A stretch of 64,000 nucleotides of DNA from Desulfobacterales bacterium (GTDB lineage: Bacteria > Desulfobacterota > Desulfobacteria > Desulfobacterales > UBA5852), in assembly GCA_963674755.2 (NCBI GenBank), contig CAXXVS010000002.1, positions 1,440,001 to 1,504,000 on the forward strand. Direction: 5' to 3'. Below the pieces are notes generated by a model that did no database searches, had not been told where the DNA came from, and saw nothing but the letters and a program-made list of their open reading frames with translations. The translations under genes and the position numbers were made by a program. Positions 1 to 64,000 of the stretch are shown here, piece by piece. Numbering within the stretch: position 1 is the first letter of the stretch; the number at the start of each line of letters is the position of its first letter.

Positions 1-129
1 GACTGCTTGGAGAACTTGAACCAGGCTTTCAACGCCGCTATCCCCCCACCCCAAAACCTGCCAGACGACCTTTTTTGGGGAACCGGTCACCCCCTGCTTG
101 AAGCCAGCCCCGGGCTCTGCTACAGATGA
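1..129 (+). CDS. Possible 3' end of an upstream gene (partial)
   Basis: Frame 1 is open from base 1 to TGA at 127-129 (DCLENLNQAFNAA...GLCYR*); no recognisable motif. Confidence 0.3.
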   Translation, partial: DCLENLNQAFNAAIPPPQNLPDDLFWGTGHPLLEASPGLCYR

Positions 130-140
130 CCGATCCGTTC

Positions 141-191
141 TGGAACACATCCCGCAAATGAGGCCAATAGACATTTTTGCGATGTGTTCTG
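141..191. repeat. Internally deleted copy of hairpin element family 1
   Basis: gaacacatcccgcaaa...tttgcgatgtgttc inverted repeat; right end shares ttttgcgatgtgttct with the 1667-1903 copy. Confidence 0.7.
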
Positions 192-211
192 ACCACACGA
201 AAGGTTTCCCT

Positions 212-1558
212 ATGACCCACATGACGAGCGACCGTACGAAAGGCCATGTCTTCCCGCGTCGACTGGATCCCCCCCTGCCGGTGGCCGTCAAAGCCGACGA
301 CGTCTGGATCGAGGACCATCAGGGACGTCGCTACCTGGATGCCACCGGCGGGGCCGTCGTGGTCAATGTCGGTCATGGCCGCGAGGCGATCGCCCGGGCC
401 GTTTACGACCAGATCCGGACCTGCGACTATGTTCATCCCACCATGATGACGACCCCGACGGTCGAGAGACTGGCCGCCGCTCTCAGCGGCCATGCGCCGG
501 AAGGCATCGAGCGGTTCTATTTTCTTTCCGGTGGCGGGGAAGCCAACGAAGCCGCCATCAAGTTGGCCCGGCAGATTCATCTCGCGGCCGGCCGGCCTGA
601 AAAATTCCGTCTTATCGCCCGTTGGCAATCCTACCACGGGTTGACCCTGGGGGCCCTCTCGGCCATGGGCCGCACCTCCTTCCGGACCCCCTTTGCACCG
701 CTGCTGGCCGACGCGGTGCACATCCCGCCCCCCTATTGCCTGCGCTGCGCCTTCGGCCTCACCTATCCCGGCTGCGCCTTGCGTTGCGCCCTGGCCCTGG
801 AAGACGCCATTCAGAACATGGGAGCAGAGACCGTTTCGGCGTTCATGGCCGAGACGGTCAGCGGCGGCACCCTGGCGGCCTGTGCCCCGCCGGAAGGCTA
901 TTTCGCCACCGTTCGCGACATCTGCAAGCGCTACGACGTGCTCCTGATCCTCGATGAGGTGCTCTGCGGCATGGGGCGCACGGGGCAGTGGTTCGCCTGC
1001 CAGCACGAGGGCGTCTCCCCGGACCTTATCACCCTCGGCAAGGGCCTGTCCGGCGGGACCCTGGCCATCTCCGCCCTGGGCGTTCAGCAGCAGCACTTCG
1101 CAAGCGTATGCGCGGACGGCGGCACTTTCATTCACGGCGGCACCTTTACCCATCATGGCGTGGCCGCGGCCGCCGCCCTGGCGGTCGTGGAAATCTTGGA
1201 GAAGGAAGATCTGGTTGGCCGGGTGGCTCACCACGGCCCTCTTCTCGGCGAGATGCTGGCCCAAGAACTGGGGAGCCTTCCCTGGGTGGGGGACATTCGG
1301 GGACGCGGTTTTTTGTGGGGGGTGGAACTGGTGACGGACCGCGACACCCTGAGGCCCTTTCCCCGGCGTGAGCAGGTGGCCGAAAGGGTCTGGCAAGCCC
1401 TCTACGATCAAGGCGTGATAACCTACAAATCCACCGGGCTGGCCGGAATCGACGGCGACGCCATTCTCATTGCCCCGCCCTTTATCATGTCGCCCGAGGA
1501 TCTCCAGATGGTTTGCACAAAGCTCGCCCGGGCGATTGCCACGACCCTGGATCGCTGA
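212..1558 (+). CDS. Class III PLP-dependent aminotransferase
   Basis: YLDATGG, SGGGEANEAAIKLAR, SYHG, LILDEV, LGKGL (PLP Lys) motifs; ATG at 212 follows an aaagg RBS. Confidence 0.92.
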   Translation: MTHMTSDRTKGHVFPRRLDPPLPVAVKADDVWIEDHQGRRYLDATGGAVVVNVGHGREAIARAVYDQIRTCDYVHPTMMTTPTVERLAAALSGHAPEGIERFYFLSGGGEANEAAIKLARQIHLAAGRPEKFRLIARWQSYHGLTLGALSAMGRTSFRTPFAPLLADAVHIPPPYCLRCAFGLTYPGCALRCALALEDAIQNMGAETVSAFMAETVSGGTLAACAPPEGYFATVRDICKRYDVLLILDEVLCGMGRTGQWFACQHEGVSPDLITLGKGLSGGTLAISALGVQQQHFASVCADGGTFIHGGTFTHHGVAAAAALAVVEILEKEDLVGRVAHHGPLLGEMLAQELGSLPWVGDIRGRGFLWGVELVTDRDTLRPFPRREQVAERVWQALYDQGVITYKSTGLAGIDGDAILIAPPFIMSPEDLQMVCTKLARAIATTLDR

Positions 1559-1666
1559 CCGCCATCGACGCCTCAGGGATGCCGGCAGCGTCGGCCGCAG
1601 CAGGCCCTGTCCCGTCATCTATCCGCGGCCGGACGCTGTCCGGCGTGTAAGCTTCCGGCCTTTCCC

Positions 1667-1903
1667 TATAACACCTCTCAAAAAAGTCTTTTGGCCCGAT
1701 CCGCCAGAGGTGGACAAGTCCCGGCGTTGGGCGCTCGTCTTGAGTCCTCGAAATACCAATGTATTTACCCCAGGGGCACTTCCGTTGGGTGCCTACCGCT
1801 CACACCCTCCGCAAGGGATACATCAGACGGGAAGTCCCGCGGAGCGGGAACACGCTCGTCCGCCGTATCTGGAACCAAAATCCTAATTTTGCGATGTGTT
1901 CTA
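1667..1903. repeat. Hairpin element family 1, long copy (MITE/REP-like)
   Basis: Imperfect terminal inverted repeats tataacacctctcaaaa / ttttgcgatgtgttcta; near-identical segment in the reverse complement of 18467-18600. Confidence 0.85.
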
Positions 1904-2554
1904 ATAGGTCCATCCCAGAATCCCCATGGCCACCACATTTGCGACAATGGCAATACTGTAGAGCGACGACACCGTGATCACTTTGGCGCGCATGGTTTTC
2001 ATGCCGATCACCAGCAGCGCGGCCACGTAGAAGTGAAAATAGCCGAAGAGAAAAATCAGCCAGACGCCTTTGAAGGACCGGTTCCACCACGGGTATTCCC
2101 AGACCAGGTGACCGCCTTTGTTCAGCAGGCACTCCACGAATACGCAGAAGACGGAGTAGCCGATGGCCCAGAACCAGCGGTCGGGGATGCCCAGAATCTT
2201 GTCTTTGGGATTGTCGGAGAGGGTGTAGTAGTAAATGATGCCGGAGAGCAGAAACATGAAGATGATTTCGATGTTCCAGCCCACCATGGTCCGCAGGGCC
2301 GTGTCGCCGGGCGCGGTCCAGAGGGCGGAGCGCTGGGTGAAATGCAGCACCCAGCCGTTCCAGGTTTCGTTGATGAAGTCCATGCCGAAGATGGTCAGAC
2401 CGGCCAGGACCGCATTCCAATTGCCCGTGTTGCGGGCCTTGTTGATTTCCACGGCATAAATGTAGAAGACAATGGCCAGCAAAGGGATGACATACCATTT
2501 CAGGGTGGTAAGGTCGCGGAGTCCGTGGAGCGCTTGCAGAGAGGCCGGAGTCAT
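1901..2554 (-). CDS. Hypothetical integral membrane protein
   Basis: 217 aa with several hydrophobic, Trp/Tyr-rich segments; aaggag RBS upstream. Confidence 0.8.
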   Translation of the reverse strand: MTPASLQALHGLRDLTTLKWYVIPLLAIVFYIYAVEINKARNTGNWNAVLAGLTIFGMDFINETWNGWVLHFTQRSALWTAPGDTALRTMVGWNIEIIFMFLLSGIIYYYTLSDNPKDKILGIPDRWFWAIGYSVFCVFVECLLNKGGHLVWEYPWWNRSFKGVWLIFLFGYFHFYVAALLVIGMKTMRAKVITVSSLYSIAIVANVVAMGILGWTY

Positions 2555-2624
2555 CTTTTCTTCTCCTTTTCCGTTGTGTCGTGGTCAAGTTTTCTTCAGT
2601 GTTTTACGGCTGTATATGGGCTTC

Positions 2625-2660
2625 ATCGGATTCGAAATCGCAATCGGGATCGCGATCGAT
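2625..2660. repeat. ATCGNN hexamer tandem array (repeat family 2)
   Basis: atcgga ttcgaa atcgca atcggg atcgcg atcgat; same unit at 12423-12485. Confidence 0.7.
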
Positions 2661-2721
2661 TTTCTAATTGAGGTGGCGCCCGGACGAAACGTAATTTTTC
2701 CCTTTAAACGCGGCGTGTGCA

Positions 2722-3750
2722 TTATAACTTCCCAAACCGATCCTGCACAAGGCCTTCCACCTCGGCTTTGCGATGGCAGGCCACCCGGTGGTCTGCCGTA
2801 AAGGGCTCCAGGGCCGGTTCTTCGTAGCGGCAGCGGTCGATCACAAACGGGCAGCGCGTATGAAAACGGCATCCGTCCGGAGGATTCAAGGGGCTGGGCA
2901 CATCGCCCTGCAACACGATGCGCCGGGTGCGCCGGGTCATCTCCGGGATGGGAATGCCGGACAAAAGAGCGTGGGTGTATGGATGCCGGGACCCATTGAA
3001 AAGCGTCGGCGTGGGAGCGGTTTCGACCACCTTGCCCAGATACATCACCGCCAGGCGGTTGCTGATGTATTTGACCACTAGCAGATGGTGGGTCACGAAA
3101 AGATAGGTCAGTTCCAGCCGCTCCCGCAGCGCCTGCAGCAGGTTCAGGATCTGGGCCTGCACCGAGACATCCAGGGCCGAGGTGGGTTCGTCCAGTACCA
3201 TAAATTCCGGATCGGTCGCGATGGCCCGCGCCACGGCGATGCGCTGGCGCTGTCCACCCGAAAATTCGTGGGGGTAGCGCAGGTAGTGGTCTTTGGTGAG
3301 CCCCACCAGGGATAGAAGCTCCAGGATGCGGGTCTCCAAGGCGCGACTGCCCATGGCGGCGTGTTCGCGCAAGGGCTCGGCAATGATGTTCTTCACCAGC
3401 ATGCGGGGGTTTAAGGAAGTGCTGGGGTCCTGGAAAACCATCTGCAGGCGCCCCCGGATCCCTTCCTGTTTGAGGGCCCGCCGCGGCAGCGCCGCGATAT
3501 CCAGCGGTTCTTCACCGTTGTCGCCATGATAGAAAATCTGCCCGGCGGTCGGCCGATGCATCCGCACCAGGGCCTTGCCGGTGGTGGTCTTGCCGCAGCC
3601 GGATTCACCCACCAGCCCCAGGCATTCGCCCCGGTAGATATCCAGGTCGATCCCGTCCAGCGCTTTGACCGAGGCCACCTGGCGGCGCAAGACACCGCCC
3701 CGCACGGGATAGTGTTTCTTGAGGCCGCGCAGCTCGAAGAGCTTCTTCAT
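2722..3750 (-). CDS. dppF: Oligopeptide/dipeptide ABC transporter ATP-binding subunit
   Basis: GESGCGKTT, FSGGQRQR, LDEPTSALD, C-terminal HPYT and GCRFHTRC; start MKKLF overlaps the upstream stop. Confidence 0.92.
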   Translation of the reverse strand: MKKLFELRGLKKHYPVRGGVLRRQVASVKALDGIDLDIYRGECLGLVGESGCGKTTTGKALVRMHRPTAGQIFYHGDNGEEPLDIAALPRRALKQEGIRGRLQMVFQDPSTSLNPRMLVKNIIAEPLREHAAMGSRALETRILELLSLVGLTKDHYLRYPHEFSGGQRQRIAVARAIATDPEFMVLDEPTSALDVSVQAQILNLLQALRERLELTYLFVTHHLLVVKYISNRLAVMYLGKVVETAPTPTLFNGSRHPYTHALLSGIPIPEMTRRTRRIVLQGDVPSPLNPPDGCRFHTRCPFVIDRCRYEEPALEPFTADHRVACHRKAEVEGLVQDRFGKL

Positions 3751-4922
3751 CGCGGGCCCCCCGTTCGCGGCCGGTCGGTGTAAAGATAGCAGGCCACCGT
3801 GTGTCCGGGACCCATGGCCACCATTTCCGGGAAATGACGCCGGCAGATGTCTTTCGCCTCGGGGCAGCGGGGATGGAACCGGCATCCGGGGGGCGCATTC
3901 ACCAGATTGGGCACCGCCCCGTCAATGCTGCGCAGCGGGTCCTCCTGGTGGAAGCGCGGCACCGCCTCGAGCAGGGCCCGGGTGTAGGGATGGCGCGGGG
4001 TCTGGAAGAGATCGGCCACATCGGCCACTTCACAGAGATTGCCGGCATACATGACCCCCACCCGGTCACAGGTCTCGGCCACCACCCCCAGGTCGTGGGT
4101 GATGAACAGGATAGCGGCAATTTCCGTCTGCCGCAGGCCGCGCATCAGGTCCAGGATCTGGGCCTGGATCGTGACGTCCAGATTGGAGGTGGCCTCGTCG
4201 GCGATCAGCAGCAACGGGCTGCAGGCCAGGGCCATGGCGATCACGATGCGCTGCTTCATTCCTCCCGAAAGGTTGTGGGGATAGAGCCGGACCACTTCCG
4301 CGGGATTGGGAATGCCCAAATTGCCGATAATCTCAATCGATCGGCGCCAGGCCTCCGCCTTGAGGCGTTTCTGCCAGCGGCGCACCAGAGGCAAACGCGC
4401 GCTCAGGGCCACCAGGGGAGCCCGGGGATTCTCCGCCGCCCGGGCGTAGATCCTCTTTTGAAAAGCGGCCAGGGGCCCGGCCGCCGGACCATGGGGGTGG
4501 TTCAGCTCTTGCAGGACAGCGGCGCACATTTCCTTCTGGCGGTGAAAGAGAAAACTTTCGGCCACCTGGTCGCCGATGCTCATGATGGGATTCAGGGCGG
4601 CGTTGGGCTCCTGAAAAATCATGGACATGCGGTTGCCCCGCAGATGCGCCACATAGGCCTCCGACTGCCGGAGCAGGTCGACGCCCCGCCGGTCGTCCGG
4701 GTCGAAGAACACCACCACCTTGCCCCCCTCCACCCGGCCGGGCTCCGGGATGATGCGCATCATGGACCGCACGGCCACGCTCTTGCCGCAGCCGGACTCG
4801 CCCACCAGGCCGAAGGCGGTGCCGTAATCCACCACCAGGCTGATCCCGTTGAGGGCCCGCACGACGCCCTCGTAGGTGTAGAAATTGGTGACCAGGTTTT
4901 CCGTTTCGATCAGGGGCGTCAT
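3747..4922 (-). CDS. dppD: Oligopeptide/dipeptide ABC transporter ATP-binding subunit
   Basis: [33 protein letters not shown]; start [10 protein letters not shown]. Confidence 0.92.
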
Positions 4923-4927
4923 GGGGG

Positions 4928-5833
4928 TCACCTCCGGCGCAGCTTGGGATCGAAGGCGTCCCGCAGGGCGTCGCCGATGAGGTTCCAGGCCAGAACGAAG
5001 AGAATGATGCAGGCCCCCGGAATGACGATGGTGTACCAGAAGCGCAGGGGATCGTCCGGCGGCCCCACGATGTAATTGCGGGCCAGGGCCACCATCTGCC
5101 CCCAGTCGGCATAGCCCTTGGGCGACCCCAGCCCCACGAAGCTCATGAAGGAGGCTGTGATCACCATGGACCCCATGTCCATGGAGGCCATGATCAGTAC
5201 CGGATAGATGGCGTTGGGCACAATATGGCGCCGGATGATCTTGAAGTCCCCCACCCCCATCAGCCGCGCCGCCTGGACGAAATCCTGATCCCGCAGGGTC
5301 AGGATTTCGGAGCGGATGACCCGCACGTACCAGCGCCACTGGATCAGGGCCAGGGCGATCATGACCTTGTCCAGCCCCCGGCCGAAGGCCACCACGATGG
5401 CCATGGCCAGCACGAGGGTCGGGATGGCCCACATGACATCGGTGACCCGCATGAGCATCTCGTCCAGCCAGCCGCCGTAGTAACCCGCCACGGCCCCCAG
5501 GCTCACCCCCACCAGGCCCGACCAAAGCACCACGAAGAAGCCGATCTTGAAGGCCGTCCGCGTGCCCCAGACCACGCCGTAGTAAATGTCGTATTGGCCC
5601 GAGGTGGTGCCGAAGACCGCCCTTTCACTCGGGGGTTTGGGTGTGGGCGAAAACCCTTTATGGGGCATCTGGTAGGGATTGTGGGCGTACTTGGGAGGGG
5701 CCAGGACCGGTGCCAAAAGCGCCACCCCCACAAAAAACAGCAACAGGGTGAACCCGATCACGGCCGAGGGATTGCGGAAGATGCGGTAGAGCGTGTAGTT
5801 CAGTTCGCGCAGTCGGGGATGGGTGTTTTCCAT
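4928..5833 (-). CDS. dppC: Peptide ABC transporter permease
   Basis: EAA-type loop FVQAARLMG, C-terminal NLIGDALRDAFDPK. Confidence 0.93.
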   Translation of the reverse strand: MENTHPRLRELNYTLYRIFRNPSAVIGFTLLLFFVGVALLAPVLAPPKYAHNPYQMPHKGFSPTPKPPSERAVFGTTSGQYDIYYGVVWGTRTAFKIGFFVVLWSGLVGVSLGAVAGYYGGWLDEMLMRVTDVMWAIPTLVLAMAIVVAFGRGLDKVMIALALIQWRWYVRVIRSEILTLRDQDFVQAARLMGVGDFKIIRRHIVPNAIYPVLIMASMDMGSMVITASFMSFVGLGSPKGYADWGQMVALARNYIVGPPDDPLRFWYTIVIPGACIILFVLAWNLIGDALRDAFDPKLRRR

Positions 5834-5845
5834 AAGGGCTGCGCC

Positions 5846-6877
5846 TCAACTCAAACGGATACGGGGATCGATATAGGCATAAAGGACGTCGATGGTCAGG
5901 TTGGTCACCACGAACACCACGCCCATGAAAAGGCAGATGCACATCAGCACCGGCATGTCCAGCTGGGTGGCGGATTCGGCCAGCCACCAGCCGATGCCCT
6001 GCCGGTTGTAGACCACCTCCACGGCGATGCTGCCCTCCATGGACATGGCCACCAGCTGCCCGGCCACGGTCACCACCGGCAGCAGGGCGTTGCGGCGGGC
6101 GTGCTTATAGTGGATCGTCCGGCGATCGGCGCCCTTGGCGCGGGCCGTGAGGACATAGTCCTTGGAGAGCTCCTCGATCATGCCGGAGCGCATGACGCGC
6201 ATGTTGAGGGCCACCACCACGATCACGTAAGTGGCGATGGGCAGCACCAGATGGCGCAGGGCGTCCAGGGCAATCTCCGGACGCCCGTTCAGCAGGCCGT
6301 CGATGGTCAGCATCCCGGTGTAAGCGGTGTATTGTTCGGGGTGATCGATGATCCACATGGTCAGGGGGTCGCTCAGCACCCCCGGGGAGAAGAGATGAAA
6401 ATAGCCGTAGAAAACCATCAACAGGACCAGGGCGAAGAGAAAGGTCGGCAGGGACCACCCGATAATGGCGAAAATCCGCGTGCCGTGATCGATCCAGCTG
6501 TCTCGGTGGATTCCGGCCATGGACCCCAGCCATATCCCCAGAAAAATCACGATGGGCGCGGCATAGAGATTCATCTCCAGGGTGATGGGAAAATAGCGCC
6601 AGAAGGCTTCCCGCACCGGACGGGCCGCCACCAGGGACCAGCCCAGGTTGCCACGGGCCACCTCTTTGATCCAGCGTACGTATTGAATATAAAGGGGATC
6701 GTCGAGACCGAACTGCCGGATCAGGCGGGGAATATCCTTGGCCTGCTGAGGGGTGGTGACATAGGCGGCGGCCCGGCGCTCGGGGCTGAAGGTCATCAGA
6801 ATGCCGAACAGCAGCACCGAGACGCCGAAGAGCACGAAGGTCAGAAAGAAAAACCGCCTGAGAATGTACGTGGGCAT
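5846..6877 (-). CDS. dppB: Peptide ABC transporter permease
   Basis: YILRR N-terminus, DYVLTARAKG, HARRNALLP, DVLYAYIDPRIR. Confidence 0.93.
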   Translation of the reverse strand: MPTYILRRFFFLTFVLFGVSVLLFGILMTFSPERRAAAYVTTPQQAKDIPRLIRQFGLDDPLYIQYVRWIKEVARGNLGWSLVAARPVREAFWRYFPITLEMNLYAAPIVIFLGIWLGSMAGIHRDSWIDHGTRIFAIIGWSLPTFLFALVLLMVFYGYFHLFSPGVLSDPLTMWIIDHPEQYTAYTGMLTIDGLLNGRPEIALDALRHLVLPIATYVIVVVALNMRVMRSGMIEELSKDYVLTARAKGADRRTIHYKHARRNALLPVVTVAGQLVAMSMEGSIAVEVVYNRQGIGWWLAESATQLDMPVLMCICLFMGVVFVVTNLTIDVLYAYIDPRIRLS

Positions 6878-6942
6878 AAGCAGTCAAAAAAAACGTAACG
6901 CGGTTATCTGGAATGCTCAAGTTGGCTTTAATGTAAAAGACC

Positions 6943-7005
6943 ACCACGAAGATCACAAAGGGATTCATCTCCTCCCGATCGGAATCTCTTCATGTTCTTC
7001 GTGGT
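6943..7005. repeat. 9-nt-period inverted repeat (repeat family 3)
   Basis: accacgaag-atcacaaag ... cttcatgtt-cttcgtggt; related ends at 23993-24196. Confidence 0.7.
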
Positions 7006-7060
7006 AAACGCTTTTGAAATCACCCAATAGCATTTCTGCTGCGAGACTTAAAAGGAGATA

Positions 7061-8806
7061 TCATTCCTTCCAGATATCCATCAGCATCTCGTTGGCGTCC
7101 ATCAGCATGGGATTGGGGGTATAGCCCTTGACCCAGTCCCGGTAGGCCCGCACCACGATCTGCTGGTAGAGGGGTATGGCGATGGCTTCTTCGTAGAAGA
7201 GATCCTGCAGGCGCGAATAGATCTTCTCCCGCTGGGCCGGATCGATGGTGGCGATGCCCTCGTCGCAGAGGCGGTCCACTTCCGCGTTGTGGAAGGCCAT
7301 GTAGCGGCCGTAAACTCCCTGGGAATGCATGAAGGTGTAGACAAAATTGTGGGGGTCGGCATAGTCCGCGCCCCAGCCGATCAGAAAGAGCGGGTACATG
7401 AAGTTGCGGTACTTGACCAGGTAGTCCTTCCACTCCACGTTGCGGACCTCGATCTTGAACTTGGGATTGAGGGCCATGATGTTTTCGGCCAGCATGATGG
7501 CGGCCGCCTCGCGCATCTCGTTGCCCGTATTGTGGGTGATGATCATCTTGAAGCCCTTGTCCCACAACTGCCCGCCAAAGGCTTTTTGCATGTATTCGGC
7601 GGACTTGGTCAGATCGAAGGCGTAGACCGGCACCTCCTTGTGAAAGGCCAGGCCCTCGATGTCCGGGCTGGTGGGCATGATCACCAGGTCGTTGAACACA
7701 TCCTGGGCGTAAGTGGTGCGGTCGAAGGCGTGCAGGAAAGCCTTGCGTACATTGATGTCGCTGAAGAATTCCGGGGGGATCCCCTCCCCGTCCAGCTTTC
7801 CGCTGCCGATGTTGGGATTGCCGGCGGGATTGATCTTCTGGCAGAAGAAGGCCATGGTCACCGAAAGCTGGGGAACTTCATACAGGGTCAAGCCCTGCAT
7901 GGCCCTGACTTCGGGCACATAGGGATTGTCCACGGTCACGCGGTCGGCATCGCCGTTTTGGAGCATGAGTTTGCGGGTGCTCCACTCCTTCACGTATTTG
8001 ATGATGGCGGTCTTGAGCCGGGCCGGCCCGCCCCAGTACCCGTCGAAGCGCTCGAAAACGAACTGCTTGTTGGGCTCCCAGGACTTCATTTTGTAAGCGT
8101 TGGTGCCGTTGGTGATCTTTTGCAGGGGTTCGTGCCCCGGGGCCGGATTGTTGAACTTGGCAGCCGTTGCGATCGATCCGTCCCAACAGCCGTGGGCCAC
8201 GCACCATTCCTTGTTCATCACGACGGAAGCGGAATAGGCCAGGATACCCATGAAGGGCGGGTAGGCTTTGGGCAGGTGGAAGATCACCCGGTCGCCCTGG
8301 GCCTCGACGCAGCGGTCGATTTTTTCCATGATGCCGGGGATGAGTTTGCCGTTCTCGTCGCGGGTGGAGCCTTCGCCGGTCAACGCTTCCAACAGCATCC
8401 ACATGGGACCGCCGTCCGGGTCGGCGATCATGTTGCGTTTGAAGCTGTAGACCACATCCTCCGGCGTAAGGGTCTGGCCTTCATGGAACTTGACCCCTTT
8501 GCGTATGGTAAACGTGTAGGTTTTCCCGTCGACGGCAATGCCGCCATTGCCAAGGGTGGGCACCTCCGTCGTCAGCAAGGGCTTGAACTGGTCCGTGTGG
8601 CTGCCGTCAAAAAAAATCAGCGGCTCGTAGATGTTCCAGAGCCGCTGGGAGGAGGTGGTGTCATAGGCCACGCAGGGGTCTAAGGTGCGCAGGGTGCCGT
8701 AGGTCGCGAAGACAAAGGTGTCGGGATTTTTCACCTCGGCCTGGACCGTACAGACGGTCAGGGACAACAAAACGGCGAAAACATGGATGAAGATCGTCTT
8801 CTTCAT
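7061..8806 (-). CDS. dppA: Peptide ABC transporter substrate-binding protein (family 5)
   Basis: Signal peptide, TLDP, YTFTIRKGVKFHEG..LTPEDVVYS, GWGADYADP; aaaggagg RBS. Confidence 0.93.
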   Translation of the reverse strand: MKKTIFIHVFAVLLSLTVCTVQAEVKNPDTFVFATYGTLRTLDPCVAYDTTSSQRLWNIYEPLIFFDGSHTDQFKPLLTTEVPTLGNGGIAVDGKTYTFTIRKGVKFHEGQTLTPEDVVYSFKRNMIADPDGGPMWMLLEALTGEGSTRDENGKLIPGIMEKIDRCVEAQGDRVIFHLPKAYPPFMGILAYSASVVMNKEWCVAHGCWDGSIATAAKFNNPAPGHEPLQKITNGTNAYKMKSWEPNKQFVFERFDGYWGGPARLKTAIIKYVKEWSTRKLMLQNGDADRVTVDNPYVPEVRAMQGLTLYEVPQLSVTMAFFCQKINPAGNPNIGSGKLDGEGIPPEFFSDINVRKAFLHAFDRTTYAQDVFNDLVIMPTSPDIEGLAFHKEVPVYAFDLTKSAEYMQKAFGGQLWDKGFKMIITHNTGNEMREAAAIMLAENIMALNPKFKIEVRNVEWKDYLVKYRNFMYPLFLIGWGADYADPHNFVYTFMHSQGVYGRYMAFHNAEVDRLCDEGIATIDPAQREKIYSRLQDLFYEEAIAIPLYQQIVVRAYRDWVKGYTPNPMLMDANEMLMDIWKE

Positions 8807-8956
8807 AACGCCTCCTTTCAGGTTGGGGGTCCCTTTGTGGCAGGCCCAGAGATCCGCTAGACCACATTTGGGCATGCATCGGAAAAAACCGGATCAAGAC
8901 TGCTTGGTGCGCCGCTCCTGGTCAAGCCGGCGCGACCGGCATACTGCTCCAGACCA

Positions 8957-10309
8957 TCAGTAGCTGATGATGCCGGTATAGTTCCAGGGGGTGATGGCCT
9001 TCAGCTCCGTCTTCAGGTCGTCGTCGACGGCCAGGCCGTCGATAAAGGCCGCCAGGGCGGCCTGGTCGATCCGGACATGGGTGCGGGTCAGATCGCGCAG
9101 GGCTTCGTAAGGTTTGGGGAAGCCTTCCCGGCGCAGCACGGTCTGGATGGCCTCGGCTACCACGGCCCAATTGGCCTCCAGGTCGTTGCGGATGGCCGCC
9201 TCGTCCAGCAGCAGCTTATCGAGTCCCCGCAAGAGGGATTTGACGGCGATGGCAATATGGGCCAGGGGCACCCCGATGTTGCGCGTGACGGTGGAATCGG
9301 TGAGGTCCCGCTGCAGGCGGGAGATGGGCAGCTTGGCGGCCAGATGCTCCAGCAGGGCGTTGGCCAGGCCCAGATTGCCCTCGGAATTTTCGAAGTCGAT
9401 GGGATTGACCTTGTGGGGCATGGTGGAAGAGCCCACCTCGCCGGCCTTGATCTTCTGCCGGAAGTAATTCATGGAAATGTAGGTCCACACATCCCGGTCC
9501 AGGTCCAGCAGAATGGTGTTGAGGCGTTTCAGGCCGTCACAGAAGGCCGCCAGGTTGTCATAGTGTTCGATCTGGGTGGTCACCCGGTAGCGGTCGAGCC
9601 CCAGGGTCCCGTTCACCAGCCGGTCGGCGAAGGCGATCCAGTCCGTATCCGGATAGGCGATGTGGTGGGCGTTGAAATTGCCGGTGGCCCCGCCGAATTT
9701 GGCGCCGAAAGAAACCGCCTCGAGTAGCTTGAGCTGCCGCTCGAGGCGTTCGACGAAGACATAAACCTCCTTGCCCAAACGTGTGGGGGAGGCCGGCTGG
9801 CCGTGCGTGCGGGCCAGCATCGAAACGTCGCGCCATTCCCGGGCGCGCGCCTTCAAGGCCTCGATAGTTTGGCTATAGAGGGGCCGCACGACCGTCTCCC
9901 AGGCCTCTTTCAGGGCCAGGGGGACGGCGGTGTTGTTGATATCCTGGGAGGTCAGCCCGAAATGGATGAATTCCTTGCTGGCGTCCAGCCCCAGGGCTTC
10001 GAACTGGTCTTTGAGGAAATACTCCACGGACTTGACGTCGTGGTTGGTTTCCCGCTCGATGCGCTTGACCGCCCGGGCGTCTTCCAGATCGAAATTCCGG
10101 TAGATGGCCCGCAGGTCCGCGAAGCGGGCCGGGTCCACACCGGCCAGGGGCGGCAGGGGCAGCTCGCACAAGGCGATGAAATACTCGATTTCCACGCGCG
10201 TGCGGTAGCGGATCAGGGCGCTTTCCGAAAAATAGGCGGCGAGATCCTGCGTGGCGCGGCGGTAGCGGCCGTCGACGGGGGAAATGGCTTCCAGGGGGGA
10301 GAATTCCAT
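8957..10309 (-). CDS. purB: Adenylosuccinate lyase
   Basis: AISPVDGRY, TNHDVK, HFGLTSQDINN, RTHGQPASPT, GSSTMPHKVNPIDFENSEGN. Confidence 0.97.
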   Translation of the reverse strand: MEFSPLEAISPVDGRYRRATQDLAAYFSESALIRYRTRVEIEYFIALCELPLPPLAGVDPARFADLRAIYRNFDLEDARAVKRIERETNHDVKSVEYFLKDQFEALGLDASKEFIHFGLTSQDINNTAVPLALKEAWETVVRPLYSQTIEALKARAREWRDVSMLARTHGQPASPTRLGKEVYVFVERLERQLKLLEAVSFGAKFGGATGNFNAHHIAYPDTDWIAFADRLVNGTLGLDRYRVTTQIEHYDNLAAFCDGLKRLNTILLDLDRDVWTYISMNYFRQKIKAGEVGSSTMPHKVNPIDFENSEGNLGLANALLEHLAAKLPISRLQRDLTDSTVTRNIGVPLAHIAIAVKSLLRGLDKLLLDEAAIRNDLEANWAVVAEAIQTVLRREGFPKPYEALRDLTRTHVRIDQAALAAFIDGLAVDDDLKTELKAITPWNYTGIISY

Positions 10310-10342
10310 GGTATGGTCACTACCTTTCGCATTCGACAATGA

Positions 10343-10425
10343 GTGCTCATCCCGAGATAGCATCTTTTGGCCCCGGCCCACCGGCGGCGGGCCGGAACCA
10401 AAATCTACCATGTATGGATGAACAC
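10343..10425. repeat. Hairpin element family 1, short copy
   Basis: gatagcatcttttggccccggcc...ggccggaaccaaaatctacc matches the 61824-61969 copy; ends gtgctcatcc/ggatgaacac. Confidence 0.8.
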
Positions 10426-10599
10426 GAGGTAACGGCTGGATCCTGCAGACCCGGTGATCAAGGCCCGCCCATCCCGCTATAGACGACTATCGATCAGGGT
10501 GTCAAGTGCGCGGTCCCGACCTGGTCAAGGGCGTTTTCCGGTCGACAGCATCGGGCCAACAGACGCCGTAATCCCAATGGACACCACGAGGAGGAAATC

Positions 10600-12411
10600 A
10601 TGGGCGAACGCACCATTCCCCGGCGAAGCGACATTCCCCGCGAACATCAATGGGACCTGACCCCGCTCTTTGCCGACGACGCGCACTGGCGTTCCCGGTA
10701 CGATCAGGTGGCAGCGGAATTGCCGGGCTACGATACCTACCGGGGGCGCCTGGGGGAATCCCCGGAGGTCCTGGCGGAGGCCATCGCCTTCGACCTCGAT
10801 CTGTCCCGGCGGATCGAACGGCTCTATACCTTCGCCCACCTGAAAAACGACGAAGACAAATCCAATCAGACCTACCTGGCCATGTACCAGCGGGCGGTCA
10901 GCCTCTATACCCGGGCCTCCGAGCTGTCCAGCTTCATGCGGCCCGAAATCATGGCGATCCCCGAAAACCTTGTCCCGCAATTCCTTGCGAGCGAAGCCCT
11001 CCGGGAAGTCCGCTTCCACCTGGAGAAAGTCCTGCGCCATCGCCCCCACACCCTGCCTGCGCCCATGGAGGAGATGCTGGCCCGGAGCAGTGAAATGGCC
11101 CAGACCGCGTCCCAGGTATTCGGCCAGCTGGACAACGTGGACCTGTCCTTCGGCACCATCACCGACCCGAGCGGCGAGGTGGCGGAACTCAGCCACGGCA
11201 ATTTTATCACCTTCCTGCAGCATCCTGCGCGGGAAATGCGCCGCAAGGCCTTTTTCCAATATTACGACGCCTATCAAAACCACCGCAACACCATCGCGGC
11301 CGCCCTGGCCGGATCGATCAAGGCCGACCTCTTCTATGCCCGCAGCCGCAACCATGCCACCTGCCGGGAGGGCGCCCTCTTTGCGGACGACATTCCGCTG
11401 GCGGTCTACGACAACCTGATTGCGACGGTCAAAGACAACCTGGCCCCCCTCTTCGCCTATCTTGACTTCCGCCGGGAGGCCCTGGGGTTATCCGATCTGC
11501 ACTTCTACGACACCTATGTTCCCATCATCGGGGATGTCACTTTCGAGATGCCCTACGACGAAGCCGTGGAAACCTGCAGCGCGGCCCTGGCGCCCCTGGG
11601 GTCGGCCTATACCGAGGTGCTGCGCAAAGGCCTTACCGGAGGCTGGGTGGACCGCTACGAAAACCGCGGCAAACGCAGCGGGGCCTACTCCTCGGGCTGC
11701 TATGACTCGCCGCCCTATATCCTGCTCAACTACGAGGCCGACAATATCAACAGCCTCTACACGCTGATCCACGAAGCCGGCCATTCCATGCACTCCGACC
11801 TGTCCCGGCGCCACCAGCCCTATGTCTACCACGGCTACACCATCTTCGTGGCGGAGGTGGCCTCGACCTTCAATGAGACCCTGCTGAGCGCCCACCTCCT
11901 GGAACGCTACCGGGACGACGCCCGCATGCGGGCCTATATTATCAACCGTGAAATCGACAACATCCGGGGCACGCTCTTCCGGCAGACCATGTTCGCCGAA
12001 TTCGAACTGCGCACCCATGCCCTGGCCGAGGCCCAGGAGCCTCTGACCCTCGACGTCTTGACCGGCATCTACCGGGAGCTGCTGACAACCCATTTCGGTG
12101 GGCATCTGGTCATCGACGATGAACTGACCCTGGAATGCCTGCGCATCCCGCACTTCTACTCCGCCTTTTATGTTTATAAATACGCCACCGGCATTTCGGC
12201 GGCCATCGCCCTGGCCAACCGGGTGATGCAGGGCGTGGAGGGGGCCCGGGAAGACTATCTGCGCTTTCTCACCCTGGGAGGCAGCCGCTTCCCCTTGGAC
12301 GAGCTGCGGGAAGCCGGTGTGGATATGGGCACCCCGGCGCCGGTGGTCGATGCCATCGCCCACTTCAGCCGGCTGGTGGCGGAGTTGAAGGCGGTCTACA
12401 CCACCCTTTAA
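10600..12411 (+). CDS. pepF: Oligoendopeptidase F (M3B)
   Basis: WVDRYENRGKRSGAYS, TLIHEAGHSMH zinc motif, IFVAEVAST, IPHFY..FYVYKYATG. Confidence 0.96.
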   Translation: MGERTIPRRSDIPREHQWDLTPLFADDAHWRSRYDQVAAELPGYDTYRGRLGESPEVLAEAIAFDLDLSRRIERLYTFAHLKNDEDKSNQTYLAMYQRAVSLYTRASELSSFMRPEIMAIPENLVPQFLASEALREVRFHLEKVLRHRPHTLPAPMEEMLARSSEMAQTASQVFGQLDNVDLSFGTITDPSGEVAELSHGNFITFLQHPAREMRRKAFFQYYDAYQNHRNTIAAALAGSIKADLFYARSRNHATCREGALFADDIPLAVYDNLIATVKDNLAPLFAYLDFRREALGLSDLHFYDTYVPIIGDVTFEMPYDEAVETCSAALAPLGSAYTEVLRKGLTGGWVDRYENRGKRSGAYSSGCYDSPPYILLNYEADNINSLYTLIHEAGHSMHSDLSRRHQPYVYHGYTIFVAEVASTFNETLLSAHLLERYRDDARMRAYIINREIDNIRGTLFRQTMFAEFELRTHALAEAQEPLTLDVLTGIYRELLTTHFGGHLVIDDELTLECLRIPHFYSAFYVYKYATGISAAIALANRVMQGVEGAREDYLRFLTLGGSRFPLDELREAGVDMGTPAPVVDAIAHFSRLVAELKAVYTTL

Positions 12412-12422
12412 CGGTGGAATAA

Positions 12423-12485
12423 GTCGAAATCGGGATCGAAACCGTCTTTTTCGATAGCGATTGCGATTTCGATCCCGATTTGGAT
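12423..12485. repeat. ATCGNN hexamer inverted array (family 2), hairpin between convergent genes
   Basis: aaatcgggatcgaaa / tttcgatcccgattt perfect 15-bp inverted repeat inside hexamer arrays; may also act as a terminator. Confidence 0.75.
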
Positions 12486-12493
12486 TTTTTTGA

Positions 12494-13936
12494 TCAGTAG
12501 GACGCCAGAAGCGTTGTCAGGAAAGTGTAGACCCGGCCCACGGACGGCAGTTCCAGCTTTTCCTCGGGGGAGTGGGGATGGCGCAGGTCGGGTCCGATGG
12601 AGATCATCTCCATACCCGGCACCTTGTCGCCGATCAGGCCGCATTCCAGTCCGGCGTGGATGATTTCCACCACCGGTTCCTTCCCGTAAAGCTCCTGGTA
12701 GACGTCGCGGCAGCGCTGCAGAAGGGCCGAGTCTTTGTCCGGCGCCCAGGCCGGATGGTGGTTCAAACGGACGGCGCTGGCACCGGCCAGGGCAGCCACG
12801 GCCGTCACCCGCGACGTCATCTCATCCAGCCGCGACATGGAGGAACTGCGCTGGCTGCTGATGATATCGAGGGCGTCATTCTTGATGCGAACGATCGCCA
12901 GATTGCAGGAAGTCTCCACGAGGCCGGCTACCTGGGTCGACATGCCGTGCACCCCGTGGGGCAGCGCGTTCAGCAGATGGACCGCCCGTGCCGCGCTTTC
13001 CGCCGCCAGCATGCGCACGGGCCGGTCGTCCGTCGGCTCTTCCAAACGCACAAAGAGGCTGGGTTCGGTATCGTCATGCTCGTCCCGGAAGATCGCCTCG
13101 CAATGCCGCACGGCCTCGCGCACGGCCGTCAGCGGCCCGGAAGGCAAGGCCAGAAAGGCCGAGGCATCCCGCGGAATGGCATTGTGGGCCGAACCGCCCC
13201 TGAGAGACACCAGGCGCACCCCCTCCAGGGCCTGCAGGCGTTGGAGGACCCGCCCCAGCAGGCGGTTGGCATTGGCGCGCGGCTTGTGGATATCCACGCC
13301 GGAGTGCCCCCCGCGCAGCCCCCCCACCACCAAGCGGGCGCCGACCAGTTCAGCCGGCAGATCTTCGTAAGTCAGCGGCAGGCGGATCCGGGTCTCTTCC
13401 CCCCCGGCGCATCCGATGGTGAAGACGCCCTCGTCCTCGGAATCGATATTGATCAGGATGCGTCCCTTGAGGAGGGTGGCATCGAGCTTGTGGGCCCCGA
13501 GCAGGCCGCTTTCCTCGTCCACCGTGAACAGGAGTTCCAGGGGCGGGTGCTTCAGGGCATGGTCTTCGGCCAGCACCATCGACATCGCCAGGGCAATGCC
13601 GTTGTCGGCCCCCAGGGTGGTATCCACGGCGTGGACCCAGTCCCCGTCGCGCACCACCGGGATCGGGTCCTGCTCGAAATCATGCGTCGATTCGGGCGTT
13701 TTCTCGCAGACCATGTCCATGTGGCCCTGGAGAATCACCACCGCGCGATCTTCCCGGCCGGGTGAGGCCGGCACCTGGATGACGAGATTGCCGGCCGGGT
13801 CGCTGCGGAAAGCATAACCCCGGGTGCGGGCCCATTCCGTGAGCCAGGCCGCCAGGCGGGTCTCGTTCTTGGAGCAACGGGGAATGGCGTTGATCGCTTC
13901 GAATTTAGCGAGAATGGCGTCGATCTGGTTTTCCAT
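12494..13936 (-). CDS. pepD: Aminoacyl-histidine dipeptidase (M20C)
   Basis: LQGHMDMVCEK, TTLGADNGI, FTVDEESG, INIDSEDEG, GGHSG, IHAGLECG. Confidence 0.95.
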   Translation of the reverse strand: MENQIDAILAKFEAINAIPRCSKNETRLAAWLTEWARTRGYAFRSDPAGNLVIQVPASPGREDRAVVILQGHMDMVCEKTPESTHDFEQDPIPVVRDGDWVHAVDTTLGADNGIALAMSMVLAEDHALKHPPLELLFTVDEESGLLGAHKLDATLLKGRILINIDSEDEGVFTIGCAGGEETRIRLPLTYEDLPAELVGARLVVGGLRGGHSGVDIHKPRANANRLLGRVLQRLQALEGVRLVSLRGGSAHNAIPRDASAFLALPSGPLTAVREAVRHCEAIFRDEHDDTEPSLFVRLEEPTDDRPVRMLAAESAARAVHLLNALPHGVHGMSTQVAGLVETSCNLAIVRIKNDALDIISSQRSSSMSRLDEMTSRVTAVAALAGASAVRLNHHPAWAPDKDSALLQRCRDVYQELYGKEPVVEIIHAGLECGLIGDKVPGMEMISIGPDLRHPHSPEEKLELPSVGRVYTFLTTLLASY

Positions 13937-14148
13937 GGGATCTTCTTTCTCTTCGCTTGCTGTTTATGGATGTTTCACCTGGCGGGTCCGATCACCTGCG
14001 TCGGATCATGACGGGCGGGTACCGGACCGCATCGCAGTCACCGTGCCGTAGCACGGACAGGATTCAAATGGTGGCGATAGTATGGTAAACTATAGAAGAA
14101 GTCAAAGCAGCCCGGACCTGAAACCCTTCGACACCCTGCGGAATCACC

Positions 14149-15060
14149 ATGCTGAAAACCGTTCTATCGCATCTCAAGGCCTGCGGCATCACCCTTGCGA
14201 TCGCCGCCAACACCGTTTTGTGGGGCATCCCGATCCACTTATTGGCTCTGATCAAGCTGGGCATTCGATCGTCCACCTGGCAAACGGCCTGCACCAACGG
14301 GCTGATTCGCCTGGTGAAAGGCTGGATCCGGGGCGTCCTCGCGATCCAGGACCGCTTCCTCGATATCGCCTGGGATATCCGGCCCACCGCGGCCCTGAGC
14401 CGCCAACAATGGTACCTCGTCACCATCAACCATCGCTCCTGGGCCGACATCCCCGTGTTGCTGAAGGCCCTCACCGACCGGGTACCGTTTCCGGTGGTCT
14501 TTGCCAAGCGCCAGATGTTCTGGGTGCCCATCATCGGGACAGCCCTCTGGGCCCTGGACTACCCCATCATGAAACGCTTTTCCCGAGGGCAGCTTGCGCG
14601 TCATCCCGAAAGACGCGGCCTCGATCTCGACACCACACGCCAGTCCTGCCGCAAATACCAGTTCCGGCCGGTGGCCATCTGGAATTTCATCGAGGGCACC
14701 CGTTTTACAGCGGCGAAGCATCGCCATCAGGACTCGCCCTACCGGCACCTCCTGCGCCCCAAGACGGGTGGACTGGCCTTCGCCATCCAGGCCATGGAAG
14801 GCCGGATCACCCGCCTGCTGGACGTCACGATCGTCTACCCCGAAGGCATCACGAACTTCTGGTCCTACTTGAGGGGCGAAGTTCGACAGGTTTCCGTCCA
14901 TCTGCGGGAAATCGTCATTCCCGACCACCTGCGCCATGGTCGCTATCGGGAAGATCCCCACTACCGTGAAACGGTCAAGGAGTGGCTCGCGCACATTTGG
15001 CGCGAAAAAGACGACCTGATCGATCAAAACCTGAATTGCCCGTCATCCTTCATCGAATAG
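14149..15060 (+). CDS. PlsC-family acyltransferase (YihG-like)
   Basis: NHRSWADI (HX4D), FIEGTRFT, HLLRPKTGG, DVTIVYP, W.EKD. Confidence 0.9.
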   Translation: MLKTVLSHLKACGITLAIAANTVLWGIPIHLLALIKLGIRSSTWQTACTNGLIRLVKGWIRGVLAIQDRFLDIAWDIRPTAALSRQQWYLVTINHRSWADIPVLLKALTDRVPFPVVFAKRQMFWVPIIGTALWALDYPIMKRFSRGQLARHPERRGLDLDTTRQSCRKYQFRPVAIWNFIEGTRFTAAKHRHQDSPYRHLLRPKTGGLAFAIQAMEGRITRLLDVTIVYPEGITNFWSYLRGEVRQVSVHLREIVIPDHLRHGRYREDPHYRETVKEWLAHIWREKDDLIDQNLNCPSSFIE

Positions 15061-15201
15061 CGCCCCGATTGAAAACGACGCCAGGCTGCCCGTCCCGGTA
15101 ACACGATCCAAAAAATCGTTTGACCTGGGCGGCGACAATGCCCAGAATACGAGCATCTATGTCAGGCGACAACCGTATACCCATCATCAAGGAGGATAGC
15201 G

Positions 15202-15690
15202 ATGCGCCCACAATGGTTCCTTACCTTCATGCTGGCGATCTTTTTTCTGGCCGGAACAGCGGCGGCTCAGGAATTGATTGTCTTTCCGGCCAAAGGCCAG
15301 AGCAACGACCAGATGGAGCAGGATAAATTTACCTGCTACACCTGGGCTAAAAACGAAACCGGCTTTGATCCCATGGCACCGCCCACGACGACGGCGCCGC
15401 CGCCGGCCCAAGCGGCTCCCCAGGGGGGCGTGATCCGGGGAGCGGCCCGCGGGGCTCTCGTGGGGGTTGCGGCGGGCGCCATCGCCGGTGATGCCGGCAA
15501 GGGAGCTGCCATCGGGGCGGCTTCCGGCGGTTTGCTGGGCGGCATGCGCCGCAGGGACCAGTACCGTCAGGAAGCGTCCAGTCAGCAGCAATGGGAGCAG
15601 CAGCAGGCCCAGCAGTACACCCAGAAGCGCAATACATACAACCGCGCCTATTCCGCCTGTCTCGAAGGCAAGGGCTACACCGTAAAGTAG
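15202..15690 (+). CDS. Secreted glycine-zipper protein (YMGG-like)
   Basis: Signal peptide, FPAKGQS..Q..DK..CY, GAA.GA..G zipper, AYSACLEGKGYTVK. Confidence 0.85.
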   Translation: MRPQWFLTFMLAIFFLAGTAAAQELIVFPAKGQSNDQMEQDKFTCYTWAKNETGFDPMAPPTTTAPPPAQAAPQGGVIRGAARGALVGVAAGAIAGDAGKGAAIGAASGGLLGGMRRRDQYRQEASSQQQWEQQQAQQYTQKRNTYNRAYSACLEGKGYTVK

Positions 15691-15703
15691 AAAGGAGCAA
15701 AGC

Positions 15704-16120
15704 ATGATGCGACATGCACTGACAGGCAGTTTAGCGGTCCTCGTCCTGTTGATGGCAGTCCCTGCCGTCCTGGCGGCCGACTTTGACGGCAGCCGTCCCC
15801 TGCTGATGGCCGTCATCGATATCATCGAGTGCCATCCCGGCGGCGCCTGTGAAAACGTGACCCCCCAGGAGGCGCGCCTCCCCCGATTTCTGGAAATTGA
15901 TTTCGACAAGAAGGAAATCAGTGAAGTCGGCGATGCCCAGGACGAAAGGCGCACCGCCATCCAGAATATGACCCAAGGTGAAGGCGTATTGATACTGCAA
16001 GGTGCCCAAAACGGACGCGGCTGGTCTCTCACAATTACGGAAGCCAGCGGCGACGCCGTGGCAACGGTCGCCGATCCTGTGAGCGGCTTTGTCATTTTCG
16101 GCGCCTGCACGCCCCGCTGA
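15704..16120 (+). CDS. Secreted hypothetical protein
   Basis: aaggag RBS, signal peptide, three Cys, C-terminal IFGACTP. Confidence 0.75.
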   Translation: MMRHALTGSLAVLVLLMAVPAVLAADFDGSRPLLMAVIDIIECHPGGACENVTPQEARLPRFLEIDFDKKEISEVGDAQDERRTAIQNMTQGEGVLILQGAQNGRGWSLTITEASGDAVATVADPVSGFVIFGACTPR

Positions 16121-16167
16121 TCAGTTTCGGCGGTGAGTCGCCCTTCTATGGAGAAATTGTACCCGTT

Positions 16168-17031
16168 ATGCTGAAACGACTGCGGCTGCAGACCTTAACG
16201 ATTCCCTGGAATCTTTTTCTCATTTTCACAGGCGCCCTGGTATTTGCGGTCGGCGTCAAAGCCGTGGCCCTGCCCCACGAGTTCATCTCCGGCGGCATGT
16301 CCGGCCTGTCTCTGCTGGTCTACTACGGGACCAAATGGCTTTCTCCCGGCATCTGGTATTTCATCATCAATGTGCCGATCTTTCTCGTCGGCTGGGTGTT
16401 TATCAGCCGGCGCTTCTTTTTGTACAGCATCTTCGGCATGCTGACCCTGTCATGGGCCATCGACCAGATCCAGTTTACCATTCCGGTGCACGATCCCATG
16501 CTGGCCGCCATCGCCGGCGGTACGATCATCGGCGCCGGCGCCGGCATCACCCTGCATTCGCTGGGCTCCTCCGGCGGCAATGACGTCATCGCCGTCCTGC
16601 TGAACCAGAAATTCAACATTCGCATGGGAACCTTCTTTTTTGGCTTCAACCTGCTGCTGTTCAGCTTCAGCCTGGGCATCCTGGACGTCGACCGGGTGCT
16701 CTATTCCCTGGTCATGAGCTTCGTGACGGCCCAGATGCTGGACTATGTGCTGACCTTCTTCAATCAGCGCAAAATCGCCTTCATCATTTCCGATGCCTCG
16801 GAACAGATCGCCGCCGCCATCAACGAACGGCTCAGGCGGGGGGGAACCTTTCTCTACGGACGGGGAACCTACACGCGCAAGCACCGCAAGATCGTCATGA
16901 CGGTATTGAACAACTTCGAATTGAAGCGCCTGGAAGAATTGGTCTTCGAAATCGACCCGGAAGCCTTCGTCATTATTGAAAGGACATACAACGTGCTGGG
17001 AAGGGGCTTTTCCCACCGTAAGGTGTACTAG
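16168..17031 (+). CDS. YitT-family membrane protein
   Basis: SGGMSG, NVPIF, GSSGGND, C-terminal GRGTYT and EIDPEAFV..NVLGRGF. Confidence 0.9.
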   Translation: MLKRLRLQTLTIPWNLFLIFTGALVFAVGVKAVALPHEFISGGMSGLSLLVYYGTKWLSPGIWYFIINVPIFLVGWVFISRRFFLYSIFGMLTLSWAIDQIQFTIPVHDPMLAAIAGGTIIGAGAGITLHSLGSSGGNDVIAVLLNQKFNIRMGTFFFGFNLLLFSFSLGILDVDRVLYSLVMSFVTAQMLDYVLTFFNQRKIAFIISDASEQIAAAINERLRRGGTFLYGRGTYTRKHRKIVMTVLNNFELKRLEELVFEIDPEAFVIIERTYNVLGRGFSHRKVY

Positions 17032-17047
17032 AAGGAAACAAGCACCC

Positions 17048-18376
17048 ATGGCATCTGCCCGCCACATCGAAGAGGACCTGCTGCCCCGGGAGCCCATCGA
17101 CCGCTTCGTGGATCCCTTGATACGCTTTCTGCACATCGAAGCGGCCAGCGGCGTCGTTCTCCTGCTGGCCACGACGGTGGCGCTGGCATTCGCCAACCTG
17201 CCGACGGCCGACTGGTACCAGGGACTCTGGAAAATCCGCCTGTCCATCGGGCTGGGCAGCTTTCAGATGAATCACTCCCTGCAGCATTGGATCAACGACG
17301 GCCTGATGGCCATCTTTTTTTTCGTCATCGGCCTGGAAGTCAAACGGGAGCTGGTGATGGGCGAGCTCCAGGAGCTGCGGCAGGCGGTTCTGCCCATCGC
17401 CGCCGCCATGGGGGGCATGCTCATCCCGGCAGGCATCTTTTTGCTGCTGCAGGCGGGATCGCCCGGCGCCCGGGGATGGGGCATTCCCATGGCCACGGAC
17501 ATCGCCTTTGTGGTGGGCTGCCTGGCGGTGCTGGGTAAACGGATTCCGGGGAGTCTGCGCGTCCTGCTGCTTTCCCTGGCCATCGCCGACGATATCGGGG
17601 CCATCCTGGTGATCGCCATCGGGTACACGGCAAGCCTCAACCAGACCGCCCTCGCCCTGGGCGTGGCGGGGATCGTGCTGTTTCCCCTGCTGATGAAGGC
17701 CGGCGTCCGCAACCACGCCGTCTATTACATTCTGATGGTCCTGACCTGGGGCGCCTTTCACGAATCCGGCATCCACGCCACCATCGCCGGGGTGATCTTC
17801 GGCCTGCTGACGCCCACCCGTTCCTGGATCACGGAAAACCGCCTCGAAACGATCGTGGAGAAGACCCGCCACTTCCTCATGGGCGCCGGCTGGAGCACCT
17901 CGAACGAACGCTACGCCATGCTGCGCCAAATGGAACGAGCCACCCGCACGAGCATATCGCCCCTGGAACGCCATGAGACCGAATTGCATCCCTGGGTGGG
18001 GTTTTTAATCATGCCCATCTTCGCTCTGGCCAATGCGGGCGTCCCCATCCGGGCGGCCGACATTGTCGATCCGGTAGCCCTGGCCACCGCCGCAGGCCTG
18101 TTCCTGGGAAAGCCCGCCGGCATCCTCCTGTTCAGCTTTCTGGCCGTGAAACTTGGGCTGACCCGCCTGCCGGACGGTGTTAGCTGGGGCGCGGTCCTGG
18201 GGGGCGGTTTTCTGGCCGGCATCGGCTTTACCATGGCCCTATTTATCTCCGGCCTGGCCTTGTCCGGCCCCCTCCTGGACGCCGCCAAAGTCGGCGTCAT
18301 GGCCGGCTCGGCCCTCAGCGCCGCCGTGGGCATGGCCTTGCTGATCGTCTTTCTTCCCAAACCGGAACCGACCTGA
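17048..18376 (+). CDS. nhaA: Na+/H+ antiporter NhaA
   Basis: WINDGLMAIFF, GLEVKRE, GWGIPMATDIAF, LAIADD, GIGFTMALFI. Confidence 0.96.
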   Translation: MASARHIEEDLLPREPIDRFVDPLIRFLHIEAASGVVLLLATTVALAFANLPTADWYQGLWKIRLSIGLGSFQMNHSLQHWINDGLMAIFFFVIGLEVKRELVMGELQELRQAVLPIAAAMGGMLIPAGIFLLLQAGSPGARGWGIPMATDIAFVVGCLAVLGKRIPGSLRVLLLSLAIADDIGAILVIAIGYTASLNQTALALGVAGIVLFPLLMKAGVRNHAVYYILMVLTWGAFHESGIHATIAGVIFGLLTPTRSWITENRLETIVEKTRHFLMGAGWSTSNERYAMLRQMERATRTSISPLERHETELHPWVGFLIMPIFALANAGVPIRAADIVDPVALATAAGLFLGKPAGILLFSFLAVKLGLTRLPDGVSWGAVLGGGFLAGIGFTMALFISGLALSGPLLDAAKVGVMAGSALSAAVGMALLIVFLPKPEPT

Positions 18377-18410
18377 TCCCACTTGACCGGCAAAACAGCA
18401 TCGACCAAAG

Positions 18411-18444
18411 AAAACCCCCGTGCCGAACTCTGCGGCGCGGGGGT
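18411..18444 (-). terminator. Intrinsic terminator between convergent nhaA and the VWA/OmpA gene
   Basis: acccccgtgccg / cggcgcgggggt stem; T-run follows on the minus strand. Confidence 0.7.
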
Positions 18445-18466
18445 CGTTATCGATCAGTATTAACAA

Positions 18467-18600
18467 TAGAAGTTGACCTCAAAATGAGGATTTTCGTCCG
18501 AGATCAAGGCGAGGCCGGGGACATGAGCCGAGGGCCCAACGCCGAGACTTGTCCGCCTTTGGCGGATCGGGCGAAAAGACTTTTTTGAGATCGGCTTCTA
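18467..18600. repeat. Hairpin element family 1 copy
   Basis: Terminal repeats tagaagttgacctcaaaa / ttttgagatcggcttcta; near-identical segment to the 1667-1903 copy in the opposite orientation. Confidence 0.85.
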
Positions 18601-20652
18601 ATCTTTTTGTTCGTACTCCAGGGTCACCGTCACGGTACGGTTGAGGGCCCGGTTTTCAGGCAGCCCATTGCCGTAAAGCGGATCGAAGGAGCCCACCCCC
18701 ATTTGGGTGATGGTGGTCTGGGGGGAATCCCCCAGCCCGGTCGCGATCTGTGCATAGACCGCCTTGGCCCGCCGTTCGGACAGTTTGAGGTTGTAGTCTT
18801 CCTTGCCGATATTGTCGGTATGCCCCACGATCGCCACCTTGGCGCTGGGGAACTGGCCGATGCGCGCCACGATCGTGGCCACCACCGCGGCGTTGCGCTC
18901 CTTGATATGGTCGCTGTCAAAATCGAACAGGATCAAGGCATACTTCTCCTGGACCCGATAGCCCTGGTGGCGGGCCCGCTGGGTCTCCCGCTGCAGGAAG
19001 GTGACGGGTATCGGATCGGCTTCCAGGGTCAGCATCTGCCCCTCCATATCTTCCACCACCAGACGGGCCGCCAGCTGCTTGTATTTAGAAAGCGCTTCGG
19101 GGGTCAGCGCGGCATCTTCCAGGACCAGTTCCTCGGCCGGCATGGCCGTCCCCGAGGCCTCGAAAATGGGCTGGTCGTCTCCCAGGACGGTGACCGTCCA
19201 GCGTTCGATGCCGTGTTCCGATGCGATTCGGGGCATAACCGTCAGGGTTTCCACATTGCTGTTGTATTCCGCATACGTGCTCTTGACCACATCCAGGATG
19301 GCGGCATCGTCGGAATAAATCTCCACCCGCCGGTTTTCGGCCTGTCCTTCCGGCGTGCGGCCCGAGGTGGGCACTTCCGGTAGGTTGCGGGCCTCCACGG
19401 CCATGCGGGCCGGGTCGATGCCCCAGATGTACTGCAAGTAGGCCTTGACGCCCTCGGCCCGGGCGCGTGAAAGGGCCTTATTGCCCTTTTCTTCGCCCAC
19501 GTTGGCGTTGCAGCCCACCAGGCGAATCGTGGCCTGGGGATGGTTGCGCAGGCGCTGCCCGATGATGTTCAGCAGGTTGACATACTTCTCCTTGGTGCCC
19601 CGCAGGGCTTCTTCCGCAAAGGCGGTTGTCTCCGACTGGCTGGTAAAACGGACATAGCGGTCCGGCACCGCGCTCTGCCCTTCGGCAAAATAGACGTAGT
19701 TCAAAAGCGGGGAACTGTCGATGGTGGTGATTTCCTCGATACGCAGGGCATCAGGCCCCATGGTGAAGCTGCCCGTGGGCGGAAACAGGAACTGGTAGTC
19801 CACCACGTAGCGGTAGAGCAGCTTGGAGGAAACCGCCTCGAAAATGGGCCCCAGGTCGGCGGCGCTGGTGGCCTTCCAGGTGCGGCCGCCATGGGCCTTG
19901 GTGAAGGACTGCAGGAAGGGGTCGACCTGCCCGCCCGGCATGTAGTCGACCGCGTAGGCCTCCAGTTTGGTGATGCCCTGGGCGGCCTTCTCGACGTCGG
20001 CGCTCTTGTAGGCACTGTTGATATCCTCACCGTCGGTGAAAACCACCATGAATTTTTGGCTGTCTTCCGGCAGGCGGCGCAGGATATCCAGGCCGGCCAG
20101 CATGCCCTCGTAGAGCACGGTTTTGGCCGTCAGCCCCCTGTCGAAGCTTTCTTTTAAAAAGGCGCGCAGCTGGTCGGGCTTGCTGGTCTGTTTGACGGTG
20201 ACGTGCAAAGATTTGCCGTCAAAGGTTTGGGTCTCATCGTCGTTGAACACCACCGCCGTGATGTTGTCGATGGGCCGCATAACCTTATAGACGTTCTCCA
20301 TGGCCCCCAGGATGGAATCCACGGCCCGACGCTGCTTCATGGAGGCGGAGTTGTCCACCACGAGCACGATATTCAGGCTCACGTCCTGGCTGGTTTCCAG
20401 GGTTTCCACCCCCAGAATCCGGGCCTCCTTGTCGTTACGCAGTAAACGGAAATCCCGGGCGGTCAGGCCGCGCACCGGATTGCCCTCGCTGTCCGAAGCG
20501 GAGATCAGCAGTTTTCCGGGGGCGATCACCTGGTAGGTCAGATCGGCCACCTGCTCCGGCATGGCAAGGGTGAAAGGTTCCTGGCAGAGCCCCGGTACGG
20601 CCATCACAAGGGCCGCCAACAGTCCGGCAACGATCCCTAAATAATTCCTCAT
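18598..20652 (-). CDS. Exported protein with a VWA domain and two OmpA-like peptidoglycan-binding domains
   Basis: Signal peptide; MIDAS DNSAS and VFTDG; NKALSRARA..NRRVEI; GHTDNIG..NLKLSERRA..NRTV. Confidence 0.88.
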   Translation of the reverse strand: MRNYLGIVAGLLAALVMAVPGLCQEPFTLAMPEQVADLTYQVIAPGKLLISASDSEGNPVRGLTARDFRLLRNDKEARILGVETLETSQDVSLNIVLVVDNSASMKQRRAVDSILGAMENVYKVMRPIDNITAVVFNDDETQTFDGKSLHVTVKQTSKPDQLRAFLKESFDRGLTAKTVLYEGMLAGLDILRRLPEDSQKFMVVFTDGEDINSAYKSADVEKAAQGITKLEAYAVDYMPGGQVDPFLQSFTKAHGGRTWKATSAADLGPIFEAVSSKLLYRYVVDYQFLFPPTGSFTMGPDALRIEEITTIDSSPLLNYVYFAEGQSAVPDRYVRFTSQSETTAFAEEALRGTKEKYVNLLNIIGQRLRNHPQATIRLVGCNANVGEEKGNKALSRARAEGVKAYLQYIWGIDPARMAVEARNLPEVPTSGRTPEGQAENRRVEIYSDDAAILDVVKSTYAEYNSNVETLTVMPRIASEHGIERWTVTVLGDDQPIFEASGTAMPAEELVLEDAALTPEALSKYKQLAARLVVEDMEGQMLTLEADPIPVTFLQRETQRARHQGYRVQEKYALILFDFDSDHIKERNAAVVATIVARIGQFPSAKVAIVGHTDNIGKEDYNLKLSERRAKAVYAQIATGLGDSPQTTITQMGVGSFDPLYGNGLPENRALNRTVTVTLEYEQKD

Positions 20653-20853
20653 CCTTCCTCCTGTTCTTGCTCAGGTATGCTGAACAAATCGCAAGCGCCT
20701 GTCATCGATAAGGGTATGGTTTACTGGATTGGTTTCCATATTTCAACCTTGCGCGACGCCTCCAATGCCGCTATGGCTGAACCAGCCCCATCGTATCCTC
20801 TCCCGGAAACAGGAATATCCCTTTCGCCACCCAACACAAGGAGCATTAGACCC

Positions 20854-21414
20854 ATGAAGCCCATCGGACCCGTCAACGCCCTCTACCCCATGCCCACCAC
20901 GCTGGTGGGCGCGACCGTGAGCGGCAAACCCAATTTCTTGGCCGTGGCCCACGTGGGAATTCTAAACCACGGCACACCGCAATATCTATCCATTGGTCTT
21001 GCTAAAATGCATTTTAGCAATGCCGGTATCCATGAAAACCGAACCTTCAGTATCTGCCTCCCCTCGGAGGACCTTATGGTGGAAACCGATTTCTGCGGCA
21101 TCATGACCGGCAAGAAAACGGACAAGGCCGCCTTGTTCGATCTGTTCTACGGTGAGCTCAAAACCGCGCCCATGATCCGCCAGTGCCCTGTCAACATGGA
21201 GCTGAAACTCCACGACATCCTGGACTTTGCCACTCACGACATTTTTATCGGCGAGCTGATCCAAACCCACGCGGCCGACAGCGTGCTGACGGCGGGCAAA
21301 ATCGACATCGCCAAACTACGTCCCCTGCTCTTCGACATGGCCAGCAGACAGTACTGGCGGCTGGGACCGCCGGTGGGCAAGTGCTGGAATGAGGGCAAAA
21401 AGTTGAAGAAATGA
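20854..21414 (+). CDS. Flavin reductase / flavoredoxin family protein
   Basis: LYPMPTTLVGA..GKPNF, DFCG..GKKTDK, APMIRQCPVNME, HDIFIGE; aaggag RBS. Confidence 0.88.
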   Translation: MKPIGPVNALYPMPTTLVGATVSGKPNFLAVAHVGILNHGTPQYLSIGLAKMHFSNAGIHENRTFSICLPSEDLMVETDFCGIMTGKKTDKAALFDLFYGELKTAPMIRQCPVNMELKLHDILDFATHDIFIGELIQTHAADSVLTAGKIDIAKLRPLLFDMASRQYWRLGPPVGKCWNEGKKLKK

Positions 21415-21537
21415 TCTGCCGCCGCGGTACGTCTTCACACCGGCGGAATAGAACCGGCTTGCCCAAATGCCGGAATCGTTGCAGAATGGATTTGGAAGGA
21501 TCGAATGTCATCGGTAAGCGGCATCGGAGGACTGGGC

Positions 21538-22710
21538 GTGAAAACCAACAATCACATCTATGAACACCTGCGGCGGCACCTGGACCGCCAGGCCATAGGC
21601 TTTCCGGCGGCCCGTAATGGTGCCGCGCTGCGCGTGCTAAAACATATCTTCACGCCGGATGAGGCCCGGATCGCCGCCGGCCTGAGCGACCGCCACGAGC
21701 CACTGGACATCCTCTATGGGCGCCTGGGCCACCTTGTCGCATCGCCCGATGAACTGGCGCAGGTGCTCGAGCATATCTTGAAGAAAGGCGGCATCGAGGT
21801 CAAGGTGGAAAACGGCCGGCGCCTTTACGCCAACACCCCCCTCCTCGTGGGGATGTACGAACTGCAAATCGGGCGCCTCACACCGGAATTTCTTAGTGAC
21901 TTCCAAGAATACACTTCCAGCCCGCACTTCGGGCTGGAATTTCTGGGCACCGCCCTGCCCCAAATGCGCACGATCCCGGTGGAACGCAGCCTTAACCCCC
22001 ACCACGGGGTTTCCTCCTTCGATGAAGTGGCCGCCTTGCTCGCGAAGGCCCCCGGACCCTTCGTCGTCCTGGAATGCATTTGCCGCCTGAAGAAGCGCTT
22101 GGAGGGGCAGGCCTGCCGGGTTACGGACCGCCGGGAAACCTGTTTGGGATTCGGCAGCATTGCCCAGACGGTCCTTGAGGGCGGCAATGGACGGGCCATC
22201 GACCGCCACGAAGCCCTGACGACCCTTCGGGCCAATCAAAAGGACGGCCTGGTGCTGCAATCTTCCAACACCGAGGTGAGCGCCTTCATCTGCTCGTGCT
22301 GCGGATGCTGCTGCGGCATGCTGCAGCTGCACCGCAGCCTGCCACGGCCGGTCGATTTCTGGTCTTCCAATTTCCTCGCCGCGGTGGATCCGTCCCTCTG
22401 CAACGGCTGCGGCATCTGCCAACGCCGCTGCCAGGTCGGCGCCGTAAGCGTAACCCCGGCCAAAGCTCCGGCCCGGGTGGACGCTACCCGCTGTCTGGGG
22501 TGCGGTCAATGCGTCGAAGCCTGCCCACAGCACGCCATACTACTTCACAAGAAAACCCGCGAAACCGTGCCACCCTCCACCCGCGAAGATCTTCATGCGC
22601 TATTGAAGGCCAACCGACGAGGCCCCTTGGGCAAGGCCGCGCTGGCCGGCAAGCTGGCCCTCGACATGCTGCGCACCGGCAACATCAGCATCCTTCGAAA
22701 AGAATCATAG
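21538..22710 (+). CDS. Multi-Cys 4Fe-4S binding protein
   Basis: CICR..C, ICSCCGCCCG, two CxxCxxCxxxC ferredoxin motifs; GTG start after ggagg. Confidence 0.87.
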   Translation: MKTNNHIYEHLRRHLDRQAIGFPAARNGAALRVLKHIFTPDEARIAAGLSDRHEPLDILYGRLGHLVASPDELAQVLEHILKKGGIEVKVENGRRLYANTPLLVGMYELQIGRLTPEFLSDFQEYTSSPHFGLEFLGTALPQMRTIPVERSLNPHHGVSSFDEVAALLAKAPGPFVVLECICRLKKRLEGQACRVTDRRETCLGFGSIAQTVLEGGNGRAIDRHEALTTLRANQKDGLVLQSSNTEVSAFICSCCGCCCGMLQLHRSLPRPVDFWSSNFLAAVDPSLCNGCGICQRRCQVGAVSVTPAKAPARVDATRCLGCGQCVEACPQHAILLHKKTRETVPPSTREDLHALLKANRRGPLGKAALAGKLALDMLRTGNISILRKES

Positions 22711-22794
22711 GCTTATCAGATGATCTATAGATGCGGTCGTTGCGAGGTCCGTGCTGCATCAGGGCTTCGTCGATGGATTCGATCGCGGCCATCG

Positions 22795-23958
22795 TCAAAA
22801 CGAGGCTGACGGCTTGAGCTTCCGCAGGCGCCGCCCCGTCTCCGCGAGAATGGCTTCCGTGCGGGCAAAATGCAGGCGGATCAAGTGGTGGACCGGCTCG
22901 TGAAAAAAACTCGACCCCGGCACGGCGGCCACCCCGATCTCCCTAGCCATCCAACGGCAGAATTCCTGATCGTCCCGCACCCCGAAGGCACGGCAGTCCA
23001 CCATCACGTAATAAGCGCCCTGAGGTGTCGTGTAGGTCAGGCCGGCCTCGTCCAGGTAGCCCAGAAACAAATCCCGCTTGCGGGTGTAGTCCTCGCGCAG
23101 CCGGTCATAGTAGGACAGGGGCAGTTCCAGGGCCTGCACGGCCGCCTCCTGCAATGGGGCCGCAGCGCCCACCGTGAGGAAGTCGTGCACCTTGCGCACC
23201 CCCGCCATGATCGCCTCGGGTCCAATCACATAGCCCAACCGCCACCCGGTCATATTGTAGGTTTTGGAAAGGGAGCTGCACGAAATGGTGCGCGCGAACA
23301 TGCCCGGCAGGGATGCCATGTAGCAATGGCGATGGGGCGGGTAGACGATGTGCTCGTAGACCTCGTCGGTGATCACGAACGTATCGTGGGCCTGGGCCAG
23401 ATCCGCGATGAATTCGAGCTCCGCCCGGCTGAAGACTTTACCGGAAGGGTTGGACGGGTTGCAGAGGACCAATGCTTTGGGGTCCTGCCGGAAGGCCTCC
23501 CGCAGCGTTTCCTCGTCGAAGGAATAGTCCGGTGGATGCAGCGGCACGAAGATCGGCCGCGCTCCGCTCAGAATAGCGTCCGCGCCGTAGTTCTCGTAAA
23601 AGGGCGAGAAGACGATCACCTTGTCGCCCGGGTTGCAGGCCGTCATCATGGCACTCATCATGGCCTCGGTGCTGCCGCAGGTGACCACCACGTGGGCATC
23701 GGGATCGAGATCGAGTCCCATCCAGTGGCGCTGCTTGGCCGCCAGGGCGGCCCGGAAACGCGGCGCGCCCCAGGTGACGGCATACTGATGAGGGCCTTCA
23801 GCCATGACCGTTGCCCCGGCCGCCAGCACCTCCGGCGGCGGATCGGCGTCCGGAAAACCCTGGGAAAGATTGATGGCGCCGTACCGATTGGCCACCCGGG
23901 TCATTTCCCGGATGACGGATTCGGTGAAATGGGCGAGCCGGTCGGCGGTCTGGGGCAT
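22795..23958 (-). CDS. Class I/II PLP-dependent aminotransferase
   Basis: INLSQGFPD, NPSNPSGKV, TDEVYEH, SLSKTYNMTGWRLG. Confidence 0.93.
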   Translation of the reverse strand: MPQTADRLAHFTESVIREMTRVANRYGAINLSQGFPDADPPPEVLAAGATVMAEGPHQYAVTWGAPRFRAALAAKQRHWMGLDLDPDAHVVVTCGSTEAMMSAMMTACNPGDKVIVFSPFYENYGADAILSGARPIFVPLHPPDYSFDEETLREAFRQDPKALVLCNPSNPSGKVFSRAELEFIADLAQAHDTFVITDEVYEHIVYPPHRHCYMASLPGMFARTISCSSLSKTYNMTGWRLGYVIGPEAIMAGVRKVHDFLTVGAAAPLQEAAVQALELPLSYYDRLREDYTRKRDLFLGYLDEAGLTYTTPQGAYYVMVDCRAFGVRDDQEFCRWMAREIGVAAVPGSSFFHEPVHHLIRLHFARTEAILAETGRRLRKLKPSASF

Positions 23959-23992
23959 GGATTCCTCCGCACATGAAAAATAAACAGCATTT

Positions 23993-24196
23993 ACCATGAA
24001 GAACATGAAGAGGAAATCATAACCTCTAAAGAGGTGAAAGCCCCCAAAAGCTCAAATATCGCCACCCATTAAGAACCCCGCTGTTATTTGTGGAAGGATT
24101 CGAGGTTTAGCTGGAGAAAAGCATTACGGCGGCGATAACCGTGATCGAAACCAAAATGGTTTTTCTCTTCTTCGTGTCCTTCATGATCTTCATGGT
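23993..24196. repeat. Family 3 inverted repeats enclosing an AT-rich insert
   Basis: accatgaag-aacatgaag ... cttcgtgtc-cttcatgat-cttcatggt. Confidence 0.7.
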
Positions 24197-24218
24197 TCAA
24201 TTTTTTTGTCGATCTTTT

Positions 24219-25847
24219 TCAGAAATGGCGATGGACAATCCGGCCGTCGAAAACCGTCATATCCACCGTGACGTCGGGCAGCCAGGGCGTGGGATCGCCC
24301 AGGATATTGGCGCTCAAGACCGCCAGGTCGGCCCGTTTGCCCGGAGCCACCGTCCCCACATCAGGGATACCGTGAACCGCGGCCGGGGTGGTGGTGTAGG
24401 CGGCCAGGGCTTCCTGCATCGTCACCCGGGAGGCCGGATGCCAGCCCGCCTCGGGTGTACCGTCCGTGCGGCGGCGGGTGACGGCGGCGTGCATGCCCAG
24501 CAGCGGGGCCGGATCGCATACCGGGCAGTCGGAGCTGAACATGACCGGCGCCCCGCAGTCCATCAGCCGGCGAAAATCGTAAGCCCAGCGACCCTTTTCC
24601 CCCACGGCGGCGTCAATCAGGTTCATGTCCAGGAGCAGGTTGGCCGGTGTCAGGCACAGGGCCAGCGGCAGCCGCCCCAGCCGCTCGGCGTCCTCGGGGC
24701 GGATCATTTGCACGTGCTCGATGCGGTGGGGGACCGCAGGCCGCAAGGCCCCGCTACGCCGGCGGTTCTCCTCCACCCCCTCGAAAAGGGCGATCAATTC
24801 CCGGTTGGCCCGGTCGCCCACGGCATGGATCATCACCGCCAGTCCGGCACGGTCCGCCCGCAAAACGGATTGGGCCAGCTCCGCCATATCCACCAGGGGC
24901 ATGCCGCACCCGGCATCCCGGAAAGGATCCACCATCCAGGCGGTGCGGGCCCCCATGCCGCCGTCGGAGAAATATTTAACGTGGCCGATCCGCAGGCGGT
25001 CGTTGCCGAATCCGGTGCGCAGGCCCAGGTCGATGATCTCGTCCAGGCGGTGCCCCGGCAGGGTCACCCAGGCACGCAGGTCAAGCCGGTCTTCCCGATC
25101 CAGGATCTGGAAGGCCTGCAAGGCCCGGGCGCCGTCCTCGTCGGCCATCAGGCGCACGTCGTGGATCCCGGTTACCCCCCGGCGGTGGAGCGCCCGGGCG
25201 GCTTCGGCATAGGCGGTCCGCACATCGGCGTCCGTGGGCGGTGCCATGGCCTTGCGCACCAGGTTCACGGCCAGTTCCCGCAGGATGCCGGTGGGGCGGC
25301 CGGTGGCGTCCCGTTCGATACGCCCCTCGGGGGGATCCGGGGTGGCTTCACCGATACCGGCCAACGACAGAGCCGCCGAGTTGGCCACGGCCAGATGCAA
25401 GTCGCAGCGCCACAGCAGCACAGGGTGGTCGGGGGCAACCCGGTCCAAAGCATCGCGGTCGGGCTGGCGGGGCACGGTCCAATCCGTCTCGTTCCAGCCC
25501 TGCCCCATGATCCACTGCCCGGGCGGGCGCTGGGCAGCGGCCTGCTGCACCAGTTTCAGCAGATCTTCCAGGCCGGTCAGCCTGTCGAGGGGCAAATCCT
25601 GACGCTTGAGGGACCACTCGTAAAAATGGATATGGGTGTCGATGAAGCCCGGCACCACCAGGCGGCCGCCGAGATCGATCTTCTCCGTGTCCCGGTCGGC
25701 CAGATTCAGGATGGCTTCATTGCCGCCCACCGCCAATATGCGGCCCCGGCCGACAGCCAGGGCCTGGTCGGAAGCCTTCCGCAAAGCGGGGCCGGCGACA
25801 ATGCCGTTGAACAGGATAATTTCAGGTGCGCTGTAGTCAGCCGTCAC
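24219..25847 (-). CDS. Amidohydrolase family 3 (YtcJ-like)
   Basis: PGFIDTHIH, KYFSDG, IHAVGDRAN, HRIEHVQ, FSSDCP, GKRADLAVL. Confidence 0.92.
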   Translation of the reverse strand: MTADYSAPEIILFNGIVAGPALRKASDQALAVGRGRILAVGGNEAILNLADRDTEKIDLGGRLVVPGFIDTHIHFYEWSLKRQDLPLDRLTGLEDLLKLVQQAAAQRPPGQWIMGQGWNETDWTVPRQPDRDALDRVAPDHPVLLWRCDLHLAVANSAALSLAGIGEATPDPPEGRIERDATGRPTGILRELAVNLVRKAMAPPTDADVRTAYAEAARALHRRGVTGIHDVRLMADEDGARALQAFQILDREDRLDLRAWVTLPGHRLDEIIDLGLRTGFGNDRLRIGHVKYFSDGGMGARTAWMVDPFRDAGCGMPLVDMAELAQSVLRADRAGLAVMIHAVGDRANRELIALFEGVEENRRRSGALRPAVPHRIEHVQMIRPEDAERLGRLPLALCLTPANLLLDMNLIDAAVGEKGRWAYDFRRLMDCGAPVMFSSDCPVCDPAPLLGMHAAVTRRRTDGTPEAGWHPASRVTMQEALAAYTTTPAAVHGIPDVGTVAPGKRADLAVLSANILGDPTPWLPDVTVDMTVFDGRIVHRHF

Positions 25848-26881
25848 ATCAGGAATCCTTTGGGAAAGGGGTCGCGGGCATCCAGGACGAACTGGTGGTA
25901 CCCGGTTGTCTGGGCGGTGCCCCGGATCTGCCCCACGATGCCCTTGAAAGGGCCGATGGGCAGGCTTCGGACGATCCGGCCTTCGAACACCGTTCCGAGC
26001 GGTCCGGCATTACGGTAGGCCTCACCGGGCTTGAGTTTTCCTTTGTGGTGGAGCAGGGTCATCTTGGCGGTCGTGCCGGTCCCGCAGGGGGAACGGTCCA
26101 TATGGGATTCGCCGTAGATCACGATTCCCCGGCCGGTGCCGGTTTGGGGGTCCTCGTCATAAAACTCGGTCACGTCCACGGTGTTCACCTCGGGCCGTTC
26201 CGGGTGGTGGACCTTGAAGGCCTGGTTGGCGGCATCGATCACTGCCATGCCCAAGGAAACGAAGCGCGGCTTATTGTCCGGGTGCAGGTCCAAACCAATG
26301 GCCCGGGCCGATACCATGGCGAAAAAGCCGCCCACGCAGACCAGATCGACGGGAATTTTGCCATATCCCTCCACCGTCAGCTCTCGGCCGGTATCGAAGA
26401 CAAAGGAGGGCACCATGTCAATCGCCACGGAGGCGACCCGCCCGTCACGGACACGGGTATGGGCGTCCATGGGGCCGGAGGGGGTGTCCACCGTGATCAC
26501 CTGGTCGCCCTCCGCCACGTTCAACGCGCCGGCTTCCACCAGAGAGGCCACAGCCCCGATGGTGGCGTGGCCGCACAGAAAGGGATAGCGCCGGGCATCC
26601 ATGTAAAAAAGACCGAACTGCCCCCGGGAGCTGACCGGTTCGGTTACCACGGCGGCCATGATGCCCCGGTGGCCCCGGGGCTCACGGGTCAGCAGCATGC
26701 GGACATGGTCGAAACGCGCTTCGAAATCGTCGCGCTTGGCCTTGATGGTGTCGCCCGTCAGCAGCCCCGCACCGCCGATGAGCAGGCGGGTGGGTTCGCC
26801 CTGGGTATGGGAATCGATGGTTACGATACGATCCGGATAGCGGCCTTCAAAACCGCCTCGGATCCGATCCAGATTGAGCAT
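25844..26881 (-). CDS. Proline racemase / hydroxyproline epimerase family protein
   Basis: DSHTQGEPTR, EPRGH, LCGH and DRSPCGTGT (both catalytic Cys present). Confidence 0.92.
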   Translation of the reverse strand: MLNLDRIRGGFEGRYPDRIVTIDSHTQGEPTRLLIGGAGLLTGDTIKAKRDDFEARFDHVRMLLTREPRGHRGIMAAVVTEPVSSRGQFGLFYMDARRYPFLCGHATIGAVASLVEAGALNVAEGDQVITVDTPSGPMDAHTRVRDGRVASVAIDMVPSFVFDTGRELTVEGYGKIPVDLVCVGGFFAMVSARAIGLDLHPDNKPRFVSLGMAVIDAANQAFKVHHPERPEVNTVDVTEFYDEDPQTGTGRGIVIYGESHMDRSPCGTGTTAKMTLLHHKGKLKPGEAYRNAGPLGTVFEGRIVRSLPIGPFKGIVGQIRGTAQTTGYHQFVLDARDPFPKGFLM

Positions 26882-26941
26882 GCTGCAAGGCCTCCTGTAA
26901 ATTTTTTAAAATGGCGGCCGCAATGCCTTGGGGCCAAAACA

Positions 26942-26975
26942 AAACCTGAAAACGACGGGGTCGGTTTTCAGGTTT
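26942..26975 (-). terminator. Terminator-like hairpin after the ABC ATPase gene
   Basis: aaacctgaaaac / gttttcaggttt inverted repeat with T-rich tails. Confidence 0.6.
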
Positions 26976-27014
26976 CCTTTTACACCATAGGGCGCCAACG
27001 CGATGGGCGCAAGC

Positions 27015-28115
27015 TTATTCCAGCGGAATGAGATGGCAGTGATGAGGGGCCACCTGCACACTGACCGACTCGCCGATATTGTAAATACGCGTGCGCATCA
27101 TGCTGATGACGTGAATCTCGCGCCCTCCCCCCAGTTCGATAAAGTAGCTTACCTCACCCCCCATGTAGCTGCGGTCCTTGATGCGGCCCTCGAAATGGTT
27201 CAACCCTTCGGTGGGTTTAAAGTCTTCCAAGGGAAAGGCATCGAAACGCTGGGCACGGACGATCATCTCCACAGCATCGCCTTTGGCAAAGTCCCCCTTT
27301 TTTTCGGCAAAGAGGACGTCGCCGGTTTCGATGCGCACGTCCAGATGGTCATCGCCCACATCCACCACTTCTCCCTTGATAAAGTTGGAATGGCCCAGGA
27401 AGTCGGCTACGAAATGGTTTTTAGGTTCGTTGTAGACCGCCTCGGGGGGGCCTTCCTGCTGTTTACGGCCGTTTTTCATGACCAGGATCTTGTCCGACAT
27501 GCTCAGGGCTTCGCGCTGGTCGTGGGTCACGAAGATCGTGGTGACGCCGATCATCTGCTGGAGATTGTCCACCTCGCGGCGCATCTCTTCCCGCAGGTTT
27601 TCGTCCAGGGCGGACAAAGGTTCGTCCATCAGGAGCACATCCGGCTCGATCACGATGGCCCGCGCCATGGCGATGCGCTGCTGCTGTCCGCCCGAAAGCT
27701 GGCTGGGCATGCGGTTTTCCACTCCGGGCAGACGCACCATCTCCAAGGCCCGGGTCACTTTGTCTTTAACCTCGCCCTTGGGGACGTCCCGGTACTTCAA
27801 ACCGAAAGCCACGTTGTCAAAAATGGTCTTGTGGGGGAACAGGGCATAGTTCTGAAAGATCATGCCCAGGTTGCGTTTGTGGATGGGCGTATCGTTGATC
27901 CGGACCCCTTTGATGAAGATGTCGCCTTCGGTGGGTTCCTCCAGACCGGCCACCATGCGCAGCAAGGTGGTCTTGCCGCATCCGGAAGGCCCCAGCAGGG
28001 TCACCAGGCTGCCCTCCTCGATATCGAAGTTCATCTTCTCCACGGCCGTAACACTGCCGAACCGCTTCATGATCCCCTTGAACTGCACCATCGGCTGTTT
28101 CTTGCCGCTCGCCAC
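27015..28115 (-). CDS. ABC transporter ATP-binding protein (PotA-like)
   Basis: GPSGCGKTT, FQNYALFPH, LSGGQQQR, DEPLSALD, C-terminal TOBE-like region. Confidence 0.93.
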   Translation of the reverse strand: MASGKKQPMVQFKGIMKRFGSVTAVEKMNFDIEEGSLVTLLGPSGCGKTTLLRMVAGLEEPTEGDIFIKGVRINDTPIHKRNLGMIFQNYALFPHKTIFDNVAFGLKYRDVPKGEVKDKVTRALEMVRLPGVENRMPSQLSGGQQQRIAMARAIVIEPDVLLMDEPLSALDENLREEMRREVDNLQQMIGVTTIFVTHDQREALSMSDKILVMKNGRKQQEGPPEAVYNEPKNHFVADFLGHSNFIKGEVVDVGDDHLDVRIETGDVLFAEKKGDFAKGDAVEMIVRAQRFDAFPLEDFKPTEGLNHFEGRIKDRSYMGGEVSYFIELGGGREIHVISMMRTRIYNIGESVSVQVAPHHCHLIPLE

Positions 28116-28147
28116 GATATCCTAACTCCCTTATGCGAATTGTAGGA

Positions 28148-28188
28148 TGCCGGAGTTCAGCAATCCGTACGGAAGCTGAACTCCGGCA
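28148..28188. terminator. Strong stem-loop between binding-protein and ATPase genes
   Basis: Perfect 14-bp stem tgccggagttcagc / gctgaactccggca; may stabilise mRNA or attenuate transcription. Confidence 0.6.
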
Positions 28189-28229
28189 ATGCTAAAATGT
28201 CTTCATCACCAAGCGTGAAAAATGCCACG

Positions 28230-28372
28230 ATGATGGTTTATAAGCGGTGGATTGCGGTTCGGGCCAAGGCCGCAGTGATGTTGGAACCGCAGACGTAGCA
28301 GCGCTACGTCGAGGATTCCAACATCGCGAGAACACCGGCCCGGGCCGCAAGACGCCGTTTAGAAACCATCAT
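28230..28372. repeat. Hairpin element family 1, full-length copy
   Basis: atgatggttt / aaaccatcat ends with nested stems; minus strand carries GTCTT, GGTGTT, AATCCT, TGCGGTT, GCCTT and AATCC motifs also seen at 61824-61969. Confidence 0.85.
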
Positions 28373-29535
28373 TAGCTGCCAGCCTTGATCCTATCCCACA
28401 TCTCCGTCCACTCCACCTGGTGGGCATTCCAGTAGGCCGGATCGGCGAAGAGATACCCTGCCAGTTTGCCGGTGGGATCGAACGAGGGCATCTTCTGGAT
28501 CTTTTCAGGCATCTTCACTTTGGTCGGATCCAGGCTGGGCGGATAATTCTGCGCTTCGGAGACGGCGATGGCGCAGTCGGGGGCCAGCATGAAATTGAGC
28601 AGTTGCTCGGCAACGGGCATATCGGAGCCTTTCAGCACGAAGAGATACTCCATCCAGGAATAGGTCCCCTTGGGCGAAAGATACCCGATGGGATGGCCTT
28701 CCTGCTGCAAAGCCGCCACGCGCCCGGACCAGGCCACGGTGGCGTAGATTTCTTCGTTGGCCAGCAGGCTCATCAGTTCGGCCCCGGAGGCCCAGTACTT
28801 TTTCATCAAGCCGCGTTGTTCGCGCAAAGCGGCCCAGATGGCTTTGAGGTCGGTCATGTTGTTGGGGCTCTGTCCGGTGTACAGGGCCGCGTACCACATA
28901 TTGGTGCGGAAATCGCCGCCCCAGCTGCCCAGCTTACCCTTCAGCTCTTTGTCCCACAGCAACGCAGCGCCTAGCTTTTCGGCCTTCTCTTTGCTGACAT
29001 GCTTGGTGTTGTAGGCAATGCCGGTCTGCCCCAGGTCATAAGGCACCGCCGAGAGGGTTCCCTTGGTGATGGCCCGCAGGGGTTTGATCATGGCCGGCAT
29101 GACGTTCTTCAAGTTGGGGATCTTGGCTTCGTCCAGCACGGAAGCAAATCCCAGTTCCGCGTAGCGGGCATAGTCGAACACCGCACTCAAATGGGCGATG
29201 TTGAACTCGCCGCCGGGCGGATAGGAGGCCTTGACCCGGGTCAGGAAGGAGTTCATGTCACCGAATTCACCGTCGATGACTTTGATTCCGGTGGCCTTGG
29301 TGAAAGGCTCGAAGGCATACTTGCGAAAGGCCTCTGATACGACCCCGCCCCACCCGTCGAAACGGATGGACTTGGCCGCCCAGGCATCCTTCACGGCGCC
29401 GGCGAAGGGTGAACCCACCAGGCCGAGGGAAGCACCGGCCAACCCAAGGTATTTGAGAAAACGGCGCCGGCTGATCATGCCATTGCGATACGCCTCATAT
29501 ACCCGATCCAGTTTGTCTTTCGTTACGATTGCCAT
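28372..29535 (-). CDS. ABC transporter substrate-binding protein (PotD-like) with Tat signal
   Basis: SRRRFLKYLG twin-arginine motif, GWGG, FEPFTKATGIKV, KIPNLKN, AWSGR. Confidence 0.9.
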   Translation of the reverse strand: MAIVTKDKLDRVYEAYRNGMISRRRFLKYLGLAGASLGLVGSPFAGAVKDAWAAKSIRFDGWGGVVSEAFRKYAFEPFTKATGIKVIDGEFGDMNSFLTRVKASYPPGGEFNIAHLSAVFDYARYAELGFASVLDEAKIPNLKNVMPAMIKPLRAITKGTLSAVPYDLGQTGIAYNTKHVSKEKAEKLGAALLWDKELKGKLGSWGGDFRTNMWYAALYTGQSPNNMTDLKAIWAALREQRGLMKKYWASGAELMSLLANEEIYATVAWSGRVAALQQEGHPIGYLSPKGTYSWMEYLFVLKGSDMPVAEQLLNFMLAPDCAIAVSEAQNYPPSLDPTKVKMPEKIQKMPSFDPTGKLAGYLFADPAYWNAHQVEWTEMWDRIKAGS

Positions 29536-29567
29536 GAGGGTGCTCCTTTCGGCAGATGGTTGAAATG

Positions 29568-30365
29568 TTATGGCTTTATCTTGGAAAATTTGCGCGACAG
29601 ATAGCCGGCCAGCAAAGGGGTCGTCACGGTCAGTACGATCATCACCGCTCCCAGGGCATTGATTTCCGGACTGATGGAATTGCGCAGCATGCTGAAAATC
29701 TTGACCGGAACGGTCTGGTTCTGGGCCGTGGCCCAGAAAAGCGTGGCCGTGATATCATCGAATGAAATCGTAAAGGAAAACAAAGCACCCGCTAAAATGG
29801 CCGGCAGCAGCAGCGGGAAAGTGATTTCCTTAAAGGTCTGAAACGGATTGGCCCCCAGCGATTTGGCCGCCTCTTCGTATTCCTTTTTGATCCCCACCAG
29901 CCGGGCCTGGACGATCAAAAGCACATAGGGCAGGGTCAGGACCACGTGCCCGATCAGCAGCAGCACGAAACTCTTGGGCTGCTGCAGCCAGCGTAGAAAA
30001 AGGAGCAGGGCTACGCCCAGGACCACCTCCGGTATCATGATGGGCGACAGTAGAAGGGTATTGATGGTGTTCTTGCCCGGAAACTCGAAGCGGATAAAGG
30101 CCAGGGCGGCCATGATGCCGATGCCGGTGGTAATGACGGCGGTCAACGATCCCAGGATGAGCGAATTCTGAAAAGCGTCGATGATGGAGGCGTTCTGGGC
30201 CAGCCGGATGAACCAGCGCAGACTGAAGCCTTCCATGGGGAAAATGCCGAACTGCTTCGGATTGAAGGCCAGCACGATCACCACCACGATCGGGGCGAAC
30301 ATGAAGACATAAACCAGAAAGGTGTACAGGCGTATCAGCGTCCATCCTATTGAAAACGACCGCAT
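29568..30365 (-). CDS. ABC transporter permease (PotC-like)
   Basis: GFSLRWF, EEAAKSLGA, FTISFDD, ISPEINA. Confidence 0.92.
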   Translation of the reverse strand: MRSFSIGWTLIRLYTFLVYVFMFAPIVVVIVLAFNPKQFGIFPMEGFSLRWFIRLAQNASIIDAFQNSLILGSLTAVITTGIGIMAALAFIRFEFPGKNTINTLLLSPIMIPEVVLGVALLLFLRWLQQPKSFVLLLIGHVVLTLPYVLLIVQARLVGIKKEYEEAAKSLGANPFQTFKEITFPLLLPAILAGALFSFTISFDDITATLFWATAQNQTVPVKIFSMLRNSISPEINALGAVMIVLTVTTPLLAGYLSRKFSKIKP

Positions 30366-30368
30366 GGC

Positions 30369-31235
30369 TCAATTCCCCTGGAAGCTTTTGAAGATCTGGT
30401 TGATGCCCAAGTAGCGGTTATAGGTCCAGACGATGACAAACAGCAGGGAGAGCAGAATCACACTGATGGCCGAACCGAAGGGCCAGTCCAGGGTGCCGAT
30501 CACCCGCTTGAAGATCAGATTGGCGATCATTTCGTTGCCCGGCCCGCCCAGGATCATGGGGGGCAGATAGGTGCCGGCCGTGAGCACGAAGACCAGCAGG
30601 CAGCCGGCGCTGACCCCCGGCAGGCTCAGGGGCAGGGTCACTTCGCGAAAGGCCTGCCACTCGGTGCAGCCCATACAGCGGGCGGCTTCCAGAAGGCTCT
30701 TGTCGATACCTTCCAGACTGACGTAGATGTTGAGCACCATGAAGGGCAGCAGGTACATGATCAGCCCCATGAGGACCGTGAATTCGTTGTAGAGCATTGA
30801 AATGGGCGTATCGATCAGGCCGATTTTGATCAGGAAGTGATTGATCAGACCGCTGTCCCCCATGATGTTGATCCAGCTCATGGTACGAATGATGAAACTG
30901 ACCCAGAAGGGCAGCATGATGAGCAGAAGATAAACCTGCCGGTAGCGGGAGCTGCTGCGGTAAAAGAAGTAGGCCGGGATGTAGCCCATGACGAGGCACA
31001 GGAAGACGGTCTCAAACGCGATGCGGATGGTGCGGATCAGAATACCGGGATAGAAGAAATCCGCGAAGAATTTGGCGTAATTGCCGAACTGGAAGGCCGG
31101 AATGTCCGCCCCGCTGGGGGCCCGCAGCCAGAAGCTGTAGACGATGACGAAACACACCGGTATCACCAGCAGCAGAAAAACAGCGCTCATGGACGGCGCC
31201 AAAAGCGCCCATGGTTTCCAGCCGTCCGATTTCAT
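30369..31235 (-). CDS. ABC transporter permease (PotB-like)
   Basis: LPFWVSFIIR, LLEAARCMGC, LPLSLPG, DWPFGSA; alternative start at 31244. Confidence 0.9.
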   Translation of the reverse strand: MKSDGWKPWALLAPSMSAVFLLLVIPVCFVIVYSFWLRAPSGADIPAFQFGNYAKFFADFFYPGILIRTIRIAFETVFLCLVMGYIPAYFFYRSSSRYRQVYLLLIMLPFWVSFIIRTMSWINIMGDSGLINHFLIKIGLIDTPISMLYNEFTVLMGLIMYLLPFMVLNIYVSLEGIDKSLLEAARCMGCTEWQAFREVTLPLSLPGVSAGCLLVFVLTAGTYLPPMILGGPGNEMIANLIFKRVIGTLDWPFGSAISVILLSLLFVIVWTYNRYLGINQIFKSFQGN

Positions 31236-31463
31236 GGGAGCCATCCCTGGTTGTATAATGGCGATATATAGTGGGTTATGAAAATGCTGCTCTCCCCTTT
31301 TTCGAATGGGCCCCGCGCGGTCACAATGACTTCCCATCCCATAGGCGCCGGAGTAGGCCAACGACTTGTCTCCGGTGGGTTAGGGCTGCGCTTCTAAGGG
31401 TTATCAACCTCCATAAAAACGTTCACAGCAACCGGCATCAGGACCGCCTGATGGGCCAGCGGT

Positions 31464-32252
31464 CTAACGGGTGTTTTGCTCCGGGGGCAAAAGCGCCGAC
31501 AGCGTGCGGGCCGTATCCCTGATCATGTCGGCATAACGGGTCATGATCTCCGGGGCGCTCTGCTGCAAAACGGAAAAATCAAAGGAAACCGCCCCTACGC
31601 CTCTGCCGCTCACGGAATCGCGCAGGGCCGCGCCAATGGCCAGAAGGCCGGGCAGCAATTCTTCCACGCACATGGAAAACTGGCGATCCCGCGTCAGCCG
31701 CAATTCGGCATGCAATCGCTCCCGGTCCGTAATGGTTTGGGCCGTACGCGCCACGAGCGGCATGGATGCAAGCTTTTCCGTTAGCTGCTCTTCGCTGAGG
31801 CTGGCCAGATAGGCCTTGCCCAGGGCCGTATTGTGCAGGCAGTTGCGGGCCACATCCGGCAGGCGGTAGGTCAGCGTCTCCTCCGCCTCACAATGGTAGA
31901 TACGCACCAGGGCATCGTTCACCACGAACGCCAGATCGATGCTGATGTTATTTTCACGGTGAATCCGGTCCACGACCTCCCTGATCATCTCCAGATGATC
32001 GGTGGCCCGCATCAGATTCGTGCCCAGCACGATGCTTAAGAGAGACGGCCGGATCTCCTTGGTTTTGCCGTTCTTCTCGAGATAACCCAGTTCCACCAGG
32101 GTGTTGATGTAGCGATAGGTGGACGTCATGTTCAGCCCCAGGGTTTTGGCGATCGCACTCTGGGTCAACACGGGCGTCTCGCGGTTGAAGAGGGCCAGGA
32201 TGCTCAGACCTTTCTCCAGGGACTTTGAAAAATAGAATTTTCCTTTTGACAT
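31464..32252 (-). CDS. IclR-family transcriptional regulator
   Basis: SLEKGLSIL N-terminal HTH, TYRYINTL..LGYL, LHNTALGKAYLA, TAQTITD. Confidence 0.93.
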   Translation of the reverse strand: MSKGKFYFSKSLEKGLSILALFNRETPVLTQSAIAKTLGLNMTSTYRYINTLVELGYLEKNGKTKEIRPSLLSIVLGTNLMRATDHLEMIREVVDRIHRENNISIDLAFVVNDALVRIYHCEAEETLTYRLPDVARNCLHNTALGKAYLASLSEEQLTEKLASMPLVARTAQTITDRERLHAELRLTRDRQFSMCVEELLPGLLAIGAALRDSVSGRGVGAVSFDFSVLQQSAPEIMTRYADMIRDTARTLSALLPPEQNTR

Positions 32253-32278
32253 TCAGATTGGGGGTGATTTATTAGGGC

Positions 32279-32309
32279 ACTATAATAGTCATCTGATTAC
32301 TATTATAGT
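32279..32309. promoter_or_regulatory. Palindromic operator candidate in the divergent IclR / radical SAM promoter
   Basis: actataatagt-catctgatt-actattatagt: perfect 11-bp inverted repeat in an AT-rich spacer. Confidence 0.65.
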
Positions 32310-32382
32310 TAAATTGTCAGATGCCGATACGGATGTCAATTATTAATTTTCATTCAGCAGGCCATAGGGTGCCCAAAGGGGT

Positions 32383-34851
32383 GTGCCAATGCTTCAAGAT
32401 GAAGCCATCGTTGGGGTTGCGTTCAATCATTCGGATGAAACCAATCAGGTCCCGCTCAATGCTCTGGTGGCGGCCCTCACCGGCTTTCTGGATCAGATGG
32501 GCGTCCAATCCTTTGTGGGAGAAGGGGTTGCGGACATTATCCGGACGGGTGACGGGCCCACCAAACTGGAACGCCTGCTAAAGACCTGCGGCTATCCCGG
32601 AAACCCGGAGGGCTTTTTCCAGGCGCTGCTGCCGCAACTCGGGACAGCGAATGGCGCGGCCCCCATCGCCGTCAACGGCATCGAACTGCCCTATTTGATG
32701 ATGATGGCCCTGATGGAAGTTGTCCTGCCCGGCAACCAGTTCATCTCCGTCAAATCCACGACGCAGTTGGAAAAACTGGCCAATATCACCATCCCCGAAA
32801 CAGACCGGGAGGCCATGCAGGCGGTCCTCGACACCTATCCGGTGCGGCTCTCCATGCACACCATTCGTCAGATGCGCCTCTCCCCCCACGTGGCGTACCA
32901 ATATCTCCCCTTCGTCCAGGAGCTGGATACCGTCGGGCACACCAACACCTGGATCGGCCAGTTTCACCAGGGGCTGCTGGAGCAGATGTACCAAAATCGC
33001 GTCATTTTCCTTTTGAACATGAGCTGTCCGGTCTACTGCCGCTTCTGTTTCCGCAAACACAAGGATTCCCGCAACGAAACCAACCCTACCGTGGAGGATG
33101 TCAAAAAGGCCGTCGCCCATGTGGCGAATTCCCCCGCCGTCAAGGAAATCGTCATGACCGGAGGGGATCCTTTCATGAACCGGGCCAATATGGCCGCGGC
33201 TATCGACGGTTTGATGGACATCGCGCATGTGCAATCCCTGCGCCTGGCCACCCGCTCCATCGCCTACTACCCCCATATGTTCCTGTCCGAGGACGGCCGG
33301 CTGCTCACCTATCTCAAACGCAAGAACCTGGAACTCCAGGAGCGGGGCAAACGCCTGGAAGTGGCCACCCATTTCATCCATCCCGATGAAATTTCGCCCC
33401 AGAGCCTGATGATCATCGCCGACCTGGTGAAAAACGGGATCGCGGTCTATGTCCAAACGCCCCTCCTGGACAAGTGCAACGATGAGGGCCCGGAGCTGGT
33501 GCGTCTCTTCAGCCTGCTGCGCGGGGCCGGGGCCGAACTCCATTACATCTATATCCCCTGCAGCCCCATCCACGGCAACAGTGTCTACTGGTCGCCGATT
33601 GCCAAGGGGCTGGCGGTGGGCAGCTACCTGCGGGCCCACCTCTCCGACCGGGTGATCCCGCGCATCTGCACGGCCACGCCCATCGGCAAAATGGACTGGA
33701 ACACCAGCGGCTGGGCCGTGGAACCCGTGGCGGAAAACGACAACTTCATGTGGATCCGCAGTCCTTACACACCGGACTATTTCAAACAATTCGCCCCCCT
33801 GGCCAACCGGCTCGACAACATCCGGGTCAACCAGGAAGGCACCATCGACATCCAGTATATGGCCCAGATCGGCGATCGATCCCTCTTTCTGGGTGCCCGT
33901 CCCCCCAGGGGCGACCGCGGGACAGCGCCCCCGCCGGAAAGCACGGAGGCGGTGCTGCCGCTGGTGTTGAAATCAGAGGGCCTCGCGCCCTCCCTGGTGG
34001 ATACAGGGTCATCCACCCTTTCGCGCGTTCATGAAACCCGGGTCGAACTGGCGGCTGAATGCACGGAAGCCGATATAGACTATATCTGCCACGATGAGCG
34101 GATCACCGACGTGGTGGTGATCGCGGAGCAAGACGCCACCGCATCCCTTTGTGCCATCGCTAAGCTGATCAGGGCCCTGGAAGACATCCCCCATGTCAAC
34201 GCCGTCCGGCTGCGCAGCCTGGCTTTCAATTACGGACCCGAACGCTACACCCCGCTGGTCATCGACCAACTGGACCGCTGGAATCGACTGACCGTGGTCA
34301 ATCCGCTGCGCCTGGAAATCGAGACCCAGTTCCTGACGGCCGACGAATTTCGCCCGGCGCACGCGCGTTTGGCTCGCCAGCTCAACAACCGGGGCATTAC
34401 CGTCTACAACAACACCCCCCTGCTGGGCCGCGTCAACGACACGCCGGAGGCCATTCACGCTTTGGCCTATGGCTGCCGCCAGGCCGCCATCGAATTTCAC
34501 CACCTCTATGTGGCCGGCCTGCCCGTGCAAAAGGCGTGGAACGCAGCCAACCCCGTGGCGCTGTACGATGTGGTGGACATCGCCACCAAGGTCCGGCGGG
34601 AGGGCAGCGGCCGCGAAATCCCCCGCTATATCATCCGCACGCTCCTGGGCGAGGTGGACTTCGGGCTGTCTTCGGCGATCATCGGGGAGGGGAACGACCT
34701 GCAGGTCAAACTGCTGCCTTACACGCTGGCCTACTTCAAAGCGTTGTCACCTGATTTCAGCTGGCCCGCAGGGGTCCGGGAAGATGAAGACGGCCGACCC
34801 ATCGCGGCGGTCCCCGGCCTGTTGAAGACCACCGCCTTTGCTTTGTCCTGA
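32383..34851 (+). CDS. Tandem-domain KamA-like (lysine 2,3-aminomutase family) radical SAM protein
   Basis: CPVYCRFC, TGGDP, THFIHPDE, QTPLL..CND, IGK; second degenerate repeat (NNTPLLGRVND, SGREIPRY); alternative ATG start at 32389. Confidence 0.88.
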   Translation: MPMLQDEAIVGVAFNHSDETNQVPLNALVAALTGFLDQMGVQSFVGEGVADIIRTGDGPTKLERLLKTCGYPGNPEGFFQALLPQLGTANGAAPIAVNGIELPYLMMMALMEVVLPGNQFISVKSTTQLEKLANITIPETDREAMQAVLDTYPVRLSMHTIRQMRLSPHVAYQYLPFVQELDTVGHTNTWIGQFHQGLLEQMYQNRVIFLLNMSCPVYCRFCFRKHKDSRNETNPTVEDVKKAVAHVANSPAVKEIVMTGGDPFMNRANMAAAIDGLMDIAHVQSLRLATRSIAYYPHMFLSEDGRLLTYLKRKNLELQERGKRLEVATHFIHPDEISPQSLMIIADLVKNGIAVYVQTPLLDKCNDEGPELVRLFSLLRGAGAELHYIYIPCSPIHGNSVYWSPIAKGLAVGSYLRAHLSDRVIPRICTATPIGKMDWNTSGWAVEPVAENDNFMWIRSPYTPDYFKQFAPLANRLDNIRVNQEGTIDIQYMAQIGDRSLFLGARPPRGDRGTAPPPESTEAVLPLVLKSEGLAPSLVDTGSSTLSRVHETRVELAAECTEADIDYICHDERITDVVVIAEQDATASLCAIAKLIRALEDIPHVNAVRLRSLAFNYGPERYTPLVIDQLDRWNRLTVVNPLRLEIETQFLTADEFRPAHARLARQLNNRGITVYNNTPLLGRVNDTPEAIHALAYGCRQAAIEFHHLYVAGLPVQKAWNAANPVALYDVVDIATKVRREGSGREIPRYIIRTLLGEVDFGLSSAIIGEGNDLQVKLLPYTLAYFKALSPDFSWPAGVREDEDGRPIAAVPGLLKTTAFALS

Positions 34852-34864
34852 ACCGGAGGCCGCC

Positions 34865-35530
34865 GTGCACTACCCTTTTTTACTCTACGACCGTAAAATC
34901 CATCACCGTCCCGTCTTCACCGGACTTGAAGGCGCCCCCTACCTCGCCGACCTTTCCCTCCGGAGCGCCCTGCTGAAGGACCGGGCGCCGCGGGACCAGG
35001 GCGCCCTGCAGCAAATTTTAGAAGAAAAGATGGGCCGCGATTATCACTGGGGCCTGGCACCCTACCTCGAGCAGCGCGACACGCTGCTGCGCGACTGCCC
35101 CCAGATGGTGGCTGAAAAACGCTTCATCCATTTGGGCCTGGATGTCATCGTTCCCCTGGCAACCCCCTTGCATGCCCCACTGGATGCGGTGGTGGCCGAA
35201 AGCGGCTATGAGGAAGGCGAGGGCAACTACGGGGGCTATGTCCTGTTGAAGCACGAAGACCCCGGCTTCGAGACCTTCTACAGCTTCTATGGCCACCTGT
35301 GCCGTGATCGCCTGCCGGCCGCCGGGCAAACTTTCCGGGCCGGCACACCCTTTGCCGAAATCGGCGACTTTCACGAAAACGGCCATTGGTTCCACCATAC
35401 CCACATCCAGGTCATTACCCAAAAGGGGCTGGAGGCGGGCTACACGACCAAAGGCTATTGCAGCGCCCCGGACATGGCGGTCATGAATGACCTCTGCCCT
35501 TCCCCCATCCCCTTATTTAAAACCGGATAG
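34865..35530 (+). CDS. M23-family metallopeptidase-like protein without signal peptide
   Basis: HLGLD (HxxxD), GNYGG, YGHL, ENGHWFHHTHIQ (HxH); GTG start after ggagg. Confidence 0.85.
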   Translation: MHYPFLLYDRKIHHRPVFTGLEGAPYLADLSLRSALLKDRAPRDQGALQQILEEKMGRDYHWGLAPYLEQRDTLLRDCPQMVAEKRFIHLGLDVIVPLATPLHAPLDAVVAESGYEEGEGNYGGYVLLKHEDPGFETFYSFYGHLCRDRLPAAGQTFRAGTPFAEIGDFHENGHWFHHTHIQVITQKGLEAGYTTKGYCSAPDMAVMNDLCPSPIPLFKTG

Positions 35531-35954
35531 CGGCCTTTGCCGGACACGGCCCGTTCCTGCCCCTTGGTGGACAAAAGTTCCCCGGCAGCGCTCCATTGGT
35601 CCCGCCCATCATCGATCGGACTGTCGGCAAACGGGGCGACCCTGCGGGATGCAAGGGCCGCCCGTCGATACGGATAAGGAGATCAACGTGTTCGGGTGGG
35701 GACGGCTTTAACCACTTCCAGAGAATTATGTCGTTGCATTCCTTCACCATCCTGTGCTTAACCATTCAGACATAAGGCCCCCGGTTCCGGGCGGCGCTGC
35801 GCAAAAACCCGGTGCTTGCGATAGACCCTGTTCAAACCGCGATCGTGCAAAGCAGGCCTTGAAAGCATCGCTTTTGCGCTAAATTCTGAAGATATCCCCA
35901 AAATCAGTGCGGGCCGGGCGCATCATTCCACAACCGGCGGCCAGGAGACCCTCC

Positions 35955-36452
35955 ATGCGGTTTAGCTTGATACCATCCCATCGGAAGACGGCGATCGCCA
36001 TCGTCGTCGGTTTCATCATGATTGCAGCGCAGGGCACCATAGCCGCCGACGCTCAAATCCCCAAGGGCCAGACGCTTTATGTCCCGGTCTACTCCCATAT
36101 CTACAGCGGCGACCGGGAACGGCCGGTCTATCTGGCCGTCACCCTCAGCATTCGCAATACCGACCCGACCCATGCCATCCAGGTGACGACCGTGGATTAC
36201 TACGACTCCGAAGGACGGCGGCTCCAGCATTATCTGAAAGCACCTGTCGCCCTGCCCCCCCTGGCAACGGTGCGCTACGTGGTCAAGGAATCGGACAAAG
36301 CGGGCGGATCGGGGGCCAATTTCCTCGTGCGCTGGCAATCCGCGGAACCGGCCAACCCGCCCCTGGTCGAAAGTATCATGATCAGCACGGCCTCTCAGCT
36401 GGGCATCTCCTTTACCTCCCGGGGCGTACCGATCGTCGAAACAGCCCCGTAA
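35955..36452 (+). CDS. DUF3124-like exported protein
   Basis: GQTLYVPVYSHIY, TLSIRNTD, YYDSEG, GGSGANFLVRW, ISFTSRG; aggag RBS. Confidence 0.82.
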   Translation: MRFSLIPSHRKTAIAIVVGFIMIAAQGTIAADAQIPKGQTLYVPVYSHIYSGDRERPVYLAVTLSIRNTDPTHAIQVTTVDYYDSEGRRLQHYLKAPVALPPLATVRYVVKESDKAGGSGANFLVRWQSAEPANPPLVESIMISTASQLGISFTSRGVPIVETAP

Positions 36453-36472
36453 TCCAAAAGGAAAGCAGACCG

Positions 36473-38113
36473 GTGGACCCTGTTTGGATCTCAGCGGCCT
36501 TTCTCTTCGGGTTTGCGGTACAACAAGTAGGCCTGCCGCCACTGATCGGTTATTTGATGGCGGGCTTTACCCTGAGCGCCTTCGGCGCCGAGGGCGGCCC
36601 CATGTTGGCGAACGCGGCCGACATGGGGGTGACCCTGCTGCTCTTCTGCATCGGTCTCAAACTGCGGGTCCGGAATTTGCTCCGGCCTGAGATCTGGGCC
36701 GGTGCGGGCATCCACATGGTGCTCACCGTGTTGCTTTTCGGCACGGGAATACACGCTCTGAGTCTTGTCGCCCTCACCGGGTTTACGCCCCTGGACTTTA
36801 CCCAATCCTTTCTGATCGCCTTCGCCCTGAGCTTTTCCAGTACGGTGTTCGCGGTCAAGGTGCTGGAAGAAAAAGCGGAGATGGCCGCCTTCCACGGACG
36901 GGTCGCCATCGGAATCCTCATCATGCAGGACCTTCTGGCGGTGATCTTCCTGACCGCTTCCACAGGCAAACTGCCCTCGCCCTGGGCCCTCGTGGCCGTC
37001 CCGGGCCTGTTCCTGATCCGCCCCGTGCTGATGTTCCTGATGGACCGCAGCGGCCACGGCGAGTTGATGATCCTGTGCGGCTTTCTGATGGCCCTGGTCT
37101 GCGGGGCCGGCCTGTTCGAAGGGGTGGGCCTCAAGGCCGACCTCGGCGCCCTGTATATCGGCATCCTGTTGGCACCCCATGCCAAGGCCCCCGAACTGGC
37201 CAAGCATTTGCTGGGATTCAAGGATTTCTTCCTGATCGGCTTTTTCCTCACCATCGGCCTGGCCGGCATACCAACCCTTGCGACTTTCGGGGCGGCTCTG
37301 CTCCTGGTGGCGGTGATGCCCTTAAAGGTGGTGCTTTTCTTCCTTCTCCTGACACGGTTCAAACTGCGGGCGCGCACGGCGGTGTTAACTTCCCTGAGCC
37401 TGGCCAACTACAGCGAATTCGGCCTCATCGTCGGCGCCATCGCCGCCGGCAAGGGCTGGATCGGTAATGAATGGCTGATGATCACCGCCATCGCTCTCTC
37501 CCTGACCTTTGTCATGGCCGCGCCGCTCAACACCCGGGGAAACGACCTTTACCAACGTTTGGCCCGTTGGCTGAAACGTTTTGAGACCGAAACCCGCCAT
37601 CCCACCGACGCCCCGATCGATCCCGGCGATGCCCAAATCGCTGTTTTCGGCATGGGACGCCTCGGCACTTATGCCTACGACGCCCTTGCGGAACGCTACG
37701 GGGGGGTGGTCATCGGTATTGATTTTGACCACGCCACCGTTAAGCGTCACCAGGCCACCGGGCGCAACGTGATCTTCGGCGACCCCACGGATCCGGATTT
37801 CTGGACCCGCACGCCACCGGACCGTCAGCTGCGCCTGACCCTGTTGGCGATGCCCAAACACACCGCCAATCTCTCGGCGGCGCGTCAGGTGCGCGCCAAG
37901 GGGTTCACGCAGCGGGTCGCTGCCACAGCCCTCTTCGATGATGAAATCCCGGATCTGGAAAAAGCCGGGGTGGATGCGGCGTTTAATCTGTACAACGAGG
38001 CGGGGCTGGGGTTCGCCGCCCATGCCGGCGATCTCCTTGGAAAACGGCGGCCCAATTCCCGGCGGACGGGATCATCGTCGGTCAGCATTCCCGCCAGCCG
38101 CCAAAACGGGTGA
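36473..38113 (+). CDS. CPA2 cation:proton antiporter with TrkA-N/KTN domain (Kef-like)
   Basis: GLPPLIGYL, LSFSST, ILIMQD, NYSEFG, GMGRLG Rossmann motif. Confidence 0.92.
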   Translation: MDPVWISAAFLFGFAVQQVGLPPLIGYLMAGFTLSAFGAEGGPMLANAADMGVTLLLFCIGLKLRVRNLLRPEIWAGAGIHMVLTVLLFGTGIHALSLVALTGFTPLDFTQSFLIAFALSFSSTVFAVKVLEEKAEMAAFHGRVAIGILIMQDLLAVIFLTASTGKLPSPWALVAVPGLFLIRPVLMFLMDRSGHGELMILCGFLMALVCGAGLFEGVGLKADLGALYIGILLAPHAKAPELAKHLLGFKDFFLIGFFLTIGLAGIPTLATFGAALLLVAVMPLKVVLFFLLLTRFKLRARTAVLTSLSLANYSEFGLIVGAIAAGKGWIGNEWLMITAIALSLTFVMAAPLNTRGNDLYQRLARWLKRFETETRHPTDAPIDPGDAQIAVFGMGRLGTYAYDALAERYGGVVIGIDFDHATVKRHQATGRNVIFGDPTDPDFWTRTPPDRQLRLTLLAMPKHTANLSAARQVRAKGFTQRVAATALFDDEIPDLEKAGVDAAFNLYNEAGLGFAAHAGDLLGKRRPNSRRTGSSSVSIPASRQNG

Positions 38114-38164
38114 TACCAGCTTCCCGGCGGCCCCTTGCCCCTGCCCGATGAAGGACTTCTTGCC

Positions 38165-39199
38165 ATGGTCCAAAAAGTCATTCTCGATATGGACAATGCC
38201 TTGACCATTCCGGCGCAGGACACCGATGACGCCCTGGCCCTGGCCCTGGCCCTGACATCGCCGGAGCTGGCGGTGCTGGGATGCACCACCTGTGCCGGCA
38301 ATTGCCGGACGCACCAGTCGACACAGAACACCCTGTGTCTTCTGGAAGCGGGCGGCATCCGCACCCTGCCAGTGGCCGAGGGGCACCCCGCCGCCCTGGC
38401 GCGGGACCGGGAGGCCCATTTCCGTTACCTGGCCGCCAAGAGTGAAGGACCCCAAGCCCGCTATTGGAAAGGCTTGCCGCAACCGCCGCTCCCCACTCTG
38501 ACAGCGGCCCCGCAGCCGGCGTGGGAGTTTATCCTGGAAACGGCCCGCCGCCATCCCGGCGAAGTGCTTTTTATCGCCCTGGGATCGTTGACCAACCTGG
38601 CCCTGGCCCTGCTGGAGGATCCGACCGGCGCGGCGCTGCTCAAAGGGGTGATTCACATGGGCGGGGCCTTCCAGCCTGTGGGAGGAGCGCCCTTTGTCTG
38701 GCAGACTGCGGATATTCCCGCCGACATCTGGCGCACCACCCTGCGCTTCAACACCCTTTTCGATCCTGAGGCCGCCGCCGTGGTCTTCCGTTCCGGCCTT
38801 CCCGTGACCCTGGTGCCCGCCAATGTCACCTCCCGGGTGTTCCAGCGGATAGAGCATCTTGACCTACTCCAAGCGGCCGGAACCCCCTGGCATCGCTTCC
38901 TTGAAGCCTATGCCCGCCCCTGGGTGCAATGGTCCCTCAAAGAACGCCGGCTGCCGGGCGCCCATATGCACGACCCCTTGACCGTGGCCACGGTCATCGA
39001 CCCCGCCGTCTGCCGTTTCGAATCGATAAACCTGAGCGTGACGGCCCTGTTGAGGGGTAGAGACGACTGGCTGTCATGGGAGGGCGGCGGTCTGCCGGTC
39101 CGCATCGCCACGGAAGTGGATGCGCCGCGCTTTGAAAACTGGCTGGCCGAGCGCCTGGGCGCGCCTTTGGGGAAAGATTATCTTATCCCCCGGCCATGA
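38165..39199 (+). CDS. Inosine/uridine-preferring nucleoside hydrolase family protein
   Basis: VILDMD..DTDDALAL, LGSLTNLA, HMGGA, FN..FDPEAA, MHDPL. Confidence 0.88.
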   Translation: MVQKVILDMDNALTIPAQDTDDALALALALTSPELAVLGCTTCAGNCRTHQSTQNTLCLLEAGGIRTLPVAEGHPAALARDREAHFRYLAAKSEGPQARYWKGLPQPPLPTLTAAPQPAWEFILETARRHPGEVLFIALGSLTNLALALLEDPTGAALLKGVIHMGGAFQPVGGAPFVWQTADIPADIWRTTLRFNTLFDPEAAAVVFRSGLPVTLVPANVTSRVFQRIEHLDLLQAAGTPWHRFLEAYARPWVQWSLKERRLPGAHMHDPLTVATVIDPAVCRFESINLSVTALLRGRDDWLSWEGGGLPVRIATEVDAPRFENWLAERLGAPLGKDYLIPRP

Positions 39200-39262
39200 A
39201 GCATAAAACCGGCCGTCTTCGGCCCGGATCGTCAGCCACACGAATCGCATTGATCGATAACG

Positions 39263-40594
39263 CTAGGCGGAAAAAGCATTGCCGACCTGGTTATAGACCG
39301 CCATAACGGCGGCGATCCGCCCCAGAACGACATCTTCAGGGTCCCATGGATGGGAAGTGCCGTCAGGATGGCCGGCGGCTTCGGGCAGGTGCTTACCCAA
39401 AAGGGCGGCAGGCGGCGGATACTGCCGCAGGTTGGCCAGCAGGCGCTGCAAGGCGGCTTTGGCCTCGGGCCAGGCCCAGTAGTAGCGGATCCGATCGGAA
39501 AAGGCCTGCCGGCGCAGCCGCTTCAGCTCGGCCGCCGATCCCCGGTAGTAGGCCTGCCAATAGCGGGAATCGGCCAGCATCAGGCGCTCCATGGTTTCCG
39601 GCAAATGGGAAAGCGTCACGCCCTTGTGATCGGCCAGAAGTTCTTCTTCGATCGCCGCGAGCCCGAAAAGCGCCTCCCGCATGGCATAAGTCAGGGCCGG
39701 GCCCACCTTGAGGATGCCGCACTGGTCGGCCACCATGCGGGACAGGGCCGCCGGGGTCTGGAAATCGGTCGAATGGGCCTCGAAGACGAGCCGGTCTTCC
39801 TGCCGGATATAGGCCACCAAGGGCTGCATGCGCTCTGCATCATAGGGATGGATCACCTGCGGTGCGAAATCAGCGCCGGTGTTCACCACCAGGGCCACAA
39901 CCCGCTGCCAGGCCTTTTCCAAGCCCGCCGCTTCAAAGGCCTGGCGGCAGGCGGCGACGGTGTCCCGGACATGGACCGCCCCGCTCACCGGCGCCAACGC
40001 GGTCTGCCCGTCCTGCCCTCCCGGAAGGGGCACGTCGGATCCGATCACGTACCAGGGCGGCGCCACCCGCTGATCATGGGCGGTTTCCTCCGCCACACGG
40101 CACAACGCCGCGCTGCGGCGGCAAATCAGCGCCAGGGGAAGGCTGCCGTCCGGCTCCCGGGGATCGCCGACGCAGGGGGAGGAGGTGTCCAGGTGAATTT
40201 TCTGGTAGCCGGCGGCCACGCAGGCCGCGGCCAGTTCCATGGCCCTGGACAGGGCGTCCCCGGCGTTCTCGCCACGCCAGGGATAGGGCCCCAAATGGTC
40301 CGCCCCCAACAGCAGCCGGTGGCCGGGCAGGCCGGCGGCCTCCGCCAGCTGACGCACCCGGCGGCCGAACGCGGCCGGGGTCCATCCCGCATACCCACCG
40401 GAGAGATTGACCTGGCTGGCGGTGGACTCGATCAGGGCCGGCGCTCCGTCCCGCCGGGCCTGCTGCAGCACCGCCCGGACCGCATAGGGGCTGGCCGTGC
40501 AGGCAGCCGTCAGGGCGCACGGCCGTCCCTGCTTATGACGGCGAACCACTTCCCGAAGGACGGTCGCGGCCGGCATGTCCCGCCATCTGGGCAT
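39263..40594 (-). CDS. gatZ: GatZ/KbaZ family protein (tagatose-6-phosphate 4-epimerase-like)
   Basis: IESTASQVN..GGY, GADHLGP, KIHLDTS, FEAHSTDFQ, LKVGPALT, FSDRIRYYW. Confidence 0.9.
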   Translation of the reverse strand: MPRWRDMPAATVLREVVRRHKQGRPCALTAACTASPYAVRAVLQQARRDGAPALIESTASQVNLSGGYAGWTPAAFGRRVRQLAEAAGLPGHRLLLGADHLGPYPWRGENAGDALSRAMELAAACVAAGYQKIHLDTSSPCVGDPREPDGSLPLALICRRSAALCRVAEETAHDQRVAPPWYVIGSDVPLPGGQDGQTALAPVSGAVHVRDTVAACRQAFEAAGLEKAWQRVVALVVNTGADFAPQVIHPYDAERMQPLVAYIRQEDRLVFEAHSTDFQTPAALSRMVADQCGILKVGPALTYAMREALFGLAAIEEELLADHKGVTLSHLPETMERLMLADSRYWQAYYRGSAAELKRLRRQAFSDRIRYYWAWPEAKAALQRLLANLRQYPPPAALLGKHLPEAAGHPDGTSHPWDPEDVVLGRIAAVMAVYNQVGNAFSA

Positions 40595-40660
40595 TGCGTT
40601 CCTCGATGTCCGTTATATCCGTGGGGGTCCTTCGGCGGCCCCCGCCTCGGGTGGTTCGTC

Positions 40661-40689
40661 TTGACACCCCCGGGGCTTTCTTCTAATAT
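40661..40689 (+). promoter_or_regulatory. Sigma70-type promoter
   Basis: TTGACA-N17-TAATAT, 38 nt upstream of the ATG at 40728. Confidence 0.65.
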
Positions 40690-40727
40690 CGCTAAGTTTC
40701 TTTAGCGCACCCTCTGCTCGGATTTTT

Positions 40728-42233
40728 ATGACAGCATCTAACGATACGCCCCAGTTGCCCAAAACCAACCCCCTCTCGGCCAAAGTCGCCGCATTGCTCG
40801 TCTACGGCCGCCCGGGGCTTGTTTTCGGCGGAATGATCTGCGCCCTGGCAGTCATGTGGAAACAGGACCCGCTGGTCTATACCCTGGGCGTCAGTTTTCT
40901 GCTGCTCTCCATGTCGTTCGACCTGGTGGACGGATGGTTCGCGGCCCGCTTCAGGCCCGACGCCCCCCTGGCCCACCTGGCGGACCGCCTGATGGACAAG
41001 CTGGTCTATTCGATTATTTTCCCGGTCATCGCCGTGGGCATGATGTGGCGCCTTCTGGTCATTACGCCGGACCACACCAAAGGTCAATTGCTGCACGCGA
41101 TCTTTGTCCTCCTGCTGTGTGTAACCGTCCTGATCCGCGAAAACTTCGCCGCCTTCATGCGGGGTTTTGCCATCCGGCAGGGCACCGAGCCCGCCCTCAG
41201 CGAATACAACCGCCTGCGCACCATCGTAGCTGCGCCGGTCAGCGCCCTGCTCTATGCCTATGCCTTTTACATTCCGGAAGGCCCCCCTTCCTGGCTCTAC
41301 TTCAAGATCACCTGGCTGGCCAATTTCCCGCTGCAGGGCCTCTTTTTCGTCGAAATCCTGTTCATGATCATCAACTTCGGCTCCATTGCCGGATACTGCC
41401 GCAAATACGGGACGCTCTGCCTGGACGAACTCTGCCTGGGCGATGCGGTCCTGCGGCGCCGGATCCTGGCCTTTTTCCCCAACGCCCTCACGGTCATGAA
41501 CGCCATGATGGGGCTGATCGCGGTTTTCTTCGCCTACCAGGGCCGGGTCCGGGAAGCCTACCTCATGATCATCGGGGCGGCCACCTTCGATAAACTGGAC
41601 GGCGCCGTTGCGCGGCGTCTGGGGCTCACGGAACCGTTGCCGGAGGAGGTCGGCCAGCGCAAGATCAATCTGGGCAACCTCATGGACGACTTTGCCGATG
41701 CGGTCAGCTTCTGCATCGTTCCGGGCTGGATCTTCTACATCTGCCTGCGGGATATCGCTCCGCAGCAATTCGTGCACCTTCCGGTGGGTCTGGTGGCCTT
41801 GCTGTACTCGGCCATGGGGCTGGGCCGACTGATTTACTTTACCCTCGATAAAACCCCGATTCCGGGCTTTTTCAAAGGGTACCCGACGCCCGCCGGCGCC
41901 ATGCTGGTCCTGGCGCCATTGATTTCATTCAGCCAGGCCGTCAACGAGGCCTCCCACTGGGTCGCGTTCTGGGGGTATTTCGCATTTGGCGTGATGATCT
42001 TCACGGCCTTGTTGATGAACTGCTATTTCATCCGCTACCTGCACATCGGCCGTTTCATGAGCCGCAACCCCTGGATGACCCGACTCCTGCTCGTCATCCT
42101 GATGAGCGTGGTGACCCCCTATTTCGGGATCGTCAGCTTCCTCTTCATGTTTCTCTACGTGCTTTCACCGGTGGTCACCTGGCGGGTGGACCCGGATGAA
42201 GCGGCCCGCGAAACCCGCTCCACACCTTCCTGA
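40728..42233 (+). CDS. Double-domain CDP-alcohol phosphatidyltransferase
   Basis: Two signature motifs: DLVDGWFAAR...ADRLMDK and DKLDGAVARR...GNLMDDFAD; FFKGYPTPAGA. Confidence 0.85.
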   Translation: MTASNDTPQLPKTNPLSAKVAALLVYGRPGLVFGGMICALAVMWKQDPLVYTLGVSFLLLSMSFDLVDGWFAARFRPDAPLAHLADRLMDKLVYSIIFPVIAVGMMWRLLVITPDHTKGQLLHAIFVLLLCVTVLIRENFAAFMRGFAIRQGTEPALSEYNRLRTIVAAPVSALLYAYAFYIPEGPPSWLYFKITWLANFPLQGLFFVEILFMIINFGSIAGYCRKYGTLCLDELCLGDAVLRRRILAFFPNALTVMNAMMGLIAVFFAYQGRVREAYLMIIGAATFDKLDGAVARRLGLTEPLPEEVGQRKINLGNLMDDFADAVSFCIVPGWIFYICLRDIAPQQFVHLPVGLVALLYSAMGLGRLIYFTLDKTPIPGFFKGYPTPAGAMLVLAPLISFSQAVNEASHWVAFWGYFAFGVMIFTALLMNCYFIRYLHIGRFMSRNPWMTRLLLVILMSVVTPYFGIVSFLFMFLYVLSPVVTWRVDPDEAARETRSTPS

Positions 42234-42271
42234 CAGGCTCTCCTGACCGCTCGGCCCCCGTCGTTTCCCCC

Positions 42272-42300
42272 TTGACTATCGCCCGGCAAGCTTTTATAGG
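42272..42300 (+). promoter_or_regulatory. Possible sigma70 promoter
   Basis: TTGACT-N17-TATAGG upstream of the YchJ-like gene. Confidence 0.4.
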
Positions 42301-42375
42301 CCTTCTACCATGACCGTCACGGCTGATCGCTGGCACGGCTGCCTTTCAAACGCACTCATCGCAAGGAGAATACAG

Positions 42376-42864
42376 ATGTCGTTATGCCCCTGTGGATCGG
42401 AAACCCCCTACGAGGCGTGCTGCGAGCCCCTGATATCAGGGAGCCAGACCGCTGCAACCGCTGAAGCGCTCATGCGGGCGCGCTACAGCGCTTACGTCAA
42501 GGAGGAAGTGGCCTTTATTCTCGACACCACCCACCCTTCCCAGCGGGAACAATATACCGAAAGCGGCATCCGTCGCTGGGCGCACAACAGTGAATGGATC
42601 GGCCTGACGATCCTCGACACCCAGGACGGCACGGCCGACGATGACACCGGTACAGTGGAATTCGTGGCCGAGTATTTTGACAAGGGCCGCCGTCGCCGGC
42701 ATCATGAGGTCGCCCAGTTCCGTCGGGAGGAGGGCCAATGGCTTTTTTATGACGGCCAGGCTCCCACCCCCCAAACCGTCGTCCGTTCCGGCCCCAAGGT
42801 AGGCCGCAACGATCCCTGCCCCTGCGGCAGCGGCCGCAAATACAAAAAATGCTGTGGCGCCTGA
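42376..42864 (+). CDS. ychJ: YchJ-family protein with SEC-C motifs
   Basis: CPCGS...[40 protein letters not shown]; aaggag RBS. Confidence 0.92.
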
Positions 42865-42915
42865 CCTCCGGCGGTGCCATGGGCGGCCCCACCCCTAACC
42901 GAATAGGAACGCCAT

Positions 42916-43461
42916 ATGTTTGAAAAACTGATTCGCGAGCGGCGCAGCATCCGCCGCTTTGTCGATCGCCCGGTGGAATCGGAAAAAATTGACTTGCTCA
43001 TGGAGGCTGCCTTGCGGGCCCCTTCTTCACGGGGTCTGAAACCATGGGAATTTGTGGTTGTCGACGACCGGGCGCCACTGGAGGCGCTGGCCGCCTGTAA
43101 ACCCCATGGAGCCGGTTTTCTGGGGCAAGCCCCCCTGGGTATCGTGGTGTGCGTCGACCCGGAGCAAAGCGACGTATGGGTCGAAGACGGTGCTATTGCG
43201 ATTATCTTTATTCAGATGATGGCAGTCGAACTGGGGCTGGGCAGTTGCTGGATTCAGGTGCGCAAACGGAACCACGCCGACGGGAGTCCGGCGCGCGACC
43301 ATATCGCGCGCCACCTCGCTCTGCCCGATCGGTTGGAAGTGGAGGCCATGATCGCCATCGGCTATCCGGCCGAGCCCAAAGCAGGCCACGCTCGGGAGGG
43401 CCTGCTCTTCGACCGGATCCATGGAAACCGTTTCGGAACACCCTACGTTTTTAAAGGATAG
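42916..43461 (+). CDS. Nitroreductase family protein
   Basis: RRSIRRF, APSS...PWEFVVV, LGLGSCW, IAIGYP. Confidence 0.93.
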   Translation: MFEKLIRERRSIRRFVDRPVESEKIDLLMEAALRAPSSRGLKPWEFVVVDDRAPLEALAACKPHGAGFLGQAPLGIVVCVDPEQSDVWVEDGAIAIIFIQMMAVELGLGSCWIQVRKRNHADGSPARDHIARHLALPDRLEVEAMIAIGYPAEPKAGHAREGLLFDRIHGNRFGTPYVFKG

Positions 43462-43586
43462 TTACCTTTTTTGTTTTTCGGGCTAAAGTCCCGCTGCCGG
43501 CCGCCGATAAGGAACCTAAGGGCACTGCCGAAAACGCTGCCCCCAAACAGGGTTTTCGGCGCAATCCTCATAACCTTCCTTTGTTC

Positions 43587-43620
43587 CACCAGGGTGGCTT
43601 CGGCCACCCTGGTGTTCTCC
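43587..43620 (+). terminator. Hairpin with UUCG tetraloop (terminator-like)
   Basis: caccagggtggc-ttcg-gccaccctggtg perfect 12-bp stem with a weak T tail. Confidence 0.6.
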
Positions 43621-43906
43621 TATCGCCTGGATGTTTGCACCAACCAGGGCGTTAAACCGCCGAGACCATATTCATGTCCCCCCGAGCGAACGCCCCATCC
43701 ATATCTGACCATTCGATTCTCTTCGAAAAACCAACGGTCTTAATAAATACCTAAAGATTTTCCGTTTCTTTCCAATAACACTCAAAGGGTAGGCATTTGG
43801 CAACGATAGCCGGCACACGCACTGCCCGAAGAAAAAGACGCTATCGGATGGTTGCCAAATGGTTCCGTTGTCTCCCCTTTTTTCATCCGTATCAAAGGGA
43901 GTGAGC

Positions 43907-45418
<1,512 letters not shown>

Positions 45419-45540
45419 AGACAGGCTTGACCCGCCCGCGCGCGTCCTTACCTTTCATTCCCGTCATCCAATCTAATCGGTCATGCTGTGCCGCCCGGGG
45501 CGGCTGCATGCTGTAGAAATCCACATGCGGAGGATCTGGC

Positions 45541-46233
45541 ATGCTGTTTTCGCAACGCTATTCGAAGGTCAGATGGATCGGGCTTTTGGCGTTGGTGTGG
45601 CTTGCGCTGGGAAGCGGCGCCCATAGTGCCGCGCCGAACGTTTCCGGGCGTCTGGTGGGGGGGCTGCGCCATTTGCCGGTGCCAACCGGAGAGAATGCGC
45701 TGCACTACAAGGTCTTCCGAGGGGACTACATTAAGTTCGAGCTTCCCCCGGGAACAAGCGAAACCATTCTGACGATTCCCGATCTGGGCATAGAGGAACG
45801 CCTACCTTCCGATACCACCGCGGCGCCTTATATCAAGATGAAGCAAAGCGGCCGGTTTGCCTTCACCCTCGGCGGGCGGGAAGGCCTGATCGAGGTGCTG
45901 GACTATCAGCCGGCCAATTACCGCGAGATGACCGCGGCCCAGACGGCGGCCTTCATTGAACGGGAAAACCCCCTTGTCCTGGACGTGCGCACACCGGCCG
46001 AATTCAAGGCCGGCCACCTGCCCGACGCCGTGCTGATCCCGGTACAGGAGCTCCAGCGGCGCATCGGCGAACTGGCCCCCTACCGGAACAAGGACATTCT
46101 CGTTTACTGCGCCACCGGCAACCGCAGCACCGTGGCCGCCAAGATCCTGATCGACCAGGGCTTCACCCGCATCGTCAACATGCGCCACGGCATCGCGGAC
46201 TGGTACCGGCAGAAGTACCCGGTCGTCCGTTAG
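45541..46233 (+). CDS. Exported rhodanese-domain protein
   Basis: Signal peptide, LDVRTPAEF..GHL, VYCATGNRS. Confidence 0.87.
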   Translation: MLFSQRYSKVRWIGLLALVWLALGSGAHSAAPNVSGRLVGGLRHLPVPTGENALHYKVFRGDYIKFELPPGTSETILTIPDLGIEERLPSDTTAAPYIKMKQSGRFAFTLGGREGLIEVLDYQPANYREMTAAQTAAFIERENPLVLDVRTPAEFKAGHLPDAVLIPVQELQRRIGELAPYRNKDILVYCATGNRSTVAAKILIDQGFTRIVNMRHGIADWYRQKYPVVR

Positions 46234-46331
46234 CGCCCTAAACGTCCGTGCGTCAAATAGGATGGGATTACCTTACGAAAGAAAAGCGCCTTTCGGCAGC
46301 CGACAGGTTCAACAACGATCGTCGCCGAGGG

Positions 46332-47801
46332 CTATCCCCGGGGCAGATCGCAGCACCCCTTTTCCGGCAGGGCCGTTTCGCCCATGAGATACAGATCCAC
46401 CGCGCGGGCCATCTCGCGACCCTCGGAGATGGCCCATACCACCAGGGACTGGCCCCGGCGGGCATCGCCGGCCGTAAAAACGCCTGGCCGGCTGGTCATG
46501 CCGTTGCTATCCGTGGCGATGGTGCCGGTATCGGTGAGGGCAAGCCCCATCTGCTGTACGACCGTATCCTGCTCGGGACCGACAAACCCCATGGCCAGCA
46601 GGACGATCTCCGCCGGCCATCGGCGCGTGGTTCCGGGCAATTCGTGCATCGCGGGCCGCCGGCCGGGCTTCGCGTCGAAAGCCACCTCCACGGTTTCGAT
46701 GCCGGTCAGACGGCCGCCCTGGCCGACAAAGCGTTTGGACAAAATGCTCCAGCGCCGTTCGCCGCCTTCCGCATGGGAGCTGCTGGTCCTGAGCCGCATG
46801 GGCCAGAAGGGCCAGGGCTGGCCTTCCGGACGCTCCTCCGGCGGCTGGGGCAGGAGCTCGAAGCTGGTCACGCTGCGGGCGCCCTGCCGGTGGCAGGTCC
46901 CCACACAGTCGCTGCCCGTATCCCCGCCCCCGATGATGACGGCATGCTTGCCGCCGGCGTTCAGGGCCGCATCCAATTCCGGCGATGGCGTTTTACCGGC
47001 CACCCGGCGATTCTGGCAGGATAAAAAATCCATGGCGAAATGAATCCCGGCCAGCTCTCTTCCCGGGATGGGCAGATCCCGCGGGCGCGTCGACCCCGTG
47101 CAAAGGACGACGGCTTCGAAATCCACCAGATCGTCCGCCGTAGTGGTCCGGCCGATCTCGACACCCGTCTTGAAAACGATCCCCTCGGCCGCCATCAGAT
47201 CCAGACGGCGGTCGATGATGCCCTTTCCCAGCTTGAAATCCGGTATGCCGTAACACAGAAGGCCGCCGATGCGGTCGGCCCGCTCGAAGACCGTCACCGT
47301 GTGCCCGGCCCGGTTGAGCTGCTGGGCGCAGGCCAGGCCGGCCGGTCCCGAGCCGATCACCGCCACCTGTCGGCCGGTGCGTCGGGCGGGCGGTTCGGGC
47401 TTGACCCAGCCCTGCGCAAACCCTTTCTCGATGATGGCCTTCTCGATGTGCTCGATCGTCACGGCCGGTTCATTGATGGACAGGACGCAGGCTTCCTCGC
47501 AGGGCGCCGGGCACAGGCGCCCGGTGAATTCGGGGAAATTGTTGGTGGCCAGCAGTTGGGCCAGCGCTTCCTGCCATTGGCCGCGATAGACCAGTTCGTT
47601 CCAGTCCGGAATGCGGTTGCCCAGGGGGCAGCCCGAATGGCAGGTAGGCACCCCGCAGTCCATGCAGCGGGCCGCCTGTTGGATCAGCTTTTCCTCGGGG
47701 AAGTCCTGGTAGATTTCGCGATAGTCGCCGAGGCGTTCCGCCACGGGGCGGGTTTCCGGTGTTTCGCGCTCGAATTCCTTGAAGCCGGTCGGTTTACCCA
47801 T
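46332..47801 (-). CDS. gltD: Glutamate synthase small subunit
   Basis: MGKPTGF, RCMDCGVP.CH.GCP, NNFPEFTGRLCPAPCE, GSGPAG, GGGDTGSDC, GDARRGQSLVVWAI. Confidence 0.97.
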   Translation of the reverse strand: MGKPTGFKEFERETPETRPVAERLGDYREIYQDFPEEKLIQQAARCMDCGVPTCHSGCPLGNRIPDWNELVYRGQWQEALAQLLATNNFPEFTGRLCPAPCEEACVLSINEPAVTIEHIEKAIIEKGFAQGWVKPEPPARRTGRQVAVIGSGPAGLACAQQLNRAGHTVTVFERADRIGGLLCYGIPDFKLGKGIIDRRLDLMAAEGIVFKTGVEIGRTTTADDLVDFEAVVLCTGSTRPRDLPIPGRELAGIHFAMDFLSCQNRRVAGKTPSPELDAALNAGGKHAVIIGGGDTGSDCVGTCHRQGARSVTSFELLPQPPEERPEGQPWPFWPMRLRTSSSHAEGGERRWSILSKRFVGQGGRLTGIETVEVAFDAKPGRRPAMHELPGTTRRWPAEIVLLAMGFVGPEQDTVVQQMGLALTDTGTIATDSNGMTSRPGVFTAGDARRGQSLVVWAISEGREMARAVDLYLMGETALPEKGCCDLPRG

Positions 47802-47812
47802 GGGCGTAATCC

Positions 47813-50800
47813 TCAGGTCAGGCGTTGGGCCGGGGCGTGGCCTTCCGCCGCCAGTCTTTTCAGGGCCCGCTTGTATTCCAGCGGCGTGATCTTGACGAAG
47901 CGCGGCTGAAACCGGTCCCAATGCTCCAGAATGCGTTCGGCCAGGGTGCTGTGGGTGCAATCCCGGTGTTTTCGAATTAGCGCCTGCAAGGTATCCACAT
48001 CCTCCAGCGTTTCCACGGGCTCCAGCGCCACCCCTTCCCGGTTGCAGCGGCGGGCCGCGAAGTCGCCGTCCGCATCCAGGACATAGGCCACGCCGCCGCT
48101 CATGCCGGCCGCGAAATTCCGTCCCGTGACGCCCAGCACGACCACCACCCCGCCGGTCATGTATTCGCAGCCATGATCCCCCACGCCTTCCACGACCCCC
48201 ACCGCCCCGCTGTTGCGCACGGCAAAGCGCTCACCGGCCACCCCCCGGATGAAGACTTCACCGGCCGTGGCCCCGTAGAGCACCACGTTGCCCACGATGA
48301 TGTTCTCCTCGGCGGGAAACGTTGCCGCGGCGGACGGACGCAGACTGAGCCGGGCGCCGGAAAGGCCCTTGCCGAAATAATCGTTGGCCTCCCCCTCCAG
48401 ATGGATGCTAAGCCCCGGGGCGCCGAAGGCCGCAAAGCTCTGGCCGCCCGTTCCCCGGGCCCGGATCACGATGGTGTCCTCCGGCAAGCCATCCTGGCCG
48501 TGGCGCTTGGCGATTTCGTGGCTCAGGGTGGTGCCGACGCTGCGCTGGGTATTACGGACCTCGAGGTCGATCGTCATTGGTTGTTGTCTCTCCAGGGCCG
48601 GCGCCAGGCGTTCGATCAGAGCGGTGTCGAGGGGCGGCGGGGCGGCCCGGGTTTCCGCCAGCAGGCAGTGGTCCTGCACCGCCGCGGGGATGTCGGGCTG
48701 CTGAAGGATGGCGGCGAGATCCAATCCGCCGGCTTTCCAGTGATCGATGGCGGCGGTCATCTCCAGGCAGTCCACCCGCCCGACCATCTCCGCCACCGTG
48801 CGGAATCCCAGTTCGGCCATGATGCTGCGCAGATCCTCGGCCACGAAACGCATGAAATTGACCAGATGCCCGGGCCGGCCGGTGAACTTCTTGCGCAACT
48901 CCGGGTCCTGGGTGGCGATGCCCACCGGGCAGGTGTTCAGGTGGCAGACCCGCATCATGATGCACCCCAGACACACCAGGGACACCGTACCGAAACCGAA
49001 TTCCTCGGCCCCCAGGAGGGCCGCCACGGCCACGTCCCGGGCGGTCTTCAACTGGCCGTCGGTCTCCAGCACCACGCGGTCCCGCAGGCCGTTCTGTCGA
49101 AGCACCTGGCGTGCTTCCGATAGCCCCAGCTCCCAGGGGAGCCCGCCGTAGCGGATCGACGTCAGGGGCGAGGCCCCGGTGCCGCCCACATCGCCGCTGA
49201 TAAGGACCACGTCGGCCCCGGCCTTGGCCACGCCGGCCGCAATCGTACCGACGCCGGCCTCGGAAACGAGCTTCACGCTCACCCGGGCGGCCGGGTTGGC
49301 CATCTTGAGATCGTAGATCAACTGGGCCAGGTCTTCGATGGAGTAGATGTCGTGGTGGGGCGGCGGTGAAATAAGTCCCACGTAAGGGGTGCAGTGGCGG
49401 GTCTTGGCGATCCAGGGGTAGACTTTGCTGCCGGGCAGCTGCCCGCCTTCACCGGGTTTGGCCCCCTGGGCCATCTTGATCTGCAATTCATCGGCATGGG
49501 TCAGGTAGTCAATGGTCACCCCGAAGCGCCCCGAAGCCACCTGCTTGATGGCGCTGTTGCGCCAGTCCCCATTGGCATCCGGCCGAAAGCGGTCGGCATC
49601 CTCCCCGCCCTCGCCACTGTTGCTGCGCCCCCCCAGGCGGTTCATGGCAATGGCCTGGGTTTCGTGGGCTTCCTTGCTGATGGAGCCATAGGACATGGCC
49701 CCGGTCTTGAAGCGTTTGACGATGGCGGTCCAGGGCTCCACCGTGTCCAGGGGCACGGAATCGCCCGCCGGCCGCAGGTCGAAGAGGCCGCGCAGCAGTC
49801 CGCCCTCACGGTTCTGCCGATTGACGATGGTCGAAAAATCATCCCAGGCCGACCGGTTATTCTCTCGGACGGCCTGCTGCAGGCGGGCGATGGTCAAAGG
49901 GTTGTACTGATGCCGCTCCCCGTCACGTCGCCACTTGTAGGTCCCGCCAATCTCCAAAAGATCCTGGTCGGGAATGTCTGCGACGGGAAAGGCCTTTGTC
50001 AGACGCCGGGCGATCTCCCGGGCCAGGCCGTCCAGGTCGGCGCCACCGATGCGCGAGGCCGTCCAGGTAAAGTAGCGGTCCACCACCCCGGGCGCCAGAC
50101 CCACACACTCGAAGATCTGGGCCCCGCGGTAGCTCTGGAGGGTCGATATCCCCATTTTGGACATGACCTTGAGAAACCCCTTGTCCACGGCCTTGCGATA
50201 GCGCTGCAGCGCCTGATGGCTATCCCCCACCAGGGCCGGCTCCCGGGCGGCCTGGTCACGCAGGGTGGCATAGGCCAGGTAGGGGTAGATCGCCCCGGCG
50301 CCAAATCCGCACAGGCAGCAGAAATGGTGTACTTCCCGGGCCTCGCCGGTTTCCACCACCAGGCCGCAGCGCGTGCGCAGTCCCTCCCGGATCAGATGGT
50401 GATGGACCGCGGCGGTGGCCAGCAGGGCCGGGATGGGGGCCTGCTGGCGCGCCGCGTCGCGATCGGTCAGGATCAGCAGGGCCGCGCCTTGGGAAACCGC
50501 TTCCGCGGCCTGCCGGCAAAGGGCTTCCAGCGCCTCTTCCAGCCCGCTGCCGCCCTGGCCAAGGGGATACAATATGGCAAGCGCCTCTGTTTTCAGACCG
50601 GACTGGCCCCGCAAGCGGGCCATATCTTCGTCCGATAGAAGCGGCCGCTCCAGGAACAGCTGATGGGCGTGCTGCGGTGTTTCCGCGAAGAGATTCCGTT
50701 CGCTGCCGATGGTGGTGGCCAGGGAAGTCACCAGTTGTTCGCGGATGGCATCCAGGGGCGGATTGGTGACCTGGGCAAAAAGCTGCTTGAAATAGTCGTA

Positions 50801-52378
50801 GAGCAGCCGGGGCCGGCGGGACAGGATGGCCAGGGGGATGTCGTCCCCCATGGACCCGGTGGGCTCTCTGCCGTCCCGGCCCATGGGCGCCAGGATCATG
50901 CGGATCTCTTCCGTCGTATAGCCGAAAAGCTTCTGGAGTGTTGACAGGCGGTCTCCGGCCGGCAGCACAGGCGCCGCTTCCGGCAGCTCCGCCAGGGAAA
51001 CCATATTCCCGCGAATCCACTGCCCGTAAGGGCGGCGTCCGGCGATACCCGCTTTGATTTCCTCGTCCTCGACGATCCGGCCCTCCGCCATATCCACCAG
51101 GAACATACGGCCGGGCTGTAGACGGCCTTTCTTCAGGACATTTTCCGGTTCAATGGTCAATACCCCCGTCTCCGATGCCATGATCACCCGGTCGTCGCGG
51201 GTAACCGTATAACGGGAGGGGCGCAGGCCGTTGCGGTCCAGCACGGCCCCCACCACCGTACCGTCCGTAAAGGGAATCGAGGCCGGTCCGTCCCAGGGTT
51301 CCATGAGGCAGGCGTGGTAGGCATAGAAGTCCTTCTTGGCGGCCGGCATGGTGGCATGATGCTGCCAGGCTTCGGGGATGAGCATCATGATGCAATGGGG
51401 CAGGGAGCGGCCCGTGTGGTAGAGCAGCTCCAGGGCATTGTCCAGGATCATGGAATCGCTGCCCCCCGGTGTGGCCACCGGAAACAGTTTGACCAGGTCT
51501 TCCCCGAACAACTCGGAAGCGAAGAGCCCCTGGCGGGCGTTCATCCAGTTGATATTGCCCCGCAGGGTGTTGATCTCCCCGTTGTGGCACAGAAAGCGAA
51601 AGGGCTGGGCCAGCCCCCAGGATGGCAGGGTGTTGGTGCTGTAACGCTGGTGGACGATGGCCAGGGCCGAAGCCATGGCGGGATCGTCCAGATCGGGATA
51701 GAAGGGGCGCATCTGATCGGCCAGGAACATGCCTTTGTAGACCAGGGTTCGGGCGGAAAGGCTGGGAATATGGAACGCGCTCTTCCCGGACCCGCCGGCC
51801 TCCCGAACCCGCTTTTCCATGACCTTGCGGATGAGGTAAAGCTTGCGTTCAAATGCGGCGGCGTCCGTTAGCTCCTCCCCCCGGCCGATGAAAACCTGCC
51901 GGATCGAAGGACGCGTGGATCGAGCCAGATCGCCGATGACTTCCGGACGGACCGGCACCCGGCGCCAGCCCAGCAGCACCTGCCCTTCTTCACGGACCAC
52001 GGCCTCGAATTGGGTCCGACACCACTGCCGCCGGTTTTCATCGTGGGGCAAAAATACCAGCCCGGCCCCGTAAGCGCCCTTTGCCGGCAGGGCGATACCC
52101 GCCTCCTGGGCGGCTTTCAGCAAAAAGGCATGGGGCATCTGGATCAGGATGCCGGCCCCGTCACCGGTGGTGGCGTCGCAGCCGCAGGCCCCGCGGTGGG
52201 CCAGATTCTCCAGGATCCGCAGGCCGTCGCGCACGATGGCGTGCGAGGCATGCCCCTTGATGTGGCAGACCAGCCCTACACCGCAGGCATCGTGATCGAA
52301 CAGGGGGCTATAGAGCCCCTGGGCCCGGGGAGGCCGGCAAAGGGTGTCGCTGGGGGATGAATGGTGTCGCTCAGGCAT
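47813..52378 (-). CDS. gltB: Glutamate synthase large subunit
   Basis: HDACGVG, HQRYSTNT, HNGEINT, AMSYGSIS, KQVASGRFGV, CIMMRVCHLNTCP; start could be 52435 or 52438. Confidence 0.97.
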   Translation of the reverse strand: MPERHHSSPSDTLCRPPRAQGLYSPLFDHDACGVGLVCHIKGHASHAIVRDGLRILENLAHRGACGCDATTGDGAGILIQMPHAFLLKAAQEAGIALPAKGAYGAGLVFLPHDENRRQWCRTQFEAVVREEGQVLLGWRRVPVRPEVIGDLARSTRPSIRQVFIGRGEELTDAAAFERKLYLIRKVMEKRVREAGGSGKSAFHIPSLSARTLVYKGMFLADQMRPFYPDLDDPAMASALAIVHQRYSTNTLPSWGLAQPFRFLCHNGEINTLRGNINWMNARQGLFASELFGEDLVKLFPVATPGGSDSMILDNALELLYHTGRSLPHCIMMLIPEAWQHHATMPAAKKDFYAYHACLMEPWDGPASIPFTDGTVVGAVLDRNGLRPSRYTVTRDDRVIMASETGVLTIEPENVLKKGRLQPGRMFLVDMAEGRIVEDEEIKAGIAGRRPYGQWIRGNMVSLAELPEAAPVLPAGDRLSTLQKLFGYTTEEIRMILAPMGRDGREPTGSMGDDIPLAILSRRPRLLYDYFKQLFAQVTNPPLDAIREQLVTSLATTIGSERNLFAETPQHAHQLFLERPLLSDEDMARLRGQSGLKTEALAILYPLGQGGSGLEEALEALCRQAAEAVSQGAALLILTDRDAARQQAPIPALLATAAVHHHLIREGLRTRCGLVVETGEAREVHHFCCLCGFGAGAIYPYLAYATLRDQAAREPALVGDSHQALQRYRKAVDKGFLKVMSKMGISTLQSYRGAQIFECVGLAPGVVDRYFTWTASRIGGADLDGLAREIARRLTKAFPVADIPDQDLLEIGGTYKWRRDGERHQYNPLTIARLQQAVRENNRSAWDDFSTIVNRQNREGGLLRGLFDLRPAGDSVPLDTVEPWTAIVKRFKTGAMSYGSISKEAHETQAIAMNRLGGRSNSGEGGEDADRFRPDANGDWRNSAIKQVASGRFGVTIDYLTHADELQIKMAQGAKPGEGGQLPGSKVYPWIAKTRHCTPYVGLISPPPHHDIYSIEDLAQLIYDLKMANPAARVSVKLVSEAGVGTIAAGVAKAGADVVLISGDVGGTGASPLTSIRYGGLPWELGLSEARQVLRQNGLRDRVVLETDGQLKTARDVAVAALLGAEEFGFGTVSLVCLGCIMMRVCHLNTCPVGIATQDPELRKKFTGRPGHLVNFMRFVAEDLRSIMAELGFRTVAEMVGRVDCLEMTAAIDHWKAGGLDLAAILQQPDIPAAVQDHCLLAETRAAPPPLDTALIERLAPALERQQPMTIDLEVRNTQRSVGTTLSHEIAKRHGQDGLPEDTIVIRARGTGGQSFAAFGAPGLSIHLEGEANDYFGKGLSGARLSLRPSAAATFPAEENIIVGNVVLYGATAGEVFIRGVAGERFAVRNSGAVGVVEGVGDHGCEYMTGGVVVVLGVTGRNFAAGMSGGVAYVLDADGDFAARRCNREGVALEPVETLEDVDTLQALIRKHRDCTHSTLAERILEHWDRFQPRFVKITPLEYKRALKRLAAEGHAPAQRLT

Positions 52379-52683
52379 CTCGTTTGGGTTCCATTCGCGA
52401 AAGCTGGGTAGCGTGACCTGCTTGGTCGTATACATCAAACAAGGCGATAGATAGCAAGCCTCATACCAGACGGGCCGCCCGGCGCCTTAAATGCACCAAC
52501 GGCCCGAACCGCATACTTCGGGCATCTTGCCAGCTTGCCCGCAGGGAACAGACCGCCTCCCTTCTGAATGACAATTATGTCGCCAAACCGCCGTCCCGCT
52601 GACAACTTTGTCAGGCATTCACCCAAAGTTGCGGGAAAGCGTCTTCGACCTGCGGCCCCGAGATAGTCGTATGGATGACGGTC

Positions 52684-53934
52684 TTAGGGATGCCGCCGCC
52701 CCCTGATCTTCCAGTGCAAGCCGGCAAACCAGAGAACGGCCAGCACCTGCAGCGCGAGCAGCAGCCCGAAACCGGCCCGGTAGCCTTCCGGGGCATAGCC
52801 GGTGAGGGTGTTGGGCCATTGATCGATGACCGCGCCGACGCCCCATTGCGCGCCGAAGGCGGCCACGAAGACCAGCAGGTTGAGGCCGGTGTTGACCCGG
52901 CCGGCCAGATCGGCCGGGAAGCGCTGGGAAAGATCGGCGTAGACCAGAATGCCGCTGGTGCCGGAAAATCCGAATACGATCCAGAGCAGCATGGGGGGCA
53001 GGCGCCATTGCAGCATGATCGCGGCCTGGCAGGACATGAAAAGCAGCATGCCCGCAGCGGCCACCGTCATGGGACGGATACCGGCGCGGCTGAGACGTTC
53101 GGCCACGGTTCCCATAAAAATATAGCCGGCCACCATGCCGGCCGCCGTGGCGAAGAGAACGCCCGCCACGGCACCCCGCTCCAACCCGGCCACGTCCCGC
53201 AGCCAGGGGCCGGCCCACAGGCTCTGCAGCGCCATGAAGGTGGCCTGGGAAAGGGTGGCCCAAGGCGCCGCCCGCCAGAACACCGGACTGGAGAAGATTC
53301 GCCATACGCCGCGTCCCTGGTCGCGCAGCGAGGCCGCCGGCGCTGTAACCGGCTTGTCCGGCACCACCCCCCAGATCACGATCGCCACCAGCACCGTCAA
53401 AACGGTCAGTCCGGTAAAAAGGCCCCGCCAGTCGGTCACCGACAGCAGGAATTCCACCGGTGCGGTAGCGGACATGGCACCCAGTCCGCCGGAGGCCATC
53501 TGGATACCGTTGACCAACGGCAGCTGGCGGCGCGGAAACCACTGCACGAAGGCCTTGAAGGCCGCCATCAGACAGGCGGAGACCCCGAAACCGATCAGGG
53601 CGCGGCCCACGACGACTTCCGTCAGGGTGGTGCCGCGGGCGAACAGCAAAGCGCCGGCCGCGGCAACGAGCAGCAGCAAGGCTTCGATGCGCCGGGGACC
53701 GAAACGATCCAGCAGGACCCCAAGGGGCAGCTGGGCCGAAGCGAAGGCGATGAAATAGGCCGCCGTCAACAGCCCCAGAGCAGACGGGGCGATTCCCAGG
53801 TCCAGGGCCAGATTGGGGGCGATGACCGCATTCACCGTCCGGAAGAGATAGGAGAGAAAATACCCGCCGGCAAAGGGCAGGAAGATGCGCAGATGGAAGG
53901 CAAAGGCGTGTTGGCTCATCGGGATGGTATCCAC
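52684..53934 (-). CDS. MFS transporter
   Basis: GVLLDRFGPRR motif A, GRALIGFG, many hydrophobic helices. Confidence 0.9.
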   Translation of the reverse strand: MDTIPMSQHAFAFHLRIFLPFAGGYFLSYLFRTVNAVIAPNLALDLGIAPSALGLLTAAYFIAFASAQLPLGVLLDRFGPRRIEALLLLVAAAGALLFARGTTLTEVVVGRALIGFGVSACLMAAFKAFVQWFPRRQLPLVNGIQMASGGLGAMSATAPVEFLLSVTDWRGLFTGLTVLTVLVAIVIWGVVPDKPVTAPAASLRDQGRGVWRIFSSPVFWRAAPWATLSQATFMALQSLWAGPWLRDVAGLERGAVAGVLFATAAGMVAGYIFMGTVAERLSRAGIRPMTVAAAGMLLFMSCQAAIMLQWRLPPMLLWIVFGFSGTSGILVYADLSQRFPADLAGRVNTGLNLLVFVAAFGAQWGVGAVIDQWPNTLTGYAPEGYRAGFGLLLALQVLAVLWFAGLHWKIRGRRHP

Positions 53935-54326
53935 TGTTCGCAGCCGGGCGGTTTTCCATGATCAGGCGCATCGACGGTGCCACGATTGGGTGGGGAAGTC
54001 AAAAGGAAAACCGGGCGGCTTGCCTGACGGTCGTGCCCCGGCATCGGGGCCGGCGCCCTGCTTGCCTCTTGACGGCGGGGCCTCAGGTATCCATATATAG
54101 GAACGCGCATCCGCCGTTCTTCCCACTGCCCACCGAGGCCGCTTTAGCGGCGCTTCCCTTTTACCCATCATCGCGGATGATCGCAGTGTCATGCCCGGTC
54201 GCGGACGATTTGCGGATGGGGTCTGATCGACCCCTCCGGCGCGCAGGTCCCTCTGTTTTTGGCAAAAGGCGTCATTGCCCGTTTTAACGCCCCATTTCAC
54301 CGCTTGTCATGCGAAAGGAGGTCCCC

Positions 54327-54710
54327 ATGTCCATGTCACGGCGTCTCAGTATCGCGATTCTCTGTGCAGCCGCATTGCTTTTAATGATCGGGTGCGCCAC
54401 GGTGCGGTTTACGCCCACCGGGGAGTCCCGTCCCGCCTACGCGGGCGCGGTCAAAATTTTGAAGGCCTACCCGGAAAAGGGCACCTATGACGAAATCGGC
54501 TGGGTATCCGCCGACGGTGATTTCAATACCCCCTGGTCGCAGCTGCTGGGCCTGCTGCAGAAGGAGGCAGCGGCCCACGGCGCCAACGCCATCGTTATCG
54601 AAGAAAAATTCACCACCCAGATGGACACGCCCCAGTACAGCGTGGGCGTCAACCAGCAAAACGACGTGCGCTCCGTGACAGCGGTGGCGATTCGGGTCAA
54701 CGCCCCCTGA
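54327..54710 (+). CDS. Small lipoprotein
   Basis: aaggagg RBS, lipobox-like MIGC, KEAAAHGANAIVI. Confidence 0.75.
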   Translation: MSMSRRLSIAILCAAALLLMIGCATVRFTPTGESRPAYAGAVKILKAYPEKGTYDEIGWVSADGDFNTPWSQLLGLLQKEAAAHGANAIVIEEKFTTQMDTPQYSVGVNQQNDVRSVTAVAIRVNAP

Positions 54711-54881
54711 GCCCCTGGGCGATCCCCGGTCGATACACGTTTGACGGGCCCCAGGACATGCTCACGCGCGGAATCGTTGCCATTGCCCCTCGTTTCTGAT
54801 AATCGTTCCTGATTAATGGCGGACTGCTCTTTTCCGTTATGGGCAGCGCCTGCCGTTCAATCATCTTAAGCGAGGTATGCC

Positions 54882-55862
54882 ATGAATTCATCCCGCCCAG
54901 CACCGCCTGTTCACCAGCTTCCCGGAATACCAGCGCCGGGTGCCATGAACCGGCGCAGCTTCTTGAAACACAATGCCCGTCTGCTGCTGTGGACCTGTGC
55001 CGTCACGGCCGGGCTGCGGCTGCCCCGGGTAAAGGCGGCTGATCCGGTGCCGGATATCGCCGTGGCCGTGGGTAGCCGGGTGCCGGCCACCCGGGCCGCG
55101 GTGGACCTGCTGGGCGGCATGGGGCGGTTCGTAAAACCCGGCCAGAAGGTGGTGATCAAGCCCAATATGAGTTTTGGCGGCGGTCCCGAAGACGGCACCG
55201 ACACCCACCCGGATATCATCCGCGAACTGGTGACCCTGTGCAAGGAAGCCGGTGCGGCGCGCGTCCGGGTGCTGGACCACACCCTGCGGCGGGAGGAGCG
55301 CTGTATCGAAGGCGTTCAAAAGGCCTGCGAGCTGTACGGCGACGACGTCGTCCAGGCGGTCTCCCGCAGCCGTTTCTTCAAGGCCGCGGCCATTCCGGAA
55401 GGCCACCAGATGCGGGAAACCGATGTGATGCGGGACGTGCTCGAGGCCGATGTCCTGATCGCCGCCCCGGTGGCCAAGTCTCATTCGGGCTCCGGGGTCA
55501 GCCTGTCCATGAAGGGCATGATGGGGCTCATCTACAATCGGGGCGTCATGCACAGCCGCTACGACTTGCATGAATCCATCGTGGATCTGGCCTCCCTGCT
55601 GAAGCCGGCCCTGGTGGTGGTGGACGGCTCCCGGGTCCTGAGCACCCATGGCCCGGGAGGCCCGGGACTCGTGCTCAAGAGCGATACCATCATCGCCTCG
55701 GCGGACATGGTGGCGGCCGATGCCCAGGCCGTGGCCATGTTCGAGTGGTACGGGCGCAAGCTGCAGCCCCGCAACGTGAAACACATCCGCATCGCCCACG
55801 AGCGCGGGCTGGGACGCATGGATGTGGAAAACCTGACACGCAAGCAAGTCCAGGTCGGATGA
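54882..55862 (+). CDS. DUF362-like protein with Tat signal
   Basis: NRRSFLK, GGMGRFVKPGQKVVIKPN, PVAKSH, LSMKGMMG, DMVAADA; alternative start at 54945. Confidence 0.87.
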   Translation: MNSSRPAPPVHQLPGIPAPGAMNRRSFLKHNARLLLWTCAVTAGLRLPRVKAADPVPDIAVAVGSRVPATRAAVDLLGGMGRFVKPGQKVVIKPNMSFGGGPEDGTDTHPDIIRELVTLCKEAGAARVRVLDHTLRREERCIEGVQKACELYGDDVVQAVSRSRFFKAAAIPEGHQMRETDVMRDVLEADVLIAAPVAKSHSGSGVSLSMKGMMGLIYNRGVMHSRYDLHESIVDLASLLKPALVVVDGSRVLSTHGPGGPGLVLKSDTIIASADMVAADAQAVAMFEWYGRKLQPRNVKHIRIAHERGLGRMDVENLTRKQVQVG

Positions 55863-57499
55863 CACTCCAGCGCTTCGTGCAGGTCGTCAGCCTGACGCTG
55901 TTTCTGCTCCTGCTGACCGGTGCCGCCCTCCATTACAGCGGCTGGCTGCCCCTCGATATGTTTCTGGGGCTCGATCCGGCGGCCGCCCTCCTGACCGGGC
56001 TCGCCGCCCGGGTGTGGCTGGGCACTTTCCTGGCGGCCCTGGCCCTCCTGGTGCTGACCGGGCTAGTGGGCCGGTTCTTCTGCGGCTACCTCTGCCCCCT
56101 GGGCACCCTGATCGACGGCGCGGAGGCCTGTCTGCGCCAACCCGCGGCGGCCAGACCCGGCCTGCCCCCCCAATGGCGCCGCGCTAAATACGCGCTGCTG
56201 GTCTTTTGTGTCGCCGCGGCCTCGGCCGGCTTGTCACTGGCCTTTCTGGTGGCCCCCATCCCGCTGGTAACACGCTTTGTGGCCCTGACCATTCTGCCCG
56301 CCCTGCAGCTGCTGGCCGACGGGCTGCTCCAGCTGGTGGCCCCCCTGGCCGACCGGTTCGATCTCACCCGTCTGCTCTATCTCCAACTGCCCCTGCCGCG
56401 CTTTGACCTGCAATGGGTCACCCTGCTGCTGGTGCTGCTCATTCTGGCCAGCGGCCGCTGGTGGTCCCGCCTCTGGTGCCGCTGCCTCTGCCCGGCAGGC
56501 GCCCTGATGGCCCTTTGTGCCCAACGCCCGCTGGTACGCCGCCGGGTCAGCGAGGACTGCATCGACTGCGGCCTGTGCGCCCGCCGCTGCCCCACGGCGG
56601 CCATCGGCGACGATCCCCGCCTTACCGCCCATGGGGAATGCATCACCTGCCAGACCTGCCGCCGGGTGTGCCCGACCGGGGCCGTAAAATTTTCCTTTGC
56701 CCCGGCCAAGCCCGTGGCGGAAAAACCTGGTGTTATCCTTTCCCGTCGGGGGCTAATGGTAACCGCGGCCTGCGGCCTGGGCAGCGCCGCCATCACCCTG
56801 ACCGGGGCCCGCCATCTGTTGGGGGAGACCGGCACCCGGCGCATCATTCCGCCGCATCTGATCCGCCCGCCCGGAGCCCGCCCCGAAAACGACTTTCTGC
56901 GGCGCTGCTACCGCTGCGGCGCCTGCCTGGCCGCCTGCCCCACCAACACCCTGCAGCCTTTCGGTCTGGACGCCGGCCTGCCGGGCCTGCTGACACCGGT
57001 GATAACGCCCCAGATAGGCCCCTGCGACCCCACCTGCACGGCCTGCGGTCAGGCCTGCCCCACCCGGGCCATTCGCGCCCTGCTCCCGTCCGAGCGCATC
57101 TGGGCCAAGGTGGGCACGGCCCACATCCTGCGCCAAAAGTGCCTGGCCTGGGAGTTCGACCGCAAGTGTCTGGTATGCGACGAGGTCTGCCCCTATGATG
57201 CCATCGAACTGCGACGCGAACCGGGCCTCAAGGTGGCCGTGCCCTTCGTGGTGGAGAACCGTTGCAGCGGCTGCGGCTTCTGCGAGCATCACTGTCCGGT
57301 GGAAGCCCAACCCGCCATCGTGGTGGCGCCCATGGAAGCCCTGCGTCTGTCGACGGGCTCTTACCGGCGGGAAGGCCGGGCCATCGGCCTGCGTCTCCGG
57401 CTGAGCACCCAGAAGAAAGTTGCCGGGGGGGATGAAACCGTCTATCCGGTGGATGAAGGCCAGAATGGGTCGGGGCTGCCGCCGGGGTTTTCAGAATAA
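55859..57499 (+). CDS. Membrane polyferredoxin (NapH/MauN-like fused to NapG/MauM-like)
   Basis: GRFFCGYLCPLG, WCRCLCPAG, IRPPGA, multiple CxxCxxCxxxCP motifs. Confidence 0.9.
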   Translation: MTLQRFVQVVSLTLFLLLLTGAALHYSGWLPLDMFLGLDPAAALLTGLAARVWLGTFLAALALLVLTGLVGRFFCGYLCPLGTLIDGAEACLRQPAAARPGLPPQWRRAKYALLVFCVAAASAGLSLAFLVAPIPLVTRFVALTILPALQLLADGLLQLVAPLADRFDLTRLLYLQLPLPRFDLQWVTLLLVLLILASGRWWSRLWCRCLCPAGALMALCAQRPLVRRRVSEDCIDCGLCARRCPTAAIGDDPRLTAHGECITCQTCRRVCPTGAVKFSFAPAKPVAEKPGVILSRRGLMVTAACGLGSAAITLTGARHLLGETGTRRIIPPHLIRPPGARPENDFLRRCYRCGACLAACPTNTLQPFGLDAGLPGLLTPVITPQIGPCDPTCTACGQACPTRAIRALLPSERIWAKVGTAHILRQKCLAWEFDRKCLVCDEVCPYDAIELRREPGLKVAVPFVVENRCSGCGFCEHHCPVEAQPAIVVAPMEALRLSTGSYRREGRAIGLRLRLSTQKKVAGGDETVYPVDEGQNGSGLPPGFSE

Positions 57500-57511
57500 C
57501 CAGCCCGGCGG

Positions 57512-59119
57512 TCAGCCGCGCGCGGCGGGCCAGCCCGGAAGCCGCTCCAGCAGGCGTTTGATTTCCCGGATGCGCAGCCCGTACCCCAAAATAACCAGCA
57601 GGAGCAAAAAAACGCCGCTCACCAGGGCCACTGTAATCAGGCTGCCCAATGTCGTGGCGGAGGCCACGTGCGCCGCAATCCAGTAGCGCAGGAGCCTCAG
57701 GACGGCCCACAGCGGCAGGGAAAGCAGCACCATTTTCAGAAAAAACCGGTAGACGGCGCCACTGCCGGCATTGCGGCTGCGCCGGTTCCAGATGACGAAG
57801 AGCAGGGCCACCTGCGCCAGGGCCGAAAAGGATACCGCCAGGCCGACCCCTACGAGGCCCATCGATTGCATGCCGAGGTAGTAGAGCGGCACGCTCACGA
57901 TCACCGCCAGGGTGCCGTACAAGGCCGGCAGAAGGGTGTTTTGAGTGGCGTAAAAACCGCGGTTGACGGCGGTCTGGGAGGCGAAGGCCACCGCCCCCAG
58001 CATCAGGCACCCCAAAACCGGGGCCGTCATCAATACATCGCCGCGGGTGAAACGCCCCCGCATGTAGAGCAGGGTGACCACCTCCTCGCGCAGCACGATG
58101 ATCAGCACGGCGAAAGGCAATACAATGCACAGGTAGCGCAAGGTGTCGTTCAGGAGCTGGTTCATTTCGGCCAGGCGCCCTTCGGCGGCCATGCGCGTCA
58201 TGAAGGGATAGATCGCGATGCCCAGCGCCTGCCCGAAGAAGGCTACCAGCATCTGCATGATGCGCATGGCGTAATCGATCCAGGCGATGCTGCCCGGAGG
58301 CAAATAGCTGCCGAAGAACTTGGTGAAGATCTCGGTGGAAAACATCATGGTCAGCCCCAGCATCAGGGGCAGGGTCAGGCGCAGGTAACGCCACAGGTCG
58401 GAATGCCGCCAGTCCCAGAGCGGTGTGAAGCGCAGACCGACCCGGCGGGCGCCCTTGATCTGGAGGGCGAAATTGCCGATCAGCGCGCCGCCCAGGACAC
58501 CCCAGGCAAAGCCTTCCATGCCCAGGGATGAGGCCAGCAGAACACCCCCGGCGATGATCCCCAGGTTGTAGACCAGCGGCGCCAGGGCCGGGATAAAAAA
58601 CCGCTCCTGGGCGTACTGGACAGCCGCCATCAGGCCCCCGGCGAAAAAGAAGAACTGGGCGGGCAGGATGATGCGCGTCATACGCACGGTCATGGCCACA
58701 AAGGCCGGATCGCTGCGCCCCGGCGCCAAAACGGCGACCAATTGCGGCGTCAGCACCTCGGCCACGGCAATCAAAATGATCAGCAACGTACCGAATACCG
58801 TCATGATCAGCGAGAAGACCTGCCAGCCTTCCTCGGCACGGTCTTCCGCCAGATAGCCGGTGAAAATGGGGATAAAGGTGACCGCCATGAAGCCGCTGGC
58901 CACGATGTGGTTCAGGATTTCCGGTACGATGAAGGCCACCCGGTAGGCGTCCACGGCGGCGTCCGCGCCGGCCACCCCGGCAATGACCATTTCCCGGACC
59001 AGGCCCATGACGCGGCTGAGAAAAATGGACGCCATCATGATAGCGGAGGCAATCCCGATTTTCCGCCACAATCGGGCGGTTTTATCTTCGCTGGGCTTCG
59101 GGGCGGCAGAGGATGACAT
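57512..59119 (-). CDS. murJ: Lipid II flippase MurJ
   Basis: SRVMGLVRE..IA, DAY.VAF..P, FIP.F, GFYATQNT..P. Confidence 0.93.
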   Translation of the reverse strand: MSSSAAPKPSEDKTARLWRKIGIASAIMMASIFLSRVMGLVREMVIAGVAGADAAVDAYRVAFIVPEILNHIVASGFMAVTFIPIFTGYLAEDRAEEGWQVFSLIMTVFGTLLIILIAVAEVLTPQLVAVLAPGRSDPAFVAMTVRMTRIILPAQFFFFAGGLMAAVQYAQERFFIPALAPLVYNLGIIAGGVLLASSLGMEGFAWGVLGGALIGNFALQIKGARRVGLRFTPLWDWRHSDLWRYLRLTLPLMLGLTMMFSTEIFTKFFGSYLPPGSIAWIDYAMRIMQMLVAFFGQALGIAIYPFMTRMAAEGRLAEMNQLLNDTLRYLCIVLPFAVLIIVLREEVVTLLYMRGRFTRGDVLMTAPVLGCLMLGAVAFASQTAVNRGFYATQNTLLPALYGTLAVIVSVPLYYLGMQSMGLVGVGLAVSFSALAQVALLFVIWNRRSRNAGSGAVYRFFLKMVLLSLPLWAVLRLLRYWIAAHVASATTLGSLITVALVSGVFLLLLVILGYGLRIREIKRLLERLPGWPAARG

Positions 59120-59287
59120 GCCCCCCTGTATAGGAGGGATCTCCGGCTTTGTCCACAAGAATGCCGCTGCCGCCCCGGCGGCGGCATTAGCCCTTGACCT
59201 CAGTCATCCGGGACCTTATGGGATAGAGAAAACAATCCGGAACACGCACGTTCCTCAAATTCGAGAACCAACCGAAAGCCTCTTCCC

Positions 59288-59956
59288 ATGCAGCTTGACG
59301 CCATGCTTTGCGACCTGGACGGCACCCTCCTGGACACCCTGACCGATCTGGCGGACGCCGCCAACCGGGTGCTGGCCGAAGCCGGCCTGCCGATCCACCC
59401 CCTCAGCGCCTACCGCGGGTTTATCGGTGACGGATCGCGCCGGCTGATCACCCGGGCCCTGCCCCAGGACCGGCGCAATCCGGATACCGTGGACGCCTTT
59501 CTGGAACGCTTCAAAGCCGACTACGGCGCCAACTGGAAATCCGCCACACGCCCCTACCCTGGCATCCGGGAGCTTTTGCAGACACTCACCCGCCGCGGCA
59601 TTCCCCTGGCGGTGGTGACCAACAAGCCCCAGGAATTTGCCGAATGCTGCCTGGCACACTTCTTTGCGGACGTGACCTTCCGGGCGGTCCGGGGACAGAC
59701 GGGGAACCGCCCGCTGAAGCCCGATCCGGCCCCGGCCCTGGATGCGGCGGCCCAGTTGGGGGTGGCGCCGGCAACCTGCCTCATGCTGGGGGACAGCGGG
59801 GTGGACATGCAAACCGCCCGGGGAGCCGGGATGCTGCCGCTGGGGGCGTCCTGGGGGTTTCGGCCGGTGGCGGAACTGACGGCCGCCGGCGCGGCGGGCA
59901 TCGCCCGGCATCCCCGGGAAGTTCTCGAATGGTTCCCACGAAGCGAAGCCCCATGA
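59288..59956 (+). CDS. HAD-family phosphatase (phosphoglycolate phosphatase-like)
   Basis: DLDGTLLDT, VVTNK, KPDP, LGDSGVD. Confidence 0.9.
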   Translation: MQLDAMLCDLDGTLLDTLTDLADAANRVLAEAGLPIHPLSAYRGFIGDGSRRLITRALPQDRRNPDTVDAFLERFKADYGANWKSATRPYPGIRELLQTLTRRGIPLAVVTNKPQEFAECCLAHFFADVTFRAVRGQTGNRPLKPDPAPALDAAAQLGVAPATCLMLGDSGVDMQTARGAGMLPLGASWGFRPVAELTAAGAAGIARHPREVLEWFPRSEAP

Positions 59957-61698
59957 CCCCCAAGCCCTTCCCATCTCTGGTGCATGAAACCGTCGCCACC
60001 ATTGTGGACGGCTACCGCGCCTACCGGAACGATTTCCAGGCCATCACGGCCCGCGCCCTGGATCGCTTCGTGCGCTGTGACTGGAGCGGCATGCAGGACG
60101 ATGCGCTGGAACGGCTGGAGGCCTATCAGAAGGTTCTGACGTCGGTCGTGGCGGATCTCGACGGGATGCTGGGGCGCCAGGCCGCCGACCCCTCTTTCTG
60201 GGAAAAGGCCAAGGCCGGCATGGCCCGCGACATCGGGCAGGTGACGGATCCCGAACTGGCCGAAACCTTTTTCAATTCCGTGGTGCGCCGGCTGGCCAAC
60301 ATCATCGGGGCCGATCCGCGTTTGGAGTTTCTGCACGATGCCCCCCGCGCCCTGCCCGCCCCCCAGGCCAACCGCGATTTTCTGACGTTCCCGGCGGCCG
60401 GACGCTCTCTGGAAACGCTTTGCAGTGCCCTTCTCCATGAATCCCCCCTGGCCGGATATTTTCGGGACATCGAGCCCGAAGCCCGGCGCATGGCCGCCCA
60501 CCTGGCGCCCGTCTATGCGCAAGCCAGCGTATCCGGCGGCACCAAGGGCATCGATCGTCTGGAAATGCTGTCATCCCCCTTTTTCCGGGGGATGGGGGCC
60601 TATCTGATCGGACGGGTGGTGACCCATGAAGGCCTCACTCAGCCCCTGGCCATTGCCCTCGTCAGCGACAACCGCGGCATCCGCATCGATGGCCTGATCG
60701 ATGATACGGAAGGTCTTCGTCTGCTGTTCAGCTACACCCATTCCTACTTCCATGTCGCCACGGACCGGATCCGACCTCTGATCGCGTTTCTGCATCCCCT
60801 CCTGCCCCGCCGCCGCCTGGCCGAGCTCTATATTTCCATCGGCTTCAACCGCCACGGCAAGACCGAACTCTACCGCGATCTGGCCCGCCACCAGAACACC
60901 TGCCGCGATAGTTTCGACATCTCACCCGGCAAGCCGGGCATGGTCATGGCCGTGTTCAACATGCCCTCCGACGACCTGGTCTTCAAGATCATCCGCGACC
61001 ATTTCGCCCAGCCCAAGCACACCACCCGCCGGGAAGTGATGGCCAAGTATGCCTACATCTTCCGTCACGACCGGACCGGGCGCCTGCCGGATACCCAGAC
61101 CTTCGATCATCTCAAATTCGGGCGCGGCTGCTTCCACCCGCGCCTCATTCAGGAGCTGGAAACCACCGCGGCCCGCTCCGTCACCATCGACGGGGATGAC
61201 GTTACCATCCTGTTGGCCTATGTCGAGCGCCGGGTGCTGCCCCTCGACCTCTACCTGACCGAAGCCCCCCCCGAAGCCGCCCGGGCGGCCGTCATCGATT
61301 TCGGCCAGGCCATCAAGGACCTGGCCTGCAGCAATTTGTTCCCCGGCGATATGCTGCTGAAAAATTTCGGCGTCACCGGACTGGGCCGGGTGATCTTCTA
61401 CGACTTCGACGAAGTCTGCCCGCTGACGGATTGCCGCTTCCGGCGCAAACCGCCGGCGGTCTCCTACGAGGACGAACTGGCGGCGGAACCCTGGTATTAC
61501 GTGGCGGAAAACGATATCTTCCCGGAAGAATTCGAAAATTTTCTGGGCCTGACCGGGACGCTTAAAACGGCCTTTCTGGAACACCATGCCGATCTTCTGG
61601 GGGTGGACTTCTGGCGGCGGACCCAGGCGGAAATACGGGCCGGCAGACCGATTCATGTCTATCCCTACCAACGGTTCGCCGATCTGAAACCCCTCTGA
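59953..61698 (+). CDS. aceK: Isocitrate dehydrogenase kinase/phosphatase
   Basis: AETFFNSV, HGKTELYR, PGKPGMVM, VFKIIRD, FPGDMLLKNFGVT, FYDFDE, DIFPEEF. Confidence 0.94.
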   Translation: MTPKPFPSLVHETVATIVDGYRAYRNDFQAITARALDRFVRCDWSGMQDDALERLEAYQKVLTSVVADLDGMLGRQAADPSFWEKAKAGMARDIGQVTDPELAETFFNSVVRRLANIIGADPRLEFLHDAPRALPAPQANRDFLTFPAAGRSLETLCSALLHESPLAGYFRDIEPEARRMAAHLAPVYAQASVSGGTKGIDRLEMLSSPFFRGMGAYLIGRVVTHEGLTQPLAIALVSDNRGIRIDGLIDDTEGLRLLFSYTHSYFHVATDRIRPLIAFLHPLLPRRRLAELYISIGFNRHGKTELYRDLARHQNTCRDSFDISPGKPGMVMAVFNMPSDDLVFKIIRDHFAQPKHTTRREVMAKYAYIFRHDRTGRLPDTQTFDHLKFGRGCFHPRLIQELETTAARSVTIDGDDVTILLAYVERRVLPLDLYLTEAPPEAARAAVIDFGQAIKDLACSNLFPGDMLLKNFGVTGLGRVIFYDFDEVCPLTDCRFRRKPPAVSYEDELAAEPWYYVAENDIFPEEFENFLGLTGTLKTAFLEHHADLLGVDFWRRTQAEIRAGRPIHVYPYQRFADLKPL

Positions 61699-61823
61699 GC
61701 CGGCCGTATACATCCTCGGCAGGAGATGACGGTTTATATAGCGAATGTTAAAAAGGCACCTTGTCAAGGGTGCCTGCGGTAGTTACCTTCCTCTTTAAGC
61801 ATTCATCCCGTCGCGACGGTCGC

Positions 61824-61969
61824 TAGCGTTTATCCATCGATAGCATCTTTCGGCATCGGCCAGCGTTCGCACGCTCTGGAAATCCTTGCCCTAGCCCGGA
61901 TAGGCTTGCAGTTCCCAGGTCGCTACGGCCTTGGCCGGAACCAAAATCTACCGCTTCGGGACAGCGCTA
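61824..61969. repeat. Hairpin element family 1, full-length copy
   Basis: TA-ended tagcgtttatcc / gggacagcgcta; ATCTT, AGCGTT, AATCCT, TGCAGTT, GCCTT and AATCTA motifs. Confidence 0.82.
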
Positions 61970-62045
61970 TAAAATAAAATCCAGGTTTGACAACCGAAGA
62001 CAACCACCCCCCATCCCCAATCCGGGATAGTAAGGAGGCTCTTAC

Positions 62046-63644
62046 ATGCAAGCCACGCTCACGGTCGATGGTATCGACGTCCAGGCCCCGGTTCCCGAGG
62101 CTTTTTTGCGGGTGCTGACCCCCGAGGCCCTGCGCTTTGCCGGCGCCCTGGCCCGTGAATTTGAAGACCGGCGCCAATCCCTTCTCGAACGCCGCAAGAC
62201 GGTCCAGCAGGACATCGACAATGGTCGTCTGCCGGATTTTCTCCCGGAAACCCGCGCCATCCGGGAGGGCGACTGGAAAATCGCCCCCATTCCCGACGAC
62301 CTCCAGGACCGCCGCGTGGAAATCACCGGCCCGGTGGACCGTAAGATGGTCATCAACGCCCTCAACTCCGGGGCCAAGGCCTACATGGCCGACTTCGAAG
62401 ACTCCCACTGCCCCACCTGGACGGCAACCATCGAGGGCCAAATCAACCTCATGGATGCCGTGGACGGTACGATCGCCTTCGACAGCCCGGAAGGCAAGCA
62501 TTACGCCCTGAACGACCAAACCGCGGTCCTGCTCGTTCGTCCGCGAGGCTGGCACCTTCTGGAGAAACATGTCCTGGTGGACGGACGGCCCATCTCGGGC
62601 AGCCTTTTCGACTTTGCCCTTTACTTCTTTCACAATGCGGCCAAGCTGGTTGAAAAAGGCTCCGGCCCCTATTTCTACCTGCCCAAACTGGAAAGCCACC
62701 TGGAGGCCCGGCTGTGGAACGACGTCTTTGTCCGGGCCCAGGAATTACGCGGTATTCCCCAGGGCACGATCAAGGCCACGGTGCTGATCGAAACCATTCT
62801 GGCCGCTTTCGAAACCGAGGAAATTCTCTACGAGCTGCGCGACCACATGGCCGGTCTCAACTGCGGCCGCTGGGACTACATCTTCAGTTTCATCAAAAAG
62901 TTCAAGAACCTGCCGGAGTACATCTTCCCGGATCGCGCCCAGGTCACCATGACCCGCCACTGTATGCGCTCCTACTCCCTGCAGGTCATCAAAACCTGCC
63001 ACCGCCGCGGCGCCCATGCCATGGGGGGTATGGCCGCCCAGATTCCCATCAAGGACGATCCGCAACGCAACGCCGCCGCCCTGGCCAAAGTGCGCGAAGA
63101 CAAGGTCCGCGAAGCCACCGACGGCCACGACGGCACCTGGGTGGCCCATCCGGGCCTGGTGGCCATCGCCCTGGAAGAGTTCGACCGCCACATGCCCCAG
63201 GCCAACCAGATCGATCGGCTGCGGGAAGACGTCCAGGTGTCGGCCCGGGATCTGCTGCGCTGCCCGGAAGGGACCATCACCGAAGACGGGCTGCGCAACA
63301 ATGTCAGCGTCGGCCTCCAATACATGGCCAGCTGGCTGGGCGGCAACGGCTGCGTGCCCATCTACCATCTCATGGAAGACGCGGCCACGGCCGAAATTTC
63401 CCGCACCCAGCTCTGGCAGTGGGTGCATCATCCCAAGGGGGTGCTGGAAGACGGGCGCGACATCACGCTGGATCTCTTCCGGACCGTTCTCAAGGAAGAG
63501 CTCGCCGGGTTGCGCACCGCACTGGGCGAGGCGGCCTTTGCCCAGGGGCATTTCCAGGAGGCCGCCGACCTGCTGACCGCCATCATCAGCGACGCTACCC
63601 TGGACGAATTCTTGACGCTGCGGGCCTATGCGCAGCTGGACTGA
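62046..63644 (+). CDS. aceB: Malate synthase A
   Basis: DRRVEITGP, MADFEDS, VRPRGWHL, LNCGRWDYIFS, GHDGTWVAHP, LMEDAATAEISR. Confidence 0.97.
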   Translation: MQATLTVDGIDVQAPVPEAFLRVLTPEALRFAGALAREFEDRRQSLLERRKTVQQDIDNGRLPDFLPETRAIREGDWKIAPIPDDLQDRRVEITGPVDRKMVINALNSGAKAYMADFEDSHCPTWTATIEGQINLMDAVDGTIAFDSPEGKHYALNDQTAVLLVRPRGWHLLEKHVLVDGRPISGSLFDFALYFFHNAAKLVEKGSGPYFYLPKLESHLEARLWNDVFVRAQELRGIPQGTIKATVLIETILAAFETEEILYELRDHMAGLNCGRWDYIFSFIKKFKNLPEYIFPDRAQVTMTRHCMRSYSLQVIKTCHRRGAHAMGGMAAQIPIKDDPQRNAAALAKVREDKVREATDGHDGTWVAHPGLVAIALEEFDRHMPQANQIDRLREDVQVSARDLLRCPEGTITEDGLRNNVSVGLQYMASWLGGNGCVPIYHLMEDAATAEISRTQLWQWVHHPKGVLEDGRDITLDLFRTVLKEELAGLRTALGEAAFAQGHFQEAADLLTAIISDATLDEFLTLRAYAQLD

Positions 63645-63650
63645 TATGGT

Positions 63651-63684
63651 TAGAAGCCATCTCAACATTAGACGATAGCTTCTA
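63651..63684. repeat. Ends-only remnant of hairpin element family 1
   Basis: tagaagccatctcaa...gatagcttcta resembles the terminus tagaagccgatctcaaaa of the 18467-18600 copy. Confidence 0.55.
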
Positions 63685-63732
63685 TCGTCACGACACGTCT
63701 ATCACCATGCCAATTCCGGGAGGAAAGCTACT

Positions 63733-64000
63733 ATGGCCAAAACCATCGCCCAACGCGCCCTTGAAATCGAAGAACGTCTGACCTGCCATATGGTGTTGCC
63801 GGATGAGATCGAAGAAGTGGAACAGGGCTGGCGGGATGATCCCCGCTGGAAGGGCGTTGTACGCCCTTACAGTGCCGAAGACATGCTCAAGCTGCGCGGC
63901 ACCCTGACCATCGACTACACCTTCGCCACCATCGGAGCCAAGCGCCTGTGGCAGTTGATCACCACCAAAGACTATGTCGCCGCGCTGGGGGCCCTCACCG
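63733..64000 (+). CDS. aceA: Isocitrate lyase, N-terminal part (runs off the window)
   Basis: MAKTI...WRDDPRWKGVVRPYSAEDMLKLRG..GAKRLW..YVAALGALT, directly downstream of aceB. Confidence 0.9.
   Translation, partial: MAKTIAQRALEIEERLTCHMVLPDEIEEVEQGWRDDPRWKGVVRPYSAEDMLKLRGTLTIDYTFATIGAKRLWQLITTKDYVAALGALT

Follow-up and report, generated by a model that had tools for sequence, protein, structure and literature searches.

A conserved Desulfobacterales gene cluster with a tandem KamA-like radical SAM protein: a candidate system for N-acetyl-beta-lysine salvage

Described enzymes of the KamA family include the lysine 2,3-aminomutase (LAM) of Clostridium subterminale (2A5H), AblA, the glutamate and arginine 2,3-aminomutases and EpmB; the last three have another specificity or stereochemistry and are all single-module proteins. 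The ablAB operon for osmolyte synthesis joins AblB to an enzyme of the 2,3-aminomutase type, a genomic association that recurs in the system described here; the latter, in contrast, includes an importer, an IclR regulator and hydrolases. Aerobic beta-lysine catabolism in Pseudomonas B4 proceeds by acetylation, transamination, beta-keto-acid cleavage and deacetylation. The PotABCD and PotFGHI transporters and the rideopine importer proposed for Ti plasmids have their subunit set and fold family in common with the importer studied here, whereas Tat export, a WSGR sequence and a different regulator and set of enzymes distinguish the latter. Comparison with these systems leads us to a reading that we hold at slightly better than even chances, namely that the cluster imports the osmolyte N-acetyl-beta-lysine, migrates its amine from the beta to the alpha position, and then deacylates the product using an M23 protein or an amidohydrolase.

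The locus consists of ten genes in a divergent minus arm and plus arm, located within a 64,000-nucleotide stretch of DNA from a Desulfobacterales bacterium (the window) at positions 22795 to 35530. All ten genes listed in an earlier note on this DNA are real, and their coordinates and families were confirmed using open reading frames and Pfam/NCBIfam profiles. The KamA-like protein, assigned there to the correct family but with 822 residues, has a likely start that shortens it to 820. Likely starts were also chosen for the M23 gene, 13 bp past the stop of the gene upstream, for potB (31235) and for the class I aminotransferase gene (23958), and the amidohydrolase and racemase genes overlap by 4 bp.

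Table 1 Features of the locus, in positions of the window.
Feature	Position	Strand	Basis or remark
Class I PLP aminotransferase, DapC/YbdL/kynurenine-aminotransferase-like	22795..23958	-	PF00155; optional member
YtcJ-like metal-dependent amidohydrolase (Amidohydro_3)	24219..25847	-	PF07969, E 1.7e-105
Proline-racemase-family protein, C103 and C266, altered pocket	25844..26881	-	PF05544
ABC ATPase, PotA-like	27015..28115	-	Profile matches; 42/47 loci
Predicted Tat-exported solute-binding protein, PotD fold family	28372..29535	-	PF13416, TIGR01409
ABC permease, PotC-like	29568..30365	-	Profile matches
ABC permease, PotB-like, 288 aa from likely ATG	30369..31235	-	Profiles; homologues mostly 288 aa
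IclR-family regulator	31464..32252	-	PF09339 and PF01614; 43/47 loci
Two palindromic 11-bp boxes, predicted IclR operator	32279..32309	.	Starts 32279 and 32299; 20-bp period
Tandem KamA-like radical SAM protein, 820 aa	32389..34851	+	Two KamA-type stretches
Stand-alone M23/LytM-fold zinc hydrolase, 221 aa	34865..35530	+	PF01551 above cut-off

The cluster formed by the ten genes is conserved among sulfate-reducing bacteria, and so is a regulatory box that its arms share. Of 301 genomes sampled from the order, 61 have the tandem gene and 62 yielded the binding protein, although these and all later co-occurrence counts include kin genomes that are not independent, and odds ratios overstate the association. 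Cultured Desulfosarcina and Desulfopila strains carry the cluster. That the two arms form one locus, as the earlier note held, is borne out by their co-occurrence, with an importer within 10 kb in 47/47 loci having at least 9.5 kb upstream, and by an operator-like palindrome that lies between them. IclR, importer, racemase and amidohydrolase occur together in 35 of the 47 loci, and the partners stay linked where the order is reshuffled (L075–L077, L080, L081, L257 and L258). The palindrome, with the consensus ACTAT(A/T)ATAGT, is found with at most one mismatch in all 66 divergent intergenic regions (0.54 for simulated regions) and as an exact match in 64 of them (0.01). Only three exact boxes exist in the 6.7-Mb genome, and two of these sit between the arms, where they are predicted to be the IclR operator. 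The box also lies upstream of IclR in loci with the alternative module described below (exact in L263 and L277, one mismatch in L212), and at up to one mismatch it is absent from most rearranged loci without IclR. Promoter and terminator scans returned chance levels of hits (4 vs 4.5 and 12 vs 12.8), and atlas searches yielded names at the family level only.

It is very improbable that the arms are two unrelated back-to-back units (importer, racemase and amidohydrolase; mutase and M23) that share ancestry only, as several rearrangements have left the partners linked, a single conserved box separates the arms, and where the PotABCD-like importer is missing from a tandem locus another importer is found under the same IclR. 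What speaks for such a reading is that 19 of the 61 tandem genomes yielded no importer of this type, that 20 of the 62 importer genomes have no tandem, and that the two are ~0.76 Mb apart in one genome (G206). The lower GC content noted by eye for the transporter/IclR part was confirmed, at 56.6% (27015–32383), the two enzyme arms having 64.1% and 61.0%. Because the genome mean is 57.9% and GC3 is 0.75–0.83 across all ten genes, we attribute the dip to amino-acid composition, and the flat GC3 led us to reject a foreign origin of the transporter block.

The 820-residue protein does contain two KamA-type stretches, as its description as a tandem KamA-like radical SAM enzyme implied; the cofactor ligands, however, are found in the first module only. 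Module 1 is cofactor-complete (C213, C217, C220, R222 and K434), while module 2 is cofactor-less and is missing the CxxxCxxC radical SAM motif. The cysteine triad, R222 and K434 are kept in 98/98 full-length homologues. K434, which lines up with the lysine in the GGGK sequence of AblA, is the counterpart of LAM K337, presumably the PLP lysine, and R222 is the counterpart of R134, which we take to bind the substrate carboxylate. An AlphaFold model of the protein (pLDDT 89.5, pTM 0.91) returns 2A5H as its best Foldseek match (E 1.3e-18), and module 1 shares with KamA/LAM and AblA the fold, CxxxCxxC, the carboxylate Arg and the PLP lysine, along with several PLP-contact residues of KamA/LAM. Unlike KamA/LAM, the protein has a PLP loop that is two residues shorter, an extra N-terminal domain, the fused cofactor-less second module, and Ser/Ala in place of D293/D330. 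It misses the cut-offs of TIGR03820 (151.3 vs 525.4) and TIGR00238 (152.9 vs 199.2), and scores far under those of TIGR04368, TIGR04468 and TIGR03821 (135/650, 147/600 and 130/369, respectively).

The acidic pair that is replaced here, D293 and D330, binds the epsilon-ammonium of the substrate in LAM. S392 is present in 96 of the 98 homologues at the first position, with Asp in none, and A429 in all 98 at the second, whereas 56 of 60 single-module KamA proteins used as a control keep both acidic residues. Because a module that is otherwise complete has lost this pair, free lysine is an unlikely substrate. We propose that a neutral amide at the distal end of the substrate allows the pocket to dispense with this pair of aspartates. 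Lysine aminomutase is a dimer, and the dead second module probably takes the place of its partner subunit. The source genome encodes another KamA, which has the acidic pair and adjoins a D-Ala-D-Ala-ligase-like gene.

Two independent clues, a link to AblB and the exchange of the tandem for another module, point to N-acetyl-beta-lysine. AblB is found in 36/61 tandem genomes compared with 9/240 others, and in only 4/220 genomes with neither tandem nor importer; it was not found in 25 of the 61. The ablB gene lies immediately 5' of the tandem gene in four loci (L077, L132, L133 and L137), ablA, ablB and the tandem gene are consecutive in L146, and a full ablAB operon follows directly behind M23 in L021 and L048. 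The source genome encodes an AblB over the TIGR03827 cut-off (ablB at C2:2232136, beside another ABC importer) and has no KamA neighbour of ablB and no AblA over the cut-off.

The same linkage would fit synthesis in reverse order, in which imported L-lysine is acetylated by AblB, and the resulting N-epsilon-acetyl-L-lysine is turned into the osmolyte by the tandem, which would replace AblA and use the same chemistry in the opposite direction. The ablB-tandem operons resemble ablA-ablB, AblA over the cut-off is missing from 23 of 32 AblB-bearing tandem genomes, a branch with 95/87 support in our tree places 24 of 25 cluster-linked AblB proteins apart from ablA-linked AblB, and at equilibrium the lysine aminomutase reaction lies towards the beta isomer. 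We nevertheless consider synthesis unlikely, given the tandem genomes without AblB, the presence of both ablA and ablB already in 9/50 genomes, the oddity of a coupled hydrolase, and the fact that a plainly degradative module takes the tandem's place under the same regulator.

This module is built around a class III aminotransferase, whose orthologue is present in 13/20 importer genomes without the tandem and 2/61 with it. The gene adjoins the same importer together with those for a 3-oxoacid CoA-transferase and an ArgE deacylase, and a thiolase in two loci, a combination whose chemistry requires a 3-amino acid bearing an amide. The swap is not strict, as the source genome and one congener have both modules; the aminotransferase-CoA-transferase-ArgE unit is outside the window in the source genome and inside the cluster of relatives. 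Alphaproteobacterial relatives of the aminotransferase (49–51%) are encoded beside a beta-keto-acid cleavage enzyme, a GNAT protein and a deacetylase, the same enzymes as in the B4 route. The cleavage enzyme tested passes the cut-off of NF053538 (3,5-dioxohexanoate:acetyl-CoA acetone transferase), which is not a lysine enzyme. An agmatinase-like gene is found in one alternative-module locus (L265) and a creatininase-like gene in two. The acetyl-first logic is shared with the B4 route, and the replacement module is the same enzyme set or its CoA-transferase/thiolase equivalent. In contrast to that route, the beta-amine here would be removed by a predicted radical migration that keeps the C6 skeleton, the hosts are anaerobic, and the window contains no class III transaminase, cleavage enzyme or deacetylase of the B4 type.

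The earlier note knew of no described pathway with this combination of genes, and our search of the literature, which covered mostly journals outside subscription and was aimed at the system as opposed to the tandem architecture itself, found no paper on it. Titles and abstract openings on acetyl-beta-lysine and aminomutase included none on breakdown, searches for beta-lysine catabolism, 6-acetamido/beta-lysine and the numbered LAM residues found nothing relevant, and passages on BKACE and lysine do not mention such a route. AblB chemistry and the logic of beta-lysine breakdown nonetheless make the system less isolated from known biochemistry than the note supposed.

The M23 gene tracks the tandem gene, with which it occurs in 61/69 tandem loci, and it is present in 29/39 tandem genomes compared with 1/20 genomes without the tandem. 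The protein scores 34.9 bits against the PF01551 cut-off of 28.7, its HxGxD and HxHxQ zinc motifs are conserved in 63/63 homologues, no second Pfam domain was found, and the N-terminus, judged by eye, has no hydrophobic leader, a reading on which its putative cytoplasmic location depends. We predict that it is the N-epsilon-deacylase partner of the mutase; in L060 and L151 its slot is filled by a second YtcJ-like amidohydrolase. It matches the middle domain of the kinase-M23-class III aminotransferase fusion PRK06148 (E 2e-31) and is 32% identical to the S. meliloti pSymB protein, although here it stands alone and is paired with a radical SAM enzyme. One search returned no longer M23 relatives at E 1e-15, though other searches saw the fusion. 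A connection of the M23 fusion to 3-aminobutyrate in Pseudomonas putida was not borne out, and a literature search for hydroxylysine kinase with M23 found nothing. The YtcJ-like amidohydrolase (PF07969, 354.7 vs 29.7 bits; closest PDB entry 3icj) keeps its binuclear metal-ligand motifs in 41–42 of 42 homologues, and its gene is present in 39/47 loci.

The racemase has the catalytic Cys pair of proline racemase and hydroxyproline epimerase, with the CGH motif in 45/45 homologues and the second Cys in each of the 40 inspected at that position, but its pocket residues differ. The two canonical Phe are Met and Tyr in alignments to 7pb3 and 1w61, the first is retained in 14/45 homologues, and the protein falls under all six NCBIfam equivalog cut-offs (PRK13969, 308 vs 556). 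It follows the importer and not the mutase, being present in 52/61 importer genomes and 1/19 tandem-only genomes. We rejected the notion that the mutase requires the racemase, since the tandem occurs without it, and racemisation as a step of the pathway is not upheld. Because a beta-amino acid offers a racemase nothing, the main cargo of the importer may be another compound. Racemase and amidohydrolase likely process a D-alpha-amino acid arriving by the same importer. The class I aminotransferase (best solved relatives 2o0r and 1u08) is found in 19/47 loci and is attached to the cluster only loosely. Its predicted co-occurrence with the mutase failed, at 20/39 genomes with the tandem and 10/20 without, so transamination is not supported as a pathway step either, and the enzyme is an optional add-on.

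An alternative cargo is a conjugate of beta-lysine and a D-amino acid (dipeptide or isopeptide), which the hydrolases would split, leaving the racemase to convert the D-amino acid, AblB to acetylate the freed beta-lysine, and the mutase or class III module to remove the beta-amine. Racemase and amidohydrolase pairs lie beside a beta-amine module twice, as unrelated proteins (ProR-like and YtcJ-like here, Alr-like and M20 in two Rhodobacterales), importer genomes with either module have the racemase, M23 enzymes typically cleave bonds between D-Ala and a side-chain amine, and the second KamA of the source genome beside its ligase-like gene would also be in keeping. We regard a conjugate as unlikely all the same, as we know of no such metabolite, PotD-type proteins usually bind small amines, and genomes with a polar-amino-acid importer use the tandem without the racemase.

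The binding protein was previously claimed to be Tat-exported, and the evidence is divided, with TIGR01409 passed (24.3 vs 16.7 bits) and the cut-off of Pfam TAT_signal missed (18.9 vs 22.7 bits). WSGR occupies the place of PotD WNGS, PDB matches are weak, the equivalog cut-offs of PotD and PotF are missed (70 vs 582 and 50 vs 636), and an AlphaFold model was unusable (pLDDT 47.7). In the alternative, polar-amino-acid binding protein, a Ser is found at the position of a Glu in the Thermus 3vv5 protein, which we count in favour of N-acetyl-beta-lysine. The nearest plasmid relatives (46–47% identity, Ti plasmid) lie in putative rideopine catabolic regions (RIC).

These relatives raise the prospect of another beta-amino acid or an opine-like compound as the substrate, for example beta-glutamine, a rideopine-like N-alkyl-D-amino acid, or beta-arginine as a guanidino compound. 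Secondary amino acids are the substrates of proline racemases, glutamine/kynurenine transaminases are close relatives of the class I enzyme, and one locus has the agmatinase-like gene. The neutral pocket also fits beta-glutamine, a known osmolyte (PMC1224877). Such substrates are quite unlikely in our estimation, as they account neither for the ArgE deacylase nor for the linkage to AblB, which recurs in numerous independent gene arrangements; moreover, a guanidinium should call for acidic residues, and both the mutase and the polar binding protein have lost theirs, and the cluster IclR shows no similarity to that of the Ti plasmid.

For salvage of N-acetyl-beta-lysine, we envisage that AblB likely acetylates free beta-lysine and so enables its entry into the route; many relatives have ablB within the cluster, whereas the source genome has it at another site. 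The importer and its binding protein would take up the compound, with IclR released from the two boxes. Module 1, using a [4Fe-4S]/SAM radical and PLP, would shift the amino group at C3 onto C2 to give N-epsilon-acetyl-alpha-lysine, a step whose chemistry we infer from the conserved ligands and whose substrate we infer from context. The M23 protein or the amidohydrolase would then strip the acyl group, pulling the reversible mutase toward lysine and acetate. Most likely, migration runs from beta to alpha and precedes deacylation; this direction and the substrates are proposed on the basis of the genes, motifs, linkage and palindrome that we observe. The earlier proposal of import of an N-acylated amino-acid osmolyte, migration and hydrolysis fits this context, though not as a single linear pathway. 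We give an even chance to the full reading of an anaerobic N-epsilon-acetyl-beta-lysine salvage system, with an importer, an N-epsilon-acetyl-lysine 2,3-aminomutase in the form of a live/dead pseudo-dimer and a cytoplasmic M23 deacylase, in which the swap module names the B4 genes. Counted against salvage are the racemase in most importer genomes, the tandem genomes without AblB, the failed aminotransferase prediction, the non-strict swap, the NF053538 match, the agmatinase- and creatininase-like genes, the rideopine-region relatives, and the box missing in rearranged loci.

If this reading is true, an importer, regulator, operator and enzymes would be named for a group found in 61 of 301 genomes, or about one in five of the sampled Desulfobacterales. 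The few radical SAM/PLP aminomutases would gain a further class of substrate, and the reading would give a stand-alone M23 protein its first small-molecule role; the interchangeable aminotransferase module would provide genes for the old Pseudomonas B4 pathway.

The ten open reading frames of the cluster lie where an earlier note had placed them and match the families it named. From their likely starts, the radical SAM protein is 820 aa long and the M23 protein 221 aa. None of the cluster's enzymes or transporter subunits reaches an NCBIfam named-equivalog cut-off, and the sole NCBIfam match over its cut-off is TIGR01409, the Tat signal. The earlier by-eye impression of a less GC-rich transporter/IclR part holds in that the dip itself is real, but GC3 stays at 0.75-0.83 across the cluster and the genome mean is 57.9%.

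A scan of GTDB genomes returned 224 stretches that encode a relative of the tandem radical SAM protein; the best 80 of these were used, and as they are by title mainly Desulfobacterales and Desulfobulbales, the counts lean towards close kin. Among the 47 loci of these best 80 with at least 9.5 kb of upstream sequence, all 47 carry an importer (PotD-type in 42, polar-amino-acid in the remaining 5), which bears out the proposal that the two arms form one unit, and IclR is found in 43, the racemase in 41, the amidohydrolase in 39, the class I aminotransferase, a gene near the flank edge, in 19, and AblB in 18. In 61 of the 69 full-length loci with downstream sequence among the same best 80, the mutase gene is followed by M23, and partners are retained where the order is reshuffled. 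The 136-bp divergent region contains two 11-bp palindromes, ACTAT(A/T)ATAGT, 20 bp apart; this box occurs with at most one mismatch in 66/66 divergent regions, compared with 0.54 in Markov-simulated regions, and exactly in 64/66, compared with 0.01. Genes, motifs, linkage and palindrome are direct observations, and the arms belong together; that they are unrelated neighbours is very improbable.

The AlphaFold single-chain model of the tandem protein is confident (pLDDT 89.5, pTM 0.91), and its top structural match is lysine 2,3-aminomutase (LAM; 2A5H), which is also the only PDB sequence match. All 98 full-length homologues have the cysteine triad, R222 and K434. At the columns of LAM D293 and D330, numbered from the 2A5H alignment, they have Ser in 96 cases and never Asp, and Ala in all 98, respectively. 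As a control, an acidic pair is present at these columns in 56 of 60 single-module KamA-family proteins from the examined loci. We take D293 and D330 of LAM to bind the epsilon-ammonium of the substrate. Across the 98 homologues the second module is without the cysteine triad and has Glu or Asp at the PLP lysine position, and it still keeps many invariant residues. The tandem protein would work like KamA, but acidic pair, cut-offs and architecture place it outside KamA proper; judged from its sequence, it may be an aminomutase for an amino acid whose far end is neutral.

When neighbour genes were clustered, AblB, the N-acetyltransferase for beta-lysine, emerged. A search of 301 genomes drawn evenly from the order located the tandem in 61 of them (41 of 155 genera), the binding protein in 62 of them and AblB in 45. 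AblB is present in 36 of the 61 tandem genomes compared with 9 of 240 others, and in only 4 of 220 with neither tandem nor importer; the counts include many incomplete genomes, and related genomes are not independent of one another. Of 50 genomes among those of the 80 tandem loci, 32 have AblB and 9 an AblA over the cut-off. The ablB gene lies immediately 5' of the tandem gene in several loci; one (L146) has the run ablA-ablB-tandem, and two (L021, L048) carry a complete ablAB operon behind M23. When 42 AblB sequences were placed on a tree, 24 of the 25 cluster-linked ones grouped on the same side of a branch (95/87). In the window's genome no AblA over the cut-off was found, and its ablB is followed by an ABC importer for polar amino acids; the binding protein of this importer retains TEGAYPPF. 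Three Desulfosarcina genomes share this arrangement and the AblB clade.

Substrates and reaction direction are inferred. The reading we favour, at slightly better than even chances, is that N-acetyl-beta-lysine is imported, its amino group migrates from beta to alpha, and M23 or the amidohydrolase deacylates it. That the osmolyte is instead made in the reverse order is unlikely. Synthesis by AblA/AblB is described (PMC12776343), and little turnover of the osmolyte is reported in producers (PMC1224877); the literature searched, with subscription journals largely outside it, contained no uptake or breakdown system for it.

Coordinates of features in and around the examined loci (L, locus; G000, the window's own genome; C2 and C3, its stretches)
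Feature	Location	Remarks
Genes for flavin reductase-like, 4Fe-4S and 684-aa proteins	window 18598-22710	Before the cluster; 684-aa protein resembles VWA + OmpA domains by eye
DUF3124 protein, Kef-type antiporter, nucleoside hydrolase, GatZ/KbaZ-like gene	window 35907-40594	3' of the cluster; first two not kept beside it in relatives
ablB of the window's genome	G000:C2:2232136; L084/L089	Its only ablB, away from the cluster
Class III aminotransferase, 3-oxoacid CoA-transferase A/B, ArgE deacylase unit	G000:C3:587091-591095	63-71% identity with alternative module; no adjoining importer
Alternative-module loci	L212, L250, L252, L255, L263-L265	Thiolase too in two
Agmatinase-like and creatininase-like genes	L265:5001-5996; L270:3844-4314; L278	In alternative-module loci
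Single-module KamA	L086:1495-2568; L091 (G000:C3 near 1767700)	Glu at D293 column, no D330; shortened PLP loop as in tandem (ATNIGK); 3' of MlrC-like hydrolase and dipeptide-type ABC importer; a further substrate variant is probable
KamA with D293/D330 kept	L085:1165-2604; L090	498 bits, below AblA cut-off; D-Ala-D-Ala-ligase-like gene follows, and a few kb on a deacetylase-like gene 42% identical to B4-type; could make a beta-lysyl amide
Single-module KamA near tandem gene	L135, L149	Gln at D293 column, shortened loop
KamA, tandem, ornithine aminotransferase-like, MttB-like genes	L138:7064-15313	One run
Kinase-M23-class III aminotransferase fusions	L124:9500-11923	Middle domain matched by stand-alone M23

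Where it occurs without the tandem, the importer often lies beside an alternative module of class III aminotransferase, 3-oxoacid CoA-transferase A/B and ArgE/DapE deacylase. Four such loci have an IclR orthologue, preceded in three by the cluster's box. Of the 20 importer genomes that lack the tandem, 13 have an orthologue of the aminotransferase (65-72%), compared with 2 of 61 tandem genomes (1 of 60 plus the window's own). Such a module, running from transamination to a 3-oxoacid through CoA transfer and thiolysis to deacylation, needs an amide-bearing 3-amino acid as its starting compound. The surroundings of four plasmid relatives of this aminotransferase (49-51%) were inspected: two have a beta-keto-acid cleavage enzyme, GNAT and deacetylase alongside, one the cleavage enzyme, deacetylase, amidohydrolase and racemase, and one CoA-transferase, ArgE, thiolase, amidohydrolase and racemase. 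We take this enzyme set to be that of the beta-lysine route of Pseudomonas B4, for which no publication turned up in the literature searched. Two points speak against it: the model that the tested cleavage enzyme passes is named for 3,5-dioxohexanoate, and BKACE enzymes are described as promiscuous (PMC4922564). Compared with ablAB and the B4 route, the cluster is identical to neither and connects both.

Both M23 zinc motifs are kept in 63/63 homologues, and M23 is present in 29 of 39 tandem-plus-importer genomes (41 minus the two least complete) compared with 1 of 20 that have the importer but no tandem. Its slot is filled by a second YtcJ-like amidohydrolase in two loci (L060, L151), suggesting that M23 cleaves an amide. 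Both catalytic cysteines are kept in the racemase. With two partial matches counted, 52 of 61 importer genomes have it, compared with 1 of 19 genomes with the tandem only; a search of the five genomes whose locus is without it gave no orthologue. These counts indicate that it serves the importer's cargo rather than the mutase. An unrelated racemase-amidohydrolase pair lies beside the aminotransferase module in two Rhodobacterales and hints at a D-amino-acid component, for which import of N-acetyl-beta-lysine accounts only loosely; a beta-lysine/D-amino-acid conjugate as cargo has a small chance of being right, the best among the rivals. The class I aminotransferase, counted at 65% or more, is about as frequent with the tandem (20 of 39 genomes) as without it (10 of 20) and is therefore optional.

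The nearest plasmid relatives of the binding protein (46-47%) are a Pseudohalocynthiibacter protein and Ti-plasmid proteins, the latter (L206, L208) with IclR, class III aminotransferase and a putrescine importer alongside. By plasmid identity and gene content they match a region to which two papers give a tentative role in rideopine catabolism (PMC8554961, PMC10410297). Another beta-amino acid or an opine as substrate is rather doubtful, less probable than either the conjugate or reverse-order synthesis; all three share a lysine-type beta-amino acid core. Where the Thermus 3vv5 protein carries a Glu, Ser stands in the alternative polar binding protein (7/7) and in the binding proteins of the alphaproteobacterial modules; the one adjoining the remote ablB of the window's genome keeps the Glu.

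A deacylase role of M23, if true, would free the epsilon-amine in the kinase-M23-class III aminotransferase fusions too. The system is real, conserved and uncharacterised, and its operator, genome counts and module swap were measured in the present analysis.

What the first reader, a model, noticed from the sequence alone, without database searches (positions are those of the whole stretch)
32383..34851. Tandem KamA-like radical SAM enzyme: active plus dead domain, non-lysine pocket
Seen: 822 aa, about twice a normal KamA. Domain 1 keeps CxxxCxxC (33025-33048), GGDP and a PLP-lysine candidate (TPIGK). Domain 2 (from about 34000) repeats the fold motifs (HETRV, ETQFLTADE, NNTPLLGRVND, SGREIPRY) but has lost the Cys triad and has GE in place of GK. 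Established: lysine 2,3-aminomutase binds the substrate epsilon-amine with two Asp in YQCD and VVDAP. By-eye alignment gives YIPCS and CTATP here, with no acidic residue. It also lacks the Lys/Asn pair that I recall for glutamate 2,3-aminomutase. Inference: a fused pseudo-dimeric aminomutase with a new substrate.
Basis: partly seen in the sequence, partly recalled or inferred. Interest (0 to 1): 0.82.

Follow-up and report, generated by a model that had tools for sequence, protein, structure and literature searches.

The report
Live-plus-dead tandem KamA aminomutase
This sulfate-reducer gene encodes an uncharacterised amino-group-shifting enzyme fused to a cofactor-less copy of itself, and its gene partners suggest that it interconverts acetylated lysine and the salt-protection solute N-acetyl-beta-lysine rather than plain lysine.

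Summary
Observation confirmed. The 820-aa ORF (start ATG 32389) has a ~115-aa N-domain with no family match, an intact KamA module (C213/C217/C220, R222, K434) and a second KamA module (27% identical, E 8e-22) without the Cys triad or PLP lysine. In 259 of 259 homologs both Asp of the lysine pocket are replaced (S392, A429) and the glutamate-type Lys/Asn pair is absent. Module 2 is under purifying selection and is modelled as a pseudo-two-fold partner packed on module 1's PLP-lysine face. The gene lies in an IclR-controlled importer cluster with proline racemase-like, amidohydrolase, aminotransferase and M23-like genes. Among 121 related genomes, all 20 with the beta-lysine acetyltransferase AblB carry this enzyme, none of 90 without it has AblB, and 19 of the 20 lack the usual partner AblA. 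[quoted passage not shown] Rivals: an atypical free-lysine aminomutase (0.22), an ornithine-type substrate (0.15). The substrate is not shown. The scan noted this family before in 7 other genomes; my paper searches found no description.

The parts
32389..34851 (+). Tandem KamA-like radical SAM/PLP enzyme, 820 aa (called KAM2 here)
   Evidence: model pLDDT 90.9, pTM 0.92
32389..32733 (+). N-terminal ~115-aa helical domain with beta-hairpin, no family match
   Evidence: no Pfam hit; model pLDDT 85; best VIA Z 4.0 among 48,161 chains
32734..33888 (+). Module 1, intact KamA core (residues 116-500)
   Evidence: 2A5H E 1.6e-19; VIA Z 32.2, rmsd 2.2 A, 338 aligned; 54 of 385 columns invariant in 259 homologs
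33025..33054 (+). CxxxCxxC (C213, C217, C220) and R222 (= LAM R134, substrate carboxylate, role recalled)
   Evidence: invariant in 259 of 259; coordinates
33562..33564 (+). S392, at LAM D293; preceded by an invariant one-residue insertion, P390
   Evidence: S 252, H 6, R 1 of 259
33646..33651 (+). D420-R421 (SDR) where LAM has S320-G321-Y322; contacts the dead PLP site of module 2 in the model
33673..33690 (+). A429 (at LAM D330) to K434 (PLP lysine, LAM K337), shortened loop ATPIGK
33994..34851 (+). Module 2, cofactor-less KamA copy (residues 536-820)
   Evidence: dN/dS 0.13-0.28 in 14 of 15 pairs, one saturated
34594..34614 (+). R736-x3-S740-G741-R742, invariant in module 2 (= LAM R316, S320, G321); at the modelled interface with the K434 region
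   Evidence: 259 of 259; contact 436-736
34865..35530 (+). M23-fold Zn hydrolase without obvious signal peptide, 13 bp downstream; HxxxD and HxH kept; like the middle of PRK06148
   Evidence: motifs in 64 of 64; in 65 of 81 loci
32279..32309 (.). Two 11-bp palindromes ACTAT(A/T)ATAGT, 20 bp apart: probable IclR operator
   Evidence: conserved in the alignment of 68 intergenic regions; 3 exact copies in the 6.7-Mb genome, 2 of them here
31464..32252 (-). IclR-family regulator, divergent from KAM2
   Evidence: 68 of 81 loci
27015..31232 (-). PotABCD-like ABC importer: two permeases, Tat-type binding protein, ATPase
   Evidence: binding protein in 59 of 81 loci
25844..26881 (-). Proline racemase-family protein, Cys/Cys, with Tyr at two Phe positions of proline racemases
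   Evidence: 49 of 81 loci
24219..25847 (-). Amidohydro_3 metal-dependent amidohydrolase, overlapping the racemase stop
   Evidence: 44 of 81 loci
22795..23958 (-). Class I aminotransferase ending the divergent operon
   Evidence: 19 of 81 loci, often cut off by the 10-kb flank

Best explanation
KAM2 is a single-chain pseudo-dimer of the LAM type. Module 1 uses [4Fe-4S]/SAM and PLP on K434 to shift an amino group between C2 and C3 (chemistry inferred from conserved residues). Module 2 binds no cluster and no PLP. It replaces the partner subunit of the LAM dimer: its invariant RxxxSGR segment closes module 1's PLP face, and module 1's D420 may fill module 2's empty phosphate site (packing modelled, roles inferred). 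[quoted passage not shown] In the favoured salvage direction, the ABC system imports NeABL, KAM2 converts it to N-epsilon-acetyl-L-lysine, and the M23-like or Amidohydro_3 hydrolase removes the acetyl group, pulling the reaction toward L-lysine; AblB, where present, lets free beta-lysine enter. The same enzyme could run toward osmolyte synthesis if this AblB acetylates alpha-lysine.
For: Radical SAM, carboxylate and PLP residues are invariant, and no acid lies at either pocket site, in 259 of 259 homologs. Mutating the D330-type Asp in two LAMs gives activity on neutral alanine (PMC9850924, passages; equivalence to D330 is my inference). All 20 AblB-positive genomes of 121 relatives carry KAM2, 0 of 90 KAM2-negative ones carry AblB, and only 1 of the 20 has AblA; 14 of 14 outside the own genus. 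In a phylum sample of 301, AblB is in 12 genomes: 9 beside AblA, 2 in the only two KAM2 genomes. AblB adjoins KAM2 or ends its operon in 19 of 81 and 15 of 80 loci, in several gene orders. 11 of 31 KAM2 genomes have no full AblB, 6 of them keeping the M23 hydrolase, which fits import and deacetylation without an acetyltransferase. KAM2 sits beside a true LAM in L018, L046, L151 and L162, which argues against redundancy. IclR control with a dedicated operator and importer suits substrate-induced salvage. Interface model score 0.94, best control 0.00 (mark reached by 116 of 157 solved complexes and 2 of 215 mismatches; runs agree in at least 94% of contacts; partner pLDDT at least 91), with equivalent residues from both modules; a like complex, the LAM dimer, is solved, so this shows likeness only.
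Against: No substrate was docked or assayed, and I had no coordinates to inspect the pocket. AblB is described as specific for beta-lysine (PMC9049628, passages), and 5 AblB+KAM2 genomes have no other KamA, which is simplest if KAM2 itself makes beta-lysine. The proline racemase (18 of 21 orthologs in KAM2 genomes) and an ornithine aminotransferase in 3 loci have no clear place in the acetyl-lysine route. One orphan AblB lacks both AblA and KAM2 (G066). In this genome ablB is far from the cluster and carries no operator copy. Genomes are related, so the Fisher p of 2e-15 overstates. Acetyl-specific activity of the two hydrolases is assumed.
Confidence: 0.42

Rival explanations
1. KAM2 is an atypical lysine 2,3-aminomutase that stands in for AblA: it makes beta-lysine from free L-lysine, binding the epsilon-amine by other residues, and AblB then makes NeABL.
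For: 19 of 20 AblB genomes lack AblA and 5 have no other KamA. ablB shares an operon with a lysine/arginine/ornithine importer in G000 and G194. KAM2-linked AblBs keep the AblB motifs and are not cleanly separated from AblA-linked ones in the tree. Other conserved acids exist (E383, D420, D436, E743).
Against: Both amine-binding Asp are missing in 259 of 259. KAM2 lies next to a true LAM in 4 loci. 11 of 31 KAM2 genomes have no full AblB. Hydrolases and IclR control suggest salvage.
Confidence: 0.22
2. The substrate is ornithine or N-delta-acetyl-ornithine (a shorter diamino acid), giving a beta-ornithine derivative linked to proline metabolism.
For: A proline racemase-like gene is in 49 of 81 loci. 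An ornithine aminotransferase passing TIGR01885 follows KAM2 in L162 (a like gene in L151) and is divergent from the importer in L192. N-delta-acetyl-ornithine is a known compatible solute (PMC9049628).
Against: AblB passes the beta-lysine acetyltransferase model. Racemase plus importer plus amidohydrolase can lie apart from KAM2 (L187, L191, L192), and loci with the LAO-type importer lack the racemase, so it may be a second module. I know of no natural beta-ornithine osmolyte (recall).
Confidence: 0.15
3. Another neutral or N-modified substrate (glutamine/beta-glutamine, N-epsilon-methyl-lysines, an epsilon-linked peptide) or different PLP-radical chemistry.
For: A neutral polar pocket (S/H392, T430) and W188 would also suit an amide or a methylammonium. 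MttB-family demethylases follow KAM2 in L151 and L162. A glutamate-aminomutase-like gene is near in L139. The M23 fold is a peptidase fold.
Against: None of these explains the 20 of 20 link to AblB. MttB is seen in only 2 of the 80 loci that I mapped (11 loci read in full).
Confidence: 0.17
4. Module 2 is a decaying remnant with no role, and the protein works as an ordinary KamA homodimer.
For: Module 2 evolves faster: long branch in the tree, 14 of 285 invariant columns against 54 of 385; two distant homologs are shortened at the C-end (P0131, P0135).
Against: dN/dS 0.13-0.28; invariant residues cluster at the modelled interface; the fusion is kept down to 37% identity; LAM's C-terminal multimerisation domain has no match here.
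Confidence: 0.04

Closest known systems
Lysine 2,3-aminomutase (KamA/LAM of Clostridium subterminale, PDB 2A5H; AblA, TIGR03820)
   Same: [quoted passage not shown]
   Different: Two modules in one chain, one dead; extra N-domain; no LAM_C domain; D293 to Ser, D330 to Ala, shortened GGGGK loop; 151 bits against a cut-off of 525.
Glutamate 2,3-aminomutase (TIGR04368) and arginine 2,3-aminomutase (TIGR04468)
   Same: KamA-family enzymes with changed substrate pockets.
   Different: 135 of 650 and 147 of 600 bits; no Lys/Asn pair (pair recalled); single-module enzymes.
AblA/AblB and Bacillus KamA/YodP route to N-epsilon-acetyl-beta-lysine
   Same: A KamA-type mutase coupled to a TIGR03827 acetyltransferase.
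   Different: AblB here mostly occurs without AblA; the cluster adds an importer, IclR, two hydrolases, a racemase and an aminotransferase, and the order acetylate/mutate may be reversed.
Uncharacterised single-module KamA relatives (P0169, P0174, P0184, P0200, P0205)
   Same: Nearest branch in the tree; share LER-x-Y, the short TxxGK loop and the C-terminal PYT segment.
   Different: About 30-36% identical, one module, varied pocket residues; functions unknown.

Membership tests
Radical SAM superfamily (module 1) | CxxxCxxC and GGD/E motif in a partial TIM barrel | tested here: met
   PF04055 35.4 bits over cut-off 29.5; triad invariant in 259 of 259
KamA-like PLP fold type VII | LAM fold with PLP lysine and phosphate ligands | tested here: met
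   VIA Z 32.2 to 2a5h_B; K434, Y201, R204, R285 invariant; ligand roles recalled
KamA family, TIGR00238 | Score over curated cut-off 199.2 | tested here: not met
   152.9 bits; P0123 160.6, P0137 123.7: a divergent branch
Lysine 2,3-aminomutase (TIGR03820) | Cut-off 525.4; Asp293 and Asp330; C-terminal LAM_C domain | tested here: not met
   151.3 bits; S392/A429; no PF12544 hit
Lysine 2,3-aminomutase (TIGR03820) | Turns over L-lysine | not testable with these tools
   needs an anaerobic assay
Glutamate 2,3-aminomutase (TIGR04368) | Cut-off 650; Lys/Asn at the two pocket sites (recalled) | tested here: not met
   135.3 bits; 0 of 259 with K392 or N429
Arginine 2,3-aminomutase (TIGR04468) | Cut-off 600 | tested here: not met
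   146.6 bits; its pocket residues were not compared
EpmB (TIGR03821) | Cut-off 369.3; efp/epmA neighbourhood | tested here: not met
   129.8 bits; conserved neighbours are other genes
Internal duplication of KamA | Modules homologous and sister to each other | tested here: inconclusive
   Homology met. Quick tree: module 1 + module 2 on one side of a branch with SH-aLRT 94, not starred; module 2 has a long branch
AblB (TIGR03827), partner gene | Score over cut-off 205.1 | tested here: met
   269-340 bits; activity on alpha- versus beta-lysine not testable
Proline racemase (PRK13969), neighbour | Two catalytic Cys; cut-off 556 | tested here: inconclusive
   CGH and SPCG kept but 308 bits; Tyr replaces two Phe

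The most novel reading that the evidence does not exclude
KAM2 is a new radical SAM activity, N-epsilon-acetyl-lysine 2,3-aminomutase, built as a half-dead single-chain pseudo-dimer. [quoted passage not shown]
Probability: 0.3. Interest if true: 0.8.

Novelty: new variant of a known kind. Interest (0 to 1): 0.62.

Why it matters
The few characterised KamA-type aminomutases are homo-oligomers acting on free lysine, glutamate or arginine (recalled). A conserved live-plus-dead single chain would show which residues the partner subunit supplies and would be a convenient scaffold for beta-amino-acid biocatalysis with a neutral pocket. If the substrate is N-epsilon-acetyl-beta-lysine, it would give the fate of an abundant archaeal osmolyte in anoxic saline sediments and explain the many ablB genes without ablA in this order. 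It would also give a small-molecule role to a cytosolic M23 protein. Cultured Desulfosarcina and Desulfopila strains carry the cluster, so it is directly testable.

Tried and rejected
Primary papers on LAM structure, glutamate aminomutase, a radical SAM review and hydroxylysine kinase were not held, so LAM residue roles other than the D330 type, the EAM Lys/Asn pair, the beta-favouring equilibrium and the meaning of PRK06148 are recalled. Nine paper searches were answered (listings only, except passages read in PMC9105233, PMC9850924, PMC6411801, PMC9081730, PMC9049628, PMC2821294); none showed a tandem KamA or this cluster; subscription papers and supplements were not seen. N-domain: no Pfam hit and best Z 4.0; a weak match does not show a new fold. 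Operator scan: no regulon beyond this locus in the own genome (29 sites with at most 1 mismatch, 3 exact) or in 5 relatives. Promoter/terminator scan at chance level. No RNA holder listed. Binding protein, amidohydrolase and M23 searches named no ligand. The class III aminotransferase between LAM and KAM2 in L151/L162 looks to me like 3-aminobutyryl-CoA transaminase of lysine fermentation (recall); libraries gave only GSA-mutase-like hits under cut-off. A pyrrolysine-salvage idea was dropped for lack of support. The careful KamA tree did not finish; the quick tree is cited. I did not search for longer or shorter fused forms with the search for homologous proteins; one search shows partial hits that may be fragments. 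G320's copy is broken in module 2 and was counted as present.

Full report
Observation. The ORF is real and starts at ATG 32389 (820 aa). It has an N-domain of about 115 aa, module 1 (116-500), a linker and module 2 (536-820). The modules align at 27% over 233 aa, E 8e-22, and module 2 alone matches six KamA-type models. The whole protein stays under every KamA cut-off (best 152.9 of 199.2 bits). The AlphaFold model is confident (pLDDT 90.9, pTM 0.92) and matches C. subterminale lysine 2,3-aminomutase (LAM, 2A5H) at Z 32.2, rmsd 2.2 A, well above the next row (Z 14.5).

Family. The protein search gave 974 hits among 8000 scored candidates, the best 120 at 71% identity or more; full-length relatives reach down to 37%. 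Loci were found in 224 GTDB stretches (best 80 kept) and at least 521 metagenome stretches (best 80 kept); the named ones are mostly Desulfobacterales and Desulfobulbales. It is patchy: 31 of 121 relatives, 2 of 301 in a phylum sample. The scan's own notes list 7 other genomes with this design; my NeABL idea was written down before I read them.

Residues. I aligned 259 distinct full-length sequences (P0002-P0137 of 730 aa or more, and locus ORFs of 760 aa or more; shorter ones were left out; the set leans to close relatives). C213, C217, C220, R222, Y201, R204, R285 and K434 are invariant. Against 2A5H and two true AblA proteins, S392 takes the place of D293 and A429 of D330; no sequence has an acid at or near either site, none has the glutamate-type Lys/Asn pair, and none has Lys at 755. 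LAM residue roles are recalled because the structure paper was not held; a review passage says that changing this active-site Asp in two LAMs gives alanine 2,3-aminomutase activity (PMC9850924).

Module 2 is kept. dN/dS is 0.13-0.28 against 0.07-0.14 for module 1 (14 of 15 pairs; one saturated). Invariant residues include R546, H548, D574, R607 and R736-S740-G741-R742. A complex model of the two halves scored 0.94, best control 0.00 (116 of 157 solved complexes and 2 of 215 mismatches reach the mark; contacts agree in at least 94%; partner pLDDT at least 91). The LAM dimer is solved, so the pass shows likeness. The useful part is the symmetry: 202-204, 411-426, 434-442 and 459-461 of module 1 face the equivalent 549-551, 732-748, 755-761 and 776-778 of module 2. 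Module 2 keeps LAM's S320-G321, module 1 has S419-D420 there. I infer that module 2 completes module 1's PLP site and that D420 fills module 2's empty one; the tool listed no PLP contacts, so this is not shown. [quoted passage not shown] A quick tree puts both modules on one side of a branch (SH-aLRT 94, unstarred), nearest to unstudied single-module proteins and far from LAM: duplication is likely, not proven.

Neighbourhood. Of 81 loci (window included, many contigs short): IclR 68, M23-like 65, binding protein 59, proline racemase-like 49, amidohydrolase 44, aminotransferase 19, AblB 19. Of 80 metagenome loci: 25, 38, 37, 25, 29, 11, 15. These sets may overlap. Gene order differs between groups of loci, and 8 of 81 carry a polar-amino-acid importer instead. 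A doubled palindrome ACTAT(A/T)ATAGT is conserved between iclR and the gene and marks no other operon that I could identify.

Co-occurrence. In the same 121 genomes AblB over cut-off is in 20, all KAM2-positive; 0 of 90 KAM2-negative genomes have it; AblA over cut-off is in 8, and only G304 has both AblA and AblB. Five AblB+KAM2 genomes (86-97% complete) have no other KamA at E 1e-50. Eleven KAM2 genomes have no full AblB (G333 has a fragment at what may be a contig end). M23-like: 20 of 23 in KAM2 genomes; racemase ortholog: 18 of 21. Control: in the phylum sample AblB is in 12 of 301 genomes, 9 next to AblA, 2 in the two KAM2 genomes, and 1 (G066) with neither. Kin are not independent, so I give weight to the pattern and not to the p value. 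In this genome ablB lies at C2:2232136-2232930 in front of a lysine/arginine/ornithine importer, and no AblA passes its cut-off.

Mechanism. Shown: architecture, residues, selection, synteny, co-occurrence. Modelled: fold and module packing. Inferred: PLP-radical 1,2-amino shift; a neutral side chain; a link to beta-lysine acetylation. The reading that joins these is an aminomutase for N-epsilon-acetyl-lysine and NeABL (0.42). Importer, IclR and hydrolases, and KAM2 genomes without AblB, favour salvage; orphan AblB beside a lysine importer allows synthesis. Against it: AblB is described as beta-lysine-specific (PMC9049628) and some genomes have no other source of beta-lysine, which fits KAM2 as an unusual LAM (0.22); but KAM2 lies next to a true LAM in four loci. 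The racemase and ornithine aminotransferase genes fit ornithine better (0.15), though they can sit apart from KAM2.

Known and new. It works like LAM but fails membership of the lysine, glutamate, arginine and EpmB families. Nine paper searches showed no description; the library lacks most subscription papers. Verdict: a real, conserved, undescribed variant of a known enzyme kind with a testable substrate prediction; interest 0.62.

Noticed in passing
L081:7675-8748 (G000:C3:1767675-1768748): A 357-aa KamA paralog with YCE and VIATNIGK at the pocket sites (Glu/Ala), best match arginine 2,3-aminomutase at 354 of 600 bits, downstream of a peptide-type binding protein and an MlrC/M81 peptidase: another orphan aminomutase.
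   Followed up: partly
L082:4746-7613 (G000:C3:2348.7-2351.6 kb): KamA with intact YQCD/VVDAP (498 of 525 bits) followed by a D-Ala-D-Ala-ligase-like gene; matches the orphan beta-lysine ligase cassette in the scan's notes.
   Followed up: partly
L083:8109-9029 (G000:C2:2232136-2232930): ablB without ablA, at the head of a lysine/arginine/ornithine ABC importer; the same pairing occurs in G194 (L164).
   Followed up: yes
L151:4392-13399 and L162:7064-15316: Run of true LAM, class III aminotransferase, KAM2, ornithine aminotransferase, proline racemase (L151 only) and MttB-family methyltransferase.
   Followed up: partly
L136:12869-18867: GABA/5-aminovalerate transaminase, two CoA-transferase subunits and putrescine aminotransferase downstream of the cluster.
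   Followed up: partly
window 25844-26881: Proline racemase subfamily with Tyr in RRYP(Y/F)LCGH and YGESHMDRSPCG, conserved in nearly all of 48 copies; substrate unknown.
   Followed up: partly
window 34865-35530: Cytosolic-looking M23 subfamily related to the middle domain of PRK06148; Atlas shows sister clusters in Bacteroidota; 3 genomes keep it without KAM2.
   Followed up: partly
window 38135-40594: Nucleoside hydrolase followed by a 443-aa ORF with no Pfam hit at 1e-3 that reads like a tagatose-6-phosphate kinase/GatZ protein (recall).
   Followed up: no
L209:2025-2885 (G066): Orphan ablB beside hydrogenase-4-like genes, with neither ablA nor KAM2 found in the genome.
   Followed up: partly
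several relatives: Many genomes of the order carry ~600-aa KamA-family ORFs (TIGR00238 about 320-335 bits), a further long KamA form.
   Followed up: no
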